Of a stretch of 64,000 nt of DNA, positions 1 to 64,000 are shown piece after piece (positions within the stretch are counted from its first letter, which is position 1; each line of letters begins with the position of its first letter). The stretch spans positions 10,673-74,672 of the forward strand of contig CAKPSF010000003.1 of the NCBI GenBank assembly GCA_934183305.1, written 5' to 3'. A program made the translations under genes and the position numbers. The notes beneath the pieces were generated by a model, which saw only the letters and a list, made by a program, of their open reading frames with translations, made no database searches and was not told the origin of the DNA. Source of the DNA: an uncultured Clostridia bacterium (GTDB taxonomy: Bacteria > Bacillota > Clostridia > TANB77 > CAG-508).

Positions 1-430
1 CCGCAAATTCGTCTCTGGTATTATCTGTAACCAAGTATAATGTATCTGATTTTTCATCATATAAAATGTCATAAATTATTAAATCTCCCTCAACTGTATT
101 TTGTGCCACTCTTATAAATGAGCTTTTTCTATTTTTGTAATTTTCCATAAATTCATTGTACAAATAATCATTATGCACCATTGCTCCAATTACAAAAGAA
201 TTATCTTTTTGAGCATCAAAAGAAGTATACTCACTTGGTAAATTTCTTATATCTTTATTTTGAGTCAATGTTGTATTATAGAAATCATCTACGTTTTTTA
301 TTGTGGTGTCATCATTAAGTTTATTTGCTGTCGAAACTCTACCTCTATCTACATGATTTATTATAATTCCTATAACTAAAAGTATAATTAAGAATACTCC
401 TATAATAATACATATCTTCTTTTTCATCAT
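1..430 (-). CDS. Hypothetical membrane-anchored protein. It is partial: the N-terminus is in the window and the gene runs off the window start.
   Basis: Open frame from ATGATG at 430/427 (RBS AAGGAGG 4-7 nt upstream) with no stop down to position 1. N-terminus MMKKKICIIIGVFLIILLVIGII is a signal anchor. The ORF track misses it because it has no stop in the window. Confidence 0.45.
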   Translation of the reverse strand, partial: MMKKKICIIIGVFLIILLVIGIIINHVDRGRVSTANKLNDDTTIKNVDDFYNTTLTQNKDIRNLPSEYTSFDAQKDNSFVIGAMVHNDYLYNEFMENYKNRKSSFIRVAQNTVEGDLIIYDILYDEKSDTLYLVTDNTRDEFA

Positions 431-459
431 TGTTCCTCCTTAAATTGATATTTATATTT

Positions 460-1287
460 CTATATAACATCATAATTACATTTGCCACACCAAGAGCATC
501 CATTACATCTATCTCTACTTTTGCAATTTCTGCATTTAGGTTGAATTTTAATCTCATTATACTCTAATGGATTTTGCAATTTAGATTTTAATGCCATAAC
601 TTTTTGATAAGCTTTAGGTATATGATAAGTTTTTCCATCTTTTATAAATACATTTCCAGTTCCAACAAAATTAAACTTGACATTATACTTTACACATTCA
701 TCATATAGTTTCTTTACCCAATCATAATATAATGGTCTATTTCCTTCATAATTTTCTCCATCAACTAATACTATTTCAATTTTTCCAGTCTTTAAGTATT
801 CATCCAATGTGATTTCCCCAATCATTGGTGCACACATAATTCCTTTATGTTTAAAAGGTAAATTCAATAAAATTGGGATTCGTTCATCTGCTCTTTTTTG
901 ATTTTCTGCTGTAAAAACCATAATTACATTTTCCCAGCCATCATTCCAATCATCTGGCAAATTTGCTGCAACTCTTTCTGCTCTTTTTGTTTGAAGCCAA
1001 AATGTAACATCTTTTCTATTTCTTATCATATTCCATACTTCATCTCGCCACTTATCCGCTTCTTCTAGAAAAAAATCACTAGTCATACAGACTCGTATAG
1101 TAGAACCACTTTGAATTTTATATTCTCCATTTCTATTTTTCTTTAATGGTAAATTAAAATTTGTTTTTACTTTATATATATCGCTACCATCTTTTTCTCT
1201 TTGAGAGTCAAGAAAGTACATATAGCAATTTTCACATCCTTCGCTATATTTACGACATCCATGCCAAGGATTCCATATATCATTCAA
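460..1287 (-). CDS. DUF5131 / phage Gp37-Gp68 family protein
   Basis: N-terminal WNPWHGC motif and C-terminal Cys cluster (CRNCKSRDRCNGCSWCGKC) are typical of the Gp37/Gp68 family. TTG start, confirmed by hand; GGAAGTG lies 8 nt upstream. Confidence 0.55.
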   Translation of the reverse strand: MNDIWNPWHGCRKYSEGCENCYMYFLDSQREKDGSDIYKVKTNFNLPLKKNRNGEYKIQSGSTIRVCMTSDFFLEEADKWRDEVWNMIRNRKDVTFWLQTKRAERVAANLPDDWNDGWENVIMVFTAENQKRADERIPILLNLPFKHKGIMCAPMIGEITLDEYLKTGKIEIVLVDGENYEGNRPLYYDWVKKLYDECVKYNVKFNFVGTGNVFIKDGKTYHIPKAYQKVMALKSKLQNPLEYNEIKIQPKCRNCKSRDRCNGCSWCGKCNYDVI

Positions 1288-1368
1288 ATTATATCACTTC
1301 CAGTTTTATAGAAATTACCCAATTCATTTATTGTATCTAATATTTTACTTAATTTTCCACTAAGTTTA

Positions 1369-1845
1369 TTATTCATTCTCTATCATATCAAGCATTCTTA
1401 TATGAAAACCATTTTCTTGATAAAATTTAATTGCCTTTTCATTATATCCAAACACAGCAATCATTATTTTTTCACATCCAATTGATTTTAAATAATCTCT
1501 CATCTTTTGTAATAAAGCTTTTCCTATGCCTTTTCCTCTATAATCCTTACTAACTACTAATTCAGTTATTCTACCTCTCTTTGGTACATCAAAATCATAA
1601 TTCTTGGTTTTACTATTATTAATAATGCCTACTACCAACCCTATTATTTTTCCAGCTTCTTTGTATAAAAAGATTTTGCCATCTTTTTCAGTAACATTTT
1701 TAATTGTTTCTGTAAAATATTCTTCTCTATACTCATTACCTACTATGTTATATCCCTCTATATCAATATTAACTATATATTTTTGTAATTCTACTAACAA
1801 GTCTTTTATTTCTTCATTGTATTCTGGAGTATATTCAATAATCAT
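1369..1845 (-). CDS. GNAT family N-acetyltransferase
   Basis: Acetyl-CoA binding motif RGKGIGKALL, followed by the GNAT C-terminal core YNEKAIKFYQENGF. Confidence 0.8.
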   Translation of the reverse strand: MIIEYTPEYNEEIKDLLVELQKYIVNIDIEGYNIVGNEYREEYFTETIKNVTEKDGKIFLYKEAGKIIGLVVGIINNSKTKNYDFDVPKRGRITELVVSKDYRGKGIGKALLQKMRDYLKSIGCEKIMIAVFGYNEKAIKFYQENGFHIRMLDMIENE

Positions 1846-1918
1846 AAAACTTATCTCCTTCTTAAACTACCATATTCCTTATAAAAATATCTTTTCTCCA
1901 TTTAATTAAAATTTTTTA

Positions 1919-2407
1919 TCATAGTTCTACAATATTAACTTGATTTCCGTGTTCTTTTATAATATCAATTAAGTCTAACACTTTTAACCATACTGTTGCT
2001 GTATTATCGTTTGGATGGATTCCAATTATTTGTTTATCATTAAGAAAATCTTTATCTAAATAAAATTTAACTTTTAATTCTTTATCGTTTAATAAGCCAA
2101 ATGGAGTTACACTACCAGCAGTTAAATTCATAATACTCATTAAATCTTGTTCTGAGACGAAACTTAAAGGTCTTGTGCCATTATTATTTCTAAATTCTTT
2201 CAAATTAACTCTTTTATTCCCTTTAACTGTTATAAGATAATAGTTTCTTTTCTTATCATCACGAACAAATAAATTTTTTGCATCATACTCTGGATATGGT
2301 ACTTCTATTTCTGATAGTTCTTCCATATTAAAAACTGCTTTATGTTCTGTTATTTCATACCATATATTTTTACTCTTTATAAAATCATATACTTCTTGTT
2401 TCTTCAT
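1919..2407 (-). CDS. YbaK/ProX-like aminoacyl-tRNA deacylase domain protein
   Basis: About 160 aa. The GIHPNDNTATV segment and overall layout resemble YbaK/prolyl-tRNA editing domain proteins. Confidence 0.55.
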   Translation of the reverse strand: MKKQEVYDFIKSKNIWYEITEHKAVFNMEELSEIEVPYPEYDAKNLFVRDDKKRNYYLITVKGNKRVNLKEFRNNNGTRPLSFVSEQDLMSIMNLTAGSVTPFGLLNDKELKVKFYLDKDFLNDKQIIGIHPNDNTATVWLKVLDLIDIIKEHGNQVNIVEL

Positions 2408-2417
2408 ATTCTTCCTC

Positions 2418-3011
2418 TTAGTTTTTTATAGAAAATTCTTCTTGTTCTTGATACCATTCTGCGAATTTTTCCATAGCAGAATAAGAACCATCTACTTTTT
2501 TTCTATTATCTCTTTCCTGTTCATTCATTTCAGCTAAAGTTTTATCAAAACCTTTAGGTTTAAAAACATACCATAAATCAGACCACTTTTCTTTTCTATC
2601 TTGTCCTTGTATTTTATTTGATAAATTACCAGGATGTTTTCCATAAAAATATCGTATTTCATTTCCATCATGATATGCTAGGCATTCGTTAAATGCACAT
2701 GTTCTATTATTTTTATTTTCCATTAATTTTAAAATTCCATCTATTCCAATTGTTTCTAATGAAAAATTAACAAAAGCTCTTGGAAAACCATTTAATTCAT
2801 CAATTCTAAAATCCGTATCTAGTGCAATGCAAGGTTTTTTTACCATCTCATAGGCTTGACAGACTTTTGCTTTTGCAATTTCTTGTATATCATCACTTCG
2901 TGGTTCATCTAATTCAAAGTCAATTGTATTTAATTTTATATTCTTAAAGTATTTCTCTGCTGATTTAGCTTTTCCTTTATTATGTGTTACAAAAATTATT
3001 TCTTTTTCCAT
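2418..3011 (-). CDS. Divergent Ham1/RdgB (ITPase)-like non-canonical NTP pyrophosphatase family protein
   Basis: IIFVTHNKGK aligns with the RdgB N-terminal VVLATGNxGK motif. IAKAKVCQA...IALDTDF aligns with ENAxLKAR...DDSGL. Start re-assigned to ATG 3011, which has RBS AGAGGAG 8 nt upstream; the track start is GTG. Confidence 0.45.
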   Translation of the reverse strand: MEKEIIFVTHNKGKAKSAEKYFKNIKLNTIDFELDEPRSDDIQEIAKAKVCQAYEMVKKPCIALDTDFRIDELNGFPRAFVNFSLETIGIDGILKLMENKNNRTCAFNECLAYHDGNEIRYFYGKHPGNLSNKIQGQDRKEKWSDLWYVFKPKGFDKTLAEMNEQERDNRKKVDGSYSAMEKFAEWYQEQEEFSIKN

Positions 3012-3025
3012 TTTTGTCACTCCTC

Positions 3026-4012
3026 TTATAAATTAGCTTTTATAATTTTATCTTTCTTCATCTTATCTATTATTTTTGCATAAACTCTATCTCTTATCCA
3101 TGGTTCAGATGACATTTCCAACACTTCATTAATTGGAACCCATTTAACTCCGCTATTTTCGTCTTCTTTTATATGTATTTCTTCATTTTCATCAGCTTCT
3201 AATAAATATGTTACATTAATATGAACATGTGAGCCAACATATTTGCCTCTTTTTTCATGTCCATTTACATTAATTAATTCTAGTGAATAAATATCCTTAG
3301 AAATAGGAGTAACATTTTTTATTCCTGTTTCTTCTTTTGCTTCTTTCATAGCCACATATAAAAGGTCACTATCTCCATCACTATGTCCACCAGTCCAAGC
3401 CCATGAATTATAAATTTTATGATATATCATTAAAATTTTTGTTCTTTCTTTATTAATAACAAATGCAGAACTAGTAAAGTGTCCATATTCATTTTGTCTT
3501 GTTAATACATCATCAAAATCATTTATATACTTTAGCATTATGTTTCTGTCCACTTCTTCTTGCTCATTATATGGAATAAATTTTTCAATATTTTCTTTTA
3601 AATTGCCCATATCAATTTTCTTTGTTTTATTTTTCTCCATATATTCTTCAATTAGTGGTATTCTAGCTTTATCTTTTTCTCTGTTACTATTTTTTAAAAA
3701 CTCATAATACATTTCTATACTTTGAAGATTAAGTCCATCGTATCTTTCTATTTTCCAAGATTCTTTGGTATCAACTACACATTCTATTTTATCACTAACT
3801 TTATACCATCCATTTCCTTTTTCTTGTAGTTTATAATTATTTTTTAGTTCCTGCAATCCTTTTTCTGTAACAGCAATATCAAGGTCTCCAGCATCAGGAT
3901 ATATATTGCGAATAACTAATGAGCCACTTGATAAAATCCAATATTCATTTTTATCTAATTTTAAACTTTCAATTAATTCCATAAGTTCTTGTTTATTCAT
4001 TCTTTTTTCCAT
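3026..4012 (-). CDS. Fusion protein: Lnu/ANT(2'')-like nucleotidyltransferase N-domain plus C-terminal NUDIX hydrolase domain
   Basis: N-domain EYWILSSGSLVIRNIYPDAGDLDIAV aligns with LnuA TYWLDGGWGVDVL...HRDIDIDFD. C-domain carries the Nudix box GGHSDGDSDLLYVAMKEAKEETGI. It sits 14 nt upstream of the Ham1-like gene. Confidence 0.55.
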   Translation of the reverse strand: MEKRMNKQELMELIESLKLDKNEYWILSSGSLVIRNIYPDAGDLDIAVTEKGLQELKNNYKLQEKGNGWYKVSDKIECVVDTKESWKIERYDGLNLQSIEMYYEFLKNSNREKDKARIPLIEEYMEKNKTKKIDMGNLKENIEKFIPYNEQEEVDRNIMLKYINDFDDVLTRQNEYGHFTSSAFVINKERTKILMIYHKIYNSWAWTGGHSDGDSDLLYVAMKEAKEETGIKNVTPISKDIYSLELINVNGHEKRGKYVGSHVHINVTYLLEADENEEIHIKEDENSGVKWVPINEVLEMSSEPWIRDRVYAKIIDKMKKDKIIKANL

Positions 4013-4046
4013 ATTTCAACTTTTCCTTAATAATTTTTTATATAAT

Positions 4047-4568
4047 CTATATAATAGACGCTATTCCAATTACTCCTATCATTGCCAAGCCTAGACTAGG
4101 CATAATAATGCCAGGTAAATCTTGAAATTTATCAGGATTAATCTTTCTAAATAGTACACCAATAATTAAGAATACTATTGAATTTAATAAAGCCATCCAC
4201 TTTGGTACACTTAGTGCTCCATTTAATACTGCTACTGCAACACATATATCTGCAATCATTAATACACAATATATTAACATAAATGGAAATATTATAGTTT
4301 TATAAAAGCCTTCCAATGTATTGTCAGCAAGTTCAAAATTTGTTTTACCATTATCAGTAATCCTTTTATAAATAACTGCTTGAATACATAACATAGAATG
4401 AATAAATAAACCGCCTACGCAACCAATAAATCCTGTTATTAAAATTAAATTAGATAATATTACATTATTTTCTCTAATTATATTTGCTATAGCATAAAAT
4501 CCAAATCCTAATAATATCACTCCAAACATGGCAAATATTATAGACAATCCAAATCTCCATTCAGACAT
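4047..4568 (-). CDS. Hypothetical polytopic membrane protein
   Basis: Multiple hydrophobic segments. The start is uncertain: the track start at 4640 is TTG with no RBS, while ATG 4568 has a weak GGAG. Confidence 0.35.
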   Translation of the reverse strand: MSEWRFGLSIIFAMFGVILLGFGFYAIANIIRENNVILSNLILITGFIGCVGGLFIHSMLCIQAVIYKRITDNGKTNFELADNTLEGFYKTIIFPFMLIYCVLMIADICVAVAVLNGALSVPKWMALLNSIVFLIIGVLFRKINPDKFQDLPGIIMPSLGLAMIGVIGIASII

Positions 4569-4730
4569 TTCACTCCAATTGCTATCAATATTCTTTGATG
4601 TTCCTAATTTTTTATTACCTTTTCCTTTTAAATCAAACAATAAATCTCAAACGCAACATAATAATCCACCAATTAATCCCATAATACTAAAAATTAAATT
4701 CATAATATACCTCCAATTTTAAATATCACA

Positions 4731-5150
4731 TTATATTTCATTATCCAAAACTTGTATTTTTACAACTTCTTCTAGTGGCGTAGGACTAATGCTTCTGATT
4801 ATTTCATCAGTAAAAGTAATTGATATATTAGTTCCTTCTTTCAAATCAGAAACTTTAATTTTTTTGCCTCTCCAAACCATATTCATACTATCATCTACTT
4901 TAAATGTAAAATTTCCTCTGTAATTTATATCATTTACTTCTAATCCTTTTACATTAAGATGAAAGCTACCATCGTTATATTGTTTTATGCTTTGTATATT
5001 TGCATAAAATGTTTGAGCATCATATGCCTTTCTAATTGCTAAATCATTTTTAGGTGCATTTCTTTGACCTATAAATAAGCCAATTGTAAAACTTATTCCA
5101 ATAATTACTATTAATCCTAGTATAATAACGATTTTTTGTTTTGTATTCAT
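4731..5150 (-). CDS. Hypothetical secreted or membrane-anchored protein
   Basis: Start re-assigned to ATG 5150, which has RBS AAAGGAGG 8 nt upstream. N-terminal signal anchor KQKIVIILGLIVIIGISF. Confidence 0.4.
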   Translation of the reverse strand: MNTKQKIVIILGLIVIIGISFTIGLFIGQRNAPKNDLAIRKAYDAQTFYANIQSIKQYNDGSFHLNVKGLEVNDINYRGNFTFKVDDSMNMVWRGKKIKVSDLKEGTNISITFTDEIIRSISPTPLEEVVKIQVLDNEI

Positions 5151-5236
5151 AAATTTTCCTCCTTTTAAATTTAAAATATAAACTAGCTTCATTTATTCAA
5201 TTAATAAGTTAAACTTTATTATGTAATTACAATAAA

Positions 5237-5821
5237 CTATTTTCTATAAAAATGAAAATCGCAACAATCTTTACCGTAACCCAAAGTTTTAGTTCGTGAA
5301 AATCCTAATTTTTTTAAATTTCCATAAGTCACATCATCTACATCACAAAAAAGGCAGCACAACTTTTCACAATCATTTTCTACACAAGCTGTATGCCAAA
5401 GACATTTTTTCATTGTCACATCAAAAGATTTCTCATCATGACTTTGTTCACTATCCCATAAGTCAGTTTTGCGTACAACTTTAAGGAATATCTTACTATA
5501 AAGTGAATAAAAACATGGTATTTTTTCCATTTTCACCATAGATAAATGCTTTTGTTGGGCAACTATATCAAGCATATATTTTCGCATATACTTATATACA
5601 TCTTCTTCTGAAAAGTCTTCTTTTTGTAAAACTTTATACAATGCTATACGAGGAAGAATTGTTTGGACAAGTGTTTTTGTTTGATTTTCTGACTTGTTTT
5701 TTATATTTTTGATAAGCTCATTAAGCATTATCGCCTGTTTATTAAACAAGTTTTCTCCTTTATCCACGCCAAACTCTTCAATTAAAAATACTTTTATTTG
5801 TTTTTGCTGCTTTATATTCAT
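5237..5821 (-). CDS. Hypothetical protein with Cys-rich C-terminus, possibly of the ATC-hydrolase-like family
   Basis: C-terminal CLWHTACVENDCEKLCCLFCDVDD...DCCDFHF cluster. The family assignment is tentative. Confidence 0.3.
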   Translation of the reverse strand: MNIKQQKQIKVFLIEEFGVDKGENLFNKQAIMLNELIKNIKNKSENQTKTLVQTILPRIALYKVLQKEDFSEEDVYKYMRKYMLDIVAQQKHLSMVKMEKIPCFYSLYSKIFLKVVRKTDLWDSEQSHDEKSFDVTMKKCLWHTACVENDCEKLCCLFCDVDDVTYGNLKKLGFSRTKTLGYGKDCCDFHFYRK

Positions 5822-5928
5822 GCTTATAACACCTCCACAAATTAATAATGAATTAGTTCTTTGTCATTCGTTTGGATTGCCTTATTTTTAATTTAACAAA
5901 TTATATTTATAGTTATGCCTACCATATA

Positions 5929-6591
5929 CTATAAATTTGTTTCTATAATATAGTTTAAATCTTCTATTGTTTTATCTATATTCATCATACCATTTCCAAT
6001 AGGATAATAAACTGGATACACTTTATACTCTACGTTAGATATGTTTTTTAAAAAATTTTGTTTTCTACATTGAGATACCGATATTTTTTTACCAAGTACA
6101 ATAGAACTCACTTGATTTCCAAAAGTTATAATTACCTTAGGATTAATTATTTCTATTTCTTTGTATAATAAGTCTAGATATTGATTATAAACCGAATTAG
6201 GTAATATTCTAGCATCTACTTGTGTACATTTTCCTAAATTAGTTATAAAGTATTTATGTTTCTCCACATTATCATATACTATATCGGCAAATTCTTCATC
6301 CCATTCCTGTGATTTTTTAGAAATAATATCATTATATATGTTTTCATCAAGTAGCCCTATTTTATAAAATAATTTCCATATATTTTTAGTTCCAATCCAA
6401 GGCGATCTTCTGCCTTTCCAACTTGGAACCGATGCAATATTCTTTCCAGTTGGATTCATAAAAATAAAACAAAAATCAGGATTATTAGTACAACCTCCAT
6501 TATATATAGATGTCAATTCTTTTGCTCCATACTGTAGCTGTAATTTGTCATATTCTGAATTTAATTCCTCTATTTTTGCTTTATGTAACAT
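5929..6591 (-). CDS. Uracil-DNA-glycosylase-superfamily-like protein (tentative)
   Basis: ITNLGKCTQVD and IITFGNQVSSIVLG resemble UDG family-4-type motifs. The canonical GEGPG motif is absent, so this is low confidence. Confidence 0.3.
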   Translation of the reverse strand: MLHKAKIEELNSEYDKLQLQYGAKELTSIYNGGCTNNPDFCFIFMNPTGKNIASVPSWKGRRSPWIGTKNIWKLFYKIGLLDENIYNDIISKKSQEWDEEFADIVYDNVEKHKYFITNLGKCTQVDARILPNSVYNQYLDLLYKEIEIINPKVIITFGNQVSSIVLGKKISVSQCRKQNFLKNISNVEYKVYPVYYPIGNGMMNIDKTIEDLNYIIETNL

Positions 6592-6621
6592 ATATACTTT
6601 TTCTCCTTTTATTTTTATCTA

Positions 6622-6939
6622 TTATATATTGAAGTCATTATTTATATAATCTGTATAATATATAACTTTCTTACCTAATTTTTTTGCATATTCTATTTCT
6701 AAATTTGTACTATTTCCAATATAATTATTTACATTTATTACTAATATAGCATCTGACAATTCTATCCTCTTAAAATGTGCTTGTTTTAGTTTTATCAGTT
6801 GTTCTTCTGTTATATTACTATTCTTTAACACTTGATAAACTGGTGTAAGAACACACTTGCCATCTAAAGCTAATTTTTGTGCAACTTCCATCATTTCTTT
6901 TTGAAATCTCATACTTCCACATAAAGTTATTATTTTCAT
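6622..6939 (-). CDS. Hypothetical small protein (nucleoside 2-deoxyribosyltransferase-like fold suspected)
   Basis: 105 aa, MKIITLCGSMRF...VLTPVY. The family call rests on weak resemblance only. Confidence 0.25.
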   Translation of the reverse strand: MKIITLCGSMRFQKEMMEVAQKLALDGKCVLTPVYQVLKNSNITEEQLIKLKQAHFKRIELSDAILVINVNNYIGNSTNLEIEYAKKLGKKVIYYTDYINNDFNI

Positions 6940-7090
6940 TTTACAATATTCTCTCCAAATTTTTACATATCTAATTCATATAATAGCACAAATATAATTC
7001 TAATGTAAACTATCTAATAAATAATTTTTCAAAAAAGAACTGATAATAAGTCACAATAAAAACCCCATAATATATGGGGTTTTTATATGC

Positions 7091-7351
7091 CTACTCATCG
7101 TCTTTAATTTCTTCAAAACGATATTTTTGAGTTGCATTTGGATATTTTTCATGATCAACTTCAGACAGAAACATACTTAACGGACGTGCATAGATTCCAT
7201 CTTTATGGTTTGTTTTGCCGTTATTGTCCATACAACAATAAACGACTAACTCTTCGCCTGTTTCACTATGTTTAGCCACTGTAATTACAAATGACCTTGC
7301 CCCTTTAAAATGTCTCCACATCGTAAACGGTTTTACTTCTCTGTTTTCCAT
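7091..7351 (-). CDS. DUF1653 domain protein
   Basis: [21 protein letters not shown]...[25 protein letters not shown]. Start re-assigned to ATG 7351 (RBS AAAGGAG 8 nt upstream). The track ORF 7091..7546 is an N-terminal over-extension. Confidence 0.6.
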
Positions 7352-7385
7352 AAAAAAATCTCCTTTAAAAAATTTATTTATTTTT

Positions 7386-7414
7386 TTTATATCACAAAAA
7401 ACAACAATTATCAA
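7386..7414 (-). promoter_or_regulatory. Putative sigma-A promoter (TTGATA-17-TATAAA) for the DUF1653 gene
   Basis: Read on the minus strand as TTGATAattgttgttttttgtgaTATAAA, about 35 nt upstream of the RBS. Confidence 0.35.
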
Positions 7415-7492
7415 GTGCTTTAAAAAATCATTTTTATTCTGGCAATTTATTATAATATAAAATTCATATAAACAAACCAAACAAATCGTGAC

Positions 7493-7521
7493 AAAGGAGG
7501 TCCTAACAAAGGACCTCCTTT
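7493..7521 (-). terminator. GC-rich hairpin (11-bp perfect stem), probable terminator of the small upstream gene
   Basis: AAAGGAGGTCC-taacaaa-GGACCTCCTTT lies 18 nt downstream of the stop at 7539. The U-tract on the minus strand is imperfect (UGUCACGAUUUGUUUGG); on the plus strand it is followed by TTATTTT. Confidence 0.45.
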
Positions 7522-7538
7522 TATTTTGCCTATGGAGT

Positions 7539-7703
7539 TTATTCATTTAGTTCTTCAGTAAATTCAAGAAGATAAATCGCAAGGGAGGTACTGATTTCAC
7601 CAGATTTCCAATTTCTTTTTAAAACATCATCTTCTGGTAAATTTTCTAATTGTTCCAACCGTTTCAAAAAATCTTTTACGTTTTTTTGCAATGAATCATT
7701 CAT
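7539..7703 (-). CDS. Hypothetical small protein (54 aa)
   Basis: Start ATG 7703 with RBS GGAAGGAG 10 nt upstream. The track start is TTG at 7757. Confidence 0.3.
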
Positions 7704-7839
7704 AAGTTGTTTACTCCTTCCTATGTTCGGAACTCCATATTTATGCAATAATACCAAGTGGTATTATACAATATTTATTATACATTAAAATTATATAAAA
7801 TGCAATTTCAAATATAATTTATCTTCTTGCTTCTTTCAC

Positions 7840-8005
7840 TTATTCTTTATACCAACCTTCACCGTCAACACAAATTAATATTTGTCCTCCGCCTTTAGTT
7901 GCATGGTGAATATGCCAATTGTTTCTACATTTAGGTTCAAATGTTACATTAGCCATAAATACACTTGTTTCTTTGTTGTTTCTCTACCCGCTGTTTGTTT
8001 TTCCA
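7840..8005 (-). pseudogene. Cupin-domain gene remnant (frameshifted and truncated)
   Basis: The frame MANVTFEPKCRNNWHIHHATKGGGQILICVDGEGWYKE* carries cupin motif 1 but lacks motif 2 and the C-terminus. A short ORF with RBS AGGAG (MEKQTAGRETTKKQVYG*) sits immediately upstream in another frame. Confidence 0.45.
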
Positions 8006-8020
8006 TATCAAATTTCTCCT

Positions 8021-8491
8021 TTACTTCAAACTATCAGTCCATTCTTTAATAACACTATCACTCACACTAGATGAAAATCTTCTGCCTTCAAGCCATGTTC
8101 CTCCATTTGCCATTGTTTCTAAATTTTTGCCACTTTGTCCCATTTCAGATGATGAAGATGTGCAAAATGGTATCACTGTTTTTCCTGTAAAATCATTATC
8201 TTTTACAAAAGTATTTACTGGCCAAGCAGCAATTCCCCACCATACAGGAGTTCCAAGTATAATTTCATCATATTTACTTAAATCGCAATTTATATCTTGT
8301 ATTTGTGGTAAATGATTACTTGCTTCGCTATTTTGTTCATCATTTACAACTGTATCATAATCATCTGAATATGGAATTACAGTTTTAATTTCTAAAATAT
8401 CACAATTTAGCTTTTCCTTTATTTTATTTGCTATCATTCTTGTATTTCCAGTATATGAAAAATATACTATTAATTTTTTATTATTTTCCAT
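8021..8491 (-). CDS. Flavodoxin family protein
   Basis: LIVYFSYTGNTRMIANKI is the FMN phosphate-binding loop, and GTPVWWG is present. Start re-assigned to ATG 8491 (RBS GGAGGT 8 nt upstream). Confidence 0.75.
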   Translation of the reverse strand: MENNKKLIVYFSYTGNTRMIANKIKEKLNCDILEIKTVIPYSDDYDTVVNDEQNSEASNHLPQIQDINCDLSKYDEIILGTPVWWGIAAWPVNTFVKDNDFTGKTVIPFCTSSSSEMGQSGKNLETMANGGTWLEGRRFSSSVSDSVIKEWTDSLK

Positions 8492-8504
8492 TATCAATTA
8501 CCTC

Positions 8505-8888
8505 CTACAAATCCTCTGTAAAATCTTTTCTTTTTCCTAAAGATATTTCTTCATAAAGTTTTATTTTATAGTTTAATTTATCTATTGTTGCATTTATATT
8601 TTCTTGTTTTTCTAATAATCTCTTTCTCTGTTCTTCTAGCAACTCTTTTCTTGCCGTAACAATACTTTTGCCTTTTTCAAACAACGACATGTATTCTATT
8701 AAAATCTCAATTCCAACTCCTGCATCTCTCATACATTTTATAAATTCAATTCGTTTGCAGGTCTTGTCGTCATAATTTCTAATACCATTTTTATTTCTTG
8801 GTACATTTGATATTAAGCCTATTCTTTCATAATATCTTAAGGTGTCAGGTGTTAAATTATATTTTTTTCCAACTTCTGCAATTGTCAT
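8505..8888 (-). CDS. MerR family transcriptional regulator
   Basis: N-terminal HTH MTIAEVGKKYNLTPDTLRYYERIGLI plus a coiled-coil C-terminus. Confidence 0.8.
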   Translation of the reverse strand: MTIAEVGKKYNLTPDTLRYYERIGLISNVPRNKNGIRNYDDKTCKRIEFIKCMRDAGVGIEILIEYMSLFEKGKSIVTARKELLEEQRKRLLEKQENINATIDKLNYKIKLYEEISLGKRKDFTEDL

Positions 8889-8965
8889 TTAATTATCCTC
8901 CTTAATATTATTTTATATATCACTTATAGTTAGCTCAAAGTCAATAGTTTTTTGTTAAATTTATA

Positions 8966-8999
8966 TAAAAAAATTAGATTAGCACCTTACTAATCTAAT
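8966..8999 (-). terminator. Rho-independent terminator
   Basis: On the minus strand: ATTAGATTAG-taaggtg-CTAATCTAAT (10-bp perfect stem) followed by UUUUUU, downstream of the hydrolase stop at 9007. Confidence 0.7.
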
Positions 9000-9006
9000 T
9001 TTCAAC

Positions 9007-9732
9007 TTATTGCTCTTTTAAAATTTTATCTAACCAATTATTATAATAATTCAATTGTTCTTCTGTATGAAAATAATGCTCACCATTTTCTAGTACTGTT
9101 AAATTGCAATTAAAATCTTTTATAAATCTCTCAATTGTTGCTCTATCTTGCATATTGTCTTTATCCCCATACAAAATATACGTTTTTTTATTCCAATTAG
9201 TTATTGGATTGTCCTTAACATATTTATAGTAATCCCAATATAAAGTTTGACCAAAATCTGTTTTAATTTCTTGTTTTTCTTTTAATTTTTCTTCTGTTGT
9301 ATTACTCCATAGCATCATATTATCAATGATGACCTTCATATTAATAACTGGGGATAAGAACACACCTTGTTTAATGTCTTCGTCTTTATATGCTAATAAA
9401 CTAAAATATGCTCCCATGCTACAAGCCCATAAATTTATTTCTTCGTAATTTAACTTTGCATATTCTATAATTTGTTTTAGGTCTTTTACACAATTTTGAA
9501 CTTTGCATAAATATTTATTTTCTTCTTTTCTTTCTCCATGTTCTGGTAAATCGAAACTCAATAATTGGTAACCTTTACTCACTACTTTATCTGCTAATAT
9601 TTTTATAACTTCATCTTCTTTATTAGACATATTTCCATGTACTGCTATAAAAACTTTACTACTTTTTTCTCCCCAAATTATTGATGGAATATTATTTATT
9701 TTTATTCTTTCTATTTTCATTTTTTCCCTCAT
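9007..9732 (-). CDS. Alpha/beta hydrolase
   Basis: HGNMSNKED..., nucleophile elbow ACSMGA (GxSxG), about 240 aa. Confidence 0.7.
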   Translation of the reverse strand: MREKMKIERIKINNIPSIIWGEKSSKVFIAVHGNMSNKEDEVIKILADKVVSKGYQLLSFDLPEHGERKEENKYLCKVQNCVKDLKQIIEYAKLNYEEINLWACSMGAYFSLLAYKDEDIKQGVFLSPVINMKVIIDNMMLWSNTTEEKLKEKQEIKTDFGQTLYWDYYKYVKDNPITNWNKKTYILYGDKDNMQDRATIERFIKDFNCNLTVLENGEHYFHTEEQLNYYNNWLDKILKEQ

Positions 9733-9776
9733 AAATCACTATTTTTCTAACAAACTACATAAATTGTAATTTGTAT

Positions 9777-10574
9777 TTATCTTTTCTTAACAGGAAATTG
9801 AATCTCTGTTAAATAATCTTCTTCATTTTCTTTATTCCAACATCCATCAATATAACATTCTCTCGCATTATCTATTATCTCATATCCATTATCTTCAATG
9901 TATTTTAAAATAATATTATAAGAATCTCTTAAATTATTATAAGCTCCTTTATGATAAATACATACTGCTGTAATAGGATTTGATTTCATAAATTTAACAC
10001 TATCAGTTTCATTTCCTAATTTTTCTACTGCTTGTGCATATCTAATCTTAATATCTTTTTCTTTGTATTCTCCATCTAAATAACTGATATAACAATAATC
10101 TGGGTTTATGCACTTTAAGTTTGGATTTGCTTTTGCACATTCTGTTCCTGCTTGTAAAACAAATTCTGTAATTTTACTAAAATCCTCTATCATTCCATCA
10201 CGATAATAAATAATGTAACTTGGAATGTCTTTGATAAAAATCTCATTTTTCATATTATTTTCCTCCAATAAATAATTTATTTTAGAAAGCTCAATATTAA
10301 AATTAGCAATATTTTTCTCAATTTCATTTTTTCTTTTATTAAGAATTAACGACATATCTTGTCCATCTAAAACTTTTTTAATGTCTTTAATTGATAAACC
10401 TATTTGCCTTAAGGATATTATCTTTGAAATATCAACTAACTGACTACTTTCATAATACCTATAACTCGTATTTTGGTCTATAAAAACAGGTTTTAATAAT
10501 CCTTCTTTTTCATAGTATCTTAATGCCTTTATGGTGGTTTTAGACATTTTAGAAAAATCTCCTATTTTATACAT
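9777..10574 (-). CDS. MerR family regulator with C-terminal GyrI-like/effector-binding domain
   Basis: MYKIGDFSKMSKTTIKALRYYEKEGLL is a MerR HTH; the roughly 150-aa C-terminal domain is BmrR/Mta-like. Start ATG 10574 with RBS GAGGAGG 6 nt upstream; the track start is TTG. Confidence 0.75.
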   Translation of the reverse strand: MYKIGDFSKMSKTTIKALRYYEKEGLLKPVFIDQNTSYRYYESSQLVDISKIISLRQIGLSIKDIKKVLDGQDMSLILNKRKNEIEKNIANFNIELSKINYLLEENNMKNEIFIKDIPSYIIYYRDGMIEDFSKITEFVLQAGTECAKANPNLKCINPDYCYISYLDGEYKEKDIKIRYAQAVEKLGNETDSVKFMKSNPITAVCIYHKGAYNNLRDSYNIILKYIEDNGYEIIDNARECYIDGCWNKENEEDYLTEIQFPVKKR

Positions 10575-10593
10575 ATCTTGCCTCCTCAAATTA

Positions 10594-10624
10594 TTTATAC
10601 AACCTACTCTAAGGGGAGAGTCAA
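10594..10624 (-). promoter_or_regulatory. MerR-type promoter: TTGACT -35, 19-bp spacer with ACTCT/AGAGT dyad, TATAAA -10
   Basis: Read on the minus strand as TTGACTctccccttagagtaggttgTATAAA, directly upstream of the MerR/GyrI gene. The 19-bp spacer is the hallmark of MerR-activated promoters. Confidence 0.45.
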
Positions 10625-10659
10625 TATCTTTTAATGAAATTTTTTAAATTATTAAATTA

Positions 10660-11376
10660 CTATTTTTTCTTTAGAACAATAGCAATAAAGTTTAAATATT
10701 TACATGCTCCTGCTTCAATTGCTTTTCTGTCTCCTTTAGAATATTCATTATCGCATTGTATCCAGTCATTCCAACATTCTTCATTACTTTCCATTTGATA
10801 AATAGAAATAATCTCACTATCCTTTGATTTTGAAACAATATTTTTCCAGTAGTCCACATCATGAATGTAGTCTAATTGTTCAGGTGTCCAAGATAAAAGT
10901 AGCTCTTTTGGAATATTATTATGGCAGTCTTTTTTCATTCCAGGAACTGCAATATATATATATCCTCCTTTTTTAACAAAAGGTAAAAGCTTTTCGTCTA
11001 GGTATTTTTCATCTCTTCCAAAGTAGTTATAAGAATCTGTGCTAACTACTGCATCAAAAAATTCTTTTTCAAACTTTAAGTCTGTTGCATCTGCTTTAAC
11101 AGGAATAATTTGCTTATCTGTTAATCCCATCTCAGTAAAAAATTTTCTATTTTCTTCGGGATCACTCCATAAATCTGCAGCATACACTTTAAATCCATAT
11201 TCTCTGGCTAGAAAAATAGATGTAATTCCTTGACCGCTTCCTAAATCCATAACAACAGAATCTTTTTCTATTTTATTGTCTTTCATAAGTTCTTCTTCTA
11301 ATTTTAATGGGTTAGGCCCCATAATTTTTTGGTTTATTATATCAATGTTATACTTTTTAGTTTTCTCATAATTCAT
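10660..11376 (-). CDS. Class I SAM-dependent methyltransferase
   Basis: Motif I VMDLGSGQGITSIFLA, acidic residue AADL, about 240 aa. Confidence 0.75.
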   Translation of the reverse strand: MNYEKTKKYNIDIINQKIMGPNPLKLEEELMKDNKIEKDSVVMDLGSGQGITSIFLAREYGFKVYAADLWSDPEENRKFFTEMGLTDKQIIPVKADATDLKFEKEFFDAVVSTDSYNYFGRDEKYLDEKLLPFVKKGGYIYIAVPGMKKDCHNNIPKELLLSWTPEQLDYIHDVDYWKNIVSKSKDSEIISIYQMESNEECWNDWIQCDNEYSKGDRKAIEAGACKYLNFIAIVLKKK

Positions 11377-11431
11377 TTTTCATATTCTCCTTTATTATAT
11401 TACTCTTCATCTTTAATAATATTTTTACTTC

Positions 11432-11632
11432 CTATATATCTATGTTTAAGGTTGCAACTTCGCTATTTTCAAAATTTATTGTTTCTATTTGGTCTGTCAC
11501 TTTTTTATGTTTTAATCCTAAAGCACTTGCCAGACCATAAACACCTTTTAATATAGCAGATATTATAGTAATTATAAGAAAAATTGCAAAAGCTGTTGCT
11601 ATATATTTTATTATTTTTTGTGCTCTTGTCAT
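11432..11632 (-). CDS. Small membrane protein (66 aa)
   Basis: One TM (IATAFAIFLIITIISAIL). Its start overlaps the stop of the upstream LiaF-like gene. Confidence 0.35.
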   Translation of the reverse strand: MTRAQKIIKYIATAFAIFLIITIISAILKGVYGLASALGLKHKKVTDQIETINFENSEVATLNIDI

Positions 11633-12312
11633 TTTATTTCAATACCTCCAAATACCGCTGTACCATTTATATAAATTGTATGGCTATTTTCGTCTGCTTT
11701 TGTATTTGCTTTATTTTCTACTCCACCAAATATAGGCATTGATTTAATTTTAATTTTTACATTTGAAGGTACACGAATTTCTATTCCTCCAAATGTACTA
11801 CTTGCATTAATAACAACATCTGACTCTATAATTGCATTTCTTAAATCACATTTAACTCCACCAAATACTGCTGTTAAATCTGCTCCTGTAAATTTTTCTT
11901 CATCAAATTTTACATTTTGGCTTGCAAATGTTGCACAATATGAATTTTCTCCATTTCTTTTTTCGTTTAATTTCTTTATTTCAGCACTTACTTTTCCACC
12001 TAATGTATCTTTAAAAATAATTGATAAACCAATTATAACTAAAATAGTTGGAAATGCCAATTTCAATATTAAATCAAAATCTAAAATATTTTGACATCCT
12101 AAAAGCAAGGCTACACCAATTAATAATCCAATTAAATTTCCTGTTTTCTCATTATCTCTAAATAAGCCTATAAAACATGGTATGATAATAAAAAGCGTCC
12201 ACCATCCATCAAAAAATATATTAATATTTGTTATACCTAGCGCATTTCCTCCAAATATTACTCCTATAATTATTAAAACTACTCCCCACAATATGTTACT
12301 AAAATTTTTCAT
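11629..12312 (-). CDS. LiaF-like protein (N-terminal LiaF-type TM domain plus C-terminal DUF2154/toast-rack domain)
   Basis: Two or three N-terminal TM helices, then the repeating FGG(V/I)E pattern (TAVFGGVKCD, STFGGIEIR, MPIFGGVE, TAVFGGIEIK) typical of LiaF/YvqF C-domains. Confidence 0.5.
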   Translation of the reverse strand: MKNFSNILWGVVLIIIGVIFGGNALGITNINIFFDGWWTLFIIIPCFIGLFRDNEKTGNLIGLLIGVALLLGCQNILDFDLILKLAFPTILVIIGLSIIFKDTLGGKVSAEIKKLNEKRNGENSYCATFASQNVKFDEEKFTGADLTAVFGGVKCDLRNAIIESDVVINASSTFGGIEIRVPSNVKIKIKSMPIFGGVENKANTKADENSHTIYINGTAVFGGIEIK

Positions 12313-12419
12313 TTTTAATTTTCCTCCTTTTTATTTAACATATATTTGTTATCTTTTTCTTCCAATAGCATTAAAGCTTGAAATTCATATGATAATAAAT
12401 CTTGTATTTGTGTTTATTT

Positions 12420-13343
12420 TTAAGCTACAAATGAATCTGGTTTTTGAGCTCTTGGAGTTTTATAATAAGTTTCACTATAATCTGGTATAAAATCTTTAAT
12501 AGGTATTAATGTATAGTCTTTTAATATTACATATTTATATGTAAATGTTAATACTTCGTCATAATATTTACTCATAAGTTCACTTTTCATTGTTGTTGTA
12601 GTTGGTCCATTGCCTGTATAATAACTATATATTTCATAAAAGCCTTTGTCTGTTTTTAATATTTTTTCATTATATATTCTAATTATTTTTTCTCCTTCAA
12701 AGTTTCCTTTTACTTCTGTTAAATTAGCTGGTTTTTCATAATCATGTACATATAATTTATTATCTTTTACAATTAATTCATTCGCAACAAAATCATAAGA
12801 TTGTTTTTTTCCAAGATAAAGCTCTGAATATGATTCTATATAACTCTTTTGAAATTTGTATTTTGCTAATGTATAGCTTTCATAAGATGTTCCAGCTCTT
12901 TTATTATCAAGATTTTCGTCATATAATTTATATATTGTATCCTTTGTATCTACAAATTCTATATCTGCTCCCAAACTTGGTTTTATATTTAGTATTTTTA
13001 TATTGCTTGGAACATCATATACTTTTTGATATATAAAGTTTCCTTCATTTAGTTTGTTTGCATCAAAAATATACAAGCCATTATTTGTAGTAAAAGTATA
13101 TTCTGTAAACATTGATTCCTGATTTAAAATTTCTGCTCCACTACTAATTTTTTTATAACTATTTACATCTTTATTATTTTTTTGCGCAACTGCTTCTACC
13201 AAATTTTGTGGTTCTTTGTTAACAGATGTTGTTTTATTTTGTTTTTTATTTGATGAAATTAAAATAACAAATGTAACAACTAAAATTAAAACTAAAATTA
13301 CTATTCCAAATATTATCTTCTTATTTTTAAAAAAATCTTTCAT
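12420..13343 (-). CDS. Hypothetical membrane-anchored protein (307 aa)
   Basis: N-terminal TM anchor IIFGIVILVLILVVTFVILI, followed by a Tyr/Lys-rich extracellular region. Confidence 0.4.
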   Translation of the reverse strand: MKDFFKNKKIIFGIVILVLILVVTFVILISSNKKQNKTTSVNKEPQNLVEAVAQKNNKDVNSYKKISSGAEILNQESMFTEYTFTTNNGLYIFDANKLNEGNFIYQKVYDVPSNIKILNIKPSLGADIEFVDTKDTIYKLYDENLDNKRAGTSYESYTLAKYKFQKSYIESYSELYLGKKQSYDFVANELIVKDNKLYVHDYEKPANLTEVKGNFEGEKIIRIYNEKILKTDKGFYEIYSYYTGNGPTTTTMKSELMSKYYDEVLTFTYKYVILKDYTLIPIKDFIPDYSETYYKTPRAQKPDSFVA

Positions 13344-13391
13344 ACTAATTAATCCCCTTATTTTTTATAATTATATTTTTGTTACTACTTA

Positions 13392-13745
13392 TTAATCAAA
13401 TTGTGTTTGCCAGTTTTCATTATTAGAAGCTTCAAAACACATTTTAATCTGTTCTTTACTTGTTTTTTCTTCTGCTAAGTTAGTTGGTAGTTCTTCTAAT
13501 GAAAAGTATTTTATTTCAGTTGTTTCAATATTTTCAACAAATTTTCCACCAACAACATTGCATAAAACAAATACTTTGCATATGCCATAAGCATATTGTG
13601 GTTTATTATGTTTGTTCCTATCTTGGATAGCAATTATTTTTACTGTTTCAATATCTAGTCCTGTTTCTTCCTTTACTTCTTTTATTGTATTTCCATTGCT
13701 CATTTTAACCATTTTTCCATTTTCATAACCTCTAACCTTACTCAT
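13392..13745 (-). CDS. N-terminally truncated NUDIX paralog (possible pseudogene)
   Basis: Retains only the distal Nudix box (TIKEVKEETGLDIE) and the C-terminal half. There is no GGxxExGE, and the upstream in-frame extension is blocked by the stop of the preceding gene 8 nt away. Confidence 0.4.
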   Translation of the reverse strand: MSKVRGYENGKMVKMSNGNTIKEVKEETGLDIETVKIIAIQDRNKHNKPQYAYGICKVFVLCNVVGGKFVENIETTEIKYFSLEELPTNLAEEKTSKEQIKMCFEASNNENWQTQFD

Positions 13746-13753
13746 TTCATAAA

Positions 13754-14170
13754 TTAACTTTTTGTATCACATTTTAAGAACTCTTTAATTTGCCTTATTA
13801 TATGAGGAATATTATAGTTTCCAGCAAACTTATCATTATTTAGCAAACCATCGTCAATTTTAACCCATTCTAATTTGTTTTTTTCTTCTACTAATTTAAC
13901 TTCATTTTCTAGAATACCATAATATACTTGTAAATTGTTTTCATATTTAAAATAATTTAAATCCATAAAATGATCTAACTTAATATCAGTATTACTGATT
14001 CCAGTTTCCTCAAATAACTCCCTATAAGCTGCATTATCATTGCTTTCTCCTTCTTCTACTTTTCCTCCAACGAAGTTATACATTCCTTTATATGGTTCTT
14101 TTGCCCTTATACAAAAAAGGCAATCACTTAAATCTTTATTAAATACAACTATTAAATTTAGTTTTCTCAT
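13754..14170 (-). CDS. NUDIX hydrolase
   Basis: Complete Nudix box GGKVEEGESNDNAAYRELFEETGI. ATG start with GAGGT RBS. Confidence 0.8.
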   Translation of the reverse strand: MRKLNLIVVFNKDLSDCLFCIRAKEPYKGMYNFVGGKVEEGESNDNAAYRELFEETGISNTDIKLDHFMDLNYFKYENNLQVYYGILENEVKLVEEKNKLEWVKIDDGLLNNDKFAGNYNIPHIIRQIKEFLKCDTKS

Positions 14171-14206
14171 AATGTTTTACCTCAAATTTTATTTTATAAC
14201 AAATTA

Positions 14207-14235
14207 TTTATAACATAAATTTAATTATTTATCAA
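14207..14235 (-). promoter_or_regulatory. Sigma-A promoter TTGATA-17-TATAAA for the NUDIX pair
   Basis: Read on the minus strand as TTGATAaataattaaatttatgtTATAAA, about 30 nt upstream of the NUDIX RBS. Confidence 0.45.
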
Positions 14236-14247
14236 TTAGCATTTTAT

Positions 14248-14284
14248 ATATTTTAAAAATACTACCAGTAAAACTGATAGTATT
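14248..14284 (-). terminator. Hairpin/terminator between the GMK-like gene and the NUDIX promoter
   Basis: On the minus strand: AATACTA-tcagttttactgg-TAGTATT (7-bp stem) followed by UUUUAAAAUAU. Confidence 0.35.
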
Positions 14285-14304
14285 CTATTTAAAGCTTTTA
14301 TTTT

Positions 14305-14751
14305 TCAAACATCTTTTTTTATTTTTTCTAATATTTCCTGAGGTGAATATTCAGACGTATTAATTACTAGATTTGCTGAATCTGGTATATATATTGAGTC
14401 ACCAGAAGTTATCCTGCAATTAATTTCATCTTCATCAATTCCCCTTGCTAATAACCGTTTATATGTTTCTTCCTTTGAGCACCATAAATGTACCCAACAA
14501 GTAGAAGGACAAATACTTACAATTTTCTTGGCAATTGTAATTGATACTGGAGATGCACAATACCCACTTTTATTTAGGCAATCTAACCAAGATTTCGGCG
14601 TTCCATAATATTGTCCTAAATTTTTAAGTAGTGCAAATTCAAGAGATGGTTCTAGATACTCATTTTTATTAAAATTTTCAATAAATTGTTTGGTATTAAT
14701 AAAAATAGCATCTATTCCATTCCGCTCTCCTTTTCTTGGTTTTCTAGTCAT
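14305..14751 (-). CDS. Guanylate-kinase-like domain protein lacking the P-loop
   Basis: MTRKPRKGERNGIDAIFI aligns with Gmk TTRxPRxGExDGxDYxFV (the post-P-loop region). YYGTPKSWLDCLNKSGYCASPVSI aligns with YYGTSKEAVEEVLASGKDVILDI. RLLARGIDEDEINCRI aligns with RLxxRGxDSEEVIxKR. The first in-frame start is this ATG, with a TGA 10 codons upstream. There is no GxxGxGKS and no obvious SD. Confidence 0.55.
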   Translation of the reverse strand: MTRKPRKGERNGIDAIFINTKQFIENFNKNEYLEPSLEFALLKNLGQYYGTPKSWLDCLNKSGYCASPVSITIAKKIVSICPSTCWVHLWCSKEETYKRLLARGIDEDEINCRITSGDSIYIPDSANLVINTSEYSPQEILEKIKKDV

Positions 14752-14790
14752 GTGAGAAAGATTTATATAAATATATATCTTTCAATTTAT

Positions 14791-16215
14791 TTAACTTATT
14801 TTTTTCTTTAACTCTTCAATTAATTTGCTATCAAAATTCCTTTTTTCTTCATCTGACATTTCATCCCAATTTTTTCTTCTATTATTAGATTCAAACACCG
14901 CTCCCAATGGATAACCTGTTCCATTATATTCTTTATTTAAGTTTTCTTTATTTAAACGTCCATTATTTATATTTTTTATTAATTTAGTTTCACCATTTGG
15001 AAATGCAATTGCTATGTTTTGTTCAAAGTGGCATGTATAATCTTTTAAATTTTTAGTCTTTTCTTTTAAATAATTCCAAAATTGCTCATTTGTTGCATTA
15101 TCTGGAAGCTGTCCTCCCCATCTTCTGGTTGCTACACCTGGCTCACCTTTTAATTCGTGAATAAAGAATCCGGTATCATCTCCGATAGTAATAAGCCCAC
15201 TTATTCCACACCATGTTCTAGCTTTTGCAATAGAATTTTCTTCAATTGATGTTGTTCCTTCAATTACATCAATATCATCTTCGTAATCTTTTAATGTTAA
15301 AGTTTCATATTCATCACCCAAATATAATTTATAATCAGCTATTTTAGATGGATTTTTGGAAGCAATTAATATTTTCTTTTTATTTGCAGGTAATATAATT
15401 GGGCAAAACCTTTTTTTAATATATTTTGAATATTCATCTAAATTTTCAAAATATGGTACTGATATAAGTAATTTTAAATTAAAATTTAAATTGTCTTTAA
15501 TTTTATTCAAAATTATTCGTTCATTATCCATTCTCTTTGATATTGTAATTTTTCCCATATCTTTTGAATCTCTTACAAATAAAAGCCATGGTTCTATTCT
15601 TCTTTCCAATAAAGTTTCCACGCCACTTTGGATAGTTTTTGTTTTTATGTACTCCCCATTATAAGAGGCTTCGCTTAACAAAATAACTTTAGATAAGCCT
15701 TCACTTTTTAACCTTTGAATCATAGGTGTAAATATAGGATCAACCTCTGGGTCTGTAATTAATCCTCCAATTTCAATAAATAGTTTTGAAGGTTTTCCAA
15801 TATTGCTCCACATTTTATGTATTCTATACTCAACATATAATGACATGTGAGGATTTATTTGAAGATTTTCGTTTTCACCATATTCATTTATAAAATCACG
15901 GTATAGTTCTCCTCCTAATAAATAATGTTCTCTTCCCCATGTTTTTCCTTTATTGTATTTCTCGTAAATGCCGAAATCATCATGTCCAATAGCCGTATGT
16001 CTACCATTTGCATTTGTATTTAATAAACCATCAAACTTTATTGCATCAGAGCCTTCTGTATTTGCAAGTAATTGAGCAACTAAAGTTCCTTTTCCAATAT
16101 CGGATCTTGGGTATCCTAGTACAAAATAATATTCAATATTTTCGTTAGGTTTATACATTTCTATTAAATTATTTAATTGTCTAATTGTTTTTCTGTTTTC
16201 ATAAACTCCACTCAT
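14791..16215 (-). CDS. Fusion protein: CTP-synthase N-terminal (synthetase/amidoligase) domain homolog plus divergent Ham1/ITPase-like domain; no glutamine amidotransferase domain
   Basis: Residues 30-270: [23 protein letters not shown] aligns with PyrG [37 protein letters not shown] aligns with [21 protein letters not shown] aligns with VVLVEIGGTVGDIE. Residues 280-474: [13 protein letters not shown] aligns with RdgB KVVLATGNVGKV, and IAKARTW...[25 protein letters not shown] aligns with ILKARHA...[24 protein letters not shown]. No GATase Cys/His motif anywhere. ATG start with RBS AAAGGAG. Confidence 0.55.
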   Translation of the reverse strand: [474 protein letters not shown]

Positions 16216-16326
16216 ATTCAGACAACTCCTTTATGAAAAAAATTTGTTTATATATTTTACCACGTTTTTTCTTCATAATATGTCGAAACATGTTTTGTTT
16301 AATTTTATTTTTAAATTATGTTTCTG

Positions 16327-17310
16327 TTAGTTTTCTATAAATTTTTGAGTTATAAATATTTTATCTAATGTATTTTGCTTAGCATTATTTATTATAACTT
16401 GTATAACATAACTTAAGTTTCTTTCAATATATTCTTGTAAGTCTTTTTTATCTACTATTGCATCTTCACAAATTTCTTTATAAGCCTTGATAATTATTTT
16501 CTCTATCTCTTCTTTTTTCTTATTTTTTAATAGTTTATTAATTTCATTTAATTCAAAACCAGTAATTTCTAAATCGTATATATTTCTTTTTGCTAGTTTA
16601 CAAGCAATTACTTCAAATAAAACTATCTCAAAAATATTTATAATTAGGTCTTTATAATCTTCACTATAAGCATATAATAATCGTTCTATTTTTTCACTTA
16701 AAAAAATATTACAGAATTCGTTTTCTAAATAAATAGAATATACATATTCTTTTATAAATTCTACCCCATCTAGCTTTCCTAGCAAATTATTATATAGTGG
16801 ATAATCAGCAGTAATTTTCATATCATGTGCTTTAAAGTCTGGGTTATATATTTTCAAAAAACCTTGTATTCCTCCAATAATTGTATCGTTATAGGTTTGA
16901 TTATTGGTTTTTAATTTATTTTGTTTCACTTTTGCATATATTACCCTAATTATATTTAACATTCTATCTATCTGCTTTCTTCCGTTGTAATAAAGTTCAT
17001 TTAAATTACTCTTTTTTATTTTTTCTAATGCTGCATCAGGATTATTAAAAGTTTTAAGATACATACTAATAGTGTAATAATTTGATTTATTTATTTCTTC
17101 TACAACTTCTTTTCGTACCGAACTATTATCTATTCCATTGTATTTATATATTTTTTCATCCAATAGCTGTATAATATTCATTTGTAGATTTATAATTTCA
17201 TTTTCTGTAATCATTCCATTATTGTATGCATCTTTAATTAAACTTTCAAAATAATCTTTGTCATCTAAATTCGACCTGTTAATTTTACTTTTAATTTCAA
17301 GTTTATTCAT
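16327..17310 (-). CDS. Hypothetical protein (327 aa) of a Firmicutes two-gene DUF pair
   Basis: No recognisable catalytic motif. Start re-assigned to ATG 17310 (the track start is GTG at 17319). It overlaps the stop of the upstream 17303.. gene by 8 nt, which suggests translational coupling. Confidence 0.4.
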   Translation of the reverse strand: MNKLEIKSKINRSNLDDKDYFESLIKDAYNNGMITENEIINLQMNIIQLLDEKIYKYNGIDNSSVRKEVVEEINKSNYYTISMYLKTFNNPDAALEKIKKSNLNELYYNGRKQIDRMLNIIRVIYAKVKQNKLKTNNQTYNDTIIGGIQGFLKIYNPDFKAHDMKITADYPLYNNLLGKLDGVEFIKEYVYSIYLENEFCNIFLSEKIERLLYAYSEDYKDLIINIFEIVLFEVIACKLAKRNIYDLEITGFELNEINKLLKNKKKEEIEKIIIKAYKEICEDAIVDKKDLQEYIERNLSYVIQVIINNAKQNTLDKIFITQKFIEN

Positions 17311-17770
17311 AGTCTTCACCTACTTCTATATAATCTATTACTTCTCCATTTAATATTCTCTGTTTCATCTCATACATAATTGTTCCAGATAGATACTCTG
17401 TATCTCCTTTACACACACCATTAAAAGCTGTTTTCATAAATTTTATCAATTCATCATCTGTAACTAAATCCATCGTTTCATTTTTATATTCATAAAAAAT
17501 ATCTAATAAATTATATAAAGTTAACACATAGTTTTCTTGATTAATATATGGTGAATCGCAAAACTCTTTTATAATTTTATCTATTATTCCAGTTCTAAAC
17601 TCAATTCTCCCTGTATTTTTCAATATATCTATTCTTTTTTCCATTAAACTTTCTATTTGTGTATCACTTAGTGTTAAACCATACTTATTAGTGAATTCAT
17701 TACACTTTTTTATATTAGCTACTTCAATTTGTCTTTTGTTATTTATTATTTCTAAATAAGAATTTTCCAC
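17303..17770 (-). CDS. Hypothetical protein (about 155 aa), first gene of the DUF pair
   Basis: GTG start either way: 17770 is preferred because AGAGGTG lies 6 nt upstream, while 17779 abuts the RBS. No known motif. Confidence 0.35.
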   Translation of the reverse strand: MENSYLEIINNKRQIEVANIKKCNEFTNKYGLTLSDTQIESLMEKRIDILKNTGRIEFRTGIIDKIIKEFCDSPYINQENYVLTLYNLLDIFYEYKNETMDLVTDDELIKFMKTAFNGVCKGDTEYLSGTIMYEMKQRILNGEVIDYIEVGEDYE

Positions 17771-17860
17771 TTCAAACACCTCTTATTTTATATAACATAT
17801 TTATATATAAAATAACAGTCTTGAATTTTTTCTCATTTTGTGGTATAGTAATTATAGTAA

Positions 17861-17906
17861 AAAAGAGAGAAAACACTAAAAACCAAAGTATTTTCTCTCT
17901 TTTAAT
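17861..17906 (-). terminator. Rho-independent terminator downstream of ogt
   Basis: On the minus strand: AAAAGAGAGAAAA-(17-nt loop)-TTTTCTCTCTTTTTT, immediately after the ogt stop at 17970. Confidence 0.55.
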
Positions 17907-17969
17907 TTTTTGCATTTCAATATTTATTTTTTTGCACTTGCATTATAAGTTTCTTCTAAAATCTCACTA

Positions 17970-18497
17970 CTATTTGTAGATTTTAGGTACAGTAAATTTA
18001 CTCATATCATTTTTTTCTATTTCTAGAAGTTTTATCTTATTTTCCATTCCTCCACCATATCCAGTAAGAGATCCATTTGTTCCAACAATTCTATGGCATG
18101 GAATTATTATACATATTGGATTCCAGCCTACTGCTCCTCCAACTGCTTGTGCAGACATTCTTTTTATCCCATTATTTTTTGCAATTTCTTTTGCTATATC
18201 ATTATATGTAATAGTTTCTCCATATGGAATTTTATTCATAATATCTATAACTTGTTTTCTAAATGGTGTTAGATTCTCAATTTTATACTTAGGTGTAAAA
18301 TTTGGAATATCACCACCAAAGTATATGTCTAACCATTTTTCAGTTAAATCAAATATTGGTAATTCTTTTTCTTCAAATTCTTCCATATGCTTAGAGGAAT
18401 CTTTTGACTTTTCAAACCAAAGTCCTGTTAAAAACTCTCCATCGCTTTGCATATAAATTATTCCAAGTGGTGAATTATATTCTTTTTTGTAAAACAT
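17970..18497 (-). CDS. ogt: Methylated-DNA--protein-cysteine methyltransferase
   Basis: Active-site PCHRIVGTNGSLTGYGGG. Start ATG 18497 with RBS AAGGAG; the track start is GTG. Confidence 0.8.
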   Translation of the reverse strand: MFYKKEYNSPLGIIYMQSDGEFLTGLWFEKSKDSSKHMEEFEEKELPIFDLTEKWLDIYFGGDIPNFTPKYKIENLTPFRKQVIDIMNKIPYGETITYNDIAKEIAKNNGIKRMSAQAVGGAVGWNPICIIIPCHRIVGTNGSLTGYGGGMENKIKLLEIEKNDMSKFTVPKIYK

Positions 18498-18516
18498 AAA
18501 TTTAATCTCCTTTAGT

Positions 18517-19248
18517 TTATTTATTATCACTTATCATCTTTCTCTTAAATATTATAATAGATAAAATCAAAACAGCAATAGTATAACATGAAAAAATCAA
18601 AATATTTTTATTTGTTATTATTTCTATGTTATTATTCATAACTCCCTTTATTATTTTAACTGCAGCTTCAAATGGTAAATATTCACAAACATTTCTAAAG
18701 AATCCTCCAAGCATTTCTGACGGAAAATATATTCCACTTGTAAAGCACACTAATTGCACTACTATACTTGATATTCCGGATGATGCTTTTTCTGTAAATA
18801 TGCTGCCAATTAATATTCCAATTGATATAAATAATATTGAAATAATAATAGAAATTAGTATCGCTAATATTATATTAATGCTAAATTGTAGACCTAGACA
18901 AATTGCAAGTATAAAGAACAATATCTCTTGAATTAATATGATTGGTATAAGTGATAACATATATCCTAAAATATAGTCTATAGCTTTCATTGGACTTACA
19001 CCTAACCTAATTAATAGTGATGTCGTTCTATCTTTTGAAATAAGTGTTGCAGTAAAAAGTGTTATAAATGAAAATCCAAAAACTATTATTCCAGGAGTAA
19101 AGTTCTCTAGCTTGTAATTATCACTTGGTATATTAAATTGTTGAAAAATAAATAGTAAAAATAAAGGTAGTATAATTGCAAATATTAAACTTAAAGGATC
19201 TCTAATTAATTCTTTAAAATTTCTTTTTGAAAAATTTAATATTCTCAT
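18517..19248 (-). CDS. ABC-2 type transporter permease
   Basis: Six predicted TM segments. Its start overlaps the stop of the upstream ATPase gene (ATGA). Confidence 0.6.
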   Translation of the reverse strand: MRILNFSKRNFKELIRDPLSLIFAIILPLFLLFIFQQFNIPSDNYKLENFTPGIIVFGFSFITLFTATLISKDRTTSLLIRLGVSPMKAIDYILGYMLSLIPIILIQEILFFILAICLGLQFSINIILAILISIIISILFISIGILIGSIFTEKASSGISSIVVQLVCFTSGIYFPSEMLGGFFRNVCEYLPFEAAVKIIKGVMNNNIEIITNKNILIFSCYTIAVLILSIIIFKRKMISDNK

Positions 19249-19970
19249 TACAACTCACCTCCTGTTGCTATTTTTATAAAAGCATCTTCTAAATTCTTTG
19301 AATTAGATTTTTGTATTAATTCTTTAACTGTTCCTACATCTACTAAATTTCCATTAGACATAATACCAATTCTATCTGATAATTTTTCTGCTTCTTCCAT
19401 ATAATGAGTTGTAAGTATAATTGTTATCTTTCCTTTTAGCTTTTCAATTATATTCCAAAGTTCTTTTCTTGCAATAACATCTAAACCAAGTGTTGGTTCA
19501 TCTAAGAATAAAATTTGCGGATTATTTATTAATGAAACTGCAATAGAAACTCTTCTTTTCCAACCGCCAGATAAAGTTTTTGCTTTTTTATTTAGTACCT
19601 CATTCAAATTAAACATATTAATTAATTCATTTATTTTTTCTTTAGAATTTTCTATTTGGTAAACCCCAGCCATAAATTCTAAATTTTCTTTAACAGAAAG
19701 ATTTAACGCAATAGCTGTCTCTTGTGGAGATACATTGATTCTTTCTCTTATTTTTTGTTTATTTACTTTGCTATCTAATCCGCTTATTTTTATATTTCCA
19801 GATGTTGGTTCTATTAGTGTAGTAAGCATTTTTATTGTTGTTGTTTTTCCTGCCCCATTTGTGCCAAGAAGTGAAAACAATTCTCCTTTTTTTATATTCA
19901 AGTTTAATTTATTAACCGCTACTTTGTTTTTGAATTTTTTTGTTAATTCAACTGTTTCAATTTCATACAT
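19248..19970 (-). CDS. ABC transporter ATP-binding protein
   Basis: Walker A GTNGAGKTT, signature LSGGWKRRV, Walker B ILFLDEPT. Start ATG 19970 with RBS AAAGGAGG. The track's longer ORF overlaps the upstream AbrB-like gene. Confidence 0.85.
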   Translation of the reverse strand: MYEIETVELTKKFKNKVAVNKLNLNIKKGELFSLLGTNGAGKTTTIKMLTTLIEPTSGNIKISGLDSKVNKQKIRERINVSPQETAIALNLSVKENLEFMAGVYQIENSKEKINELINMFNLNEVLNKKAKTLSGGWKRRVSIAVSLINNPQILFLDEPTLGLDVIARKELWNIIEKLKGKITIILTTHYMEEAEKLSDRIGIMSNGNLVDVGTVKELIQKSNSKNLEDAFIKIATGGEL

Positions 19971-19971
19971 C

Positions 19972-20175
19972 TTATTTTCCTCCTTTAGGGAAAAATTGAT
20001 CTGACATTTCTTCAATAACATCAGCTTTTACTAATGCAATTCCTTGTTCCTTATCACAAAGAACTATTATTGAATCTCCTGAATTTATATTAAACATTTC
20101 TCTAGCTTCTTTAGGGATTACAATCTGACCCTTTTCGCCCACTTTACATATTCCCACAAATTTATCTTTTTTCAT
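19972..20175 (-). CDS. AbrB/MazE (SpoVT-AbrB) family DNA-binding protein
   Basis: 67 aa. GICKVGEKGQIVIPKEAREMFNINSGDSIIV is the swapped-hairpin AbrB-type fold. Confidence 0.6.
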   Translation of the reverse strand: MKKDKFVGICKVGEKGQIVIPKEAREMFNINSGDSIIVLCDKEQGIALVKADVIEEMSDQFFPKGGK

Positions 20176-20232
20176 TTACATTCCTCCTTGTATTTAATTT
20201 CATACTTTTCATACTTATTATACTATTCAGGT

Positions 20233-20266
20233 ATAAAAAAGGCAATAGTTTTTATCTATTGCCTTC
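20233..20266 (-). terminator. Rho-independent terminator
   Basis: On the minus strand: GGCAATAG-ATAAAAA-CTATTGCC followed by UUUUUUAU, at the stop of the 20266..21867 gene. Confidence 0.65.
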
Positions 20267-21867
20267 TAAATATTTAATTTTTGATATTCTTTTGGTCCCT
20301 TTTTCATTAAAATAGTATACAAAACTCCAGTTATTATTGCAAGTATGCTTATATGTAGTGTTATTAATATATTAAAATCTATATATTGTCCAAAATAACC
20401 AAAAGCCAAAATGCTAAGTAAAAATATTCCCCATCCAATAAATACAGAGATAGTAGAACTCATACTTTGTTTTACTACTTCAGTATCATTGCTTGCATTT
20501 AACTTTGGATATTTCAAATTAACCAGTAAACCAATAACAGCAGATATAAATATTAAAATAAATGTAAGTGCAATTATTTGCATAAAGTATGTTAATGACA
20601 TCCCAAATCTAAATATAAAGATTAATTCTGAAATTAAGAAAAACGGTAATTCTATAATAAAACAATATAATATTTTTGAATTTAATATAGTTTTATAACT
20701 AATTGGTAAGGTTTTTGTTATATTTATTGTTTTTCCTTCAAGTGAAATGCTAGATGATGTTATTGAAGTAAATGCACCTGTAAATAATATTAAACCATAA
20801 AACAACAACTCTACAGATATGGTATTTGTCATACCATAACTAGATAGTAGCGAAACCAGCATTTCTTTTCCTTTTAAACACAATATTATTGTTAATACTA
20901 AAGCAAGTACCAATCCAAAAGATGAATTAAACATATATACTGTTGAGGATAAGTATCTTTTTATTTCTTTCATAGCTAAAGAAATTATTGGTTTTCTAAT
21001 TTTTATTGTTTCTTTTTTATTCTTTCTAATATTTACATTTGAGCTTTTAAGATTTGAAATTATATTAAAATAATATTTTTGTCCCAACATAATAAATATT
21101 GCAAAAGGAATTATATTAATAGCTAATAACTTAATAAACATTAGTATATCAAATTTATTTATTAAACTAATATATGCACCTATTGGATAATATATTTTTG
21201 TTAGCATTTCATTTAAATTTCTAGCATTAGAAGCTATATTTTCCATAAATGAATTTAAATTAAAACTTACAAAGAATATTCCAATAAAAACAATACTAGA
21301 TAACACTGTTTGAATTATCTTTTTTGCTTTAAATTTACTAGATACCATTTTCACAATATAACCAATAAAGCATGATATTACAGTAGGTATAATTGGTATC
21401 AATAATGTCATAAGTAAAGAAATTAAATAAAATTCAATACCTGGATTTTCAAAATAAATATATATTGCAAATGCTGGCAATATAAACATTAAATTATATA
21501 CATATTCAAATAAAATTAATTTAAATAGCCTTACGAACAATATCGTACTCTTTTTTATAGGCAATGAAAATAACATATCATTGTCTTTCGCTTCAAACAA
21601 AATTCCTTGTGATTTATATATTCCTTCCACAAATGTAAGTATTGTAACAGCTGCTATAAACATACTAAGCATAATAAATGTAAGATGCAACGGTGCTAAA
21701 ATCTCTGCAATTGCATAGGCATAATATCCTATGCTAACACTTACAATTATAAATAAAAAAATTGGTAAAATTATCTTTTTAAATTTACTTGCATTTTTTC
21801 CAGCAGAATACTTAAACATATTCATATCTTGAGATAAAACAGCTTTTAATAATGACAGTAATCTCAT
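20266..21867 (-). CDS. Large polytopic ABC-type exporter permease (533 aa)
   Basis: At least 10 predicted TM helices. Immediately downstream of, and 1 nt from, an ABC ATPase gene. Confidence 0.5.
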   Translation of the reverse strand: MRLLSLLKAVLSQDMNMFKYSAGKNASKFKKIILPIFLFIIVSVSIGYYAYAIAEILAPLHLTFIMLSMFIAAVTILTFVEGIYKSQGILFEAKDNDMLFSLPIKKSTILFVRLFKLILFEYVYNLMFILPAFAIYIYFENPGIEFYLISLLMTLLIPIIPTVISCFIGYIVKMVSSKFKAKKIIQTVLSSIVFIGIFFVSFNLNSFMENIASNARNLNEMLTKIYYPIGAYISLINKFDILMFIKLLAINIIPFAIFIMLGQKYYFNIISNLKSSNVNIRKNKKETIKIRKPIISLAMKEIKRYLSSTVYMFNSSFGLVLALVLTIILCLKGKEMLVSLLSSYGMTNTISVELLFYGLILFTGAFTSITSSSISLEGKTINITKTLPISYKTILNSKILYCFIIELPFFLISELIFIFRFGMSLTYFMQIIALTFILIFISAVIGLLVNLKYPKLNASNDTEVVKQSMSSTISVFIGWGIFLLSILAFGYFGQYIDFNILITLHISILAIITGVLYTILMKKGPKEYQKLNI

Positions 21868-21868
21868 A

Positions 21869-22576
21869 TTATTCTCCTAACTCAAGAAATACTTGTTCTA
21901 AAGACTCGTCTCCTTTAATGTCTTTCATACTTCCTGTTTTTACAATTTTTCCATTCTTAATAATAGCAACTCTATCACATAATTTTTCTGCAACATCTAA
22001 AATATGGGTAGAGAAAAAAACTGTTTTTCCTTCTTTTGTCATTTGTTTCATAAGTTCTTTCATATCGTAAACTGCTTTCGGATCAAGCCCAACAAATGGT
22101 TCATCCATTATTAAAACTTTAGGCTCATGTGACAGTGCAGCTATTAGTGCAACTTTTTGTTTCATACCATGTGAAAAGCTTGATATGTCATCGTTAAGAT
22201 TATTTTCAATTTCAAACATTTTTGAATATTTTTCTATATTCTCTTTTCTTGTTTTTAAAGGTGTTTGATACATATCACATATAAAATTTATAAAATCAAT
22301 AGCCTTCATATTTTCATATAAATCTGGATTATCTGGAACATATGCCATATCCATTTTACATTCAATAGGGTACTTTTTTATTGACTTTCCATTTATTAAA
22401 ATATCGCCATCTTCAAAATCTAAAATTCCAACAATAGATTTAATCGTTGTTGTTTTTCCAGCGCCATTATGCCCAATAAAAGCAAATATCTCCCCATCTT
22501 TTACATCAAAGCTAATACCATCTAAAGCTTTTTTATCACCATTGTATACTTTACTAACATTCTTTATTTCTATCAT
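21869..22576 (-). CDS. ABC transporter ATP-binding protein
   Basis: Walker A GHNGAGKTT, signature FSHGMKQKV, Walker B LIMDEPF. Start ATG 22576 with RBS AAGGGAG; the track start is TTG. Confidence 0.85.
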   Translation of the reverse strand: MIEIKNVSKVYNGDKKALDGISFDVKDGEIFAFIGHNGAGKTTTIKSIVGILDFEDGDILINGKSIKKYPIECKMDMAYVPDNPDLYENMKAIDFINFICDMYQTPLKTRKENIEKYSKMFEIENNLNDDISSFSHGMKQKVALIAALSHEPKVLIMDEPFVGLDPKAVYDMKELMKQMTKEGKTVFFSTHILDVAEKLCDRVAIIKNGKIVKTGSMKDIKGDESLEQVFLELGE

Positions 22577-22737
22577 ATACAAACTCCCTTTTATTCTATA
22601 AACATAATTCGTTATCTCTAATGTTATTTCATTTTTAAGTAAATAAAATAGTTTTTTTCAATTATATCATATTTTAAAATTTTATGGTTTTATATTTAAA
22701 ATATTTTTCACATATATTCAAATAGAAGATCTTAGTT

Positions 22738-23643
22738 TTATAAATTTATAATCTTATCTATAATTTTCATATCTTCAATTTTATTAATACCAAAACATTT
22801 TTTACCCAAATCTTTTATTGATGCTCCTAAATGATACATTTCTTTATTATCTATTACTATAAATCTGTCATGAAATTTATTTGTTTTAGCTACTTTTAAA
22901 ATAGGGTATTCTTTATTAAACTTTTGAATATCAATTTTTTCTATATTACTTTTATCAGAAGTTAATAATACAACTTCTACAGCTTTATTTTTCTTTGTAA
23001 GCATTTTTAAAACACTATCATCTATATAATTATCTATTATTAAAATCTTCTTATTTGCTTTTTTTATAATATCGATTATTAGACTATATGCATCATATAT
23101 CTGACCTTCAAAGAATATTTTTTGTTTAATATTTTCTTCATTTTGTAATTGGTTAAATACTTTGTCAAATTTTTTATCATGTTCTAATAATTTATATTCT
23201 ACATTAGTTAATCTCTCAAATAGTTGTCCATTTGAAGATATAAATTTTCTCATTTCTACGAAAGCTCTTATAATACTAATGCTCACTTTTACAGCAATTT
23301 CATTTTTTAAAACACCTGACAACATTGATATTCCTTGTTCAGTAAATACATATGGTAGATATTTTCTTGTTACATCTCCATTATTAACTTTTCTATTTAA
23401 GGTTCCAAATTGGAACCTTAAATCTTGAAATTCGCTTTCAGTTAATTGGAAACAAAAATCTTCAGGAAATCTATCTATATTTCTCTTTACCGCTTTATTT
23501 ATATTTTTAGTTGTGTAATGATATAACATTGCAACATCACTATCTAGCATCACTTGTTTTCCTCTTATAGTATATATTAAATTTTTTATTTCTTCATTTG
23601 ATATGTTATCTTGAACTATCAAACTATTTATTTCATTTTCCAT
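22738..23643 (-). CDS. ORF6N (KilA-N/antirepressor-like) domain protein with unknown C-terminal domain
   Basis: IRGKQVMLDSDVAMLYHYTTKNINKAVKRNIDRFPEDFCFQLTESEF is the ORF6N domain. Start ATG 23643 with RBS AAAGGATG; the track extension has no RBS. Confidence 0.6.
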   Translation of the reverse strand: MENEINSLIVQDNISNEEIKNLIYTIRGKQVMLDSDVAMLYHYTTKNINKAVKRNIDRFPEDFCFQLTESEFQDLRFQFGTLNRKVNNGDVTRKYLPYVFTEQGISMLSGVLKNEIAVKVSISIIRAFVEMRKFISSNGQLFERLTNVEYKLLEHDKKFDKVFNQLQNEENIKQKIFFEGQIYDAYSLIIDIIKKANKKILIIDNYIDDSVLKMLTKKNKAVEVVLLTSDKSNIEKIDIQKFNKEYPILKVAKTNKFHDRFIVIDNKEMYHLGASIKDLGKKCFGINKIEDMKIIDKIINL

Positions 23644-23813
23644 AATTTCACATCCTTTTATAGCTACGTATAGTTTAAAACATTTGTTTGTTTTTGTCAA
23701 GTGTTTTTTATCATCAACTTCAATTGATACATAAATATCAAATATTTCACTTTGAAAAAATTTTGCTAGTTGTTTAATATAAGTTCTTTTAAAATCTATT
23801 TTTCAATAAAAGA

Positions 23814-23853
23814 CAACAAAAAAATCAACCAGATTTTATTTTCTGATTGATTT
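23814..23853 (-). terminator. Rho-independent terminator of the tRNA operon
   Basis: On the minus strand: AATCAATCAGA-aaataaa-ATCTGGTTGATT followed by UUUUUUUG, about 40 nt after the tRNA-Tyr 3' end. Confidence 0.6.
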
Positions 23854-23893
23854 TTGTATTTCTCTGTTCTATTAATTCGAACAGATACGTCAT

Positions 23894-23979
23894 TGGTGGG
23901 CAGGGATGGATTCGAACCATCGTACTCAAATGAGAATAGATTTACAGTCTACCGCCTTTAGCCACTCGGCCACCTGCCC
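23894..23979 (-). tRNA. tRNA-Tyr (anticodon GTA), type II long variable arm, CCA encoded
   Basis: Reverse complement GGGCAGGTGGCCGAGTGGCTAAAGGCGGTAGACTGTAAATCTA...GGTTCGAATCC...CCCACCA. Cloverleaf checked by hand. Confidence 0.9.
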
Positions 23980-24013
23980 TTATTCTTTTATCTAATACTA
24001 GTAGATAAAAGAA

Positions 24014-24090
24014 TGGTCCGCCCTCTAGGATTCGAACCTAGGACCCACCGGTTATGAGCCGGTTGCTCTGACCAACTGAGCTAAGGGCGG
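24014..24090 (-). tRNA. tRNA-Met or tRNA-Ile2 (anticodon CAT), CCA encoded
   Basis: Reverse complement CCGCCCTTAGCTCAGTTGGTCAGAGCAACCGGCTCATAACCGGTGGGTCCTAGGTTCGAATCCTAGAGGGCGGACCA. The C1-G72 pair and non-GGG anticodon stem argue against initiator tRNA. Confidence 0.85.
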
Positions 24091-24121
24091 TTGTTAACTT
24101 TCTATAAAATCAAAAAAAGTC

Positions 24122-24195
<74 letters not shown>

Positions 24196-24218
24196 ATAAC
24201 TCCTCCTGACAAGTATAA

Positions 24219-24247
24219 ATTATAACTGTTATTTTATACTTTGTCAA
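24219..24247 (-). promoter_or_regulatory. Consensus sigma-A promoter TTGACA-17-TATAAT driving the tRNA cluster
   Basis: Read on the minus strand as TTGACAaagtataaaataacagtTATAAT, about 25 nt upstream of the tRNA-Gly 5' end. Confidence 0.7.
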
Positions 24248-24281
24248 GAGTTTTTTTTATTTTTTTATATAATTTTCATTT

Positions 24282-24770
24282 TTATTTTCTAATATATGTT
24301 ACATAACTATAATCATAAGGATTTTCTTCATTTTTTAATCCTTTTTCTTTATCTATAATTTCCCACTCTTCCTTATTTATTTCAGGAAAACTTACATCTC
24401 CATCAAATTCTTGATTTATTTCTGTTATATACATTTTATTAGCATATGGCATTAGTAGCTTATAAATAGTTGCTCCACCTATTATAAAGTTTTCTTCTGC
24501 TGAATTTATATATTTGTCTAACTTAGAAATATCGTCTAATATTTCTACTCTTTCGTCATTTATATTCATTGTCATATCATTACATAATATAACATGTTTT
24601 CTGTTTGGTAATATTCTTCCTAAAGATTCAAAAGTTCTTCTTCCCATTATAATTGTATGTCCTGTTGTAAGTTTCTTAAATCTCTTTAAATCCTCTGGTA
24701 AATGCCATATTAATGCATTATTTTTTCCAATTATATTATTACTTGCCTTGGCTACTATTATACTTAACAT
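24282..24770 (-). CDS. folA: Dihydrofolate reductase
   Basis: MLSIIVAKASNNIIGKNNALIWHLPEDLKRFKKLTTGHTIIMGRRTFESL. Confidence 0.9.
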   Translation of the reverse strand: MLSIIVAKASNNIIGKNNALIWHLPEDLKRFKKLTTGHTIIMGRRTFESLGRILPNRKHVILCNDMTMNINDERVEILDDISKLDKYINSAEENFIIGGATIYKLLMPYANKMYITEINQEFDGDVSFPEINKEEWEIIDKEKGLKNEENPYDYSYVTYIRK

Positions 24771-24782
24771 ATATTTCTCCTT

Positions 24783-25640
24783 CTATTTAGCTACTGGAAT
24801 TTTTCCTAATTTTATATCTTTGTTATAATCATATCCTTGAATTTCAAAGTCTTCAACTTTAAACTCATAAAAATTATTAGTTGGATTGTTTATAACTAAT
24901 TTAGGTGTTACATCCATTGGTTTAGCTTCTATTAATTGTTTTATTAAAGGAATATGCCTATCATATATATGACAGTCTCCAATATTATGTGTTAATGTTC
25001 CTGGCTTTAGTCCAGAAACTTGTGCAAACATATATAAGAGAGCTGCATATTGCATTGTATTCCATCCATTTGCAGCTAGCATATCTTGAGAACGTTGATT
25101 TAGTATTAAATGTAATTTTCCCTCCTTAACTAGCCATTGAGTTCCAAATGCACATGGTTCCAAATTCATATCTTTTAATTCTTCATGATTAAATAAATTA
25201 GTCATAATTCTTCTACTAGCTGGATCATTTTTTAATAAGTATAAAACATAGTCTACCTGATCCATTTCTTTAATTCCTTCTTTAGTCTTAAACTTATATT
25301 TTTTAGCAAATTGGTATCCATATGCTTTTCCTATAGATCCATTTTCATCTGCCCACTGATCCCATATATGTGAATTTAAATCTTTAATATTATTAGACTT
25401 TTTCTGCCATATCCACAAGATTTCATCAATAGCTCTTTTAACTGTATTAGTATTATTCCTTAATGTAATCATTGGAAATTCTTTTTCTAAATCATATTTA
25501 TTTGTTACTCCAACTAAAGATATATAGTTAGCTTCGTTTCCATCTTCCCATCTAGTTCTAACTCCTGTTCCTTGTGATGAATACCCATGTTCAAGTATTT
25601 CCTTACATGTTTTTATAAAATTCTCGTCTGCCTGTGTCAA
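24783..25640 (-). CDS. thyA: Thymidylate synthase (B. subtilis ThyA-type)
   Basis: The TRWEDGNEANYISLV, IWDQWADENGSIGKAYGYQF and LEPCAFGTQW motifs parallel B. subtilis ThyA. TTG start with RBS AAGGGAGG. Confidence 0.9.
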   Translation of the reverse strand: MTQADENFIKTCKEILEHGYSSQGTGVRTRWEDGNEANYISLVGVTNKYDLEKEFPMITLRNNTNTVKRAIDEILWIWQKKSNNIKDLNSHIWDQWADENGSIGKAYGYQFAKKYKFKTKEGIKEMDQVDYVLYLLKNDPASRRIMTNLFNHEELKDMNLEPCAFGTQWLVKEGKLHLILNQRSQDMLAANGWNTMQYAALLYMFAQVSGLKPGTLTHNIGDCHIYDRHIPLIKQLIEAKPMDVTPKLVINNPTNNFYEFKVEDFEIQGYDYNKDIKLGKIPVAK

Positions 25641-25705
25641 CTTATTTTCCTCCCTTATTTTAAAATAGACCTAAATTTAATATTTAGGTCTTTGTTTATT
25701 CAATT

Positions 25706-26530
25706 TTACCCTCTACCTTCTGGAAGAGCATCTGGCAATTCTAATTTTACTCTTATCTTAAATATATAGCTCATTGTTCTAACAATTTTGCTTTGTTTAA
25801 TTCTTTGCCATAATGAAGGCTTAACTTCAAATGTTGTATCAGCTATGTATTGTTGTTCTTCTGTTGCAACATTTTCAACAACCTCTTCTTCAACTGGTGT
25901 TGGTATTCCTTTTAATGCATCTGCTATTTCTATTCCAATAAAGCTTAATGCTTTTGATCTATCTTCTATTCTTTCCATATCTATTTCAATATGTAAATTA
26001 GTTTCTAAGTTAGATATTCTAGCATTTATTAGTTTAATTGCATCTGCATAATTTTGAGATGTTTTACCTTTACATCTTCCAATGACTCCTAATGTTTCAA
26101 TTATATCCTCTTGGAAATATGCGCTAGCATCTTTTACTTCGTTTTTCCAGTCTTTTTCCTTATTTTCAACAATTTCTAGTAATTCTTTTAGTTGTGCTGA
26201 TAATTCAATATTTTTTTCTCTTTGAATTATTAATGCTTCTATTTTCTTTGTGTTTTCTTCAAATTGATTTGTAGCATACTCAACTAACCCATAAGCTGCT
26301 TTATAAACAGATGCTGGAAAATTCTTCTTTTTTGGATATTCTATTAAATAAGTTTTTACTGAATCTATTAAATCCTTAAAGTAAGCATCATCATCTAATT
26401 GTACTATTTGTTTCTTACTATTTGGATTGATTAATTTTTGAATTTTGTCAATATTTGATAAAATTTTCTCTTCAGTTATTACCATTCTTACGTTTACTAT
26501 GCCTGGTCTTCTATTCCAAAATATAGACAT
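25706..26530 (-). CDS. Hypothetical coiled-coil protein (274 aa)
   Basis: Predominantly helical, charged sequence with no catalytic motif. Confidence 0.35.
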   Translation of the reverse strand: MSIFWNRRPGIVNVRMVITEEKILSNIDKIQKLINPNSKKQIVQLDDDAYFKDLIDSVKTYLIEYPKKKNFPASVYKAAYGLVEYATNQFEENTKKIEALIIQREKNIELSAQLKELLEIVENKEKDWKNEVKDASAYFQEDIIETLGVIGRCKGKTSQNYADAIKLINARISNLETNLHIEIDMERIEDRSKALSFIGIEIADALKGIPTPVEEEVVENVATEEQQYIADTTFEVKPSLWQRIKQSKIVRTMSYIFKIRVKLELPDALPEGRG

Positions 26531-26696
26531 GTAAACCTCCCTCCTTCGTCCTATGTAATTCTCTCTTTTTCTGACGTAATTATATAACTATTTGCTTTTT
26601 TCTACAATAGGAAACGCAAAAAAATATATTTAATTTTCGTTACAAGTTTATTACAAAAATATTACATTTGTCAACTATTTTTTGTTTTTTATTTAA

Positions 26697-28538
26697 TTAA
26701 TTATTCTTTTTTATTTCCGCAAATCTTTTTATTTTCATTGTAGTTGTTTTTTCAAATTCGTCTTTCTTAATTTCTAGATGTTTAATTGCTTTATATGATG
26801 TTAATTTTCTGTTTACTTTTTTTATTTCTTCCCAAATTATATTGTGGATTTGGTCTTCTGTTAAGTCTTTTCCATACTTTTCTTCTATTTTTTCATAATT
26901 TGGTATAACCTTTACAGTAATGGTTAATTCTTTGTCTTCTGGATTCATTTGTTTTCCATAAACCATACATTCTTTTATTTCATCTACTTTTCCAAGTAGT
27001 AACTCTATTTCTTCTGGATATATATTCTTACCATTTTGTGTTACTATTACATTTTTGCTTCTTCCTGTAATGTATAAGAATCCATCATCTAAATATCCAA
27101 TATCTCCTGCATTAAACCAGCCGTCATGCATAACTTCTTTTGTTGCTTCTTCATTTTCATAATAGCCAAGCATAACAGTTTTTCCTTTTATCCAAACTTC
27201 TCCTTCTCCATTTTCATTTGGTGCATGTATTTTTATTTCATCACAAATAACTGGTTTTCCTGCTGAGCCGACTCTTGCATCATATTCAGGTGTTAGTGCA
27301 GCAATTGGAGCTGTTTCTGTTAATCCATATCCTTGTAAGAATATTATACCTATATCTTGCAACCATTTTCCAACTTTTGCATCGATTGGTGCAGCTGCTG
27401 ATACAACATATTTAAGGTTTCCACCTAAATTCTCATAAATTTCTGAAAATACCTTTTTCTTTATATCTATTCCTACAGCCTTTAGCGCATTTGTAACATG
27501 CATCATTGAGTTAACCAACCCTGCTTTTCCACCTTTTTCTATACTTTGATTAATTTTCTTATATAAATTCTCTATTAAAAGTGGTACAGCAAGCAATGCT
27601 GTTGGTTTTGTTTCTTTTAAGTTTGGAACTATATATTTTAATCCTTGACATACAGCTATTGATGCTCCAACAGCCATAGGTAACAAGAACCCAATTGTTG
27701 ATTCATATGTATGATGTAATGGTAAAACAGAGAAAAATCTTTCTTTTTCTGTTAAATTAACATATGCTGAAACTGAATTAACATTTTCTGCTAAATTTCT
27801 ATTACAAATCATAACTCCTTTAGCTGCTGATGTTGTTCCTGATGTGAATATTAACACTTTAAATTCATCTGGATCAATTTTTATTTTCATAAAAGAATCA
27901 TCGCCTGAATTTACAAGTTCTTTTCCTTCATTTATTATTGTATTAAGTCCAATTTCTCTTCCTAATAATTTATCATCTGAATTCATTTGAACAAAATATT
28001 TAACTCTTGGAAGATTGTCTTCAACCTTTTTTATTATTTCTTTCTTTTTAGTTGAGTAAATTACAACTGTTGCTTTAGATCTGCTAATAACATTTTCTAA
28101 TTCATTTGGTGGAAGTTCTTTATCAACAGGAACAGCGATTCCTGCTCCGCAAAGAGCTGCCATATATGAAACATACCAATGATATGTATTTTCACCTATT
28201 ACTACAATTTTCTCATTTTTCAAATTATATTTATTAGTTAGAGCTGTTCCTAATGCAATAACATCTTCTCCAAACTGTTTATAAGTTATTGTTTCAAACT
28301 CTCCTTTAGGATTAAATTTTTCTAATATAAACTCTTTATCTGAATATTCTTTTATACTTCTTTCAAATATTTCTTTTATAGTTTTATATGTAGTTGGTTT
28401 ATATTGTTTTTTATCCTTTTTTATTTCACCATCTTTTAATTTATCATAATCAATTTTAACTTCTGGAATTTCTTCTATTCCATTCATTTTAATCTTTGGA
28501 AATTTAAAATTTGGTATTTTTATATTAGTTATTTTCAT
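26697..28538 (-). CDS. AMP-binding long-chain acyl-CoA synthetase
   Basis: AMP-binding motif LIFTSGTTSAAKGVM, plus the GYGLTET and ITGRSKNVI motifs. Start ATG 28538 with RBS GGAGAG; the track start is GTG. Confidence 0.8.
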   Translation of the reverse strand: MKITNIKIPNFKFPKIKMNGIEEIPEVKIDYDKLKDGEIKKDKKQYKPTTYKTIKEIFERSIKEYSDKEFILEKFNPKGEFETITYKQFGEDVIALGTALTNKYNLKNEKIVVIGENTYHWYVSYMAALCGAGIAVPVDKELPPNELENVISRSKATVVIYSTKKKEIIKKVEDNLPRVKYFVQMNSDDKLLGREIGLNTIINEGKELVNSGDDSFMKIKIDPDEFKVLIFTSGTTSAAKGVMICNRNLAENVNSVSAYVNLTEKERFFSVLPLHHTYESTIGFLLPMAVGASIAVCQGLKYIVPNLKETKPTALLAVPLLIENLYKKINQSIEKGGKAGLVNSMMHVTNALKAVGIDIKKKVFSEIYENLGGNLKYVVSAAAPIDAKVGKWLQDIGIIFLQGYGLTETAPIAALTPEYDARVGSAGKPVICDEIKIHAPNENGEGEVWIKGKTVMLGYYENEEATKEVMHDGWFNAGDIGYLDDGFLYITGRSKNVIVTQNGKNIYPEEIELLLGKVDEIKECMVYGKQMNPEDKELTITVKVIPNYEKIEEKYGKDLTEDQIHNIIWEEIKKVNRKLTSYKAIKHLEIKKDEFEKTTTMKIKRFAEIKKNN

Positions 28539-28594
28539 CTTTTCTCTCCATTTTCTACAAAATATCTTAAAATATTTTAGCACACTTTAAAAAA

Positions 28595-29296
28595 TTATGC
28601 AATTTTCATAAGTTTAAAATTTAAATAATCGCTACTTACTAAATTAAACTCTATATTTTCAATCTTTCCAATTACAGCTTGCATATGTGATGCGCCATGT
28701 AAATGTCCATATAAACATTTTTCTACTTTATACTCTTTTAATAAATATATTATTTTTCTTTCAAATTCATTATTACTATAATTTTTACTTATTGGTGGAT
28801 AATGCATGCATGCTATTATTGGTTTATTAGGATTTTTAGATTTTGCATCTTTTAATGATAGTTCTAACCTATTTATTTCTCTTTCTATTATTTTTCTATC
28901 ATTTTGATTTGTGTAATCCCAACCCCTTGCGCCAGCAATCATATAATTTTCTATTTCATAACTATTATTAAATAATATTTCTATTGTGTTAAAATTATTT
29001 TGTTTTAAGTAATTTCTAATATTAGTTAGAGTTGTCCACCAATAGTCATGATTGCCTTTAAGTAATATCTTCCTTCCTGGTAAATTATTTAAAAATTCAA
29101 AATCTTTATATGTATTTTCTAAATATGTCTCCCAAGAAAAATCTCCCGGAATTAGGACTGTATCATTTTCGGTAACTTTTTCTTTCCAATCGGTTTCTAT
29201 TTTTTTATAATGATTTTCCCAATTTGGTCCAAAAACGTCCATTGGTTTATTTGTATTTAACGATAAATGTAAATCTGCTATTGCATAAATTGCCAT
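28595..29296 (-). CDS. Metallophosphoesterase
   Basis: MAIYAIADLHLS and GNHDYWW are calcineurin-like phosphoesterase motifs. Confidence 0.75.
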   Translation of the reverse strand: MAIYAIADLHLSLNTNKPMDVFGPNWENHYKKIETDWKEKVTENDTVLIPGDFSWETYLENTYKDFEFLNNLPGRKILLKGNHDYWWTTLTNIRNYLKQNNFNTIEILFNNSYEIENYMIAGARGWDYTNQNDRKIIEREINRLELSLKDAKSKNPNKPIIACMHYPPISKNYSNNEFERKIIYLLKEYKVEKCLYGHLHGASHMQAVIGKIENIEFNLVSSDYLNFKLMKIA

Positions 29297-29322
29297 ATTT
29301 TTTCCTTTCTATAATATAGTAA

Positions 29323-30330
29323 TTACAATTTTAAATTTGGTATTGCATTTAAATCTAGAGTTGCTCTATCTCCTTTTATATAATTATAGTATCCGGCTGC
29401 TGCAATCATTGCTGCATTGTCTGTACATAATTTTAGTTCAGGAAAATATACTTTTAAATTGTTTTTTTCTCCAAACTCTTCAAATTGTTTTCTTATATAT
29501 GAATTTGCAGATACCCCTCCTGCTAAAACTAATTGATTAATATTATTAGTATTCTGTTTATTTATATATTTTATTGCTTTTAATGTATTTTCTAATAAGA
29601 CATCAGTTGTAGCTTTTTCAAAACTAGCGCACAAATCAGCTTTATTTATATCTGGATTCTTGTGGTTCAAGTTTAACACAGCAGTTTTTATTCCACTAAA
29701 ACTAAAATCTAGATTTTCTAAATGAGTTTTAGGTAATTCTATATTTGCTTCTCCCTCTTTTGCCATTTTATCTATTTTAGGTCCACCTGGATAATTTAAC
29801 CCAATTACTCTTGCCACTTTATCGTACGCCTCTCCAATTGCATCATCTCTTGTCGAACCTAGTATTTCAAAGTCTGTATAATCTTTTATATATACTAAAT
29901 GCGTATTTCCACCAGATATTAATAAACATAGAAATGGTGGTTTTAATTCTTTATATGTAATATAGTTTGCTGCAATATGTCCTTGTAAATGATTAACTGG
30001 AACTAGAGGTTTATTTAATGCATAACTTAATGCTTTTGCATATGAAACGCCAACTAAAAGTGCTCCAACTAATCCAGGTCCATATGTAACACTTATCGCA
30101 TCTATATCATTAAAAGAAATATTTGCATCTTTTAAAGCTTTTTCAGTAACAGATGATATAGCTTCTGTATGATTTCTAGATGCAATTTCTGGCACAACTC
30201 CGCCAAATTTCTCATGAATTGGTACTTGAGAATTTATAACATTAGAAAGAACTTCTCTACCGTTTTTTACAACAGATACAGAAGTTTCATCGCAACTTGA
30301 TTCAATTCCTAATATATATATATCGCTCAT
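29323..30330 (-). CDS. tsaD: tRNA N6-adenosine threonylcarbamoyltransferase
   Basis: [21 protein letters not shown], and Kae1/TsaD family length. Confidence 0.9.
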
Positions 30331-30343
30331 TTTCTATTTCCTT

Positions 30344-31081
30344 TTAAAATAATCTAAATATTGCAAGTATTCCATTCATTAAGCCTTTATATAATAAATT
30401 TATTATTGGTGAAATTATCACTCCTGATAAACCAGTTATCCATATTACTAAAAATATTATATAAAAAAGTTGTTCATGTTCTCTTAACCATCTTCTTGCA
30501 TTGTATGGCATAAAATTTATAAATATTTTTGAACCATCTAATGGAGGAAGTGGTAACAAATTGAATACCCCTAAACCAATATTTATTATTACTAATTCTT
30601 TAAGCAAAACTAATATTACGTTGCCAATTGTAGTAAATAAAAAACTACTACTAGCAAACATATATACAGCCCCAAGTATAATTGCAGAAATTATTGCTAA
30701 TATAAAATTCATTAATGGTCCGGCTAAAGAAACAATCGCTTCACCTTTTTCCATTGATACATTTCTATTAAAGTTTCTTGGATTAATTTGAACCGGTTTT
30801 CCCCAACCTATTCCAACAAACATAAGCATAATAAATCCAAATGGATCAATATGACTTAATGGGTTTAAATTAAGTCTACCTTGCATTCTTGGTGTATCGT
30901 CTCCTAATTTATCTGCTGCATATGCATGAGCATATTCATGAAAAGTTATTGCAATTATTACTGCTGGAAGTGTTAATACTAATGCTAATAAATATTCTGG
31001 AGTTAAGCTTCTTAAGTTCAACACAACTAACACAGCTAATAATATATACAAATATTTTTTATCTAAATCATAACCAAACAT
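30344..31081 (-). CDS. Site-2 protease family (peptidase M50) membrane metalloprotease
   Basis: HEYAHAYAA is an HExxH motif within a TM helix. Polytopic. Confidence 0.7.
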   Translation of the reverse strand: MFGYDLDKKYLYILLAVLVVLNLRSLTPEYLLALVLTLPAVIIAITFHEYAHAYAADKLGDDTPRMQGRLNLNPLSHIDPFGFIMLMFVGIGWGKPVQINPRNFNRNVSMEKGEAIVSLAGPLMNFILAIISAIILGAVYMFASSSFLFTTIGNVILVLLKELVIINIGLGVFNLLPLPPLDGSKIFINFMPYNARRWLREHEQLFYIIFLVIWITGLSGVIISPIINLLYKGLMNGILAIFRLF

Positions 31082-31289
31082 AATTAAACCTTTCTTTTGC
31101 TAAAAATACTATTAAATTATACCACTATTTTAACAATATTAAAATAGTTTAATAAAATTTAAGCAAAAATAAGAAAAGTGGCTTCGCCATATGTGCATTT
31201 TGCTTCGCAAATATGCATTTTACTTTGCCACATGTGCATCTATGCAATAAAAAATGATAATATGGTATTCATATTATCATTTTTATATA

Positions 31290-31952
31290 TTATACTACTA
31301 TGTTCCATTCATGGCTTCCACTAGTAGTTTCTTGTAATTGTGTATCAGCATTTAAAATAACTACTGGTTTAACTTTTTTCATTGAATCTATTGTTCCTGC
31401 ACCTTTTTTTGAATTCCACAATGAATTGCCATATATTCCTCCTGCTAAAAAGAATCTTAGGCCAAAATCAACATTTTCTTCAGAAGTTTTAATATAAGAA
31501 GAAGCTAGTAAATAATAATCTCCTTTACCAATCATTTCCTTTGCTGAGCCTGTCAATAATTTTGAAACTGTATAAGTATAATAATCGTTTCTTACTTCCA
31601 ATTCTTTTAAAACTACTGATCCTAATGGAACTCCACCTTGCATTGTAAAAGTAGTTTCAGTAGTTGTTACTGGTTCACCTCCAGAAATTTGATATCTTAC
31701 TTTTGTGCCATCCATTGTATACTTTACAACATTTCCATATTTTTCTATATCTTTTTCTGTTTTATATTCAGTCTTATCATATTTAGTTAAATTATCTAAG
31801 TCCTCTATTTTTAAGCATCTAGCTCCCGCTGCTCCTGTTCCAGCTCCATACTTTTCGCAAAATGTATTTAATGAATTTTCTAGATATGTCCATGTATATT
31901 TATTGTCTGTTTGATCTATAATAGCATTATTTCCGTGTAAACGTTCCGTCAT
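31290..31952 (-). CDS. Hypothetical protein. It overlaps the prepilin-like gene by 26 nt in another frame and could be the continuation of a frameshifted pilin.
   Basis: 220 aa with no signal or motif. Overlap at 31927..31952. Confidence 0.3.
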   Translation of the reverse strand: MTERLHGNNAIIDQTDNKYTWTYLENSLNTFCEKYGAGTGAAGARCLKIEDLDNLTKYDKTEYKTEKDIEKYGNVVKYTMDGTKVRYQISGGEPVTTTETTFTMQGGVPLGSVVLKELEVRNDYYTYTVSKLLTGSAKEMIGKGDYYLLASSYIKTSEENVDFGLRFFLAGGIYGNSLWNSKKGAGTIDSMKKVKPVVILNADTQLQETTSGSHEWNIVV

Positions 31953-32340
31953 ACTCTATAGTTGTATCTCCTAATAATAATATTTGATTATTTTCTATTC
32001 CTAATACTTTCCAGTTGCCAACATAGTCTGTTCCTGTTGCTGTATAATTAACTTTATCTCCAACTTTTAGTCCTGCGATTTTTTTATTTAGTTCATTATT
32101 GTTTGCATATTCTCCAAATGATTCTGTTAAAATTCCTTGTTGTTTTTCTAAATCATACTCATATTTCAATAGTAAATCTTGTTCTTTTTCTTGAGCCTTT
32201 GTATATTCTTCCTTTGCATTTTGTGCATGTGCAATTATTCCATCTCCTCTTATTGCACCTATTGCTACTACCGCTAAAATTAATAATACTATTATAGTAA
32301 TTATTAAAGCGACTAATGTTATTCCTCTGTTTCTTTTCAT
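31927..32340 (-). CDS. Prepilin-type N-terminal cleavage/methylation domain protein (pilin/pseudopilin-like)
   Basis: MKRNRGITLVALIITIIVLLILAVVAIGAI is a class III signal-like N-terminus. Confidence 0.5.
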   Translation of the reverse strand: MKRNRGITLVALIITIIVLLILAVVAIGAIRGDGIIAHAQNAKEEYTKAQEKEQDLLLKYEYDLEKQQGILTESFGEYANNNELNKKIAGLKVGDKVNYTATGTDYVGNWKVLGIENNQILLLGDTTIEYDGTFTRK

Positions 32341-32492
32341 TTTTTTCCTCCTTAGAATTTTTTATTTTAAGCGTTGAAATATTAAATTCACAATTTATTT
32401 ATATCATATAAGAATATTTTTTGGCAATAGTTTTTTTACAACTTTCTAAATTTTATATAGCTTTTATAAATAAATAATGGTAATGTTTTATA

Positions 32493-35090
32493 TTATGCTA
32501 TTATTAATTCTTTTCCATTATAATCAACTATAATTTTAGTATTAGGTTTTATTTCTTGTGATAATATCTTTCTTGCTATTAAAGTTTCAAGTTTCTTTTG
32601 AACAAATCTTTTTAATGGTCTTGCTCCATAAATACTATCATATCCATTATCTATTAAATATTTTTTTGCGTTTTCAGTTAATTCTAAAGTCAAGTGTTTA
32701 TCTTCTAGTCTTTTTTCTAAATCTACTATTAGCAAATCCAAAATCTTTTTAACTTCTGTTTTCTTTAATGGTTTATAAAATACTATTTCATCAAGTCTGT
32801 TTAAAAATTCTGGTCTAAAGCTTTGTTTAAGGATTTTTTCTACTTTTTCCTTTGCTTCATTACTAATTTCACCTTTATCATTAATTCCTTCTAAAATATA
32901 CTCAGAACCTAAATTTGAAGTTAAAATAATAATTGTATTTTTAAAGTCAACTGTTCTTCCTTGTGAATCTGTAATTCTACCATCATCTAAAACTTGTAAT
33001 AAAACATTGAATACATCTGGATGTGCTTTTTCTATTTCATCAAATAATATTACACTATATGGTTTTCTTCTAACAGCTTCTGTTAATTGTCCTCCTTCTT
33101 CATATCCAACATATCCAGGAGGCGCACCAATCAATCTAGATACAGAATATTTTTCCATATATTCAGACATATCTATTCTTACCATATTGTGCTCATCATC
33201 AAATAAGCTTTCAGCCAATGCTTTTGCTAATTCAGTTTTACCGACGCCTGTTGGCCCTAAAAATAAGAATGATCCAATTGGTCTTTTTTCATCTTGTATT
33301 CCAGCTCTTGAACGAATAATAGCTTCTGTAACTTTTTCTACTGCTTCATCTTGTCCAATAACTCTTTTGTGTAATATTTTATCAAGATTTAATATTTTGT
33401 TTCTCTCGCTTTCAACTAATTTTGAAACTGGTATTCCAGTCCATCTAGAAATAATTTTTGCAATCTCGTCTTCTGTTATTTTATTTCTAAGCAACGAATT
33501 TGAAGAATCACTACTTTTTTCTGCTATTTCTTCTTCGTGTTTTAGTTGTTCTTGTAATTGTGGTAATTTTCCATATTTTAATTCGGCTACTTTATTTAGT
33601 TCATAATTTCTTTCAGCTAATTCTATTTGAGCATTTACTTTTTCTATTTCGCCTCTAAGTTTTTGAACTTTAGCAATTGCTTCTTTTTCATTTTCCCATT
33701 TTGCTTTCATTTGATTAAATTTTTCTTTTAATTCTGCTTTTTCTCTTTGAATATCTTCCAAACGTTTTTTAGAAAATTCATCTTTTTCTTTCTTTAAGGC
33801 TGTTTCTTCTATTTCATGTTGCATAATTTTACGAGATATTTCATCAAGCTCAGTTGGCATAGATTCCATCTCTGTTTTTATTAAAGCACAAGCTTCGTCT
33901 ATTAAATCTATTGCTTTGTCTGGCAAAAATCTATCTGAAATATATCTATGTGATAAAGTTGCAGCTGCAATTATAGCACTATCTGCTATTTTAACTCCAT
34001 GGTATACTTCATATCTTTCTTTTAATCCTCTCAAAATAGATATTGTATCTTCAACACTTGGTTCATCAACCATAACTGGTTGAAATCTTCTTTCTAAGGC
34101 AGGATCTTTTTCAATATACTGTCTATATTCATTTAAAGTAGTTGCACCAATACAATGAAGTTCTCCTCTTGCTAGCATAGGTTTTAGTAAATTTCCTGCG
34201 TCCATTGCTCCGTCTGTTTTACCTGCTCCAACTATTGTGTGAAGTTCATCAATAAATAGAATTATTTTTCCTTCACTTTTCTTTACTTCTTGTAGAACTG
34301 CTTTTAACCTTTCTTCAAATTCTCCTCTATATTTTGCACCTGCAAGTAAGGCTCCCATATCAAGTGAGAAAATTGTACATTCCTTTAGTCCTTCTGGAAC
34401 GTCTCCTCTTACAATTCTTAATGCTAATCCCTCTGCAATAGCTGTTTTACCAACACCTGGTTCACCAATTAAAACAGGGTTATTTTTTGTTTTTCTTGAT
34501 AATATTCTTATAACATTTCTTATTTCATCATCTCTACCTATAACAGGATCTAATTTTTGAGCTTTGGCAAGCTCAACTAAATCCGAACCATATTTTTTTA
34601 ACACCTCATATGTTTCTTCCGGGTTATCATTCATAACTCTTGCACCTCCTCTTACTTCTAATAATACTTTTAAGAATCTATCTTTGGTAACATTGAAAGT
34701 TCTAAACAAATTTGCAATATTACTATTGGCTTTATTAATAATTCCAAGCATAATATGTTCAACTGAAATATATTCATCTTTCATTTCTTTAGCAATTTTC
34801 TCTGCTTCAATTAATACTTGTTCCAAATCTAATGATATATATATTTTTTCACTTTGATTTGTTTTATTAATAATTTTAGGTTTATTATCTATTATGCTCT
34901 TTATTTCATTCTTTAATTCTACATTTGTTTTCATTTTATTAAGCAATTCTTTTATTAGTCCATTCTCATCTTCCAATAAAGCAAATAATAAATGTTCTTG
35001 TTCAACCTGTGCATTTTGTTTTACAATTGCTATTTCTTGAGCGTTTTTAAGAGCTTCCAATGATTTTTGAGTAAATTTTTCAATATTCAT
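32493..35090 (-). CDS. clpB: ATP-dependent chaperone ClpB
   Basis: Two AAA+ modules (GEPGVGKTAIAEGLA and GPTGVGKTELAKALA) and a long coiled-coil middle domain. 865 aa. Confidence 0.95.
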   Translation of the reverse strand: MNIEKFTQKSLEALKNAQEIAIVKQNAQVEQEHLLFALLEDENGLIKELLNKMKTNVELKNEIKSIIDNKPKIINKTNQSEKIYISLDLEQVLIEAEKIAKEMKDEYISVEHIMLGIINKANSNIANLFRTFNVTKDRFLKVLLEVRGGARVMNDNPEETYEVLKKYGSDLVELAKAQKLDPVIGRDDEIRNVIRILSRKTKNNPVLIGEPGVGKTAIAEGLALRIVRGDVPEGLKECTIFSLDMGALLAGAKYRGEFEERLKAVLQEVKKSEGKIILFIDELHTIVGAGKTDGAMDAGNLLKPMLARGELHCIGATTLNEYRQYIEKDPALERRFQPVMVDEPSVEDTISILRGLKERYEVYHGVKIADSAIIAAATLSHRYISDRFLPDKAIDLIDEACALIKTEMESMPTELDEISRKIMQHEIEETALKKEKDEFSKKRLEDIQREKAELKEKFNQMKAKWENEKEAIAKVQKLRGEIEKVNAQIELAERNYELNKVAELKYGKLPQLQEQLKHEEEIAEKSSDSSNSLLRNKITEDEIAKIISRWTGIPVSKLVESERNKILNLDKILHKRVIGQDEAVEKVTEAIIRSRAGIQDEKRPIGSFLFLGPTGVGKTELAKALAESLFDDEHNMVRIDMSEYMEKYSVSRLIGAPPGYVGYEEGGQLTEAVRRKPYSVILFDEIEKAHPDVFNVLLQVLDDGRITDSQGRTVDFKNTIIILTSNLGSEYILEGINDKGEISNEAKEKVEKILKQSFRPEFLNRLDEIVFYKPLKKTEVKKILDLLIVDLEKRLEDKHLTLELTENAKKYLIDNGYDSIYGARPLKRFVQKKLETLIARKILSQEIKPNTKIIVDYNGKELIIA

Positions 35091-35108
35091 ATAGCATCGC
35101 CTCCTTTT

Positions 35109-35135
35109 TTAGCACTCTATATGTTGGACTGCTAA
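35109..35135. promoter_or_regulatory. CIRCE-like inverted repeat (HrcA operator) upstream of clpB
   Basis: TTAGCACTC-N9-GACTGCTAA against the consensus TTAGCACTC-N9-GAGTGCTAA (one mismatch). It overlaps the predicted transcription start between the promoter and the RBS. Confidence 0.55.
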
Positions 35136-35136
35136 T

Positions 35137-35165
35137 ATTGTACACCTATTATATAAAAAAGTCAA
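35137..35165 (-). promoter_or_regulatory. Sigma-A promoter TTGACT-17-TACAAT for clpB
   Basis: Read on the minus strand as TTGACTtttttatataataggtgTACAAT, followed by the CIRCE element and RBS AAAGGAGG. Confidence 0.5.
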
Positions 35166-35185
35166 TACATTTGACATTTTTGCAT

Positions 35186-35216
35186 AAAAAAAGAAGAGCA
35201 TTTTTATTTGCTCTTC
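35186..35216 (-). terminator. Rho-independent terminator of the surface-protein gene
   Basis: On the minus strand: GAAGAGC-aaataaaaat-GCTCTTC followed by UUUUUUU. Confidence 0.7.
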
Positions 35217-35235
35217 TCAAGAGTATATATATAAT

Positions 35236-36756
35236 TTATTTTCTTTTTATATTTAGACTTAATACTCCCATTCCAATTATTGAAGCACATGCCATAGCAA
35301 CATATATTACAATGTTATCTCCTGTTTTAGGGTTTGAAACATCTTCCGTGTTATTTGATGAATTGCTTGTGTTTGTTGTGTTTGTTGCTATTATTCCATA
35401 TTCACTTAAGTGAGTAGTTTTAAATACTAAGTAATCTCCATCAATCTTAGCTTCAATGTTTTCTTCTATTTTTCCATCTTTAATATATACAACCTCGTAT
35501 TTATTAAATCCTTTTAAATTTTCAGGTAGCTTAACTCTTATTGTCATATCTATATCTTTTATTGAAACTTTTGTATTTCCGTCAAAAATATTAATATCAA
35601 CTACATATTTAACATTTTTATTTGTTAAATCTTCTTTTACTTCAATTGGTTTAATATCTAGTTTATAATTTTTGCTAACTTCTTTTGCAAATTCAATTTT
35701 TGCTTCTGTTTCTCCTGTACTTTGAATTTCTTTTACAGTTTCTTTTACAGGTTGTTCTTGTTCTCCTGAAATTTTAGTCCAAGAAGCATATAAAGTAACA
35801 TTTTGATAATATTCAGCTCCAAGTGCATTTTTTATAATAGTGTCTCTGTTAAGTTCTTCTTCATCATCTTTATCCCATCTTCTCCAATATATATAAGTAT
35901 AGTTTTTTCCACTTCCATCTTTTTTTGCATTCCATCCAGTAAATTTATATCCTTTTCTTACAGGTGTATATGGTAAAAGTGACATAGCTGTTCCTGAATT
36001 TCCGCCACCTAAATAGTCATATTTGTTAGATGCTTTACCTTCAATAGTTCCACCGTTTGCATTTAATATTAATACTCTATCATCTCCAACAAAAGTATCT
36101 TGAGTATATGTAGCAGTTAAAGTAATTACAGCATCATTTGCGAAAGCACTTGAATTAATAGAAGTAACAATGTTTCCATCTAAATCCCAGCCCTTAAAAG
36201 TATATCCTTTTCTTACTGGTGTATATTTTGTTAAATCAATTGTTTTAAATTCTGCTACTTTACTTTCCAAGGTTAATTTTGCTTTACCATTTATTGTACC
36301 AGCAAATGCATCAAAACTAACATAGTATTTACCACTATCTTTCAATTCTTTATCTGAAAATTTAGCACTAAGAGTTAATCCATTAGTATAATTAACTTTT
36401 TTACCTGTTGTTGTATAAAAGTAACCACTACCAGTAAATTTTGCTATTTCTAATTCTTCACTAGCTTTTGTATTTTCTGCCATTTCCCAATGTGAAAATT
36501 CAGTTTTGCCATTAAAAGGAATAATTCCTTTTGTTAATTCAGATAACTTAACTGTTGTTTCTCTTTCTGCAATATTAAATCTTACAAGTTTGGCATATTC
36601 ACCATCAAAACATCCATACATTTCGTTAGCAGTTAGTAATAATGAATATTTTCCATCATCACTAATTGTTGCAGCATTAACTTTATTAGATAAAGTTACA
36701 ATTCCTAAAAATGCTATAAGCATTACTAAAAATAAAAATATTTTTTTAGATTTCAT
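35236..36756 (-). CDS. Cell-surface protein with Flg_new (Listeria-Bacteroides) repeats and a C-terminal sorting-signal-like anchor
   Basis: Signal peptide MKSKKIFLFLVMLIAFLGIVTLSNKVNA. Repeats YTPVRKGYTFKGWDLDGN and YTPVRKGYKFTGWNAKKDGSG. C-terminus NPKTGD plus hydrophobic stretch plus KRK. Start ATG 36756 with RBS AGGGAGG. Confidence 0.6.
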   Translation of the reverse strand: MKSKKIFLFLVMLIAFLGIVTLSNKVNAATISDDGKYSLLLTANEMYGCFDGEYAKLVRFNIAERETTVKLSELTKGIIPFNGKTEFSHWEMAENTKASEELEIAKFTGSGYFYTTTGKKVNYTNGLTLSAKFSDKELKDSGKYYVSFDAFAGTINGKAKLTLESKVAEFKTIDLTKYTPVRKGYTFKGWDLDGNIVTSINSSAFANDAVITLTATYTQDTFVGDDRVLILNANGGTIEGKASNKYDYLGGGNSGTAMSLLPYTPVRKGYKFTGWNAKKDGSGKNYTYIYWRRWDKDDEEELNRDTIIKNALGAEYYQNVTLYASWTKISGEQEQPVKETVKEIQSTGETEAKIEFAKEVSKNYKLDIKPIEVKEDLTNKNVKYVVDINIFDGNTKVSIKDIDMTIRVKLPENLKGFNKYEVVYIKDGKIEENIEAKIDGDYLVFKTTHLSEYGIIATNTTNTSNSSNNTEDVSNPKTGDNIVIYVAMACASIIGMGVLSLNIKRK

Positions 36757-36904
36757 TTTTAATCCTCCCTTTTTTATTATATTAATATTTATATCATATA
36801 TAATCATATTTTTCTTATTAATTACCAATTTTTCCGTGAAAATTTGGTAACTACTTTTTGTTTAAAAAATCGACATATTTTTTTAAAATTCATAAACTAA
36901 TTAT

Positions 36905-36942
36905 AAAAAAATAAACCCAGTATGGAAAATACCATATTAGGT
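36905..36942 (-). terminator. Probable terminator downstream of lysS
   Basis: On the minus strand: imperfect hairpin AATATGG-uauuuu-CCATACU followed by GGGUUUAUUUUUUU. Confidence 0.4.
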
Positions 36943-36998
36943 TCATTCTTATTATATCATCCGTTCTTTATAACATATAGGTAGCTATATCTATACTT

Positions 36999-38498
36999 CT
37001 AATTTAAAGGTTTCATCGTTGGGAAGAATAATACATCTCTTATTGATGCACTTCCTGTTAATAACATTATTAATCTATCTAATCCTATTCCCATTCCACC
37101 TGTTGGAGGTAAACCAATTTCAAGTGCTGTTACAAAATCCTCATCCATTCCACCTGCTTCTTCATCGCCTTTTTCTTTAGCTTCTACTTGTTTTAAGAAT
37201 CTTTGATATTGGTCTATTGGATCATTTAGTTCTGAATATGCATTTCCATATTCTCTTCCACCTATAAATAATTCAAATCTTTCAACTAATCTCGGATCAT
37301 CATTCCTTCTTTTTGTAAGTGGTGATACTTCTACTGGGTAATCCATTATAAATGTTGGTTGAATTAACGTTTCTTCAACAAATGTTTCAAAAAATTCATT
37401 TATAATATGTCCTCTTGTATTTTTTATTTCTTCAAACTCAACACCTTTTTCTTTGGCAATAGCTTGTGCTTCTTCGTCTGTATTTATTGTATTAAAATCT
37501 ACACCTGTTACGTTTTTAATTGCATCTATCATAGTAATTCTATTCCAAGATGGAGTTAAATCTATTTCATTTCCATCATATGTAATTTTTGTAGTTCCTA
37601 ATACTTTTTGTGCTACTGTTGAAATCAATTCTTCTGATATATTCATCATATCGTTATAGTCTTCATATGCCGAATACCATTCCATATTTGTAAATTCAGG
37701 ATTGTGTTTAATATCCATTCCTTCATTTCTAAAATTCTTACCAATTTCAAATACTTTATCAAATCCACCAACTATTAATCTTTTTAAGTTTAATTCTGGT
37801 GCAATTCTTAAATACATTTGCAAATCTAAAGTATTGTGATGTGTTATAAATGGTCTAGCAGCATCTCCTGTTGCTACTGTTGTAAGCATTGGAGTTTCAA
37901 CTTCCATATATCCTTTTTCTGTCATAAAGTTTCTTATTTCTTTTAATATTTTACTTCTTAATATAAATGTATCTTTTACTTCTGGATTAACTATTAAATC
38001 TACATATCTTTGTCTATATCTTAAATCCATATCTTTTAATCCATGGAATTTTTCTGGAAGTGGTCTTAAAGATTTTGTAAGTAAAACTACTTCTTTAGCA
38101 TGAATAGATATTTCTTCTGTTCTTGTTTTAAATACAAATCCTTTTAATCCAATAATATCTCCTATATCAAAAGTTTTAAAAGCTTTGTAACTTTCTTCTC
38201 CCAAGTCGTTTATACTAACATAGCTTTGTATTGTTCCATTTGAATCTTGAATTGTACAAAAAGATGCTTTTCCCATTATTCTTTTTGCAATAATTCTTCC
38301 TGCAACAGAAACATCTTTTCCTTCAAATTTTTCATAATTTGCTTTTATTTGTCCTGCTGTTTCAGTTCTGTCATATTTTGTTATTGCAAATGGATTTTTT
38401 CCTTGCGCTTGAAGTTCGTCTAGCTTTTCTTTTCTTACCTGCATTAATTTGTTTAAATCTTGTTCTTGTTCCTGATTGTTATTTGGTTGTTCACTCAT
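36999..38498 (-). CDS. lysS: Lysine--tRNA ligase (class II)
   Basis: Class II motifs and [20 protein letters not shown]. 499 aa. Confidence 0.95.
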
Positions 38499-38522
38499 AT
38501 AATATTTCCCCCTTATTTATAA

Positions 38523-40331
38523 CTAGTTTTCAAAAAACTGATTAAATTCTTGTTCTGTTATTGTTTCTTTTATTAAAAGTTCTTGTGCAACCTTGTGTAG
38601 TATATCCATATTTTCACTAAGAATAATACTAGCCTTCTTATACGCATCATCCATAAGTCTTTTAATTTCTTTTCCAACAGTATCTTCTATATTTTCTCCA
38701 AATAATTGAAGTTCATATGGGCTATCTGTTTTTAATGATATTGGTCCAACAACATCACTCATTCCATACACAGTCACCATATCTCTTGCAATTTTAGTTG
38801 CAACTTCTATGTCATTGCTTGCACCTGTTGATATATCATTTATTGCTAATTTTTCTGCTACTCTTCCACCAAGAAGCGCAATTAATTTCTGTTCCATTTG
38901 TGTTTTAGAAACATAAAATTTATCTTCATCATTTTTATATAATGTATAACCGCCCGCAAATCCTCTTGGTATAATAGATATTTCTTTTACATCTTCTACA
39001 CAGTCTAAGAATTTACTTACAATTGCATGTCCAGCTTCATGATAAGCAGTTAATTTTTTATCTTTTTCTGATATTACTCTACTTGTTTTTTGAATACCCA
39101 CTGTCACTTTTTTTACAGCTTCATCAATATCGTCTAATGTTATTGCTTTGTGTTTATTTATTGTAGCAATAATTGCTGCTTCATTTAAAACATTGGCAAG
39201 TTCTGCACCAGTAAAGCCTGCAGTATCTTCTGCAATTCTTTTTAAATCTAATCCATCTTCAAATTTTTTATTTTCACTATGAATTTTTAATATTTCTTCT
39301 CTTCCTTTTACATCAGGACTTGTAATTGTTATTTGTCTATCAAATCTTCCAGGTCTTAAAAGTGCTGTATCTAACATTTCTGGTCTATTTGTTGCTGCCA
39401 ATACTATAACAGTTTCATCTGTTTCGAAGCCATCCATTTCAACTAAGAGTTGGTTTAATGTTTGATTATTTTCTGTTTCTGCTCCACTATTACTTGTTCT
39501 TCTAGCACCAATCGCATCTATCTCATCTATAAATATAATACAAGGAGCCATTTTTTTAGCTTTTTCAAATAGTTTTCTAACTCTTGAAGCACCAAGTCCA
39601 GCAAACATTTCTATAAATTCAGAACCACTCATAGAAATAAATGGTACTCCAGCCTCTCCTGCAACAGCTTTAGCAATTAAAGTTTTACCTGTACCAGGTT
39701 TTCCACAAAGTAAAATTCCCTTAGGCACTTTAGCACCCATATTTAAAAATCTCTTTGGATGTTTTAAAAAGTCTACTATTTCTACTAATTCATTTTTTTC
39801 CTCATCTAGACCTGCAACATCTTTAAATCTAACTTTTGTATCATTTTCTTTCCCATCATAAACTTTATTATCTGATCCAAAACCTTGCATTTTAAATACC
39901 ATTATAATCATTGCTAATAATAACAATGTTGGTAAGAATTGTATAAACATTGAAGAGATTTTTACCATTATACTTGTAGGTTTTTGATTTAGTTTAATTT
40001 CTTTGCCTTCTAGCTTTTTATTTTGTATTAATTCTATAAATGCCTCCGTATTAGGTATACTTACTGTTTTCTTTTCTTCTTGATCTTTATACTTAACCTT
40101 AGCTGTTGTGCTTCCAGCATTCATTTCTATTTCTTCAATTTTATCTTCTTCTATTTGCATTATAACATCTGTATATGCAACTTCTTTTCCTTTATTTTGT
40201 TTTTCCATATAGAAATATCCATATGCTAAAGCAGCAACCAAAATAAGTCCTAAAATTGAAGCTAATAAATAATAGCCAGTATTATTGTTTTTCTTGTTAT
40301 TCTTCTTATTTTTGTCTTTTTTATTTGACAT
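38523..40331 (-). CDS. ftsH: ATP-dependent zinc metalloprotease FtsH
   Basis: N-terminal TM, AAA+ (GKPGTGKTLIAKAVAGEA), and zinc-binding HEAGHA. Confidence 0.95.
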   Translation of the reverse strand: MSNKKDKNKKNNKKNNNTGYYLLASILGLILVAALAYGYFYMEKQNKGKEVAYTDVIMQIEEDKIEEIEMNAGSTTAKVKYKDQEEKKTVSIPNTEAFIELIQNKKLEGKEIKLNQKPTSIMVKISSMFIQFLPTLLLLAMIIMVFKMQGFGSDNKVYDGKENDTKVRFKDVAGLDEEKNELVEIVDFLKHPKRFLNMGAKVPKGILLCGKPGTGKTLIAKAVAGEAGVPFISMSGSEFIEMFAGLGASRVRKLFEKAKKMAPCIIFIDEIDAIGARRTSNSGAETENNQTLNQLLVEMDGFETDETVIVLAATNRPEMLDTALLRPGRFDRQITITSPDVKGREEILKIHSENKKFEDGLDLKRIAEDTAGFTGAELANVLNEAAIIATINKHKAITLDDIDEAVKKVTVGIQKTSRVISEKDKKLTAYHEAGHAIVSKFLDCVEDVKEISIIPRGFAGGYTLYKNDEDKFYVSKTQMEQKLIALLGGRVAEKLAINDISTGASNDIEVATKIARDMVTVYGMSDVVGPISLKTDSPYELQLFGENIEDTVGKEIKRLMDDAYKKASIILSENMDILHKVAQELLIKETITEQEFNQFFEN

Positions 40332-40349
40332 TTTTTTGCTCCTTCTTAA

Positions 40350-41390
40350 TTATTTGCCTTCTTGGATAGTAGATGGGTTTACAGTTCCATCTATCTCTCC
40401 TTCATCTTTTTCCTTTTTTTCTTTTTTCTTTTCTTTCTTTTCAGGTTTGTTTTCTTTTTCTTCTTGCTCTTTTTTCTCTTTTTCTTTTTCTAATTCTGCT
40501 TTTACTTTTTCTTGTTCGTTTGCAAGCTTCATAAGTTCAATTTGTCTATTTATAAAGTCTGTTTTTATCATTAATACCGCAACAATTACGTAAATATATG
40601 AAATAAGATTATACATTAATCCAAAGTATTTTACATTTATTCCAAATAGTAAATTTAAAATTATATATATTATATTTAAAACAAGAGATAATGTAATAGC
40701 ATGTACAGCAACGCTAAATGATGGTGCTGCTTTCAAGTTCAATCTTGAAAGTTTTGAAACTAAATATGCTAATATCCAAAGTATTAATATATCCATAAAT
40801 ATTGAAATGAAATATACTATAAACAAATATACAAATATAATGAAATACAATGATGCACACATAGAAACAATATTTAAACTTTCAAAATATTCAATTGCAC
40901 TTTGTTTTGTAAATTCATTTATATTACAACTAGAAGCTAGTGCTAAATAATTATATTCAACTTGTCCTAATGTACTGTTAGATATAACAACACATTTATC
41001 TTTTAATACTACTAAAGAAATATTTTCTTTTTTTATTTTGTCTTGGTATTCTGTTAGTTCTGTGCTATTGGTATCTATTAAAATTTTTCCAAATGTTTCT
41101 GAATAATCATCAATAACTATTGGCTCGTCAGTTTCCATACTTAATGTACCGTTTGAATATGAAAATTCAGGTAATTTTTCTTTCATTGTTGCATATACAT
41201 TTTTGCAGTTATCAACTATTTTAAAAGTATAAAAGAACGATACAATAACAGCAAAAACTAAAACTAGTTTTGCAAAATATTTAAAACTCACTTTTGGTGT
41301 TTCTAATGCGAAATCCTCATATTTATCTAAATCTTTAATACTTTTAAAAGCTTCCTTAAAAAAATTACTTTTTTTATTTTTCTCTGCCAT
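40350..41390 (-). CDS. Hypothetical polytopic membrane protein with Lys/Glu-rich low-complexity C-terminal tail
   Basis: TM-rich middle region; C-terminus EKEKEKKEQEEKENKPEKKEKKKEKKEKDEGE. Confidence 0.4.
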   Translation of the reverse strand: MAEKNKKSNFFKEAFKSIKDLDKYEDFALETPKVSFKYFAKLVLVFAVIVSFFYTFKIVDNCKNVYATMKEKLPEFSYSNGTLSMETDEPIVIDDYSETFGKILIDTNSTELTEYQDKIKKENISLVVLKDKCVVISNSTLGQVEYNYLALASSCNINEFTKQSAIEYFESLNIVSMCASLYFIIFVYLFIVYFISIFMDILILWILAYLVSKLSRLNLKAAPSFSVAVHAITLSLVLNIIYIILNLLFGINVKYFGLMYNLISYIYVIVAVLMIKTDFINRQIELMKLANEQEKVKAELEKEKEKKEQEEKENKPEKKEKKKEKKEKDEGEIDGTVNPSTIQEGK

Positions 41391-41415
41391 TTTTTATTAC
41401 TCCTCACATATTAAT

Positions 41416-42798
41416 CTACATTTTAGCTTCTACAATCATTCCATTTGGTGTATCTTTAACAGTATACCCTAAAGCAAATAATTTATCTCTTAATTCATCA
41501 GATTTGCTCCAATTTTTATCGTTTCTTGCTTGTTCTCTTTCTTTAATAATTTTATTTATATTTTCTGGTAAATCTATTTTTTCCTCTTTGTCTATATTTA
41601 AGCCCAAAACCTCATCAAACTTTTTAAGTAGTTTCGCAAATTCAGGAGATTTTTCTTCTTGTTTTATAACTTCCCATACTACACTTAACGCTTGTGGCAT
41701 ATTCAAGTCATCATTTATTGCTTCTAAAAAGTCGCTTTCAAATTTTTCTATTTTTTCTTTTTCAATTATACTTGTTCCATTTAAATGACGTTTATAGCCT
41801 TCTCTTAGTCTATTTAATGCTACCTTAGCAGCATCCATAGCTTCAAATGTAAAGTTTATAGGTTTTTTATAATGTGAAGAAAAATTAAACATTCTATATA
41901 CATCTGGTGAATATCCTTTTTTCTCTAAATCTTCTAAGGTATATAAATTGTTTAAGCTCTTAGACATTTTTCCACCATTAACTTGAAGAAATTCCACATG
42001 CATCCAATAATTTGCAGGAATTTTCCCACAATATCCTTTAGCTTGTGCTATTTCATTTTCATGATGTACTGGAATATGGTCCATTCCTCCTGTGTGAATG
42101 TCAAAAACTTCTCCCAAGTATTTTTCAGACATTGCACTACATTCTAGATGCCATCCTGGATAGCATTTTCCCCAGAAAGTATCCCATTGCATTAAATGCT
42201 CTTTAGGAGCTTTTATCCACAACGCGAAGTCTGTTGGATTTTTCTTTTCAGTATCAAATTCAACCCTTGCTCCCGCTTTTTGCTCTTCTATATTTCTGTT
42301 TGATAAAACTCCATATTTATCTAATTTAGACGTATCAAAATATATTGTGTCTTTAGTTTCATATGTATACCCATTTGCAATTATCTGTTTTAAATAATCT
42401 TCCATTACTTGAATATGTTCAGTTGCTCTACATACAATTTCAGGCATATCTATGCCTAATTTTTTCATATCACCCAAAAAAGCATTCATATAAAATTCTG
42501 CTATTTCAAATGGACTTTTATGTTCTCTTCTTGAAGCTTTAAGCATTTTGTCTTCGCCTTCATCAGCATCTGAAACTAAATGTCCAACATCGGTTATGTT
42601 CATAGCATGTTTTAGTGTATATCCATTATATTTTAATACTCTTCTTAAGTTATCCATAAAAAGATAAGCTCTAAGGTTTCCTATATGGGCAAAATAATAT
42701 ACTGTAGGTCCACAAGTATAAATTCTAACCTCTTTACTATCTATAGGTATAAAATCTTCTTTTTTTCTTGTAAGTGTATTATATATTTTTAAGCCCAT
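41416..42798 (-). CDS. cysS: Cysteine--tRNA ligase
   Basis: HIGNLRAY (HIGH) and KMSKS motifs. 460 aa. Confidence 0.95.
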   Translation of the reverse strand: MGLKIYNTLTRKKEDFIPIDSKEVRIYTCGPTVYYFAHIGNLRAYLFMDNLRRVLKYNGYTLKHAMNITDVGHLVSDADEGEDKMLKASRREHKSPFEIAEFYMNAFLGDMKKLGIDMPEIVCRATEHIQVMEDYLKQIIANGYTYETKDTIYFDTSKLDKYGVLSNRNIEEQKAGARVEFDTEKKNPTDFALWIKAPKEHLMQWDTFWGKCYPGWHLECSAMSEKYLGEVFDIHTGGMDHIPVHHENEIAQAKGYCGKIPANYWMHVEFLQVNGGKMSKSLNNLYTLEDLEKKGYSPDVYRMFNFSSHYKKPINFTFEAMDAAKVALNRLREGYKRHLNGTSIIEKEKIEKFESDFLEAINDDLNMPQALSVVWEVIKQEEKSPEFAKLLKKFDEVLGLNIDKEEKIDLPENINKIIKEREQARNDKNWSKSDELRDKLFALGYTVKDTPNGMIVEAKM

Positions 42799-42816
42799 AC
42801 ATTTTCCTCCTTTAAA

Positions 42817-45435
42817 CTATTGATTAGTCGTTGTATTTTCAACCGTATTTGATGGTGTAGGAGTTGGTGAAGGCGGAGTTTCAGCTTCTACCTTCACTGT
42901 CCTTGTAACCTTTGTAACATTTCCTGCACTATCATTTACAGTATATGTAATAGTATATGTTCCAGCAACTGCAGTATTTACAGTTCCTGTTATAATAATT
43001 TTTGATGTTAAATCTCCATCTTTATCATCTGTTGCTTTAGCGCCAAGTTCTGTATACTTTCCACCAACTTTTAATGTTATAGTTGCACTTCCATTTAATG
43101 TTATAACTGGTGGATTATTTTTTTCTTTGCAATTATCACAAGTTTCCTCTGGTAGCATATATTTTGCATCTCCAGCTTTTTGCCAGTTTGTATTATCTGT
43201 TGACCTTGTTATAAATATTTTAGTTTCTTTATTTTCGCAGTTTGGCCCAGCAACTTTTCCTGTTTCTTTACATATTTCAGCTTGAACATGGCAAGTACAA
43301 GTCTTAGTTGGTACTGTTCCTTTTACAAAATATTCAGAATACACTCTGCTTCCTCTTGGATCATTCTTGCAAGCATCAGTTGCAAGTAATCCTGAATCTT
43401 TACAAACATTTGCTGTAACTAATCCATCTGGTTTTTCAAAAGATTTTCCTTTCAAATCCTTATGTATAGCTGTCATAACGTTCTTCCAAATTGTATTGGC
43501 ATTAGACGTTGCACCAGCCGGTATAGCTGTTGGCGTATCATATCCATACCAAGTTGCTGCTGTATAATATGGCGTAAATCCGCAAAGCCATTTATCTTTT
43601 TTAGAGTTTGTTGTACCAGTTTTTGCTGCTGTTTCCATTCCAGATATCTTACAAGCTGACGCAGTTCCTCCTGTTTTAGTTGGTTCAGTTAATAACTGTT
43701 TAAGTATATATGCATTTTCTACTGAAAATACTCTGGTTTTTGGTTGATCAGCTTCTAAAACTGTATTTCCATTTTCATCAACCACTTTTGTATAGAATGT
43801 AGGAGTTATGTATTCTCCATCATTTGCAATAGCAGCATATGCTCCAGCCATTTGCAATGGCGAAATTCCTTCACTTATTCCTCCTAAAGCTAATGGTAAA
43901 CTATTATCTTTATCTGAGTCTATTGAAGTTACTCCTAACCTTTTCAAATATTCAATTGACTTAGCAGGTGTTAAATCTTCTAATACTTGAATAGCAATTG
44001 TATTTTGAGAAATTCTAACCGCTTGCCTCATATTTGATAATCCTTTAAATCCTGAATATGAATTTTTAGGTGTCCAAGTTCCATATTTTAATGGAACATC
44101 ATCATATACAGATGCAGCATTTATTATTCCTTCTTGTAATGCAGGTCCATATACTGCTATAGGTTTTATAGAAGATCCCGGTTGACGTTTTGCTTGATTT
44201 ACTCTGTTAAGTTTACCAGCTTCTTTTTCTCCCAATACGCCAACTGCCCCAACAACATATCCATTAGATTGATCAATAACTACCGTTGCAGACTGAGCAG
44301 CTTCTTTAACTTTTTGCAACTCTCCATCTACTTTTTTCTCAACAGTAGTTTTAACTTGATATTTTGATTTTGAATATTCATCCTCTAATTTTTCTTGAAT
44401 TGAAGCGACTTCTGTTGAATAAATCTTCAATCCACTACTATATAAATATGTTTCAGCATATTCAGCATTCATGCCCTTTTCTGTTACTAATTGGTTTATA
44501 ACTTGTTTAATTAATGCTTCTGTATGTGAAGAATATGAAGCTTTATCTATAATAGTTCCCTTTTTAAAGTTTAATCCTTTATCGACTTCTTCAATTGCAC
44601 TATTATATTCGTCTTTACTTATTTTTCCTTGATCAACCATTTGTTTTAAAACAGTTTTTGTTCTTTTGTTAATTTTGTCTGTTTTAGGTTCATCAACAAA
44701 TGGATTATATCCGTTAGGTGAGTGAGTTACTCCTGCAATAAACGCACTCTCAGCTAAGCTTAATTCTGTTGGTGTTTTGCTAAAATAATATTCAGATGCC
44801 ATTCCAACGCCATTTACGTTTCCACCTAAATAAATTATATTCATATATAGCTCTAATATTTGATCTTTAGATAGTATTTGCTCAACTTGATATGCTCTAA
44901 TCATTTCTTTAACTTTTCTTATTGCACCTTTTACTCCTGAATCATCTTTTTCTTTTGTTATATTTTTAACTAATTGTTGTGTTAAAGTACTTCCACCTCC
45001 AACAGATGATTCTCCTTTATGAAATATAAATGAAATGATAGCATACCCAGTTCTTGATATATCTACTCCATTGTGGCTATAAAACCTTTTATCTTCAATT
45101 GCCACAAATGCTTTAGGTAAATATTCTCCCATTTCGCTCTTGCTAAGTATTTTTCTGTTCTCTTTTCCACTTAGCACAGCTAAAACATTACCCTCTGAAT
45201 CAACAACGGTACTATTTGAATAATCAATTATTAAATCTTTTTTAGTTATTGCATATTTGCCTGCCATACCAAAAATAAGTCCAGCTCCAATTCCAGCAAG
45301 AACAATAATCAATACAATAATTGCTATTACTATTTTTTTCCATACTTTTTTCTTTTTAGTATTATTTTTATTATTTACTTTTTTTGTATTTTTTTCTTTT
45401 TTAGTATCATCTTTGGAATTTACAGTTTTTTTCAT
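42817..45435 (-). CDS. Class A penicillin-binding protein (PBP1A-type: transglycosylase plus transpeptidase) with C-terminal Ig-like domain
   Basis: GT51 motif FVAIEDKRFYSHNGVD, transpeptidase SxxK/SxN/KTG motifs, and a C-terminal beta-rich Ig-like domain with a PSPTPTPS tail. Confidence 0.9.
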   Translation of the reverse strand: MKKTVNSKDDTKKEKNTKKVNNKNNTKKKKVWKKIVIAIIVLIIVLAGIGAGLIFGMAGKYAITKKDLIIDYSNSTVVDSEGNVLAVLSGKENRKILSKSEMGEYLPKAFVAIEDKRFYSHNGVDISRTGYAIISFIFHKGESSVGGGSTLTQQLVKNITKEKDDSGVKGAIRKVKEMIRAYQVEQILSKDQILELYMNIIYLGGNVNGVGMASEYYFSKTPTELSLAESAFIAGVTHSPNGYNPFVDEPKTDKINKRTKTVLKQMVDQGKISKDEYNSAIEEVDKGLNFKKGTIIDKASYSSHTEALIKQVINQLVTEKGMNAEYAETYLYSSGLKIYSTEVASIQEKLEDEYSKSKYQVKTTVEKKVDGELQKVKEAAQSATVVIDQSNGYVVGAVGVLGEKEAGKLNRVNQAKRQPGSSIKPIAVYGPALQEGIINAASVYDDVPLKYGTWTPKNSYSGFKGLSNMRQAVRISQNTIAIQVLEDLTPAKSIEYLKRLGVTSIDSDKDNSLPLALGGISEGISPLQMAGAYAAIANDGEYITPTFYTKVVDENGNTVLEADQPKTRVFSVENAYILKQLLTEPTKTGGTASACKISGMETAAKTGTTNSKKDKWLCGFTPYYTAATWYGYDTPTAIPAGATSNANTIWKNVMTAIHKDLKGKSFEKPDGLVTANVCKDSGLLATDACKNDPRGSRVYSEYFVKGTVPTKTCTCHVQAEICKETGKVAGPNCENKETKIFITRSTDNTNWQKAGDAKYMLPEETCDNCKEKNNPPVITLNGSATITLKVGGKYTELGAKATDDKDGDLTSKIIITGTVNTAVAGTYTITYTVNDSAGNVTKVTRTVKVEAETPPSPTPTPSNTVENTTTNQ

Positions 45436-45609
45436 ATTTACTACCTATTCCTTTCCTGTTTATACTTTAGTATAATTTTTGCGCACAATACGCATTACTA
45501 TTATATTATAAAAACTTAAAAAGATAAAGGGTTTTGCTAAAAAAATTCACATATAAATAAAAAAAATGCATACATTTTTACTAATAATAAATTAGAAAGA
45601 AGTGAGCTT

Positions 45610-46152
45610 ATGTTTATATACAATTTTAAGGTAAATGGAAATGGGATTTTTAGAATAGTTGTAGTATTAATTATAATTATTGCATTACTGGTTATGGCAC
45701 TTTCAATGTATAATTTTTTTAAAAAAGGAAAAGTTATCGTAAATGATGATTTGCCAACTAATTCAATAGCAAATATCCAATCAAATCAATACACAAATAT
45801 ACTAAGAGAGGTTTATGAAGACATAGACACTTATATAGGTCAATCAATTAATTTTACTGGATATGTTTATAAACAATATGATTTAAAAGACACAGAATTT
45901 GTTTTAGCAAGAGATATGTTAATAAATTCAGATTCACAAACTGTAGTAGTTGGCTTCCTTTGTTCCTACGATAAAGCACAGAACTTTAAAGAAGGAACTT
46001 GGGTAAATGTTACTGGTAAAATTGTAAAAGGCTATTACCACAATGAAATCCCAGTAATTGATATAACCAAAATAGAAGAAACAAAAAAACCAGAAGATTG
46101 CTATGTGTATCCTCCAGCAGATACTTATATTCAAACTTCAACAATCCTTTAA
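45610..46152 (+). CDS. Hypothetical membrane-anchored protein (180 aa). It is the only plus-strand gene in the window.
   Basis: ATG 45610 with a GA-rich RBS, and an N-terminal TM (IFRIVVVLIIIIALLVMAL). Convergent with the AI-2E transporter gene. Confidence 0.4.
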   Translation: MFIYNFKVNGNGIFRIVVVLIIIIALLVMALSMYNFFKKGKVIVNDDLPTNSIANIQSNQYTNILREVYEDIDTYIGQSINFTGYVYKQYDLKDTEFVLARDMLINSDSQTVVVGFLCSYDKAQNFKEGTWVNVTGKIVKGYYHNEIPVIDITKIEETKKPEDCYVYPPADTYIQTSTIL

Positions 46153-46176
46153 CTTTTCTAAACATACATAACCAAT

Positions 46177-46205
46177 AAAAGAGCGATTTAAAAATCGCTC
46201 TTTTA
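46177..46205. terminator. Bidirectional rho-independent terminator
   Basis: AAAAGAGCGATTT-aaaa-ATCGCTCTTTT between the convergent genes 45610..46152(+) and 46206..47312(-). Confidence 0.75.
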
Positions 46206-47312
46206 TTATCTTCTATCCAAAATTGTTTTTACAACTCCATTATCTATCATAGTTTCAAATACGTTTTTCAGGATAATTAAAATTATCGGTCCAATAAACA
46301 TTCCTATTACCCCAATTGTTTTAAAGCCCGTATACATTGCTATTAATGTGAAAATTGGATGTATTCCAATATGATTACTTACAATTTTAGGCTCTATGAG
46401 TTGCCTTACAACAATTGTTACAACATACAAAACCAATACACCTATTGCCAACTTTATATCTCCGTTAAAGCCTGAAATAACCGCCCATGGCACCATTACA
46501 GTTCCTGAACCTAGTATTGGCAATGCATCAACAAATCCGATTACTAATGCCATAATTAAAGGATATTTCACGTTCATACCAATTAAATTAAATATAAGCA
46601 ATCCAGTAAGAACAATAACAAAGGATATTAATATTAAAATAGCCTCTGCCTTTAGGTAATTTCCTAAAGAAGAACTTACTTTTCTTAATTTGTTTCCAAT
46701 TTTTATTGTCCAATTTCTAGGCAAATGATGCTCCATTTGATCTAAAATATACATCTTGTCTGCACACACAAAATAAGTTGCAAGTATTGTTATTCCAGTA
46801 CATATTGCAATTTGAGGTAAGTGTTTAACTGTATTTATTACATATGTTAAAAGATTTTGGGCAATATCTTTTCCTACTTCAATTAATTCATTTACAGTAT
46901 TATTAGCTAAATCTTTAACCTGTTCTGGAATATTTAAAGAATCAAACTTAAAGCTATTTATTAATCCATTTATTTTAGAACTTATATTAGCAACATTATT
47001 ATTAAGTCCTGTTAAAATATTTGTAGACTCAGTTATTGCAACAGTAATCCCCCACGCCAGCAGCCCAATTATAATGCCAAATACAATAATTAAGGTTATA
47101 ATTGCACTAGCTTTTCTAGTAAAATTAGTAATTTTCATCACCTTTCTTATTAATGGTTCAATAAGCAAACTTATAATAAATGCAATTAAAAAAGGAACAT
47201 AATAAACAGAAAGTTTAAAAATTATGTATATAGCTACTAAAGTTAATATAAATATTAATAATCTTTTTCCAACCTTTTTGTAGTAATTCATATCTGTAAT
47301 CACGCAAATCAC
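46206..47312 (-). CDS. AI-2E family transporter
   Basis: Eight TM helices and UPF0118/AI-2E family layout. 368 aa. Confidence 0.7.
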   Translation of the reverse strand: MICVITDMNYYKKVGKRLLIFILTLVAIYIIFKLSVYYVPFLIAFIISLLIEPLIRKVMKITNFTRKASAIITLIIVFGIIIGLLAWGITVAITESTNILTGLNNNVANISSKINGLINSFKFDSLNIPEQVKDLANNTVNELIEVGKDIAQNLLTYVINTVKHLPQIAICTGITILATYFVCADKMYILDQMEHHLPRNWTIKIGNKLRKVSSSLGNYLKAEAILILISFVIVLTGLLIFNLIGMNVKYPLIMALVIGFVDALPILGSGTVMVPWAVISGFNGDIKLAIGVLVLYVVTIVVRQLIEPKIVSNHIGIHPIFTLIAMYTGFKTIGVIGMFIGPIILIILKNVFETMIDNGVVKTILDRR

Positions 47313-47413
47313 CTCAGTTTATTTTATGTATAATAGATGATTTTTATTAGAAGAATTTAAATTATTTTACAGGCAGGTACAAAACCTGCCCATACAGTCA
47401 TTATTTCTACAAA

Positions 47414-47860
47414 TTAAAATTTATTATTGTTGCAATCGCAAATATGTTCAAATGTTTTTCCTATACATTCACAATTAATATCTTGATGCTTTGCTAAATC
47501 TCCCAATGTTAATATTCCTACTAATTTTCCATTCTCTGTTACTGGTATTCTTCTTATTCCTGTTTGTCCCATATTCTTTGTAACAGTATCAATATCTTCA
47601 TTACAATCGCAGCAAGTTGTTTTGCATGTCATTATATCACTTGCTTTAGTATTTTTATTATCTTTTCCGCAAGCAACACTTCTTAATATAATATCTCTAT
47701 CTGTTAAAATTCCTACAACATTATTATTGCAATCACAAACAGGTATACATCCACATCCGTTTTCATGCATTAGTTTTGCAACATCACTTATATTAGTATC
47801 TGGTGTACAACTGCAAACATCCCCACACATACATTCTTTAACCTTCATAAAAAAATCCAC
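47414..47860 (-). CDS. CBS-pair domain protein with 17 Cys arranged mostly in CXC motifs
   Basis: Two CBS motifs (GCGCIPVCDCNNNVVGILTDRDI and IRRIPVTENGKLVGILTLGDL). CMC, CSC, CGC, CDC, CCDC, CEC and CDC motifs are interspersed. Confidence 0.6.
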   Translation of the reverse strand: MDFFMKVKECMCGDVCSCTPDTNISDVAKLMHENGCGCIPVCDCNNNVVGILTDRDIILRSVACGKDNKNTKASDIMTCKTTCCDCNEDIDTVTKNMGQTGIRRIPVTENGKLVGILTLGDLAKHQDINCECIGKTFEHICDCNNNKF

Positions 47861-47923
47861 CTTTCATAAAAAATATATATTTATTTTTTACAAAAAGAGG
47901 ATTTTTATTCTTAATTTATTTAC

Positions 47924-48559
47924 TTAATTTTCTAATTCTAAATCATTTTTAATTAAATGTGTAAATAGTGTTAAATATGATAAAGAAATCATAAATCCAG
48001 CAAGTACATCGCTTGCATAATGAACTCCTAAATAAATTCTACTTATTCCTATTGAAGCTATCAATATACTAAGAAAAGTACACAATGCAATTTTGGCATA
48101 TTTATTTTTCACATATTTAAATACTAAATATATTATTAATCCATAAAAAGCCATACTTGCCATTGAATGTCCAGATGGAAAACTAAAACCTGTTTCTTCA
48201 ACTAGCCTATATCCAACAGGTCTATTTCTTCTAATTATATTTTTAAGTAAAAGATTAAAAATTGCAGTGACAATTAAATTAATACTAATATACATGGGTA
48301 TTTTTTTGTTTTTTATAAATAAAAAACTTATAATACATATACTTATTAATGGTATACTACTTCCAAAGAAAGTTATAAATTTAAAAATATTATTTAAAGA
48401 ATTACTTTTAAATGAAATTATAAAGTTATATACTGTTGAATCAAAATTCATTATTTCATTATTTAAAACATCCTCTAACAAATCTAAAAATATTATCACA
48501 CAAAATAGTGCTAATATCCATCTTTTATTTTCCTTTAAAATACTTTTTATCTTTCCCAT
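47924..48559 (-). CDS. PAP2 family phosphatase
   Basis: KNIIRRNRP...PSGHS...SRIYLGVHYASD are the PAP2 motifs. Confidence 0.75.
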   Translation of the reverse strand: MGKIKSILKENKRWILALFCVIIFLDLLEDVLNNEIMNFDSTVYNFIISFKSNSLNNIFKFITFFGSSIPLISICIISFLFIKNKKIPMYISINLIVTAIFNLLLKNIIRRNRPVGYRLVEETGFSFPSGHSMASMAFYGLIIYLVFKYVKNKYAKIALCTFLSILIASIGISRIYLGVHYASDVLAGFMISLSYLTLFTHLIKNDLELEN

Positions 48560-48575
48560 ATATTGTGTTCCTTCT

Positions 48576-49085
48576 TTATTTCTTTATCCAATTGTTAAAT
48601 GCTTCAAATAATAGAATCAAGAAAATCATTATAAAAATTCCAGTTAAAACTCCTGCTGAATCAATACACACATCTCGAATGCTTGGTCCTCTGCCTGGCA
48701 CAAAACTTTGATGAAATTCATCTCCAGCAGCATATAAAACACCAATCAAAATACTCCATAGCAATTTGTACTTGTTTTTAATATCAAAAGTACACCAGAA
48801 TCCCATAACAGAAAATCCAACTAAACAATAAATACTAAAATGCGCTAATTTCCTAATTATTGGATGAAGTCTTTCTATGTAATGCATCCTAAGAGCTAAA
48901 TCCATATTTTTTACTTTTGAAAACATGTCTACAATAAAATTTGTAACCTTTAAGCTCAAGTTACCAGACTTCTCTCCATCTTGTGCAGAAAAACAAAATA
49001 TTAAATACAATGTTGCTAAAAGCATTACTATAAATAATATTCTTTTAAATATTAAATTCTTTTTAATTTTAATAGGTTTTGACAT
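48576..49085 (-). CDS. VanZ-like family protein
   Basis: Four TM segments and the conserved DEFHQSFVPGR motif. Confidence 0.65.
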   Translation of the reverse strand: MSKPIKIKKNLIFKRILFIVMLLATLYLIFCFSAQDGEKSGNLSLKVTNFIVDMFSKVKNMDLALRMHYIERLHPIIRKLAHFSIYCLVGFSVMGFWCTFDIKNKYKLLWSILIGVLYAAGDEFHQSFVPGRGPSIRDVCIDSAGVLTGIFIMIFLILLFEAFNNWIKK

Positions 49086-49102
49086 TATAATTCTTCCTTA
49101 AA

Positions 49103-50071
49103 TTAATTTAGCCATTCTTTATGTTCTAAATACCAATCAATAGTTTTTATTATCCCATCTTCAAATTTAGTTTCAGGAATCCATCCTAATTCATTATGAA
49201 TTTTCGTTGGGTCAATTGCATATCTAAAATCATGACCTTTTCTATCTTCAACAAATTCTATTAAGTCTTCAGATTTGCCTAATCTATTTAGTATTAATTT
49301 AACTATATCGATATTTCTCTTCTCATTATGTCCGCCAATATTATATCTTTCCCCAGCTTTACCATTGTGGAATACTAAATCTATTGCTTTACAATGATCT
49401 TCTACATATAGCCAATCTCTAATATTTTCGCCTGTTCCATATACAGGTAATTTTTCATTATTTAATGCTAACTTTATCATATGAGGAATTAATTTTTCAT
49501 TATGTTGATAAGGTCCATAATTATTTGAGCAATTTGTAACTGTTACATTCATTTTAAATGTTTCATGATATGCTAAAGCAATTAAATCTGAGCTTGCTTT
49601 TGAAGCTGAATATGGGCTATTAGGTTTAATAGGGCTAGTTTCTGTGAAATAACCTTCTTTGCCAAGTGTTCCATATACTTCATCAGTTGATATATGCACA
49701 AATTTATTTGAACTACCTTCTCCCCAAATTTGTTTTGCTGTTTCCAATAAAATATGTGTTCCAATTACATTTGTTTGTGTAAATACAAATGGTGTTTTTA
49801 TACTATTATCAACATGGCTTTCTGCTGCAAAATGTATTACTCCATCTATATCATATTCTTTAAATATATCCTTCATTTTTTCGAAATCACAAATATCAGC
49901 TTGTACAAATGTAATTTTATCCATTACATTTTTTAGATTTTCTATATTTCCTGCATATGTTAATTTATCTACAACAACAATATTATAATTTGGGTATTTA
50001 TTTACAAAATACTCTGCAAAATTTGCCCCAATAAATCCTGCTGCCCCTGTTACTAAAATATTCTTACTCAT
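49103..50071 (-). CDS. rfbB: dTDP-glucose 4,6-dehydratase
   Basis: ILVTGAAGFIGANF and YSASKASSD; 322 aa. Confidence 0.9.
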   Translation of the reverse strand: MSKNILVTGAAGFIGANFAEYFVNKYPNYNIVVVDKLTYAGNIENLKNVMDKITFVQADICDFEKMKDIFKEYDIDGVIHFAAESHVDNSIKTPFVFTQTNVIGTHILLETAKQIWGEGSSNKFVHISTDEVYGTLGKEGYFTETSPIKPNSPYSASKASSDLIALAYHETFKMNVTVTNCSNNYGPYQHNEKLIPHMIKLALNNEKLPVYGTGENIRDWLYVEDHCKAIDLVFHNGKAGERYNIGGHNEKRNIDIVKLILNRLGKSEDLIEFVEDRKGHDFRYAIDPTKIHNELGWIPETKFEDGIIKTIDWYLEHKEWLN

Positions 50072-50096
50072 TTTATTTCTCCCTAATACCTATTAA

Positions 50097-50675
50097 TTAT
50101 AAATTTTTAAACAAATCTGTTTTTCTTAATTCTTGCAATGTTGGCCATTTAGCATCTTTGTCAGATGTTAGTAATTCATTAACTTTCATATCTCCAAAAG
50201 GCCACTCTATATTTATCTCCTTATCATTCCATGCAAGACCGCCTTCAGCCTCATGATTATATATATCATCACATTTATATGTAAATTCTGCTTCATCTGA
50301 TAAAACCAAAAATCCATGTGCAAATCCTTTAGGAATCATAAACATTTTTTTATTTTCTTCTGAAAGTATAACACCTTCCCATTTTCCATATGTTTCACTT
50401 GATGGTCTTAAATCAACTGCAACATCAAACACTTCACCTTTTATACATCTAACAAGTTTTGCTTGAGTGTTTTCCTTCTGAAAATGTAAACCTCTTAATA
50501 CTCCCCTTCTTGATTTTGATTGATTATCTTGAACAAAATCATAATCAAGACCTATTTCTTCAAAATCTTTTTTACTATATGTTTCCATAAAGTATCCTCT
50601 ATTATCTCCAAAAACAGTTGGTTCAATAATATACACTCCATCAATTGATGTACCTATTTTTTTAAATTTCCCCAT
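50097..50675 (-). CDS. rfbC: dTDP-4-dehydrorhamnose 3,5-epimerase
   Basis: RmlC cupin motifs (RGLHFQ and FMIPKGFAHGF). Confidence 0.9.
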   Translation of the reverse strand: MGKFKKIGTSIDGVYIIEPTVFGDNRGYFMETYSKKDFEEIGLDYDFVQDNQSKSRRGVLRGLHFQKENTQAKLVRCIKGEVFDVAVDLRPSSETYGKWEGVILSEENKKMFMIPKGFAHGFLVLSDEAEFTYKCDDIYNHEAEGGLAWNDKEINIEWPFGDMKVNELLTSDKDAKWPTLQELRKTDLFKNL

Positions 50676-50690
50676 TTTTATCTCCTAAAA

Positions 50691-51569
50691 TTAATTTTCT
50701 TCTGCTAACGCAATTAAAAATTTTCCATAATCACTCTTTTTTAAATTTTGTGCAAGTTCTTGTAATTGTTCTTTATTTATCCAGCCATTTTCATAAGCAA
50801 TTTCTTCCGGGCAACAAATTTGCAACCCTTGTCTTTTTTGTATTGTCTGTACAAAGCTGGCAGTTTCTAAAAGTGAATCATGCGTTCCTGTATCAAACCA
50901 AGCCATTCCTCTTCCAAGTTTTTCTACCTTTAATTTATGCATATTCATATAAGCTTCATTTACACTTGATATTTCTAGTTCACCTCGTGCAGAAGGTTTA
51001 ATTGTTTTAGCAATTTCCACAACATCATTTGTATAAAAATATAGTCCTGGAACTGCATAATTTGATTTTGGAATTTCTGGTTTTTCTACTATTGAAATAG
51101 CATTGCCTTTTTCATCAATCTCAACAACTCCATATCTTCTTGGATCATTTACTCTATATCCAAAAATTGTTGCTTCTTCTGTTCTATTATTTACTCTTAT
51201 TAATATTTCTTTTAAATCCCCACCATAGAACAAATTATCACCTAAAATTAATGCAACATTAGAATCACCAATAAATTCTTCTCCAATAATAAATGCTTCT
51301 GCAAGTCCATTTGGATTTTCTTGTACTTTATACTCTAACTTTATTCCCCATTTAGAACCATCCCCAAGAAGTTCTTTAAATGTTACATTATCTCTTGGAG
51401 TTGTAATTATTAATATTTCTCTAATTCCAGCCTCCATTAAAACATATAATGGATAATAAATCATTGGCTTATCATATACCGGCATTATTTGTTTTGATAT
51501 TGCTATAGTTAATGGATATAATCTTGTTCCACTTCCACCTGCTAAAATTATTCCTTTTCTTTCTTTCAT
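50691..51569 (-). CDS. rfbA: Glucose-1-phosphate thymidylyltransferase
   Basis: [17 protein letters not shown]. Confidence 0.9.
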
Positions 51570-51571
51570 AT

Positions 51572-52417
51572 TTAATTCCTACTTTCTTTTTCTAAATATC
51601 TCATTAATGCTTCTTCATAGGTTGGTATTTTTATTCCTAATTTCAATAACTTATTCTTTGACATTTGTGAATTTTTAGGTCTTTTAGCTGGTCTAGGGAA
51701 CTCTTCCGTTGTTACTGGATTCACATTGCAATTTATATTTTGTAATTTATATATTAACTTTGTAAAGTCATACCATGTTGTGTATCCTATATTAGTTGAA
51801 TTATATATTCCATATGGAATATCTTTTTCTATTGCTTGATGAATTATCTTAGCTAAATCAACAGCATATGTTGGACTTCCATGTTGGTCATTTACAACAC
51901 TTACTTCATTTCTATCTTTTGCAAGATTTATCATAGTTCTAACAAAATTATTTCCTTCACCATAAAGCCATGCAGTTCTAAAAATATAATATTTGTCACA
52001 ATTTTGTTTAATAAAATTTTCTCCCTCAAGTTTTGTAGTCCCATATACTGCCTGTGGATTCTTTTCATCTTCTTCGCTATAGTCTTCATCAACTGGCTTG
52101 TCTCCACCGAAAACATAGTCTGTACTTATATGTATTAATGTAGAATCATTATTTTTTGCAGCAATTGACAAATTTTTAGGTCCAATAGCATTAATTTTAT
52201 ATGCCAATTCAGGTTGTTCTTCTGCTCTGTCAACTGCAGTATATGCAGCACAGTTAATAATATAACTTGGTTTTATTTTATTAATAAAATTACTCACTGC
52301 ATTTTCGTCTGTTATATCCAATTCTGCCACATCTGTGCAAATCAGTTCATTTTCTTTTAGTTCTTCTCTTACTGCTTTTGCAAGCATTCCATTAGCACCT
52401 GTAATTAAAATTTTCAT
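51572..52417 (-). CDS. rfbD: dTDP-4-dehydrorhamnose reductase
   Basis: [13 protein letters not shown]; RmlD-family length (281 aa). Confidence 0.85.
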
Positions 52418-52432
52418 AAATATTCCTCTAAA

Positions 52433-53884
52433 TTATTCCTTTATTTTTTTCTTTAATATACTCTTAAGTAATTCCAATAAATACTGAAACGAATCAATTT
52501 TTAAAATCTTTGCTCCAGCTATATATATTACTCCCCCAACAACAGCTTGAAACATAAGTGAGACAATTATAGGTAAATTAATAAATCCAATCAAGTATAC
52601 AATTACTCCCATAATTACTGCAAGTAAAAGGCTTGGTAATATGTCCCTTATCTGTTCTATATAACTATAATCAAGTAATTTCTTATTAGGCCAAGAATTA
52701 ATTATCTGTCCCAAAAGTCCACTTACAAGCAAACTGCAGGCCATTGCCATTGGACTAATATACATTGTTGCTAATAGAAGTAGTACGCCTATGATTTTTT
52801 TTATAATTTCCATTTTTAAAAACAAATCACTTCTTCCCATTGCTTTTATTGCATTAAGATTTGCTGTATGTATTGGATATAACATAAATGTTACACAAAA
52901 TACACACAAATATGGAACGCATTCCAACCACTTTTCTGTCAATAATAACGTAACAATGTTTTTCGATGCAAAAGTAAGTCCCATCATTAATGGAGCCATT
53001 ATAAATATACTCGTTTTTATTGCTCTTCTAGTCATATCTCTTACTCTAGATTTATTTTCTTGTTCATTTGACATTGTTGGCAATAGCACACTATCTATTG
53101 ATGTGTTTATGTTTGTTACTATTAAATTTGGAAACTGCTTACCTTTATTATAAAACGCCAAATCCGCAGAAGAATATATCTTACCTATTATTAATTGTCT
53201 TATATTTTCATAAGTTGTATCTAATAATGCAGAAGCTGATAATTTCCATCCATAAGAAAATAATTCTTTTAATCTCTTAAATGAAAACATTCTCTTTGGT
53301 CTCCACTTAACAGTTAGCCATAATACAATAGTGTCAACTGTCAAATTAAATAATTGTTGTATAACTAATGCCCATACTCCAAATCCTTTCACTGCCATTA
53401 AAATTCCAATAATAGCAGCTCCAATAGTTCCTGCGAGTGTAGCAAAAAAGAACTTTTTAAAAATTAGTTTCTTGGAAACATAGGCTTGTTGCACATTTTT
53501 TACTCCTGATATTACAATTGTAAGACTTAAAACTCGTATAAGTGTTACAAGTGAATCATCATTATAAAACCTTGCAATAGCTGGTGCACATAAAAATACT
53601 CCAACATATAAAAGCAAGCACACTGTTATATTGGCAAAGAATACTGTTGAAAAGTCCAAGTCGTCTACATCTTTTTTTTGAATCAAAGCATTACCTAATC
53701 CACTATCTACAAAAACTTGTAATATGTTTGTAAACACAGTAATTAAAGCAATTGTTCCATAAGCTTCTGGAGCTAAAATTCTTGCAAGTACAATTGATAC
53801 AATAAATGAAACGATCTGTGCTCCACATCTTTCAGCAAATCTCCATATTACATTTGAAAATACATTTTGTTTTGAATTATCCAT
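52433..53884 (-). CDS. Polysaccharide flippase (Wzx/MOP superfamily)
   Basis: 483 aa with about 12-14 TM segments in the Wzx layout. Confidence 0.7.
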   Translation of the reverse strand: MDNSKQNVFSNVIWRFAERCGAQIVSFIVSIVLARILAPEAYGTIALITVFTNILQVFVDSGLGNALIQKKDVDDLDFSTVFFANITVCLLLYVGVFLCAPAIARFYNDDSLVTLIRVLSLTIVISGVKNVQQAYVSKKLIFKKFFFATLAGTIGAAIIGILMAVKGFGVWALVIQQLFNLTVDTIVLWLTVKWRPKRMFSFKRLKELFSYGWKLSASALLDTTYENIRQLIIGKIYSSADLAFYNKGKQFPNLIVTNINTSIDSVLLPTMSNEQENKSRVRDMTRRAIKTSIFIMAPLMMGLTFASKNIVTLLLTEKWLECVPYLCVFCVTFMLYPIHTANLNAIKAMGRSDLFLKMEIIKKIIGVLLLLATMYISPMAMACSLLVSGLLGQIINSWPNKKLLDYSYIEQIRDILPSLLLAVIMGVIVYLIGFINLPIIVSLMFQAVVGGVIYIAGAKILKIDSFQYLLELLKSILKKKIKE

Positions 53885-53899
53885 ATTATATTCCTTTAA

Positions 53900-55003
53900 T
53901 TATTTCTTTAAAATTATATCACAAATTCTATTCGCATCTTCCACAGAAAGATTTGCATACATCGGTATCGTTAACACTCTATCTGATATTTTCTTTGCAA
54001 TAGGAGTCTTGGCAGAATCAAATCTATCCTTATAACAATCATAATCTGATATTAGTGGATAGAAATATTTTCTTGAAAAAATATTTTCTTTTGCAAGTTC
54101 TTCTGCCACTTCATCTCTCGTCTTTCCAAATACCGTTTCATCAAATATTACAGGATAGTATGCAAAATTTGGTTTCACTCCTTTTTGTTTCTTAGAGATA
54201 GTAATTCCCGGAACTCCAGATAGCCTTTCTGTATATATATCATATACTTTTTTTCTCTTTGCAATTTCTTCATCAAAATGTCTTAAATTACATAACCCCA
54301 TTGCAGCTTGAAATTCATTCATTTTAGAATTGATTCCAACATCCACAACATGTTCTTGGTCTATTATTCCAAAGTTTTTGAAACTATCAATTGATTGTTT
54401 CAACTCTGAATTATTGTAAACTAAAGCTCCTCCCTCAATAGTATTAAATACTTTTGTTGCATGGAAGCTAAACATCGAAATATCTCCATAGCTTCCTATT
54501 CCTCTTCCATTTACTTCAACTCCAAAAACATGAGCTGCATCATAAATAACCTTTAAATTATGTTTTTGTGCTATTTGCTCAATTGCTTCAACATCACAAA
54601 TATGCCCATACACATGAACTGGTACTATAGCTGTTGTTTTATCTGTAATTAACTCTTCTATTTTATTTACATCTATTGTATAGTCTTGCTCATTTATATC
54701 ACAGAATACAGGAGTTAATCCATTTTGTACTATTGCATGTGTTGTAGATGCAAAAGAAAAAGGTGTAGTAATTACTTCTCCAGACAAATTCATTTTATGA
54801 ATTGCTGTATATAAAGCAAAATGTCCATTATTAAATAATGATATATTTTTCACTTTTAATTTTTCACATAATTTTTCTTCAAGTTCATGGTGCTTAGTTC
54901 CCATATTTGTAAGCCATCTTGAATCAAAAACATCTTTTATTTCGTTACTGTATTCTTCAAGTGTTGGTATTGAAGATTGTGTTACTAAAATTTTTTTATT
55001 CAT
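53900..55003 (-). CDS. DegT/DnrJ/EryC1/StrS family PLP-dependent sugar aminotransferase
   Basis: FSFHATKVFNTIEGGAL is the Lys-bearing PLP motif. 367 aa. Confidence 0.85.
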   Translation of the reverse strand: MNKKILVTQSSIPTLEEYSNEIKDVFDSRWLTNMGTKHHELEEKLCEKLKVKNISLFNNGHFALYTAIHKMNLSGEVITTPFSFASTTHAIVQNGLTPVFCDINEQDYTIDVNKIEELITDKTTAIVPVHVYGHICDVEAIEQIAQKHNLKVIYDAAHVFGVEVNGRGIGSYGDISMFSFHATKVFNTIEGGALVYNNSELKQSIDSFKNFGIIDQEHVVDVGINSKMNEFQAAMGLCNLRHFDEEIAKRKKVYDIYTERLSGVPGITISKKQKGVKPNFAYYPVIFDETVFGKTRDEVAEELAKENIFSRKYFYPLISDYDCYKDRFDSAKTPIAKKISDRVLTIPMYANLSVEDANRICDIILKK

Positions 55004-55004
55004 C

Positions 55005-56006
55005 TTATCTACCTCTTAATTCTAGAAATCTATCAACTTTCATTTCTTCTTTATAATCTTCTAATAATTCTTTAATTCCATATTTAGGCTCATATCCAAG
55101 TTCTTCCTTGGCATTTGTTATATCTAGTGCAAATCCACCACTATTCTTTTTTTCAGGGCAGTAAATAATCTCTGAAGGATTATCTTTTGGTGAAAACACC
55201 TCTACTATTGTTCTTACTTTCTCTTCCAATGTTACTGGTTTTCCAGTTCCAATATTATAAAAGCCACCATCTCTATTAGCTTCTATCGCCTTACATAATT
55301 CTTGGCTAAAATCATATACATGAACCATATCTGTTGAATAATTTGGATCTCCCCATATTTCAAGTGGCTCACTATTTTGGGCTTTTTCTATCATTCTATA
55401 AATTGGTCTTAATGTTTTTACTCCATTTGGATGATAATAATGATATGGACTATAACTATATATTGTAGGTAGTCTAAATACAAAGTCTTTAATTCCATAT
55501 TCAGCATGATAATGTTTCAATAATTCAATTGCAGTATTTTTAGTTATAACATATAAAGCATGATCACCTTTATAACTAAAATTTAATGGAGTGTCAGGTT
55601 TTAACATTACACCATCTTTTGCAGATAAAGATATATCAAAAACAGTGGTTGTATATAATATTCTGTCAGCTTTAACTTTTCTAGCATATTCACAAACATT
55701 AAAAGCCCCCACAATATTTGAATTAATATATTTTTCGGGTTGATATCCTTCCATATAAGATGGAATTTGCGCCGCAAGCAATATAACAGCATAAACATTG
55801 TCTGTTGGTAATTTTTCAAAATCTGTAGCACAACTAATGTCTACACTATAATATTTTATACCTTTTTTGGTAAAAAAATCTGTGTTTCTTCTTCCAGATG
55901 CAATTATTTCATACTCATCATTATTAAAATATTCAAGTGCATATTTTGTAAAATAACTTCCTACATTTCCACAAGCTCCAAAAATTATTATTTTTTTCTT
56001 ATTCAT
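55005..56006 (-). CDS. NAD-dependent epimerase/dehydratase (extended SDR)
   Basis: IIIFGACGNVGSY and YVITK (YxxxK). Confidence 0.75.
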   Translation of the reverse strand: MNKKKIIIFGACGNVGSYFTKYALEYFNNDEYEIIASGRRNTDFFTKKGIKYYSVDISCATDFEKLPTDNVYAVILLAAQIPSYMEGYQPEKYINSNIVGAFNVCEYARKVKADRILYTTTVFDISLSAKDGVMLKPDTPLNFSYKGDHALYVITKNTAIELLKHYHAEYGIKDFVFRLPTIYSYSPYHYYHPNGVKTLRPIYRMIEKAQNSEPLEIWGDPNYSTDMVHVYDFSQELCKAIEANRDGGFYNIGTGKPVTLEEKVRTIVEVFSPKDNPSEIIYCPEKKNSGGFALDITNAKEELGYEPKYGIKELLEDYKEEMKVDRFLELRGR

Positions 56007-56010
56007 ACTT

Positions 56011-56952
56011 TTATATCTCCTTTACAATTTTAATTATTTTATCCATTTCCTCTATTCCATATCGCTGGTCACATGGTAATGGTAATATATTTTTTGCAAA
56101 ATCATAAGCATTACTGTTCTTATTATCTTTTATTACATTTGGCCACAAAATTGGTACAAAAATATTCTTATCTATTAACTTTTTTCTTAGATTTTCAGCA
56201 TTATCTATGTATAAAGGATATGAATATGCACCACTCACATTTTTTAAATTTAGTTTGTTTAATTTATTCAATTTTTCATTTAAGTATTTAAAATTTTGGG
56301 TTCTTTTTTTCTTTATTTTTCCATAATCAAAGGCTCCCAACATGTTTTCTGTAGATTTTGACATCTTCAATAACGGAATTTTTTCTAATACTTCTTCATT
56401 TTCTCTATACATGTTATAGTATTGTTGTGGTGTTTCCTCAAGTCTTCCAAGTATATAGGTAAATCTGTTCTTTGATTGGTCTCGTTCTATTTTCTCTAAT
56501 GAAGTTATATCTGTATATAAATACGCACCATCTGGTACCCCCATAAACTTTCTACATGAATATATTGTATCAACGCCTCGTACTGGTAACTGGAAAAACG
56601 CTTGAACATTATCTATAATAATATTTTTATAAATTTTTTTCAACCTTTTTATTATATAATTACTTAGCTGTCCAAAATAATTTACAATATATATATACTC
56701 ACTATTATTTAATTTTTTATTGAATTCTGGTAAAAATTCATCATTTATATCATAGTATTCAACTTCACAATAATCTAATATTACATTTACCGAATCACAT
56801 AAATAATACGGCATATAGATTTTTTTTATTTTCTTACTCTTTGCTAAATACACCAAACAATTTCTTGCACTATTCAATTTAAGTGCATTTCTATGATATG
56901 GCTGATTAATTAAACTTTCCAATTCAAAATATCCACCTATATTTTCTTTCAT
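56011..56952 (-). CDS. Hypothetical protein in the polysaccharide locus (WbqC-like suspected)
   Basis: N-terminal GGYFELE. No assignable motif. Confidence 0.3.
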   Translation of the reverse strand: MKENIGGYFELESLINQPYHRNALKLNSARNCLVYLAKSKKIKKIYMPYYLCDSVNVILDYCEVEYYDINDEFLPEFNKKLNNSEYIYIVNYFGQLSNYIIKRLKKIYKNIIIDNVQAFFQLPVRGVDTIYSCRKFMGVPDGAYLYTDITSLEKIERDQSKNRFTYILGRLEETPQQYYNMYRENEEVLEKIPLLKMSKSTENMLGAFDYGKIKKKRTQNFKYLNEKLNKLNKLNLKNVSGAYSYPLYIDNAENLRKKLIDKNIFVPILWPNVIKDNKNSNAYDFAKNILPLPCDQRYGIEEMDKIIKIVKEI

Positions 56953-56962
56953 ATATTCCTCT

Positions 56963-58162
56963 TTATTTTAATATTACTTTAATATAATTTTCTTGATTGT
57001 TTAACACTTCATCCATTCGTTTATGATTGTCAAACTTTAATACTATGGTTCCAATAGCCTCATTTGCTCCAGAAAATCCACCAACTTTTGTTCCTTCTTC
57101 TATCCATAAATCATTTTCTACAATATTTGAACTGATTTCATCCGAAATCCATAATTTTTCAAAAGTTCCCTCTCTCTCACTATGAAGAATAATTTCAGCC
57201 CAATTATCTTTTATCTCCTGTTGTTCAATCGCATCTGGTTCCATACCTAGCGCAACTTTCACAATATTTGTTATCATATCCACTCCAGTTATATATCTGA
57301 CCATCTCTGCCAATCTATTTCCTCCACCTCTTGGAGAGCATTCCATTATATATGATTTTCCATTAGTGCATTCTCTAGTTTCAATATTATAAATAGAACT
57401 CTTCATATTAAGTAAACTTAATAGTCTTTGTATTTCATTTGTAAGTTCTTCCTGATTTTCTCTCGATATCGATGCAGGCCATGTATACGCTGCAGGAGTA
57501 TATGGATTCTCACAGTTTTCATCAAACTTTTGTGCAGAAAAAGATACAAACTTTAATTTCCCATCAATTGAAAAAGAATCACAATCTGATGAATCTCCCA
57601 CTTTTTCTAAGAAGTCCTCTATTATAAATTCATTACTATGTGAAAACTTTAGAGCATAATTTATAGCATCTTCTAATTTATCCTTTTCTTCTACTTTAGT
57701 CACACCCTTGCTTCCAGCTGAATCTGTTGGTTTAACTATCACAGGCCAATTAAACATATCAATATCATTTAATGCAGTTTCAAGGTCTGTGTACTCCTTT
57801 GCAACAGGAACATTAAAGTTATTATCTGTTAAAAATTTTCTAAACTTTCCTTTATTTTGTAATATTTCGATAGATTCATAAGGTCCAGAAGATGGTAATT
57901 TCATCTTTTCTGCGACATAAGCTGCTGTTGCTACTCCCGGATCACAAGCAAACGAAAGAATTCCATCTATTTTTAACTCTTTAGCTTTTTCAAGAACCTT
58001 ATCCTTTTCAAGAATGCTAACATTACAGTATTCGTCCGAATACTTGTGTGCAATATTGTTTGGTAAATAATCACAAGTAATTACATAAACACCTAGCTTA
58101 TGTGCTGCTTCTATAACAGGAACAAGATACCTCATTCCTCCAAGTAACATTAATTTTTTCAT
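56963..58162 (-). CDS. ATP-grasp domain enzyme
   Basis: Pre-ATP-grasp plus ATP-grasp layout (KPTDSAGSKGV and ECSPRGGG). 399 aa. Confidence 0.65.
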   Translation of the reverse strand: MKKLMLLGGMRYLVPVIEAAHKLGVYVITCDYLPNNIAHKYSDEYCNVSILEKDKVLEKAKELKIDGILSFACDPGVATAAYVAEKMKLPSSGPYESIEILQNKGKFRKFLTDNNFNVPVAKEYTDLETALNDIDMFNWPVIVKPTDSAGSKGVTKVEEKDKLEDAINYALKFSHSNEFIIEDFLEKVGDSSDCDSFSIDGKLKFVSFSAQKFDENCENPYTPAAYTWPASISRENQEELTNEIQRLLSLLNMKSSIYNIETRECTNGKSYIMECSPRGGGNRLAEMVRYITGVDMITNIVKVALGMEPDAIEQQEIKDNWAEIILHSEREGTFEKLWISDEISSNIVENDLWIEEGTKVGGFSGANEAIGTIVLKFDNHKRMDEVLNNQENYIKVILK

Positions 58163-58186
58163 ATATTTATCTCTCCCTCATTATTT

Positions 58187-59155
58187 TTATCTATGTTTTA
58201 TCTTTAACTTTTCTTTTTTTAGTATTTCAAATATAAATGGTACTTTTTCTTTTAGTAAAATTTTTATCCTTTTACTTTTAGGAAGGTTATTTTTATATGA
58301 TAAATATGGTTCTTGTTTTATCATTTCAAAATTATTTTCTAAATAATATATATTAAATTCTAATTCAATAATTTTTCTATTTATTGCGTCATTATATTTT
58401 CCATTTGTATATTCATTAATTTCTTTTAACTTTTTAACAATTTCTTTATTTATTTTTATATTTTTGCTTTCATCATTTATTATTTTATCTGTCCATGATG
58501 AGCCTGTATTAATTCTATATGCAGCCATTTGTTCTTTAAAACAATATGTTTTTCCTATACTTGATAAAAAAATCTGCCATAAATAATCCATAGAAAAATT
58601 ATTAAAATATCCAGGTAACTGTTCAATATATTCCATTCTTGAAAAAATAGAATTTGTAGCTACATATTCTCCTCCACCTAAAATAAAATCTTCACATGTT
58701 AAAGTTATGTTATTATCTACTGTATTTATTTCTCCAACTTTATTTTTATTATTATCTACAATGATTGCATTTGTCACACACATTGAATATTCGTCATTTG
58801 CTTCCATAAAATCAAATTGCTTTTGAAGTTTATTTGTATCCGTCCAATAATCGTCTCCTTCACAAATTGCAAAATATTTTCCCTTTGCCTGTGGCATTAA
58901 AATATCTATAAGCATTCTTCTATGTTTTGAATATTGATTTTCTTTCTGAAAAATTGGTTTTATTATTTGAGGATATCTTTCAGCATATTCTTTAATAATT
59001 TGCGCTGTAGAATCAGTAGAACAATCATCATTAATTATAATTTCATATTTAAAATTAACCTTTTGATTTATAAAACTATCTAACGCATCTTTTATATACT
59101 TTTCGTGATTATATGCCAAGCATAAAATAGATACCATTATTTTTTCTTCATTCAT
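58187..59155 (-). CDS. Family 2 glycosyltransferase
   Basis: VSILCLAYNHEKYI...DDCSTD. Confidence 0.8.
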   Translation of the reverse strand: MNEEKIMVSILCLAYNHEKYIKDALDSFINQKVNFKYEIIINDDCSTDSTAQIIKEYAERYPQIIKPIFQKENQYSKHRRMLIDILMPQAKGKYFAICEGDDYWTDTNKLQKQFDFMEANDEYSMCVTNAIIVDNNKNKVGEINTVDNNITLTCEDFILGGGEYVATNSIFSRMEYIEQLPGYFNNFSMDYLWQIFLSSIGKTYCFKEQMAAYRINTGSSWTDKIINDESKNIKINKEIVKKLKEINEYTNGKYNDAINRKIIELEFNIYYLENNFEMIKQEPYLSYKNNLPKSKRIKILLKEKVPFIFEILKKEKLKIKHR

Positions 59156-59168
59156 TTTTGTTTTTCTC

Positions 59169-60098
59169 CTATTTCTTGTCTTTAAATAATATATATTTAT
59201 TATACATTTTTGTCCTAATATCTTTAACAGAATGCTTTAAATTTAGTAATAACAATATAGAATATATATAAAACATTGGAAATTTATTTGCTCTATATCT
59301 TGCTCTTTTATTTTTCATTTTTCCATAGTCATTGTAACTTTTTATTTTTTTTTTGTATTTTTCAGAATTAATAAAATGATTTATTTCTTGTTCACTAGCA
59401 ATCTTTCCTTTTTTATATTCTTTTCTTAATAATTCTGATATTAACTCCTGCTTTCCAGAATTGCTTCTAGATATACTATTAGGAGATAATCTACACTTAT
59501 ATAAAACTTCTGGATAATTTGCAAGTCTAAAGCCATATAGAGAGGCACGTAATAAGAAATCATAATCCTCACAAGAAAAAATGTTTCTGTATCCATTTAG
59601 TTTTTTAAATACTTCTGGTTTTGCAAGCCAAGTAGGATGTAATACACAACTTTTATATTTTAATAATTTACAAATGTTTTCGGATTTTGTTGGATACACG
59701 CCTAGCTGTTGATCTTCGCCTTCATAAAAATATTGCATATATGAACCAACTAAATCACAATCTTCTTTTTCTATGTATTTTAATTGTTTCTCAAATCTAT
59801 CTAATGTAGATATATCATCCGAATCCATTCTTGCATAATAATCTCCAGTTGCAACTTCTAATGCTTTGTTTAAGCTTAGTGGTAAACCAATATTTTCTTC
59901 ATTTAATATTACTTTTACTCTTTTATCATTATATTGTTCTATAAATTCTTTTCTCCATATTTCATCTGGAAAATCTATTACTACTATAATTTCCAAATTT
60001 TTATATGTCTGATTTATTATTGACTCAAATGATTCCTTAAGCTCTTCTTCATTTTCTTTATATACTGTCATTAAAACACTTATCTTTTTTTCTTCCAT
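59169..60098 (-). CDS. Family 2 glycosyltransferase
   Basis: ISVLMTVYKENEEEL...DSDD. Confidence 0.8.
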   Translation of the reverse strand: MEEKKISVLMTVYKENEEELKESFESIINQTYKNLEIIVVIDFPDEIWRKEFIEQYNDKRVKVILNEENIGLPLSLNKALEVATGDYYARMDSDDISTLDRFEKQLKYIEKEDCDLVGSYMQYFYEGEDQQLGVYPTKSENICKLLKYKSCVLHPTWLAKPEVFKKLNGYRNIFSCEDYDFLLRASLYGFRLANYPEVLYKCRLSPNSISRSNSGKQELISELLRKEYKKGKIASEQEINHFINSEKYKKKIKSYNDYGKMKNKRARYRANKFPMFYIYSILLLLNLKHSVKDIRTKMYNKYILFKDKK

Positions 60099-61321
60099 GT
60101 CAATAAATCCAGTTCATTACCCTTTCTTTCTTTATTACTTATTGTTAAAAATGCTCCTATCATGAAAAATGTTATTACTTCTGCGCCTTTAAATTGTATA
60201 AAACCCATAATTATATATGTTAGTATAAACATTGTAAATGAATTTTCTAATACTTTTTTTATATTATTTTTTATAAAATCTATAATAATATATATATAAG
60301 ATATACCTCCAATAAATCCAAAATCTAATATCATTTGAAATAATAAGTTATGAACATTATCTTCATCATACCATAAGCCTGATACATTTTTCATTCCTTT
60401 TATAGCATTACCAGCACCATATCCAAATGGTCTTTTTATAAATGTTTCCATTACATGTTCCCACATTCTTATTCTACCTTGAGAGCCACCATCTTTTCCA
60501 ACATTCATAATTCTGCTAATTATATTATCAAACATATTGGTTTCTATACCTATAATAATTGCTAATACTGTAATAAACAAAATTCCAATTATTAATAATT
60601 TTAGTCCTTTATTATCTTTTTGTTTTTTCATTTTAATTACACTGTTTATAAAAATATATAAAAATGCTATAATACTAATTATTAGTCCTACTCTACTAGA
60701 TAACAAAACAGAAATCGTTGCACACATTCCAATATATGCATAAGCAAATTTAGGTTTATTAATAAAGAAAAATGCAAACATTGTAATCCAAGTACATTCT
60801 AAGTTCACACCACCAGTAAATATTCCTTCATATTGTGGATGTTCATTATATGGATTATTATGAAAATTCATTATTTCTTTAAAATCTATTAATACATTTA
60901 TGGTTACAACCGCTAAGACTATTATTGCAACAATTTGTATAATCTTAATCCAATCATCCATTTTTAAATCTTTACCTATGTTATATACCACTAGCAAAAT
61001 TCCAAAAGCAAATAAATATTCAAAAAATAATCTTTCAACTCCTATACTAAAGAAATTAAAAACGGATATTATGGTTATATATATTAGCATTGCTGTTAAT
61101 TTCTTTGAAGGAAGCATTAATTGTCTCTTTGCAATTATCAATATCATGTACAATATAACTAGAACTCTATAAACTTTAATTGCTTGTTTTCCAATAACAC
61201 ATAAATTAAGATTCTGAAAGCAAAATGATATCAATAATATTGTCATTAGAATTTCAGGTTTCAATATAGTCTTTATTTTGTCTTTAAATCTCCATTCTTT
61301 CATTTTTTCATTTATTATCAT
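60080..61321 (-). CDS. O-antigen polymerase/ligase-like (Wzy-type) membrane protein
   Basis: About 10 TM segments with a large periplasmic-type loop. Its start overlaps the downstream GT2 gene. Confidence 0.5.
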   Translation of the reverse strand: MIINEKMKEWRFKDKIKTILKPEILMTILLISFCFQNLNLCVIGKQAIKVYRVLVILYMILIIAKRQLMLPSKKLTAMLIYITIISVFNFFSIGVERLFFEYLFAFGILLVVYNIGKDLKMDDWIKIIQIVAIIVLAVVTINVLIDFKEIMNFHNNPYNEHPQYEGIFTGGVNLECTWITMFAFFFINKPKFAYAYIGMCATISVLLSSRVGLIISIIAFLYIFINSVIKMKKQKDNKGLKLLIIGILFITVLAIIIGIETNMFDNIISRIMNVGKDGGSQGRIRMWEHVMETFIKRPFGYGAGNAIKGMKNVSGLWYDEDNVHNLLFQMILDFGFIGGISYIYIIIDFIKNNIKKVLENSFTMFILTYIIMGFIQFKGAEVITFFMIGAFLTISNKERKGNELDLLTWKKKR

Positions 61322-61338
61322 TTTTCACTTTTCCTTTT

Positions 61339-62436
61339 CTAATAGTTCAAATACAAACTTTCCAATTTTTTAGCAATATTCTTTATATCAAATTCTTTAC
61401 ACTTTTCTTTCATATCCTCAGTTCTATCATATCCCGCATTAATATTTAACACTGAGTTTTCCCATATAGTTTTATTTAATTTTAAATATTTAATATTACT
61501 TGTTAAATTTGTTTCTTCGGCAACAGTATTTGCCGTTGTAAGACATTTTAATCCTGATGCTTGTCCTTCAATTAAAACAATGCCTAATCCTTCATATAGT
61601 GATGGTAAAGCAAATATATCCATCGCCATCATATATTCATTTACATTTTTTACTCTTTTTCTTATATATGTTACATTTTCCAACTGGTATTTTGATATTT
61701 TATTCTTTATTTTGCTTTCCAGTTTTCCTTCCCCTATAATAATTAATTTATATTTTGGGTTTTCTTCATGCAACTTTTTAAAAACTTCTATTAGGAATAT
61801 CTGATTTTTTTGTTTTTCCATTCTACCAATATTTCCAATCAAAATATCACTGCTATTTAACTTTAATTCTTCTCTTATTTTGTTGCGTTTACTTTCATCA
61901 AATTTAAATCTGTCAATTTCTATTCCATTATTAATAACTTCAACTTTTTCTTTTTTTCCAAATAAATACTTTCCTGAATCTGCTGAACAAGCAAATTTTA
62001 CATTTGCATATTTTTTAGAGCTTCTAGATAAAATATGTAATATAAAGCCCTTTATACTTTTTTCATAAGAATTATTATGAGAATGTCCAATTCTTATTTT
62101 TACATTATGTTTTTTGGCTATTTTTAAATACACGGGCATCATGCTTTGCATATGTCCATGAACAATTTTATATTCTTTATGTTCAGAGAAAAATTTATTT
62201 AGATCTTTTATATATTTAATGAAGTTCTTATCATCTTTATATGTTAATCTATAAATTTTTCCGCCTAATTTTTCTATTTCATCATCATAAAATTCTTCTT
62301 TTTCACTATGTACTAGAAAGTCAAATTGAACTTTAGTTCTATCTATATTTCTATACACATTCATAATAAAAGTTTCTACTCCTGCTGCTCTCATATTTGG
62401 CACAACATTTAATACTCTTACTAAATTTTCATCCAT
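61339..62436 (-). CDS. Family 4 (group 1) glycosyltransferase
   Basis: GT-B C-terminal EGLGIVLIEGQASGLKCL. Confidence 0.75.
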   Translation of the reverse strand: MDENLVRVLNVVPNMRAAGVETFIMNVYRNIDRTKVQFDFLVHSEKEEFYDDEIEKLGGKIYRLTYKDDKNFIKYIKDLNKFFSEHKEYKIVHGHMQSMMPVYLKIAKKHNVKIRIGHSHNNSYEKSIKGFILHILSRSSKKYANVKFACSADSGKYLFGKKEKVEVINNGIEIDRFKFDESKRNKIREELKLNSSDILIGNIGRMEKQKNQIFLIEVFKKLHEENPKYKLIIIGEGKLESKIKNKISKYQLENVTYIRKRVKNVNEYMMAMDIFALPSLYEGLGIVLIEGQASGLKCLTTANTVAEETNLTSNIKYLKLNKTIWENSVLNINAGYDRTEDMKEKCKEFDIKNIAKKLESLYLNY

Positions 62437-63296
62437 TATATTTTTCCTACCTTCATTCCAAAAAATCTAGCAAACATATCTGGGAAAAACCTTAAAAATG
62501 CTCCAAAATCTTTTTCCTGAATTATTCTTTTTAAAACGTATTTAGCCATATTGCCACCAGTTTTATTAGTTCCATATTGGTCTAAATAACTATTTTCTTT
62601 AAAAAACACTCCTGTATCATAATATCTTTTATATAGTTGTTTAAATTTAAAATCATGCGAATGAATTACTACAGATTCAGCTTCATATTTTATTTTATAA
62701 CCATTCATTATTAACTTGTATGCAATATACATATCTTCACTTATACTTAATTTTTTATTATCATAATAATTAAGTTTTTTAAATGTATCACTTTTAATTG
62801 CAGAAGAAGCATCTGAAAAGAAAAAAGTTCTTAATCCCATTTCAGGTAAGTTTTCTTTAGTTACAATTTTACTTTCTTCAGGATAATTTTTTTCTCTAGT
62901 ATATTTTTCTATGCCTTTGCTTTTACTTATCTGCCTACTATATGATGCATCACATTCTCCATTTTTTATACCTTTAGTTAAATTGTATAGCCAATCTTCT
63001 CGTTCAATTATTACATCTTGTGTTATAAAAACTATAATATCAGCATCTGATTCCTTGGCTTCATTCTCTCTTGTTAAAGAATGTGAAAAATCATTTGTTT
63101 CTATCTCTTTAAATACCACATTATTATTTTTACTTGCTATTTTTTTTACAATATTCAAAGTATTATCTTTGCTCTTTGTAATTACATATCTAATTTTATT
63201 AACATCATTATATATAGTTTGTTTTTTTATCTGTTCAAATTGATTATTTATAACTTTTTCTGCATTGTACAAAGGACAGATTATATCTATGTTCAT
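62436..63296 (-). CDS. Family 2 glycosyltransferase
   Basis: IDIICPLYNAEKVI...QDV. Confidence 0.65.
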   Translation of the reverse strand: MNIDIICPLYNAEKVINNQFEQIKKQTIYNDVNKIRYVITKSKDNTLNIVKKIASKNNNVVFKEIETNDFSHSLTRENEAKESDADIIVFITQDVIIEREDWLYNLTKGIKNGECDASYSRQISKSKGIEKYTREKNYPEESKIVTKENLPEMGLRTFFFSDASSAIKSDTFKKLNYYDNKKLSISEDMYIAYKLIMNGYKIKYEAESVVIHSHDFKFKQLYKRYYDTGVFFKENSYLDQYGTNKTGGNMAKYVLKRIIQEKDFGAFLRFFPDMFARFFGMKVGKI

Positions 63297-63979
63297 TATT
63301 TTGCTCCCTCTTTTTTTAGTACTGAAACTATTGTTTTAAAAAATATTTTTATATCTAACAATAATGATTGATTATCTATATAATATAATTCCATCTGCAT
63401 TCTTTCTTCATATGTTGTATTGCTTCTACCATTTGCTTGCCAATATCCAGTTAATCCAGGTGTAATACTTAAAAATTTATCTTTGTTTTTTCCATATTTC
63501 TCAAGTTCTTCATCAATTACAGGTCTTGGTCCAATAATTGATAAATCACCTTTTATAATATTTACTATTTGAGGCAATTCATCTAAACTTGTCCTTCTCA
63601 AAAAATTTCCCATTTTAGTTATTCTCGGATCATTTTCTAACTTAAAGTTCTCTTGCCATTCTCTTTTTTGTTCTTCACTAAATTTTTCTATCATTTCTTC
63701 TGCGTTTTCATACATACTTCTAAATTTATACATATCAAATTCTTTACCATTTTTCCCAATTCTTTTATGTGCAAAAATAACTGGACCTTTAGAATCAATT
63801 TTTATACAAATAGCAAGTATTAAAAAAACAGGAGATAATAGCACTAATCCTACACATCCTAAAACTATATCAGTTATTCTTTTAAAACCTCTATATATTT
63901 TACCTTTTATTTCCATATTATCAATCTCAATTTTGGTTAATTCTTTAGTATTTTGAATATTTGCATCCACCTTTATCAC
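63296..63979 (-). CDS. Sugar transferase (polyprenyl-phosphate hexose-1-phosphate transferase, WbaP/WcaJ C-domain type)
   Basis: One TM, then DELPQIVNIIKGDLSIIGPRP. Confidence 0.8.
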   Translation of the reverse strand: MIKVDANIQNTKELTKIEIDNMEIKGKIYRGFKRITDIVLGCVGLVLLSPVFLILAICIKIDSKGPVIFAHKRIGKNGKEFDMYKFRSMYENAEEMIEKFSEEQKREWQENFKLENDPRITKMGNFLRRTSLDELPQIVNIIKGDLSIIGPRPVIDEELEKYGKNKDKFLSITPGLTGYWQANGRSNTTYEERMQMELYYIDNQSLLLDIKIFFKTIVSVLKKEGAK

Positions 63980-64000
63980 CCTTTAAAATTTATTCTTCCT

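Follow-up and report, generated by a model that had tools for sequence, protein, structure and literature searches.

The locus described here raises the question of why a CBS pair should be studded with cysteines, given that such pairs belong to the most widespread regulatory modules and have so far been described almost without exception as sensors of adenosyl ligands. It lies within a window of 64,000 nucleotides from an uncultured member of the Clostridia, for which a first-pass annotation had proposed, on the grounds of a metallothionein-like cysteine density, a CBS module involved in metal sensing, redox sensing or metal buffering. Our analysis suggests that the gene may encode an undescribed metal- or redox-binding spore protein. 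If true, the thiol-lined pockets of its relatives in hundreds of species would extend the ligand repertoire of CBS pairs to metals, clusters or redox chemistry. The family also offers a way into two core sporulation genes of obscure function, the yhcV-like CBS gene and ytvI, in uncultured gut Clostridia with small genomes, a group in which little is understood of sporulation and of transmission between hosts.

The open reading frame spans positions 47414–47860 on the minus strand and, read from its GTG codon, yields the protein of 148 residues with 17 cysteines reported in the first-pass annotation. However, all homologous loci (80/80) share an MKVK N-terminus that is preceded, at a distance of 7–9 nt, by a GGTGG/GGAGG ribosome-binding site. 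Because this start and its ribosome-binding site are found in all 80 loci, the coding sequence most likely covers positions 47414–47848. The true start is thus probably the ATG at 47848, giving a protein of 144 residues with 17 cysteines (11.8%), and the GTG at 47860 is probably an artefact of the ORF finder. The two features are as follows:

47414–47848, minus strand: coding sequence of the cysteine-rich stand-alone CBS-pair protein, 144 residues plus stop codon, ATG at 47848, pLDDT 93.1
47857–47864, minus strand: ribosome-binding site AAAGGTGG, 8 nt 5′ of the ATG, with a GGTGG/GGAGG equivalent in the homologous loci

The description as a CBS pair with 17 cysteines and numerous CxC motifs is borne out. 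The long ORFs of the window contain 1.09% cysteine on average, the probability of finding at least 17 cysteines in the CBS protein is 6e-13, and no other ORF of the 64-kb window approaches its cysteine richness. There are seven CxC motifs (CMC, CSC, CGC, CDC, CDC, CEC and CDC) plus one CC, whereas shuffles of identical composition lead to an expectation of 1.9 CxC (P = 5e-4). Aromatic residues are scarce, with two Phe and neither Trp nor Tyr. The protein matches PF00571 in two stretches (94.5 bits against a cutoff of 24, E = 4.6e-27), and Pfam detects no domain besides CBS. In NCBIfam, it has no specific family: its matches, which include PrdR, IMPDH, the DS11 anti-phage protein and CbpB, correspond to generic CBS regions of larger proteins and lie far under the respective cutoffs, with the profile of the c-di-AMP receptor CbpB/DarB (NF041630) reaching 16.6 bits against a cutoff of 125.

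Relatives are encoded in at least 525 species genomes, nearly all of them from uncultured gut Clostridia. It is well supported that the gene product belongs to a large, uncharacterised, cysteine-rich clade of stand-alone CBS-pair (Bateman) proteins from these organisms and, likewise, that the relatives of this clade are stand-alone CBS pairs of the YhcV/HRP1 type. Literature searches for CBS pairs that are rich in cysteine, bind metal or contain Fe-S, and for CBS proteins of spores, yielded nothing on the family studied here. Conservation in more than 500 genomes excludes an artefactual ORF; a ranthipeptide or SCIFF-like precursor is excluded as well, as the protein is a folded domain without a radical-SAM neighbour.

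The closest characterised relative is YhcV of B. subtilis (query confirmed by exact look-up as YHCV_BACSU), which has a paralogue, YlbB. The alignment shows 36% identity over 138 of the 144 residues, including the C-terminal helix (E = 2e-30), and the two proteins share a size of about 140 residues, two CBS motifs and a short C-terminal helix. In contrast to the 17 cysteines of the window protein, however, YhcV contains none, and it ends with '..IS.P' instead of 'IC.C', so that C137 stands where the YhcV-type ending has Ser. The yhcV gene is sigma-G dependent, and its product is abundant in dormant spores (PMC6568419). The likeness may extend to expression, with the CBS gene of the window showing forespore-type motifs and sporulation-gene neighbours (see below). 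A CBS protein from a non-sporulating Burkholderia (9z6r) is as similar to the window protein (38% identity) as YhcV. The first-pass annotation had left out the minus strand, the sporulation context and the relationship to YhcV.

Lineage-specific drift of the cysteines, named in the first-pass annotation as an observation that would speak against its proposal, is contradicted by their conservation. Among 233 cysteine-rich homologues, reaching down to about 45% identity, nine positions are 76–100% Cys, namely C6 (98%), C8 (91%), C12 (76%), C34 (92%), C38 (100%), C60 (86%), C80 (86%), C137 (99%) and C139 (92%). C14 is found in 49% of these proteins and in 92% of the window protein's own subtype. 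Similarly, C75, C79, C80 and C82 reach 67%, 52%, 86% and 36% across all subtypes and 73–99% within subtype A. The CEC formed by C126 (18%) and C128 (27%) is variable, and C32 and C40 (2% each) are confined to the window protein and its closest relatives. On the tree, the core positions seldom change, with 2–13 inferred changes at most of them and 21 at C12. Peripheral positions, by contrast, have gained Cys repeatedly (fourteen times at position 43, twelve times at 13 and eleven times at 57), and peripheral cysteines shift among neighbouring residues, as seen at positions 13/14, 78/79 and 126/128/130. Because the core cysteines are 76–100% conserved and extra ones have been gained repeatedly, the cysteines are under selection, and it is reasonable to infer from these sequence patterns a thiol-based function, which could consist in the binding of a metal or metal cluster or in redox chemistry.

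The low-Cys relatives have I/V, T, S or A where the cysteine-rich proteins have Cys, most of these swaps being small or isosteric; C60 aligns with E, A, S or D. Across the family, the prevailing spacings are i+2, with 3.5 per protein, and i+4, with 2.1; in an extended strand, residues spaced in this way share one face. The classical CxxC motif is rare in the family (0.48 per protein), and the only one in the window protein is part of its C79-C80-D81-C82 run. Its sequence contains no classical Zn-ribbon, ferredoxin or thioredoxin motif; in particular, the CxxCxxCxxxC(P) ferredoxin motif is absent and Pfam gives no Fer4 match. No His is conserved alongside the cysteines. Raw co-occurrence of cysteines is high (phi 0.91 for positions 45 and 104, 0.81 for 14 and 79, and 0.80 for 78 and 130), but tree-aware co-change is sparse, with just 3–4 co-changes on a shared branch, making cysteine covariation weak evidence for spatial clusters. 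The co-occurring residues C45 and C104 (phi 0.91) of subtype B both map to the walls of one cavity.

The AF2 model (pLDDT 93.1, pTM 0.84) has a canonical Bateman fold, whose DSSP elements are ordered as in β1-α1-β2-β3-α2 repeated twice. The tail after CBS2 comprises only 24 residues, and a C-terminal helix is formed by residues 126–137. Foldseek aligned the model to solved CBS pairs with TM scores of 0.74–0.93, rmsd values of 1.3–1.8 Å and identities of 29–38%, the best PDB matches being ordinary CBS pairs (9z6r, Rv2626c/HRP1 and TA0289). In CBS pairs, the cavity walls are built from the linker before β1, β1 itself and β2, with G-h-h-T/S-x-x-D/N as the ribose/phosphate motif (PMC6429129). Both ribose motifs of the window protein are intact (GILTDRD at residues 46–52 and GILTLGD at residues 111–117); T49, D50, R51 and D52 do not vary, and conservation reaches at least 90% at T114 and D117. 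The segments that bear the cysteines are exactly those blocks from which the walls of the canonical S1 and S2 cavities are made (as defined in PMC6429129). These segments, together with the remaining conserved cysteines, are encoded at the following positions:

47807–47833, minus strand: residues 6–14 (CMCGDVCSC), linker and β1 of CBS1, with C6, C8, C12 and C14 in register; block 1 of the first cavity
47729–47755, minus strand: residues 32–40 (CGCIPVCDC), β2 of CBS1, with C34 and C38 conserved; block 2 of the same cavity as residues 6–14
47603–47626, minus strand: residues 75–82 (CKTTCCDC), linker and β1 of CBS2; block 1 of the second cavity
47669–47671, minus strand: codon of C60, which probably forms a third thiol group with C137 and C139
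47432–47473, minus strand: residues 126–139 (CECIGKTFEHICDC), C-terminal helix, which opens with CEC and closes with the conserved CxC (C137, C139)

In the low-Cys relatives, positions 6, 8, 12 and 14 are occupied by I/V, T, A and V, and positions 75, 79, 80 and 82 by T/S, T, V and P. Within CBS1, P16 is kept, the pocket positions are Cys (C12 and C14), and the linker Thr has become C8; residues 34–38 form a DSSP strand in the model. Within CBS2, T74 is kept and the Pro of the h-y-y′-h′-P motif has become C82. One cavity retains T74, T49 and D52. The cysteine side chains may face the inter-CBS cleft.

Our preferred explanation, to which we assign a probability of roughly 40%, is that a sporulation-linked Bateman module has been turned into a thiolate site for a metal or a metal cluster. 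The Bateman fold and both G-h-h-T-x-x-D ribose motifs would have been retained, with in-register cysteines replacing the small or hydrophobic residues that usually form the adenine pockets. One cavity would thereby have gained C6, C8, C12, C14, C34 and C38 and the other C75, C79, C80 and C82, and C60 and the C-terminal CxC (C137, C139) would provide a third group of thiols. These thiolates may coordinate metal ions or a metal-sulfur cluster, of the Zn, Fe, Cu or Fe-S type, in or beside the inter-CBS cleft. Such a module could report or buffer the metal or redox state of the developing or germinating spore, either replacing adenosyl-ligand sensing or adding to it, and possibly act jointly with the membrane protein YtvI. 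A more far-reaching version of this proposal holds that the adenosyl cavities have been remade as polynuclear metal-thiolate or non-canonical Fe-S sites and that the proteins constitute an undescribed metal- or redox-sensing CBS class, which acts in the forespore of gut anaerobes, controls or works with YtvI and couples metal or redox state to sporulation or germination; we regard this combination as rather unlikely.

Comparison with known metal-binding proteins reveals both parallels and differences. The TA0289-type proteins (1pvm, 2qh1 and 3ghd) likewise combine a CBS pair with a cysteine-based metal site, occupied by Fe2+ in 2qh1, and the fold match to TA0289 spans 137 residues, including the helix after CBS2. 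However, their metal site is a separate C-terminal Zn-ribbon (rubredoxin-like) with CxxC pairs, a domain that the window protein lacks. Its own cysteines lie within the CBS motifs, without a non-trivial CxxC. Rv2626c/HRP1 and other stand-alone pairs (1xkf, 1y5h, 9z6r, 4fry and 2ef7) are the best structural matches, with sequence E-values of 8e-22 to 2e-16, and one HRP1 crystal form contains two zinc ions according to the title of its PDB entry. Unlike the window protein, the HRP1-type pairs are not cysteine-rich, have cavities lined by ordinary hydrophobic residues and lack a sporulation context. Metallothioneins, in turn, are small peptides with about 25–35% Cys that have no stable secondary structure in their apo form. 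The window protein resembles them, as well as the Cys-lined copper storage proteins (Csp), in its dense CxC and CC motifs, its few aromatic residues and its repeated cysteine gains, an analogy of principle only. As in Csp, the thiols are mounted on a fold that is stable and formed beforehand, which is a four-helix bundle in Csp and a Bateman module here. The metallothionein-like character noted in the first-pass annotation therefore applies to the CxC spacing alone: with its 144 residues, 11.8% Cys and a confidently predicted α/β fold, the protein is a folded Bateman module with 12% Cys rather than a disordered peptide with about 30%, and thus falls outside the metallothioneins.

Alternatively, the protein could be a metal-free thiol-disulfide device whose reversible disulfides serve as an oxidation sensor or sacrificial thiol buffer in the spores of a strict anaerobe, which meet air on their way between hosts. 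Cysteine conservation, the recurrent cysteine gains and the forespore or spore association of the gene are all in line with this idea, as is the dominance of CxC in the family, since CxC disulfides are strained and reactive. Moreover, the matches by sequence and by fold include CBS-CP12 and plant CBSX, both redox-linked stand-alone CBS proteins. However, many of the conserved cysteines sit at buried or pocket-lining positions, usually taken by I/V, S or A, so that multiple disulfides would be expected to strain the fold. Furthermore, a thioredoxin-type CxxC is missing, and genes for a thioredoxin or a disulfide reductase are not among the conserved neighbours in the homologous loci. We consider a purely redox-active role unlikely.

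Another, likewise improbable explanation is that the protein remains an ordinary sensor of AMP, ATP, SAM or a similar adenosyl ligand, as YhcV or other CBS pairs would be, and that its cysteines are chemically silent, having become fixed in this lineage as mostly isosteric substitutions that leave the fold unaffected and providing at most a reserve of cysteine or sulfur that is set free by breakdown of the spore protein at outgrowth. This notion would account for the two intact G-h-h-T-x-x-D motifs, the retention of T74, T49 and D52 in one cavity and the fact that most cysteines replace small residues (S, T, A or V), and the wandering peripheral cysteines (13/14, 78/79 and 126/128/130) fit a demand on composition better than one on geometry. 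Neutral drift, however, would not hold nine positions at 76–100% Cys over hundreds of species and three subtypes, nor does it readily explain why Cys was gained repeatedly and independently. The other ORFs of the window contain 1.1% Cys, arguing against a genome-wide bias. In addition, C8 replaces the ribose-fixing Thr of one cavity and C82 the motif proline, and both substitutions change canonical ligand contacts.

The link to the spore that forms part of the preferred metal-site reading derives from the genomic neighbourhood, which contains the following features:

46206–47303, minus strand: ytvI, encoding a sporulation integral membrane protein of the AI-2E family (TIGR02872 equivalog, 273.1 bits against a cutoff of 198.15; PF01594, E = 4.9e-48)
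45610–46152, plus strand: gene for a short DUF1980_C / TIGR03943-like membrane-anchored protein (PF21537, E = 4e-29; TIGR03943, 80 bits, under the cutoff of 88.8)
47882–47910, minus strand: sigma-F/G-like (forespore-type) promoter-like sequence GAATA-N17-AAAAATA, a consensus match only
47372–47390, minus strand: hairpin GGCAGGT-TTTGT-ACCTGCC, just 3′ of the CBS stop codon
47321–47349, minus strand: sigma-E-like (mother-cell-type) promoter-like sequence TAATA-N16-CATAAAAT in front of ytvI, a consensus match

The PAP2 and AI-2E genes reported as neighbours in the first-pass annotation were both recovered (PF01569, E = 1.6e-20, for the former), the latter being ytvI, whose start is probably the GTG at 47303 (MITDMNYY). 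The CBS gene was also said to stand alone. Within the window, it indeed appears monocistronic, but it directly precedes ytvI on the same strand in 71 of 78 loci, with both flanks varying, and this adjacency is also present in subtypes B and C. In two loci (L085 and L086), the gap measures only 16 nt, implying co-transcription there, and the partner genes of L085 (264.7 bits) and L087 (278.9 bits) likewise exceed the TIGR02872 cutoff. Two lineages have lost ytvI and kept the CBS gene. In the L088 lineage, the pairing with ytvI is replaced by gerW/ytfJ, located 14 nt upstream of the CBS gene. No other sporulation genes were detected among the 13 window ORFs scanned. Together, these data provide good support for a genetic tie between the CBS gene and sporulation, and the source organism, judged by the neighbour genes only, is presumably able to form spores. 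In B. subtilis, ytvI belongs to the sigma-E regulon, and a ytvI null mutant sporulates at 14% efficiency (PMC6568419, PMC4703394, PMC3416734 and PMC3533761, jointly with the yhcV data).

Upstream of the CBS gene, forespore-type motifs occur in 13–16 of 39 independent upstream-sequence clusters, as opposed to 8.5% of AT-rich controls (P ~1e-5, computed after collapsing related loci). These calls come from consensus matching in DNA with a GC content of about 20%, only a third of the independent lineages match, and the strict forespore consensus is found in just 7–8 of 79 upstream regions. The same geometry recurs elsewhere, for instance as GTATA-N17-AAAAATA in subtype B (L083) and GTATA-N17-CATACTT in subtype C (L085). 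Sigma-E/K motifs, in contrast, are essentially absent 5′ of the CBS gene (0–4 of 79 regions). The pattern [GT][ACT]ATA-N14-19-CATA[AC]A was detected in 22 of 75 ytvI upstream regions, compared to 0 of 79 CBS upstream regions and 3% of controls, and the -10 box before ytvI resembles the sigma-E/K boxes CATATTAT and CATATAAT of C. difficile (PMC3789822). A scan for sigma-70 promoters gave no matches above shuffled expectation, no canonical terminator was found, and Rfam returned only sub-threshold miRNA noise for positions 47150–48050, without a riboswitch or leader. The hairpin behind the CBS gene lacks a T run, falls short of the terminator criteria and could act as a weak terminator or else stabilise the 3′ end; many homologous loci have a hairpin of different sequence at the equivalent place. 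In view of the motif enrichment, the CBS gene may be expressed in the forespore. If this is the case and ytvI is a mother-cell gene, to which its upstream motif and the situation in B. subtilis point, their products would reside in different compartments and be unable to touch.

This compartment argument bears on the possibility that the protein is a trans-acting cytoplasmic regulatory subunit that docks onto YtvI and gates it, with cysteines tuning the contact. Such a role overlaps with the metal-site reading but makes the control of YtvI primary. The conservation of the gene pair in 71 of 78 loci despite varying flanks, its presence in subtypes B and C and the 16-nt separation in L085/L086 are consistent with it. 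A Bateman module tied genetically to a membrane transport-family protein recalls MgtE, CNNM/CorC, ClC and OpuA, which are gated by fused CBS pairs, as well as the trans-acting CBS proteins DarB/CbpB. Here, the CBS module is a separate polypeptide and its partner would be an AI-2E/YtvI protein, a group for which we know of no CBS regulation. CBS pairs commonly regulate transporters, and the window protein has the cavity architecture and G-h-h-T/S-x-x-D/N motif of CBS-regulated transporters (PMC6429129). However, the hairpin and the separate mother-cell-type motif that precede ytvI in the window and many other loci, viewed against the forespore-type motif of the CBS gene, suggest different compartments for the two proteins. 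Furthermore, two lineages retain the CBS gene without ytvI, and L088 has gerW/ytfJ instead. In B. subtilis, yhcV is not known to be linked to ytvI. We regard direct contact with YtvI as conceivable and its gating as the primary function as improbable.

Spore envelope proteins are products of the mother cell and thus of sigma-E/K. A disulfide-cross-linked structural protein of the spore envelope, comparable to the cysteine-rich coat and exosporium proteins CotY/ExsY, CsxA, CdeC and CdeM, would fit the cysteine richness and sporulation association, such proteins being common in Clostridia, but is highly improbable given that sigma-E/K motifs are essentially absent upstream (0–4 of 79) and forespore-type motifs enriched, that yhcV, the gene of the closest characterised relative, depends on sigma-G (PMC6568419) and that the protein has a soluble ligand-binding fold with intact ligand motifs, in which no self-assembly features were seen.

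With regard to other CBS proteins of Clostridia, the abundance of F502_13258 from C. pasteurianum shifts with iron availability (PMC5395762). The DUF1980_C/TIGR03943-like family is represented in 57 of 81 loci (the 80 related ones and the window), in either orientation. On visual inspection of their sequences, the neighbour families in the related loci resemble housekeeping genes.

The ORF at 47414..47860 lies on the minus strand, which the first-pass annotation left unstated. This ORF, which spans 148 aa with 17 cysteines when read from its GTG start codon, had been described in the first-pass annotation as a CBS pair studded with CxC motifs, and this description holds: all seven of the named CxC motifs are present, and Pfam detects two CBS stretches (E = 4.6e-27). 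Since 80 of 80 related loci begin at the MKVK-equivalent start and AAAGGTGG precedes the corresponding ATG (at 47848, 12 bases downstream of the GTG) by 8 nt, the true product most likely comprises 144 aa. Cysteine is its commonest residue, accounting for 11.8% of the protein versus 1.09% of the window's long ORFs (P = 6e-13), and its seven CxC and one CC motifs compare with an average of 1.9 CxC in shuffles of the same composition (P = 5e-4). A survey of all window ORFs revealed none of comparable cysteine richness; two further proteins with notable cysteine content are:

460-1287, minus strand: 275-aa DUF5131 (PF07505) protein containing 12 Cys, second in Cys richness among the window ORFs
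42817-45435, minus strand: class A PBP (transglycosylase and transpeptidase) whose C-terminal extension combines a stretch rich in Cys with a Bact_surface_Ig-like domain (PF16403) and a tail rich in Pro and Thr

Among 5.8 billion proteins searched, 517 qualified as homologues at E <= 1e-5; of the 120 matches listed, most have 144-146 aa and a few deviate in either direction. When one genome per species was scanned, at least 525 species were found to encode a relative; the best 80 loci from these species nearly all derive from MAGs of uncultured gut Clostridia (from humans, rabbits, mice, deer and other animals), one of them (L001) specifying a protein 97% identical to that of the window. Pooling the initial matches with those of a second, profile-based search and a search of representatives, we aligned 233 Cys-rich sequences (>=8 Cys) and 19 low-Cys relatives (<=5 Cys).

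Cysteine positions (numbering of the window protein): share of Cys in the 233 Cys-rich sequences; residues in low-Cys relatives
6: 98%; I/V/L
8: 91%; T/S
12: 76%
14: V/I in low-Cys relatives
34: 92%; S/A
38: 100%; C/V
60: 86%; E/A/S/D
80: 86%; V/C/A
82: P in low-Cys relatives
137: 99%; S
139: 92%

For the first-pass annotation, cysteines that drift within lineages would have counted against its reading. Nine positions are 76-100% Cys across the 233 sequences, and on a neighbour-joining tree made without the Cys columns, core positions mostly change rarely (C137 twice, C6 five, C38 six and C80 seven times); non-conservation therefore does not apply, and the cysteines of this family are conserved rather than a product of drift. 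Peripheral cysteines were gained often (fourteen times at position 43, twelve at 13 and eleven at 57), which suggests ongoing selection for thiol density. Cys placement in the family falls into three patterns: subtype A, the type of the window protein, with C14, C79 and C82; subtype B, with C13, C78, C130, C45 and C104; and subtype C, a minimal pattern of 8-10 Cys. C32 and C40 are confined to the window protein and its nearest relatives.

The window protein is a genuine CBS pair. An AF2 model based on a 49-sequence alignment (pLDDT 93.1) displays the canonical beta1-alpha1-beta2-beta3-alpha2 unit twice, followed by a C-terminal helix (residues 126-137), and the PDB structures that match it best are conventional stand-alone CBS pairs (9z6r, Rv2626c/HRP1, ST2348, PH0107 and TA0289). 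Low-Cys relatives mostly carry small or hydrophobic residues at the Cys positions; most substitutions are therefore small or isosteric and should spare the fold. Within each block, the cysteines share a register (6, 8, 12, 14; 32, 34, 38, 40; 75, 79 and 80, 82), and they would lie on one face if the chain is extended. Across the family, the dominant spacings are i+2 (3.5 per protein) and i+4 (2.1 per protein), and the classical CxxC is rare (0.48 per protein). In Bateman modules, each cavity is walled by the pre-beta1 linker (with beta1) and beta2 of the same motif, and by beta3 and the first alpha2 turns of the other motif, which bear the sequence G-h-h-T/S-x-x-D/N (PMC6429129). Judged from the sequence and this published architecture, C6, C8, C12, C14, C34 and C38 probably map to both adenine-pocket blocks of one cavity, and C75, C79, C80 and C82 to the first block of the second cavity, on whose walls C45 and C104 of subtype B, which co-occur tightly (phi 0.91), would both be situated. 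The ribose motifs GILTDRD and GILTLGD are both intact and nearly invariant, and C8 takes the place of the ribose-fixing Thr of one cavity, C82 that of the motif proline of the other. C60 and the C-terminal C137-x-C139 make up a third group, along with the variable C126 and C128.

The Cys pattern fades at 40-50% identity, and relatives with 0-2 Cys have the same length and keep the C-terminal '..E.IS.P' helix. The window protein resembles stand-alone modules of the YhcV/HRP1 type. B. subtilis YhcV (YHCV_BACSU, sequence confirmed by exact look-up), which lacks any Cys, is 36% identical to it over 138 residues (E = 2e-30), and the Burkholderia CBS protein 9z6r is just as similar (38% identity); yhcV depends on sigma-G and its product is plentiful in dormant spores, and its paralogue ylbB is a sigma-F gene (PMC6568419, PMC3416734). 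We rejected an identity as a metallothionein (the protein is folded and contains 12% Cys), as a TA0289-type CBS and Zn-ribbon protein (it has no extra domain) and as CbpB/DarB (16.6 bits versus a cutoff of 125). NCBIfam has no dedicated model, and our literature search found nothing on Cys-rich CBS pairs. A possible lead is F502_13258, a 'CBS domain-containing protein' of C. pasteurianum that changed 1.7- to 4.8-fold in iron-availability proteomics and was listed beside the sporulation proteins CotJC and SpoVT (PMC5395762).

In the window, a PAP2 phosphatase gene and an AI-2E family gene flank the CBS gene, as initially annotated. The accompanying statement that it stands alone has to be revised in an evolutionary sense, because clustering of the ORFs of 80 related loci and the window places an AI-2E family gene directly 3' of it, on the same strand, in 71 of 78 informative loci, next to an upstream gene and farther downstream genes that are highly variable. 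This partner in the window is a YtvI equivalog (TIGR02872, 273 bits versus a cutoff of 198); ytvI counts among the sigma-E regulon genes as well as the core sporulation genes, and a B. subtilis null mutant sporulates with 14% efficiency (PMC3416734, PMC3533761, PMC4703394). The pair also exists outside subtype A: in P0308, a homologue with 8 Cys outside the three subtypes; in subtype C, where the 16-nt gap at P0388 places both genes in one operon; and in subtype B (P0352), with ytvI called as two ORFs. At the subtype B loci L083 / L084 (6530-7628), these ORFs overlap (279 and 96 aa) in two independent assemblies, reflecting either a frameshift/pseudogene or an assembly error. Two subtype C lineages (L081 6001-7100; L089 384-1423) have kept the CBS and DUF1980_C genes and lost the intervening ytvI. 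In L088 (4366-5444), on a contig that ends 140 nt past the CBS gene, this gene (P0350; 14 Cys, without C6, C8 and C34) is not upstream of ytvI and lies 14 nt downstream of the sigma-F sporulation gene gerW/ytfJ (TIGR02874, 163 bits versus a cutoff of 116). A DUF1980_C gene is a frequent third neighbour, found beside ytvI in either orientation in 57 of 81 loci (80 related and the window):

45610-46152, plus strand: short membrane-anchored DUF1980_C protein whose match to TIGR03943/DUF1980 is confined to the C-terminal half of that family (80 bits, slightly under the cutoff of 88.8)

Many related genomes have, immediately 5' of the CBS gene and in most cases following murD, a gene for a protein of ~185-210 aa that is Tyr-rich at its N-terminus and proline-rich at its C-terminus (L012 3080-3724 and equivalents in 29 of 80 loci; L085 5400-5951) and has no Pfam or NCBIfam match; it is absent from the window, where PAP2 and VanZ genes take its place.

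The regions upstream of the CBS gene and of ytvI contain promoter-like signals, which are soft evidence, and a stem-loop:

47321-47349: ytvI promoter-like motif of the mother-cell sigma-E/K type, by sequence resemblance
47372-47390: stem-loop after the CBS stop codon; hairpins unlike it in sequence occupy the equivalent place in many loci
47882-47910: forespore-type promoter-like sequence of the CBS gene, GAATA-N17-AAAAATA

Many loci carry GAATA/TAATA-N15-16-CATA(A/C)AAT upstream of ytvI, with a -35 ATA and a -10 resembling the C. difficile sigma-E/K boxes CATATTAT and CATATAAT (PMC3789822). This mother-cell-type pattern is present in 22 of 75 ytvI upstream regions, 0 of 79 CBS upstream regions and 3% of AT-rich controls. 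CBS upstream regions instead show G(H)AT(R)-N17-18-(C/A/T)AHWHTA, of the forespore sigma-F/G type, with the geometry of the window recurring in L083 (GTATA-N17-AAAAATA) and L085 (GTATA-N17-CATACTT). After collapsing related sequences into 39 clusters, we detected this motif 20-80 nt from the ATG in 13-16 clusters versus 8.5% of controls (P about 1e-5); the strict forespore consensus occurs in only 7-8 of 79 CBS upstream regions. A scan of the CBS locus turned up neither a convincing sigma-70 promoter nor a canonical terminator, and Rfam gave no match there.

Collectively, the results show a well-folded Bateman module whose cavity-forming segments and C-terminus carry conserved in-register thiols, and whose gene is tightly linked genetically to sporulation genes. 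From these thiols, the intact ribose motifs and the sporulation linkage, we tentatively infer (probability about 0.4) that the thiolates act as ligands for metal ions or for a metal-sulfur cluster inside and beside the cleft. In the spore, during development or germination, the module may then sense or buffer metal or redox state, perhaps in concert with YtvI. Counting against metal binding, the window protein lacks a conserved His as well as any classical motif of the CxxC, ferredoxin or Zn-ribbon kind. A thiol/disulfide switch or oxidant sink that works without metal is rather unlikely. Still less probable is an ordinary adenosyl sensor whose cysteines are chemically silent or a mere sulfur reserve, and we are equally doubtful that the protein acts primarily in trans as a regulator of YtvI; direct contact is disfavoured by the different promoter types of the two genes and by the lineages that keep the CBS gene and have no ytvI. 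An envelope protein cross-linked through disulfides is hardly credible, given the missing mother-cell-type motifs upstream of the gene and the fold of a soluble ligand-binding module. The CBS scaffold and the probable cellular context are familiar, and we found no earlier description of thiol-lined cavities or the conserved ytvI pairing in the literature; the Cys-rich feature is real, widespread and easily testable, its chemistry and function hypothetical.

Nearly all genes of the window lie on the minus strand, as seen over 46206-63979. By the look of their translations, those at 49103-52417 are dTDP-rhamnose (rmlBCAD-type) genes, followed by an apparent long polysaccharide biosynthesis cluster that extends to the window end. 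A further ORF displays an unusual domain pairing:

14791-16215, minus strand: 474-aa fusion of a CTP-synthase N-terminal-like domain (PF06418, aa 30-240) and a Ham1/RdgB non-canonical NTP pyrophosphatase (PF01725, aa 282-461)
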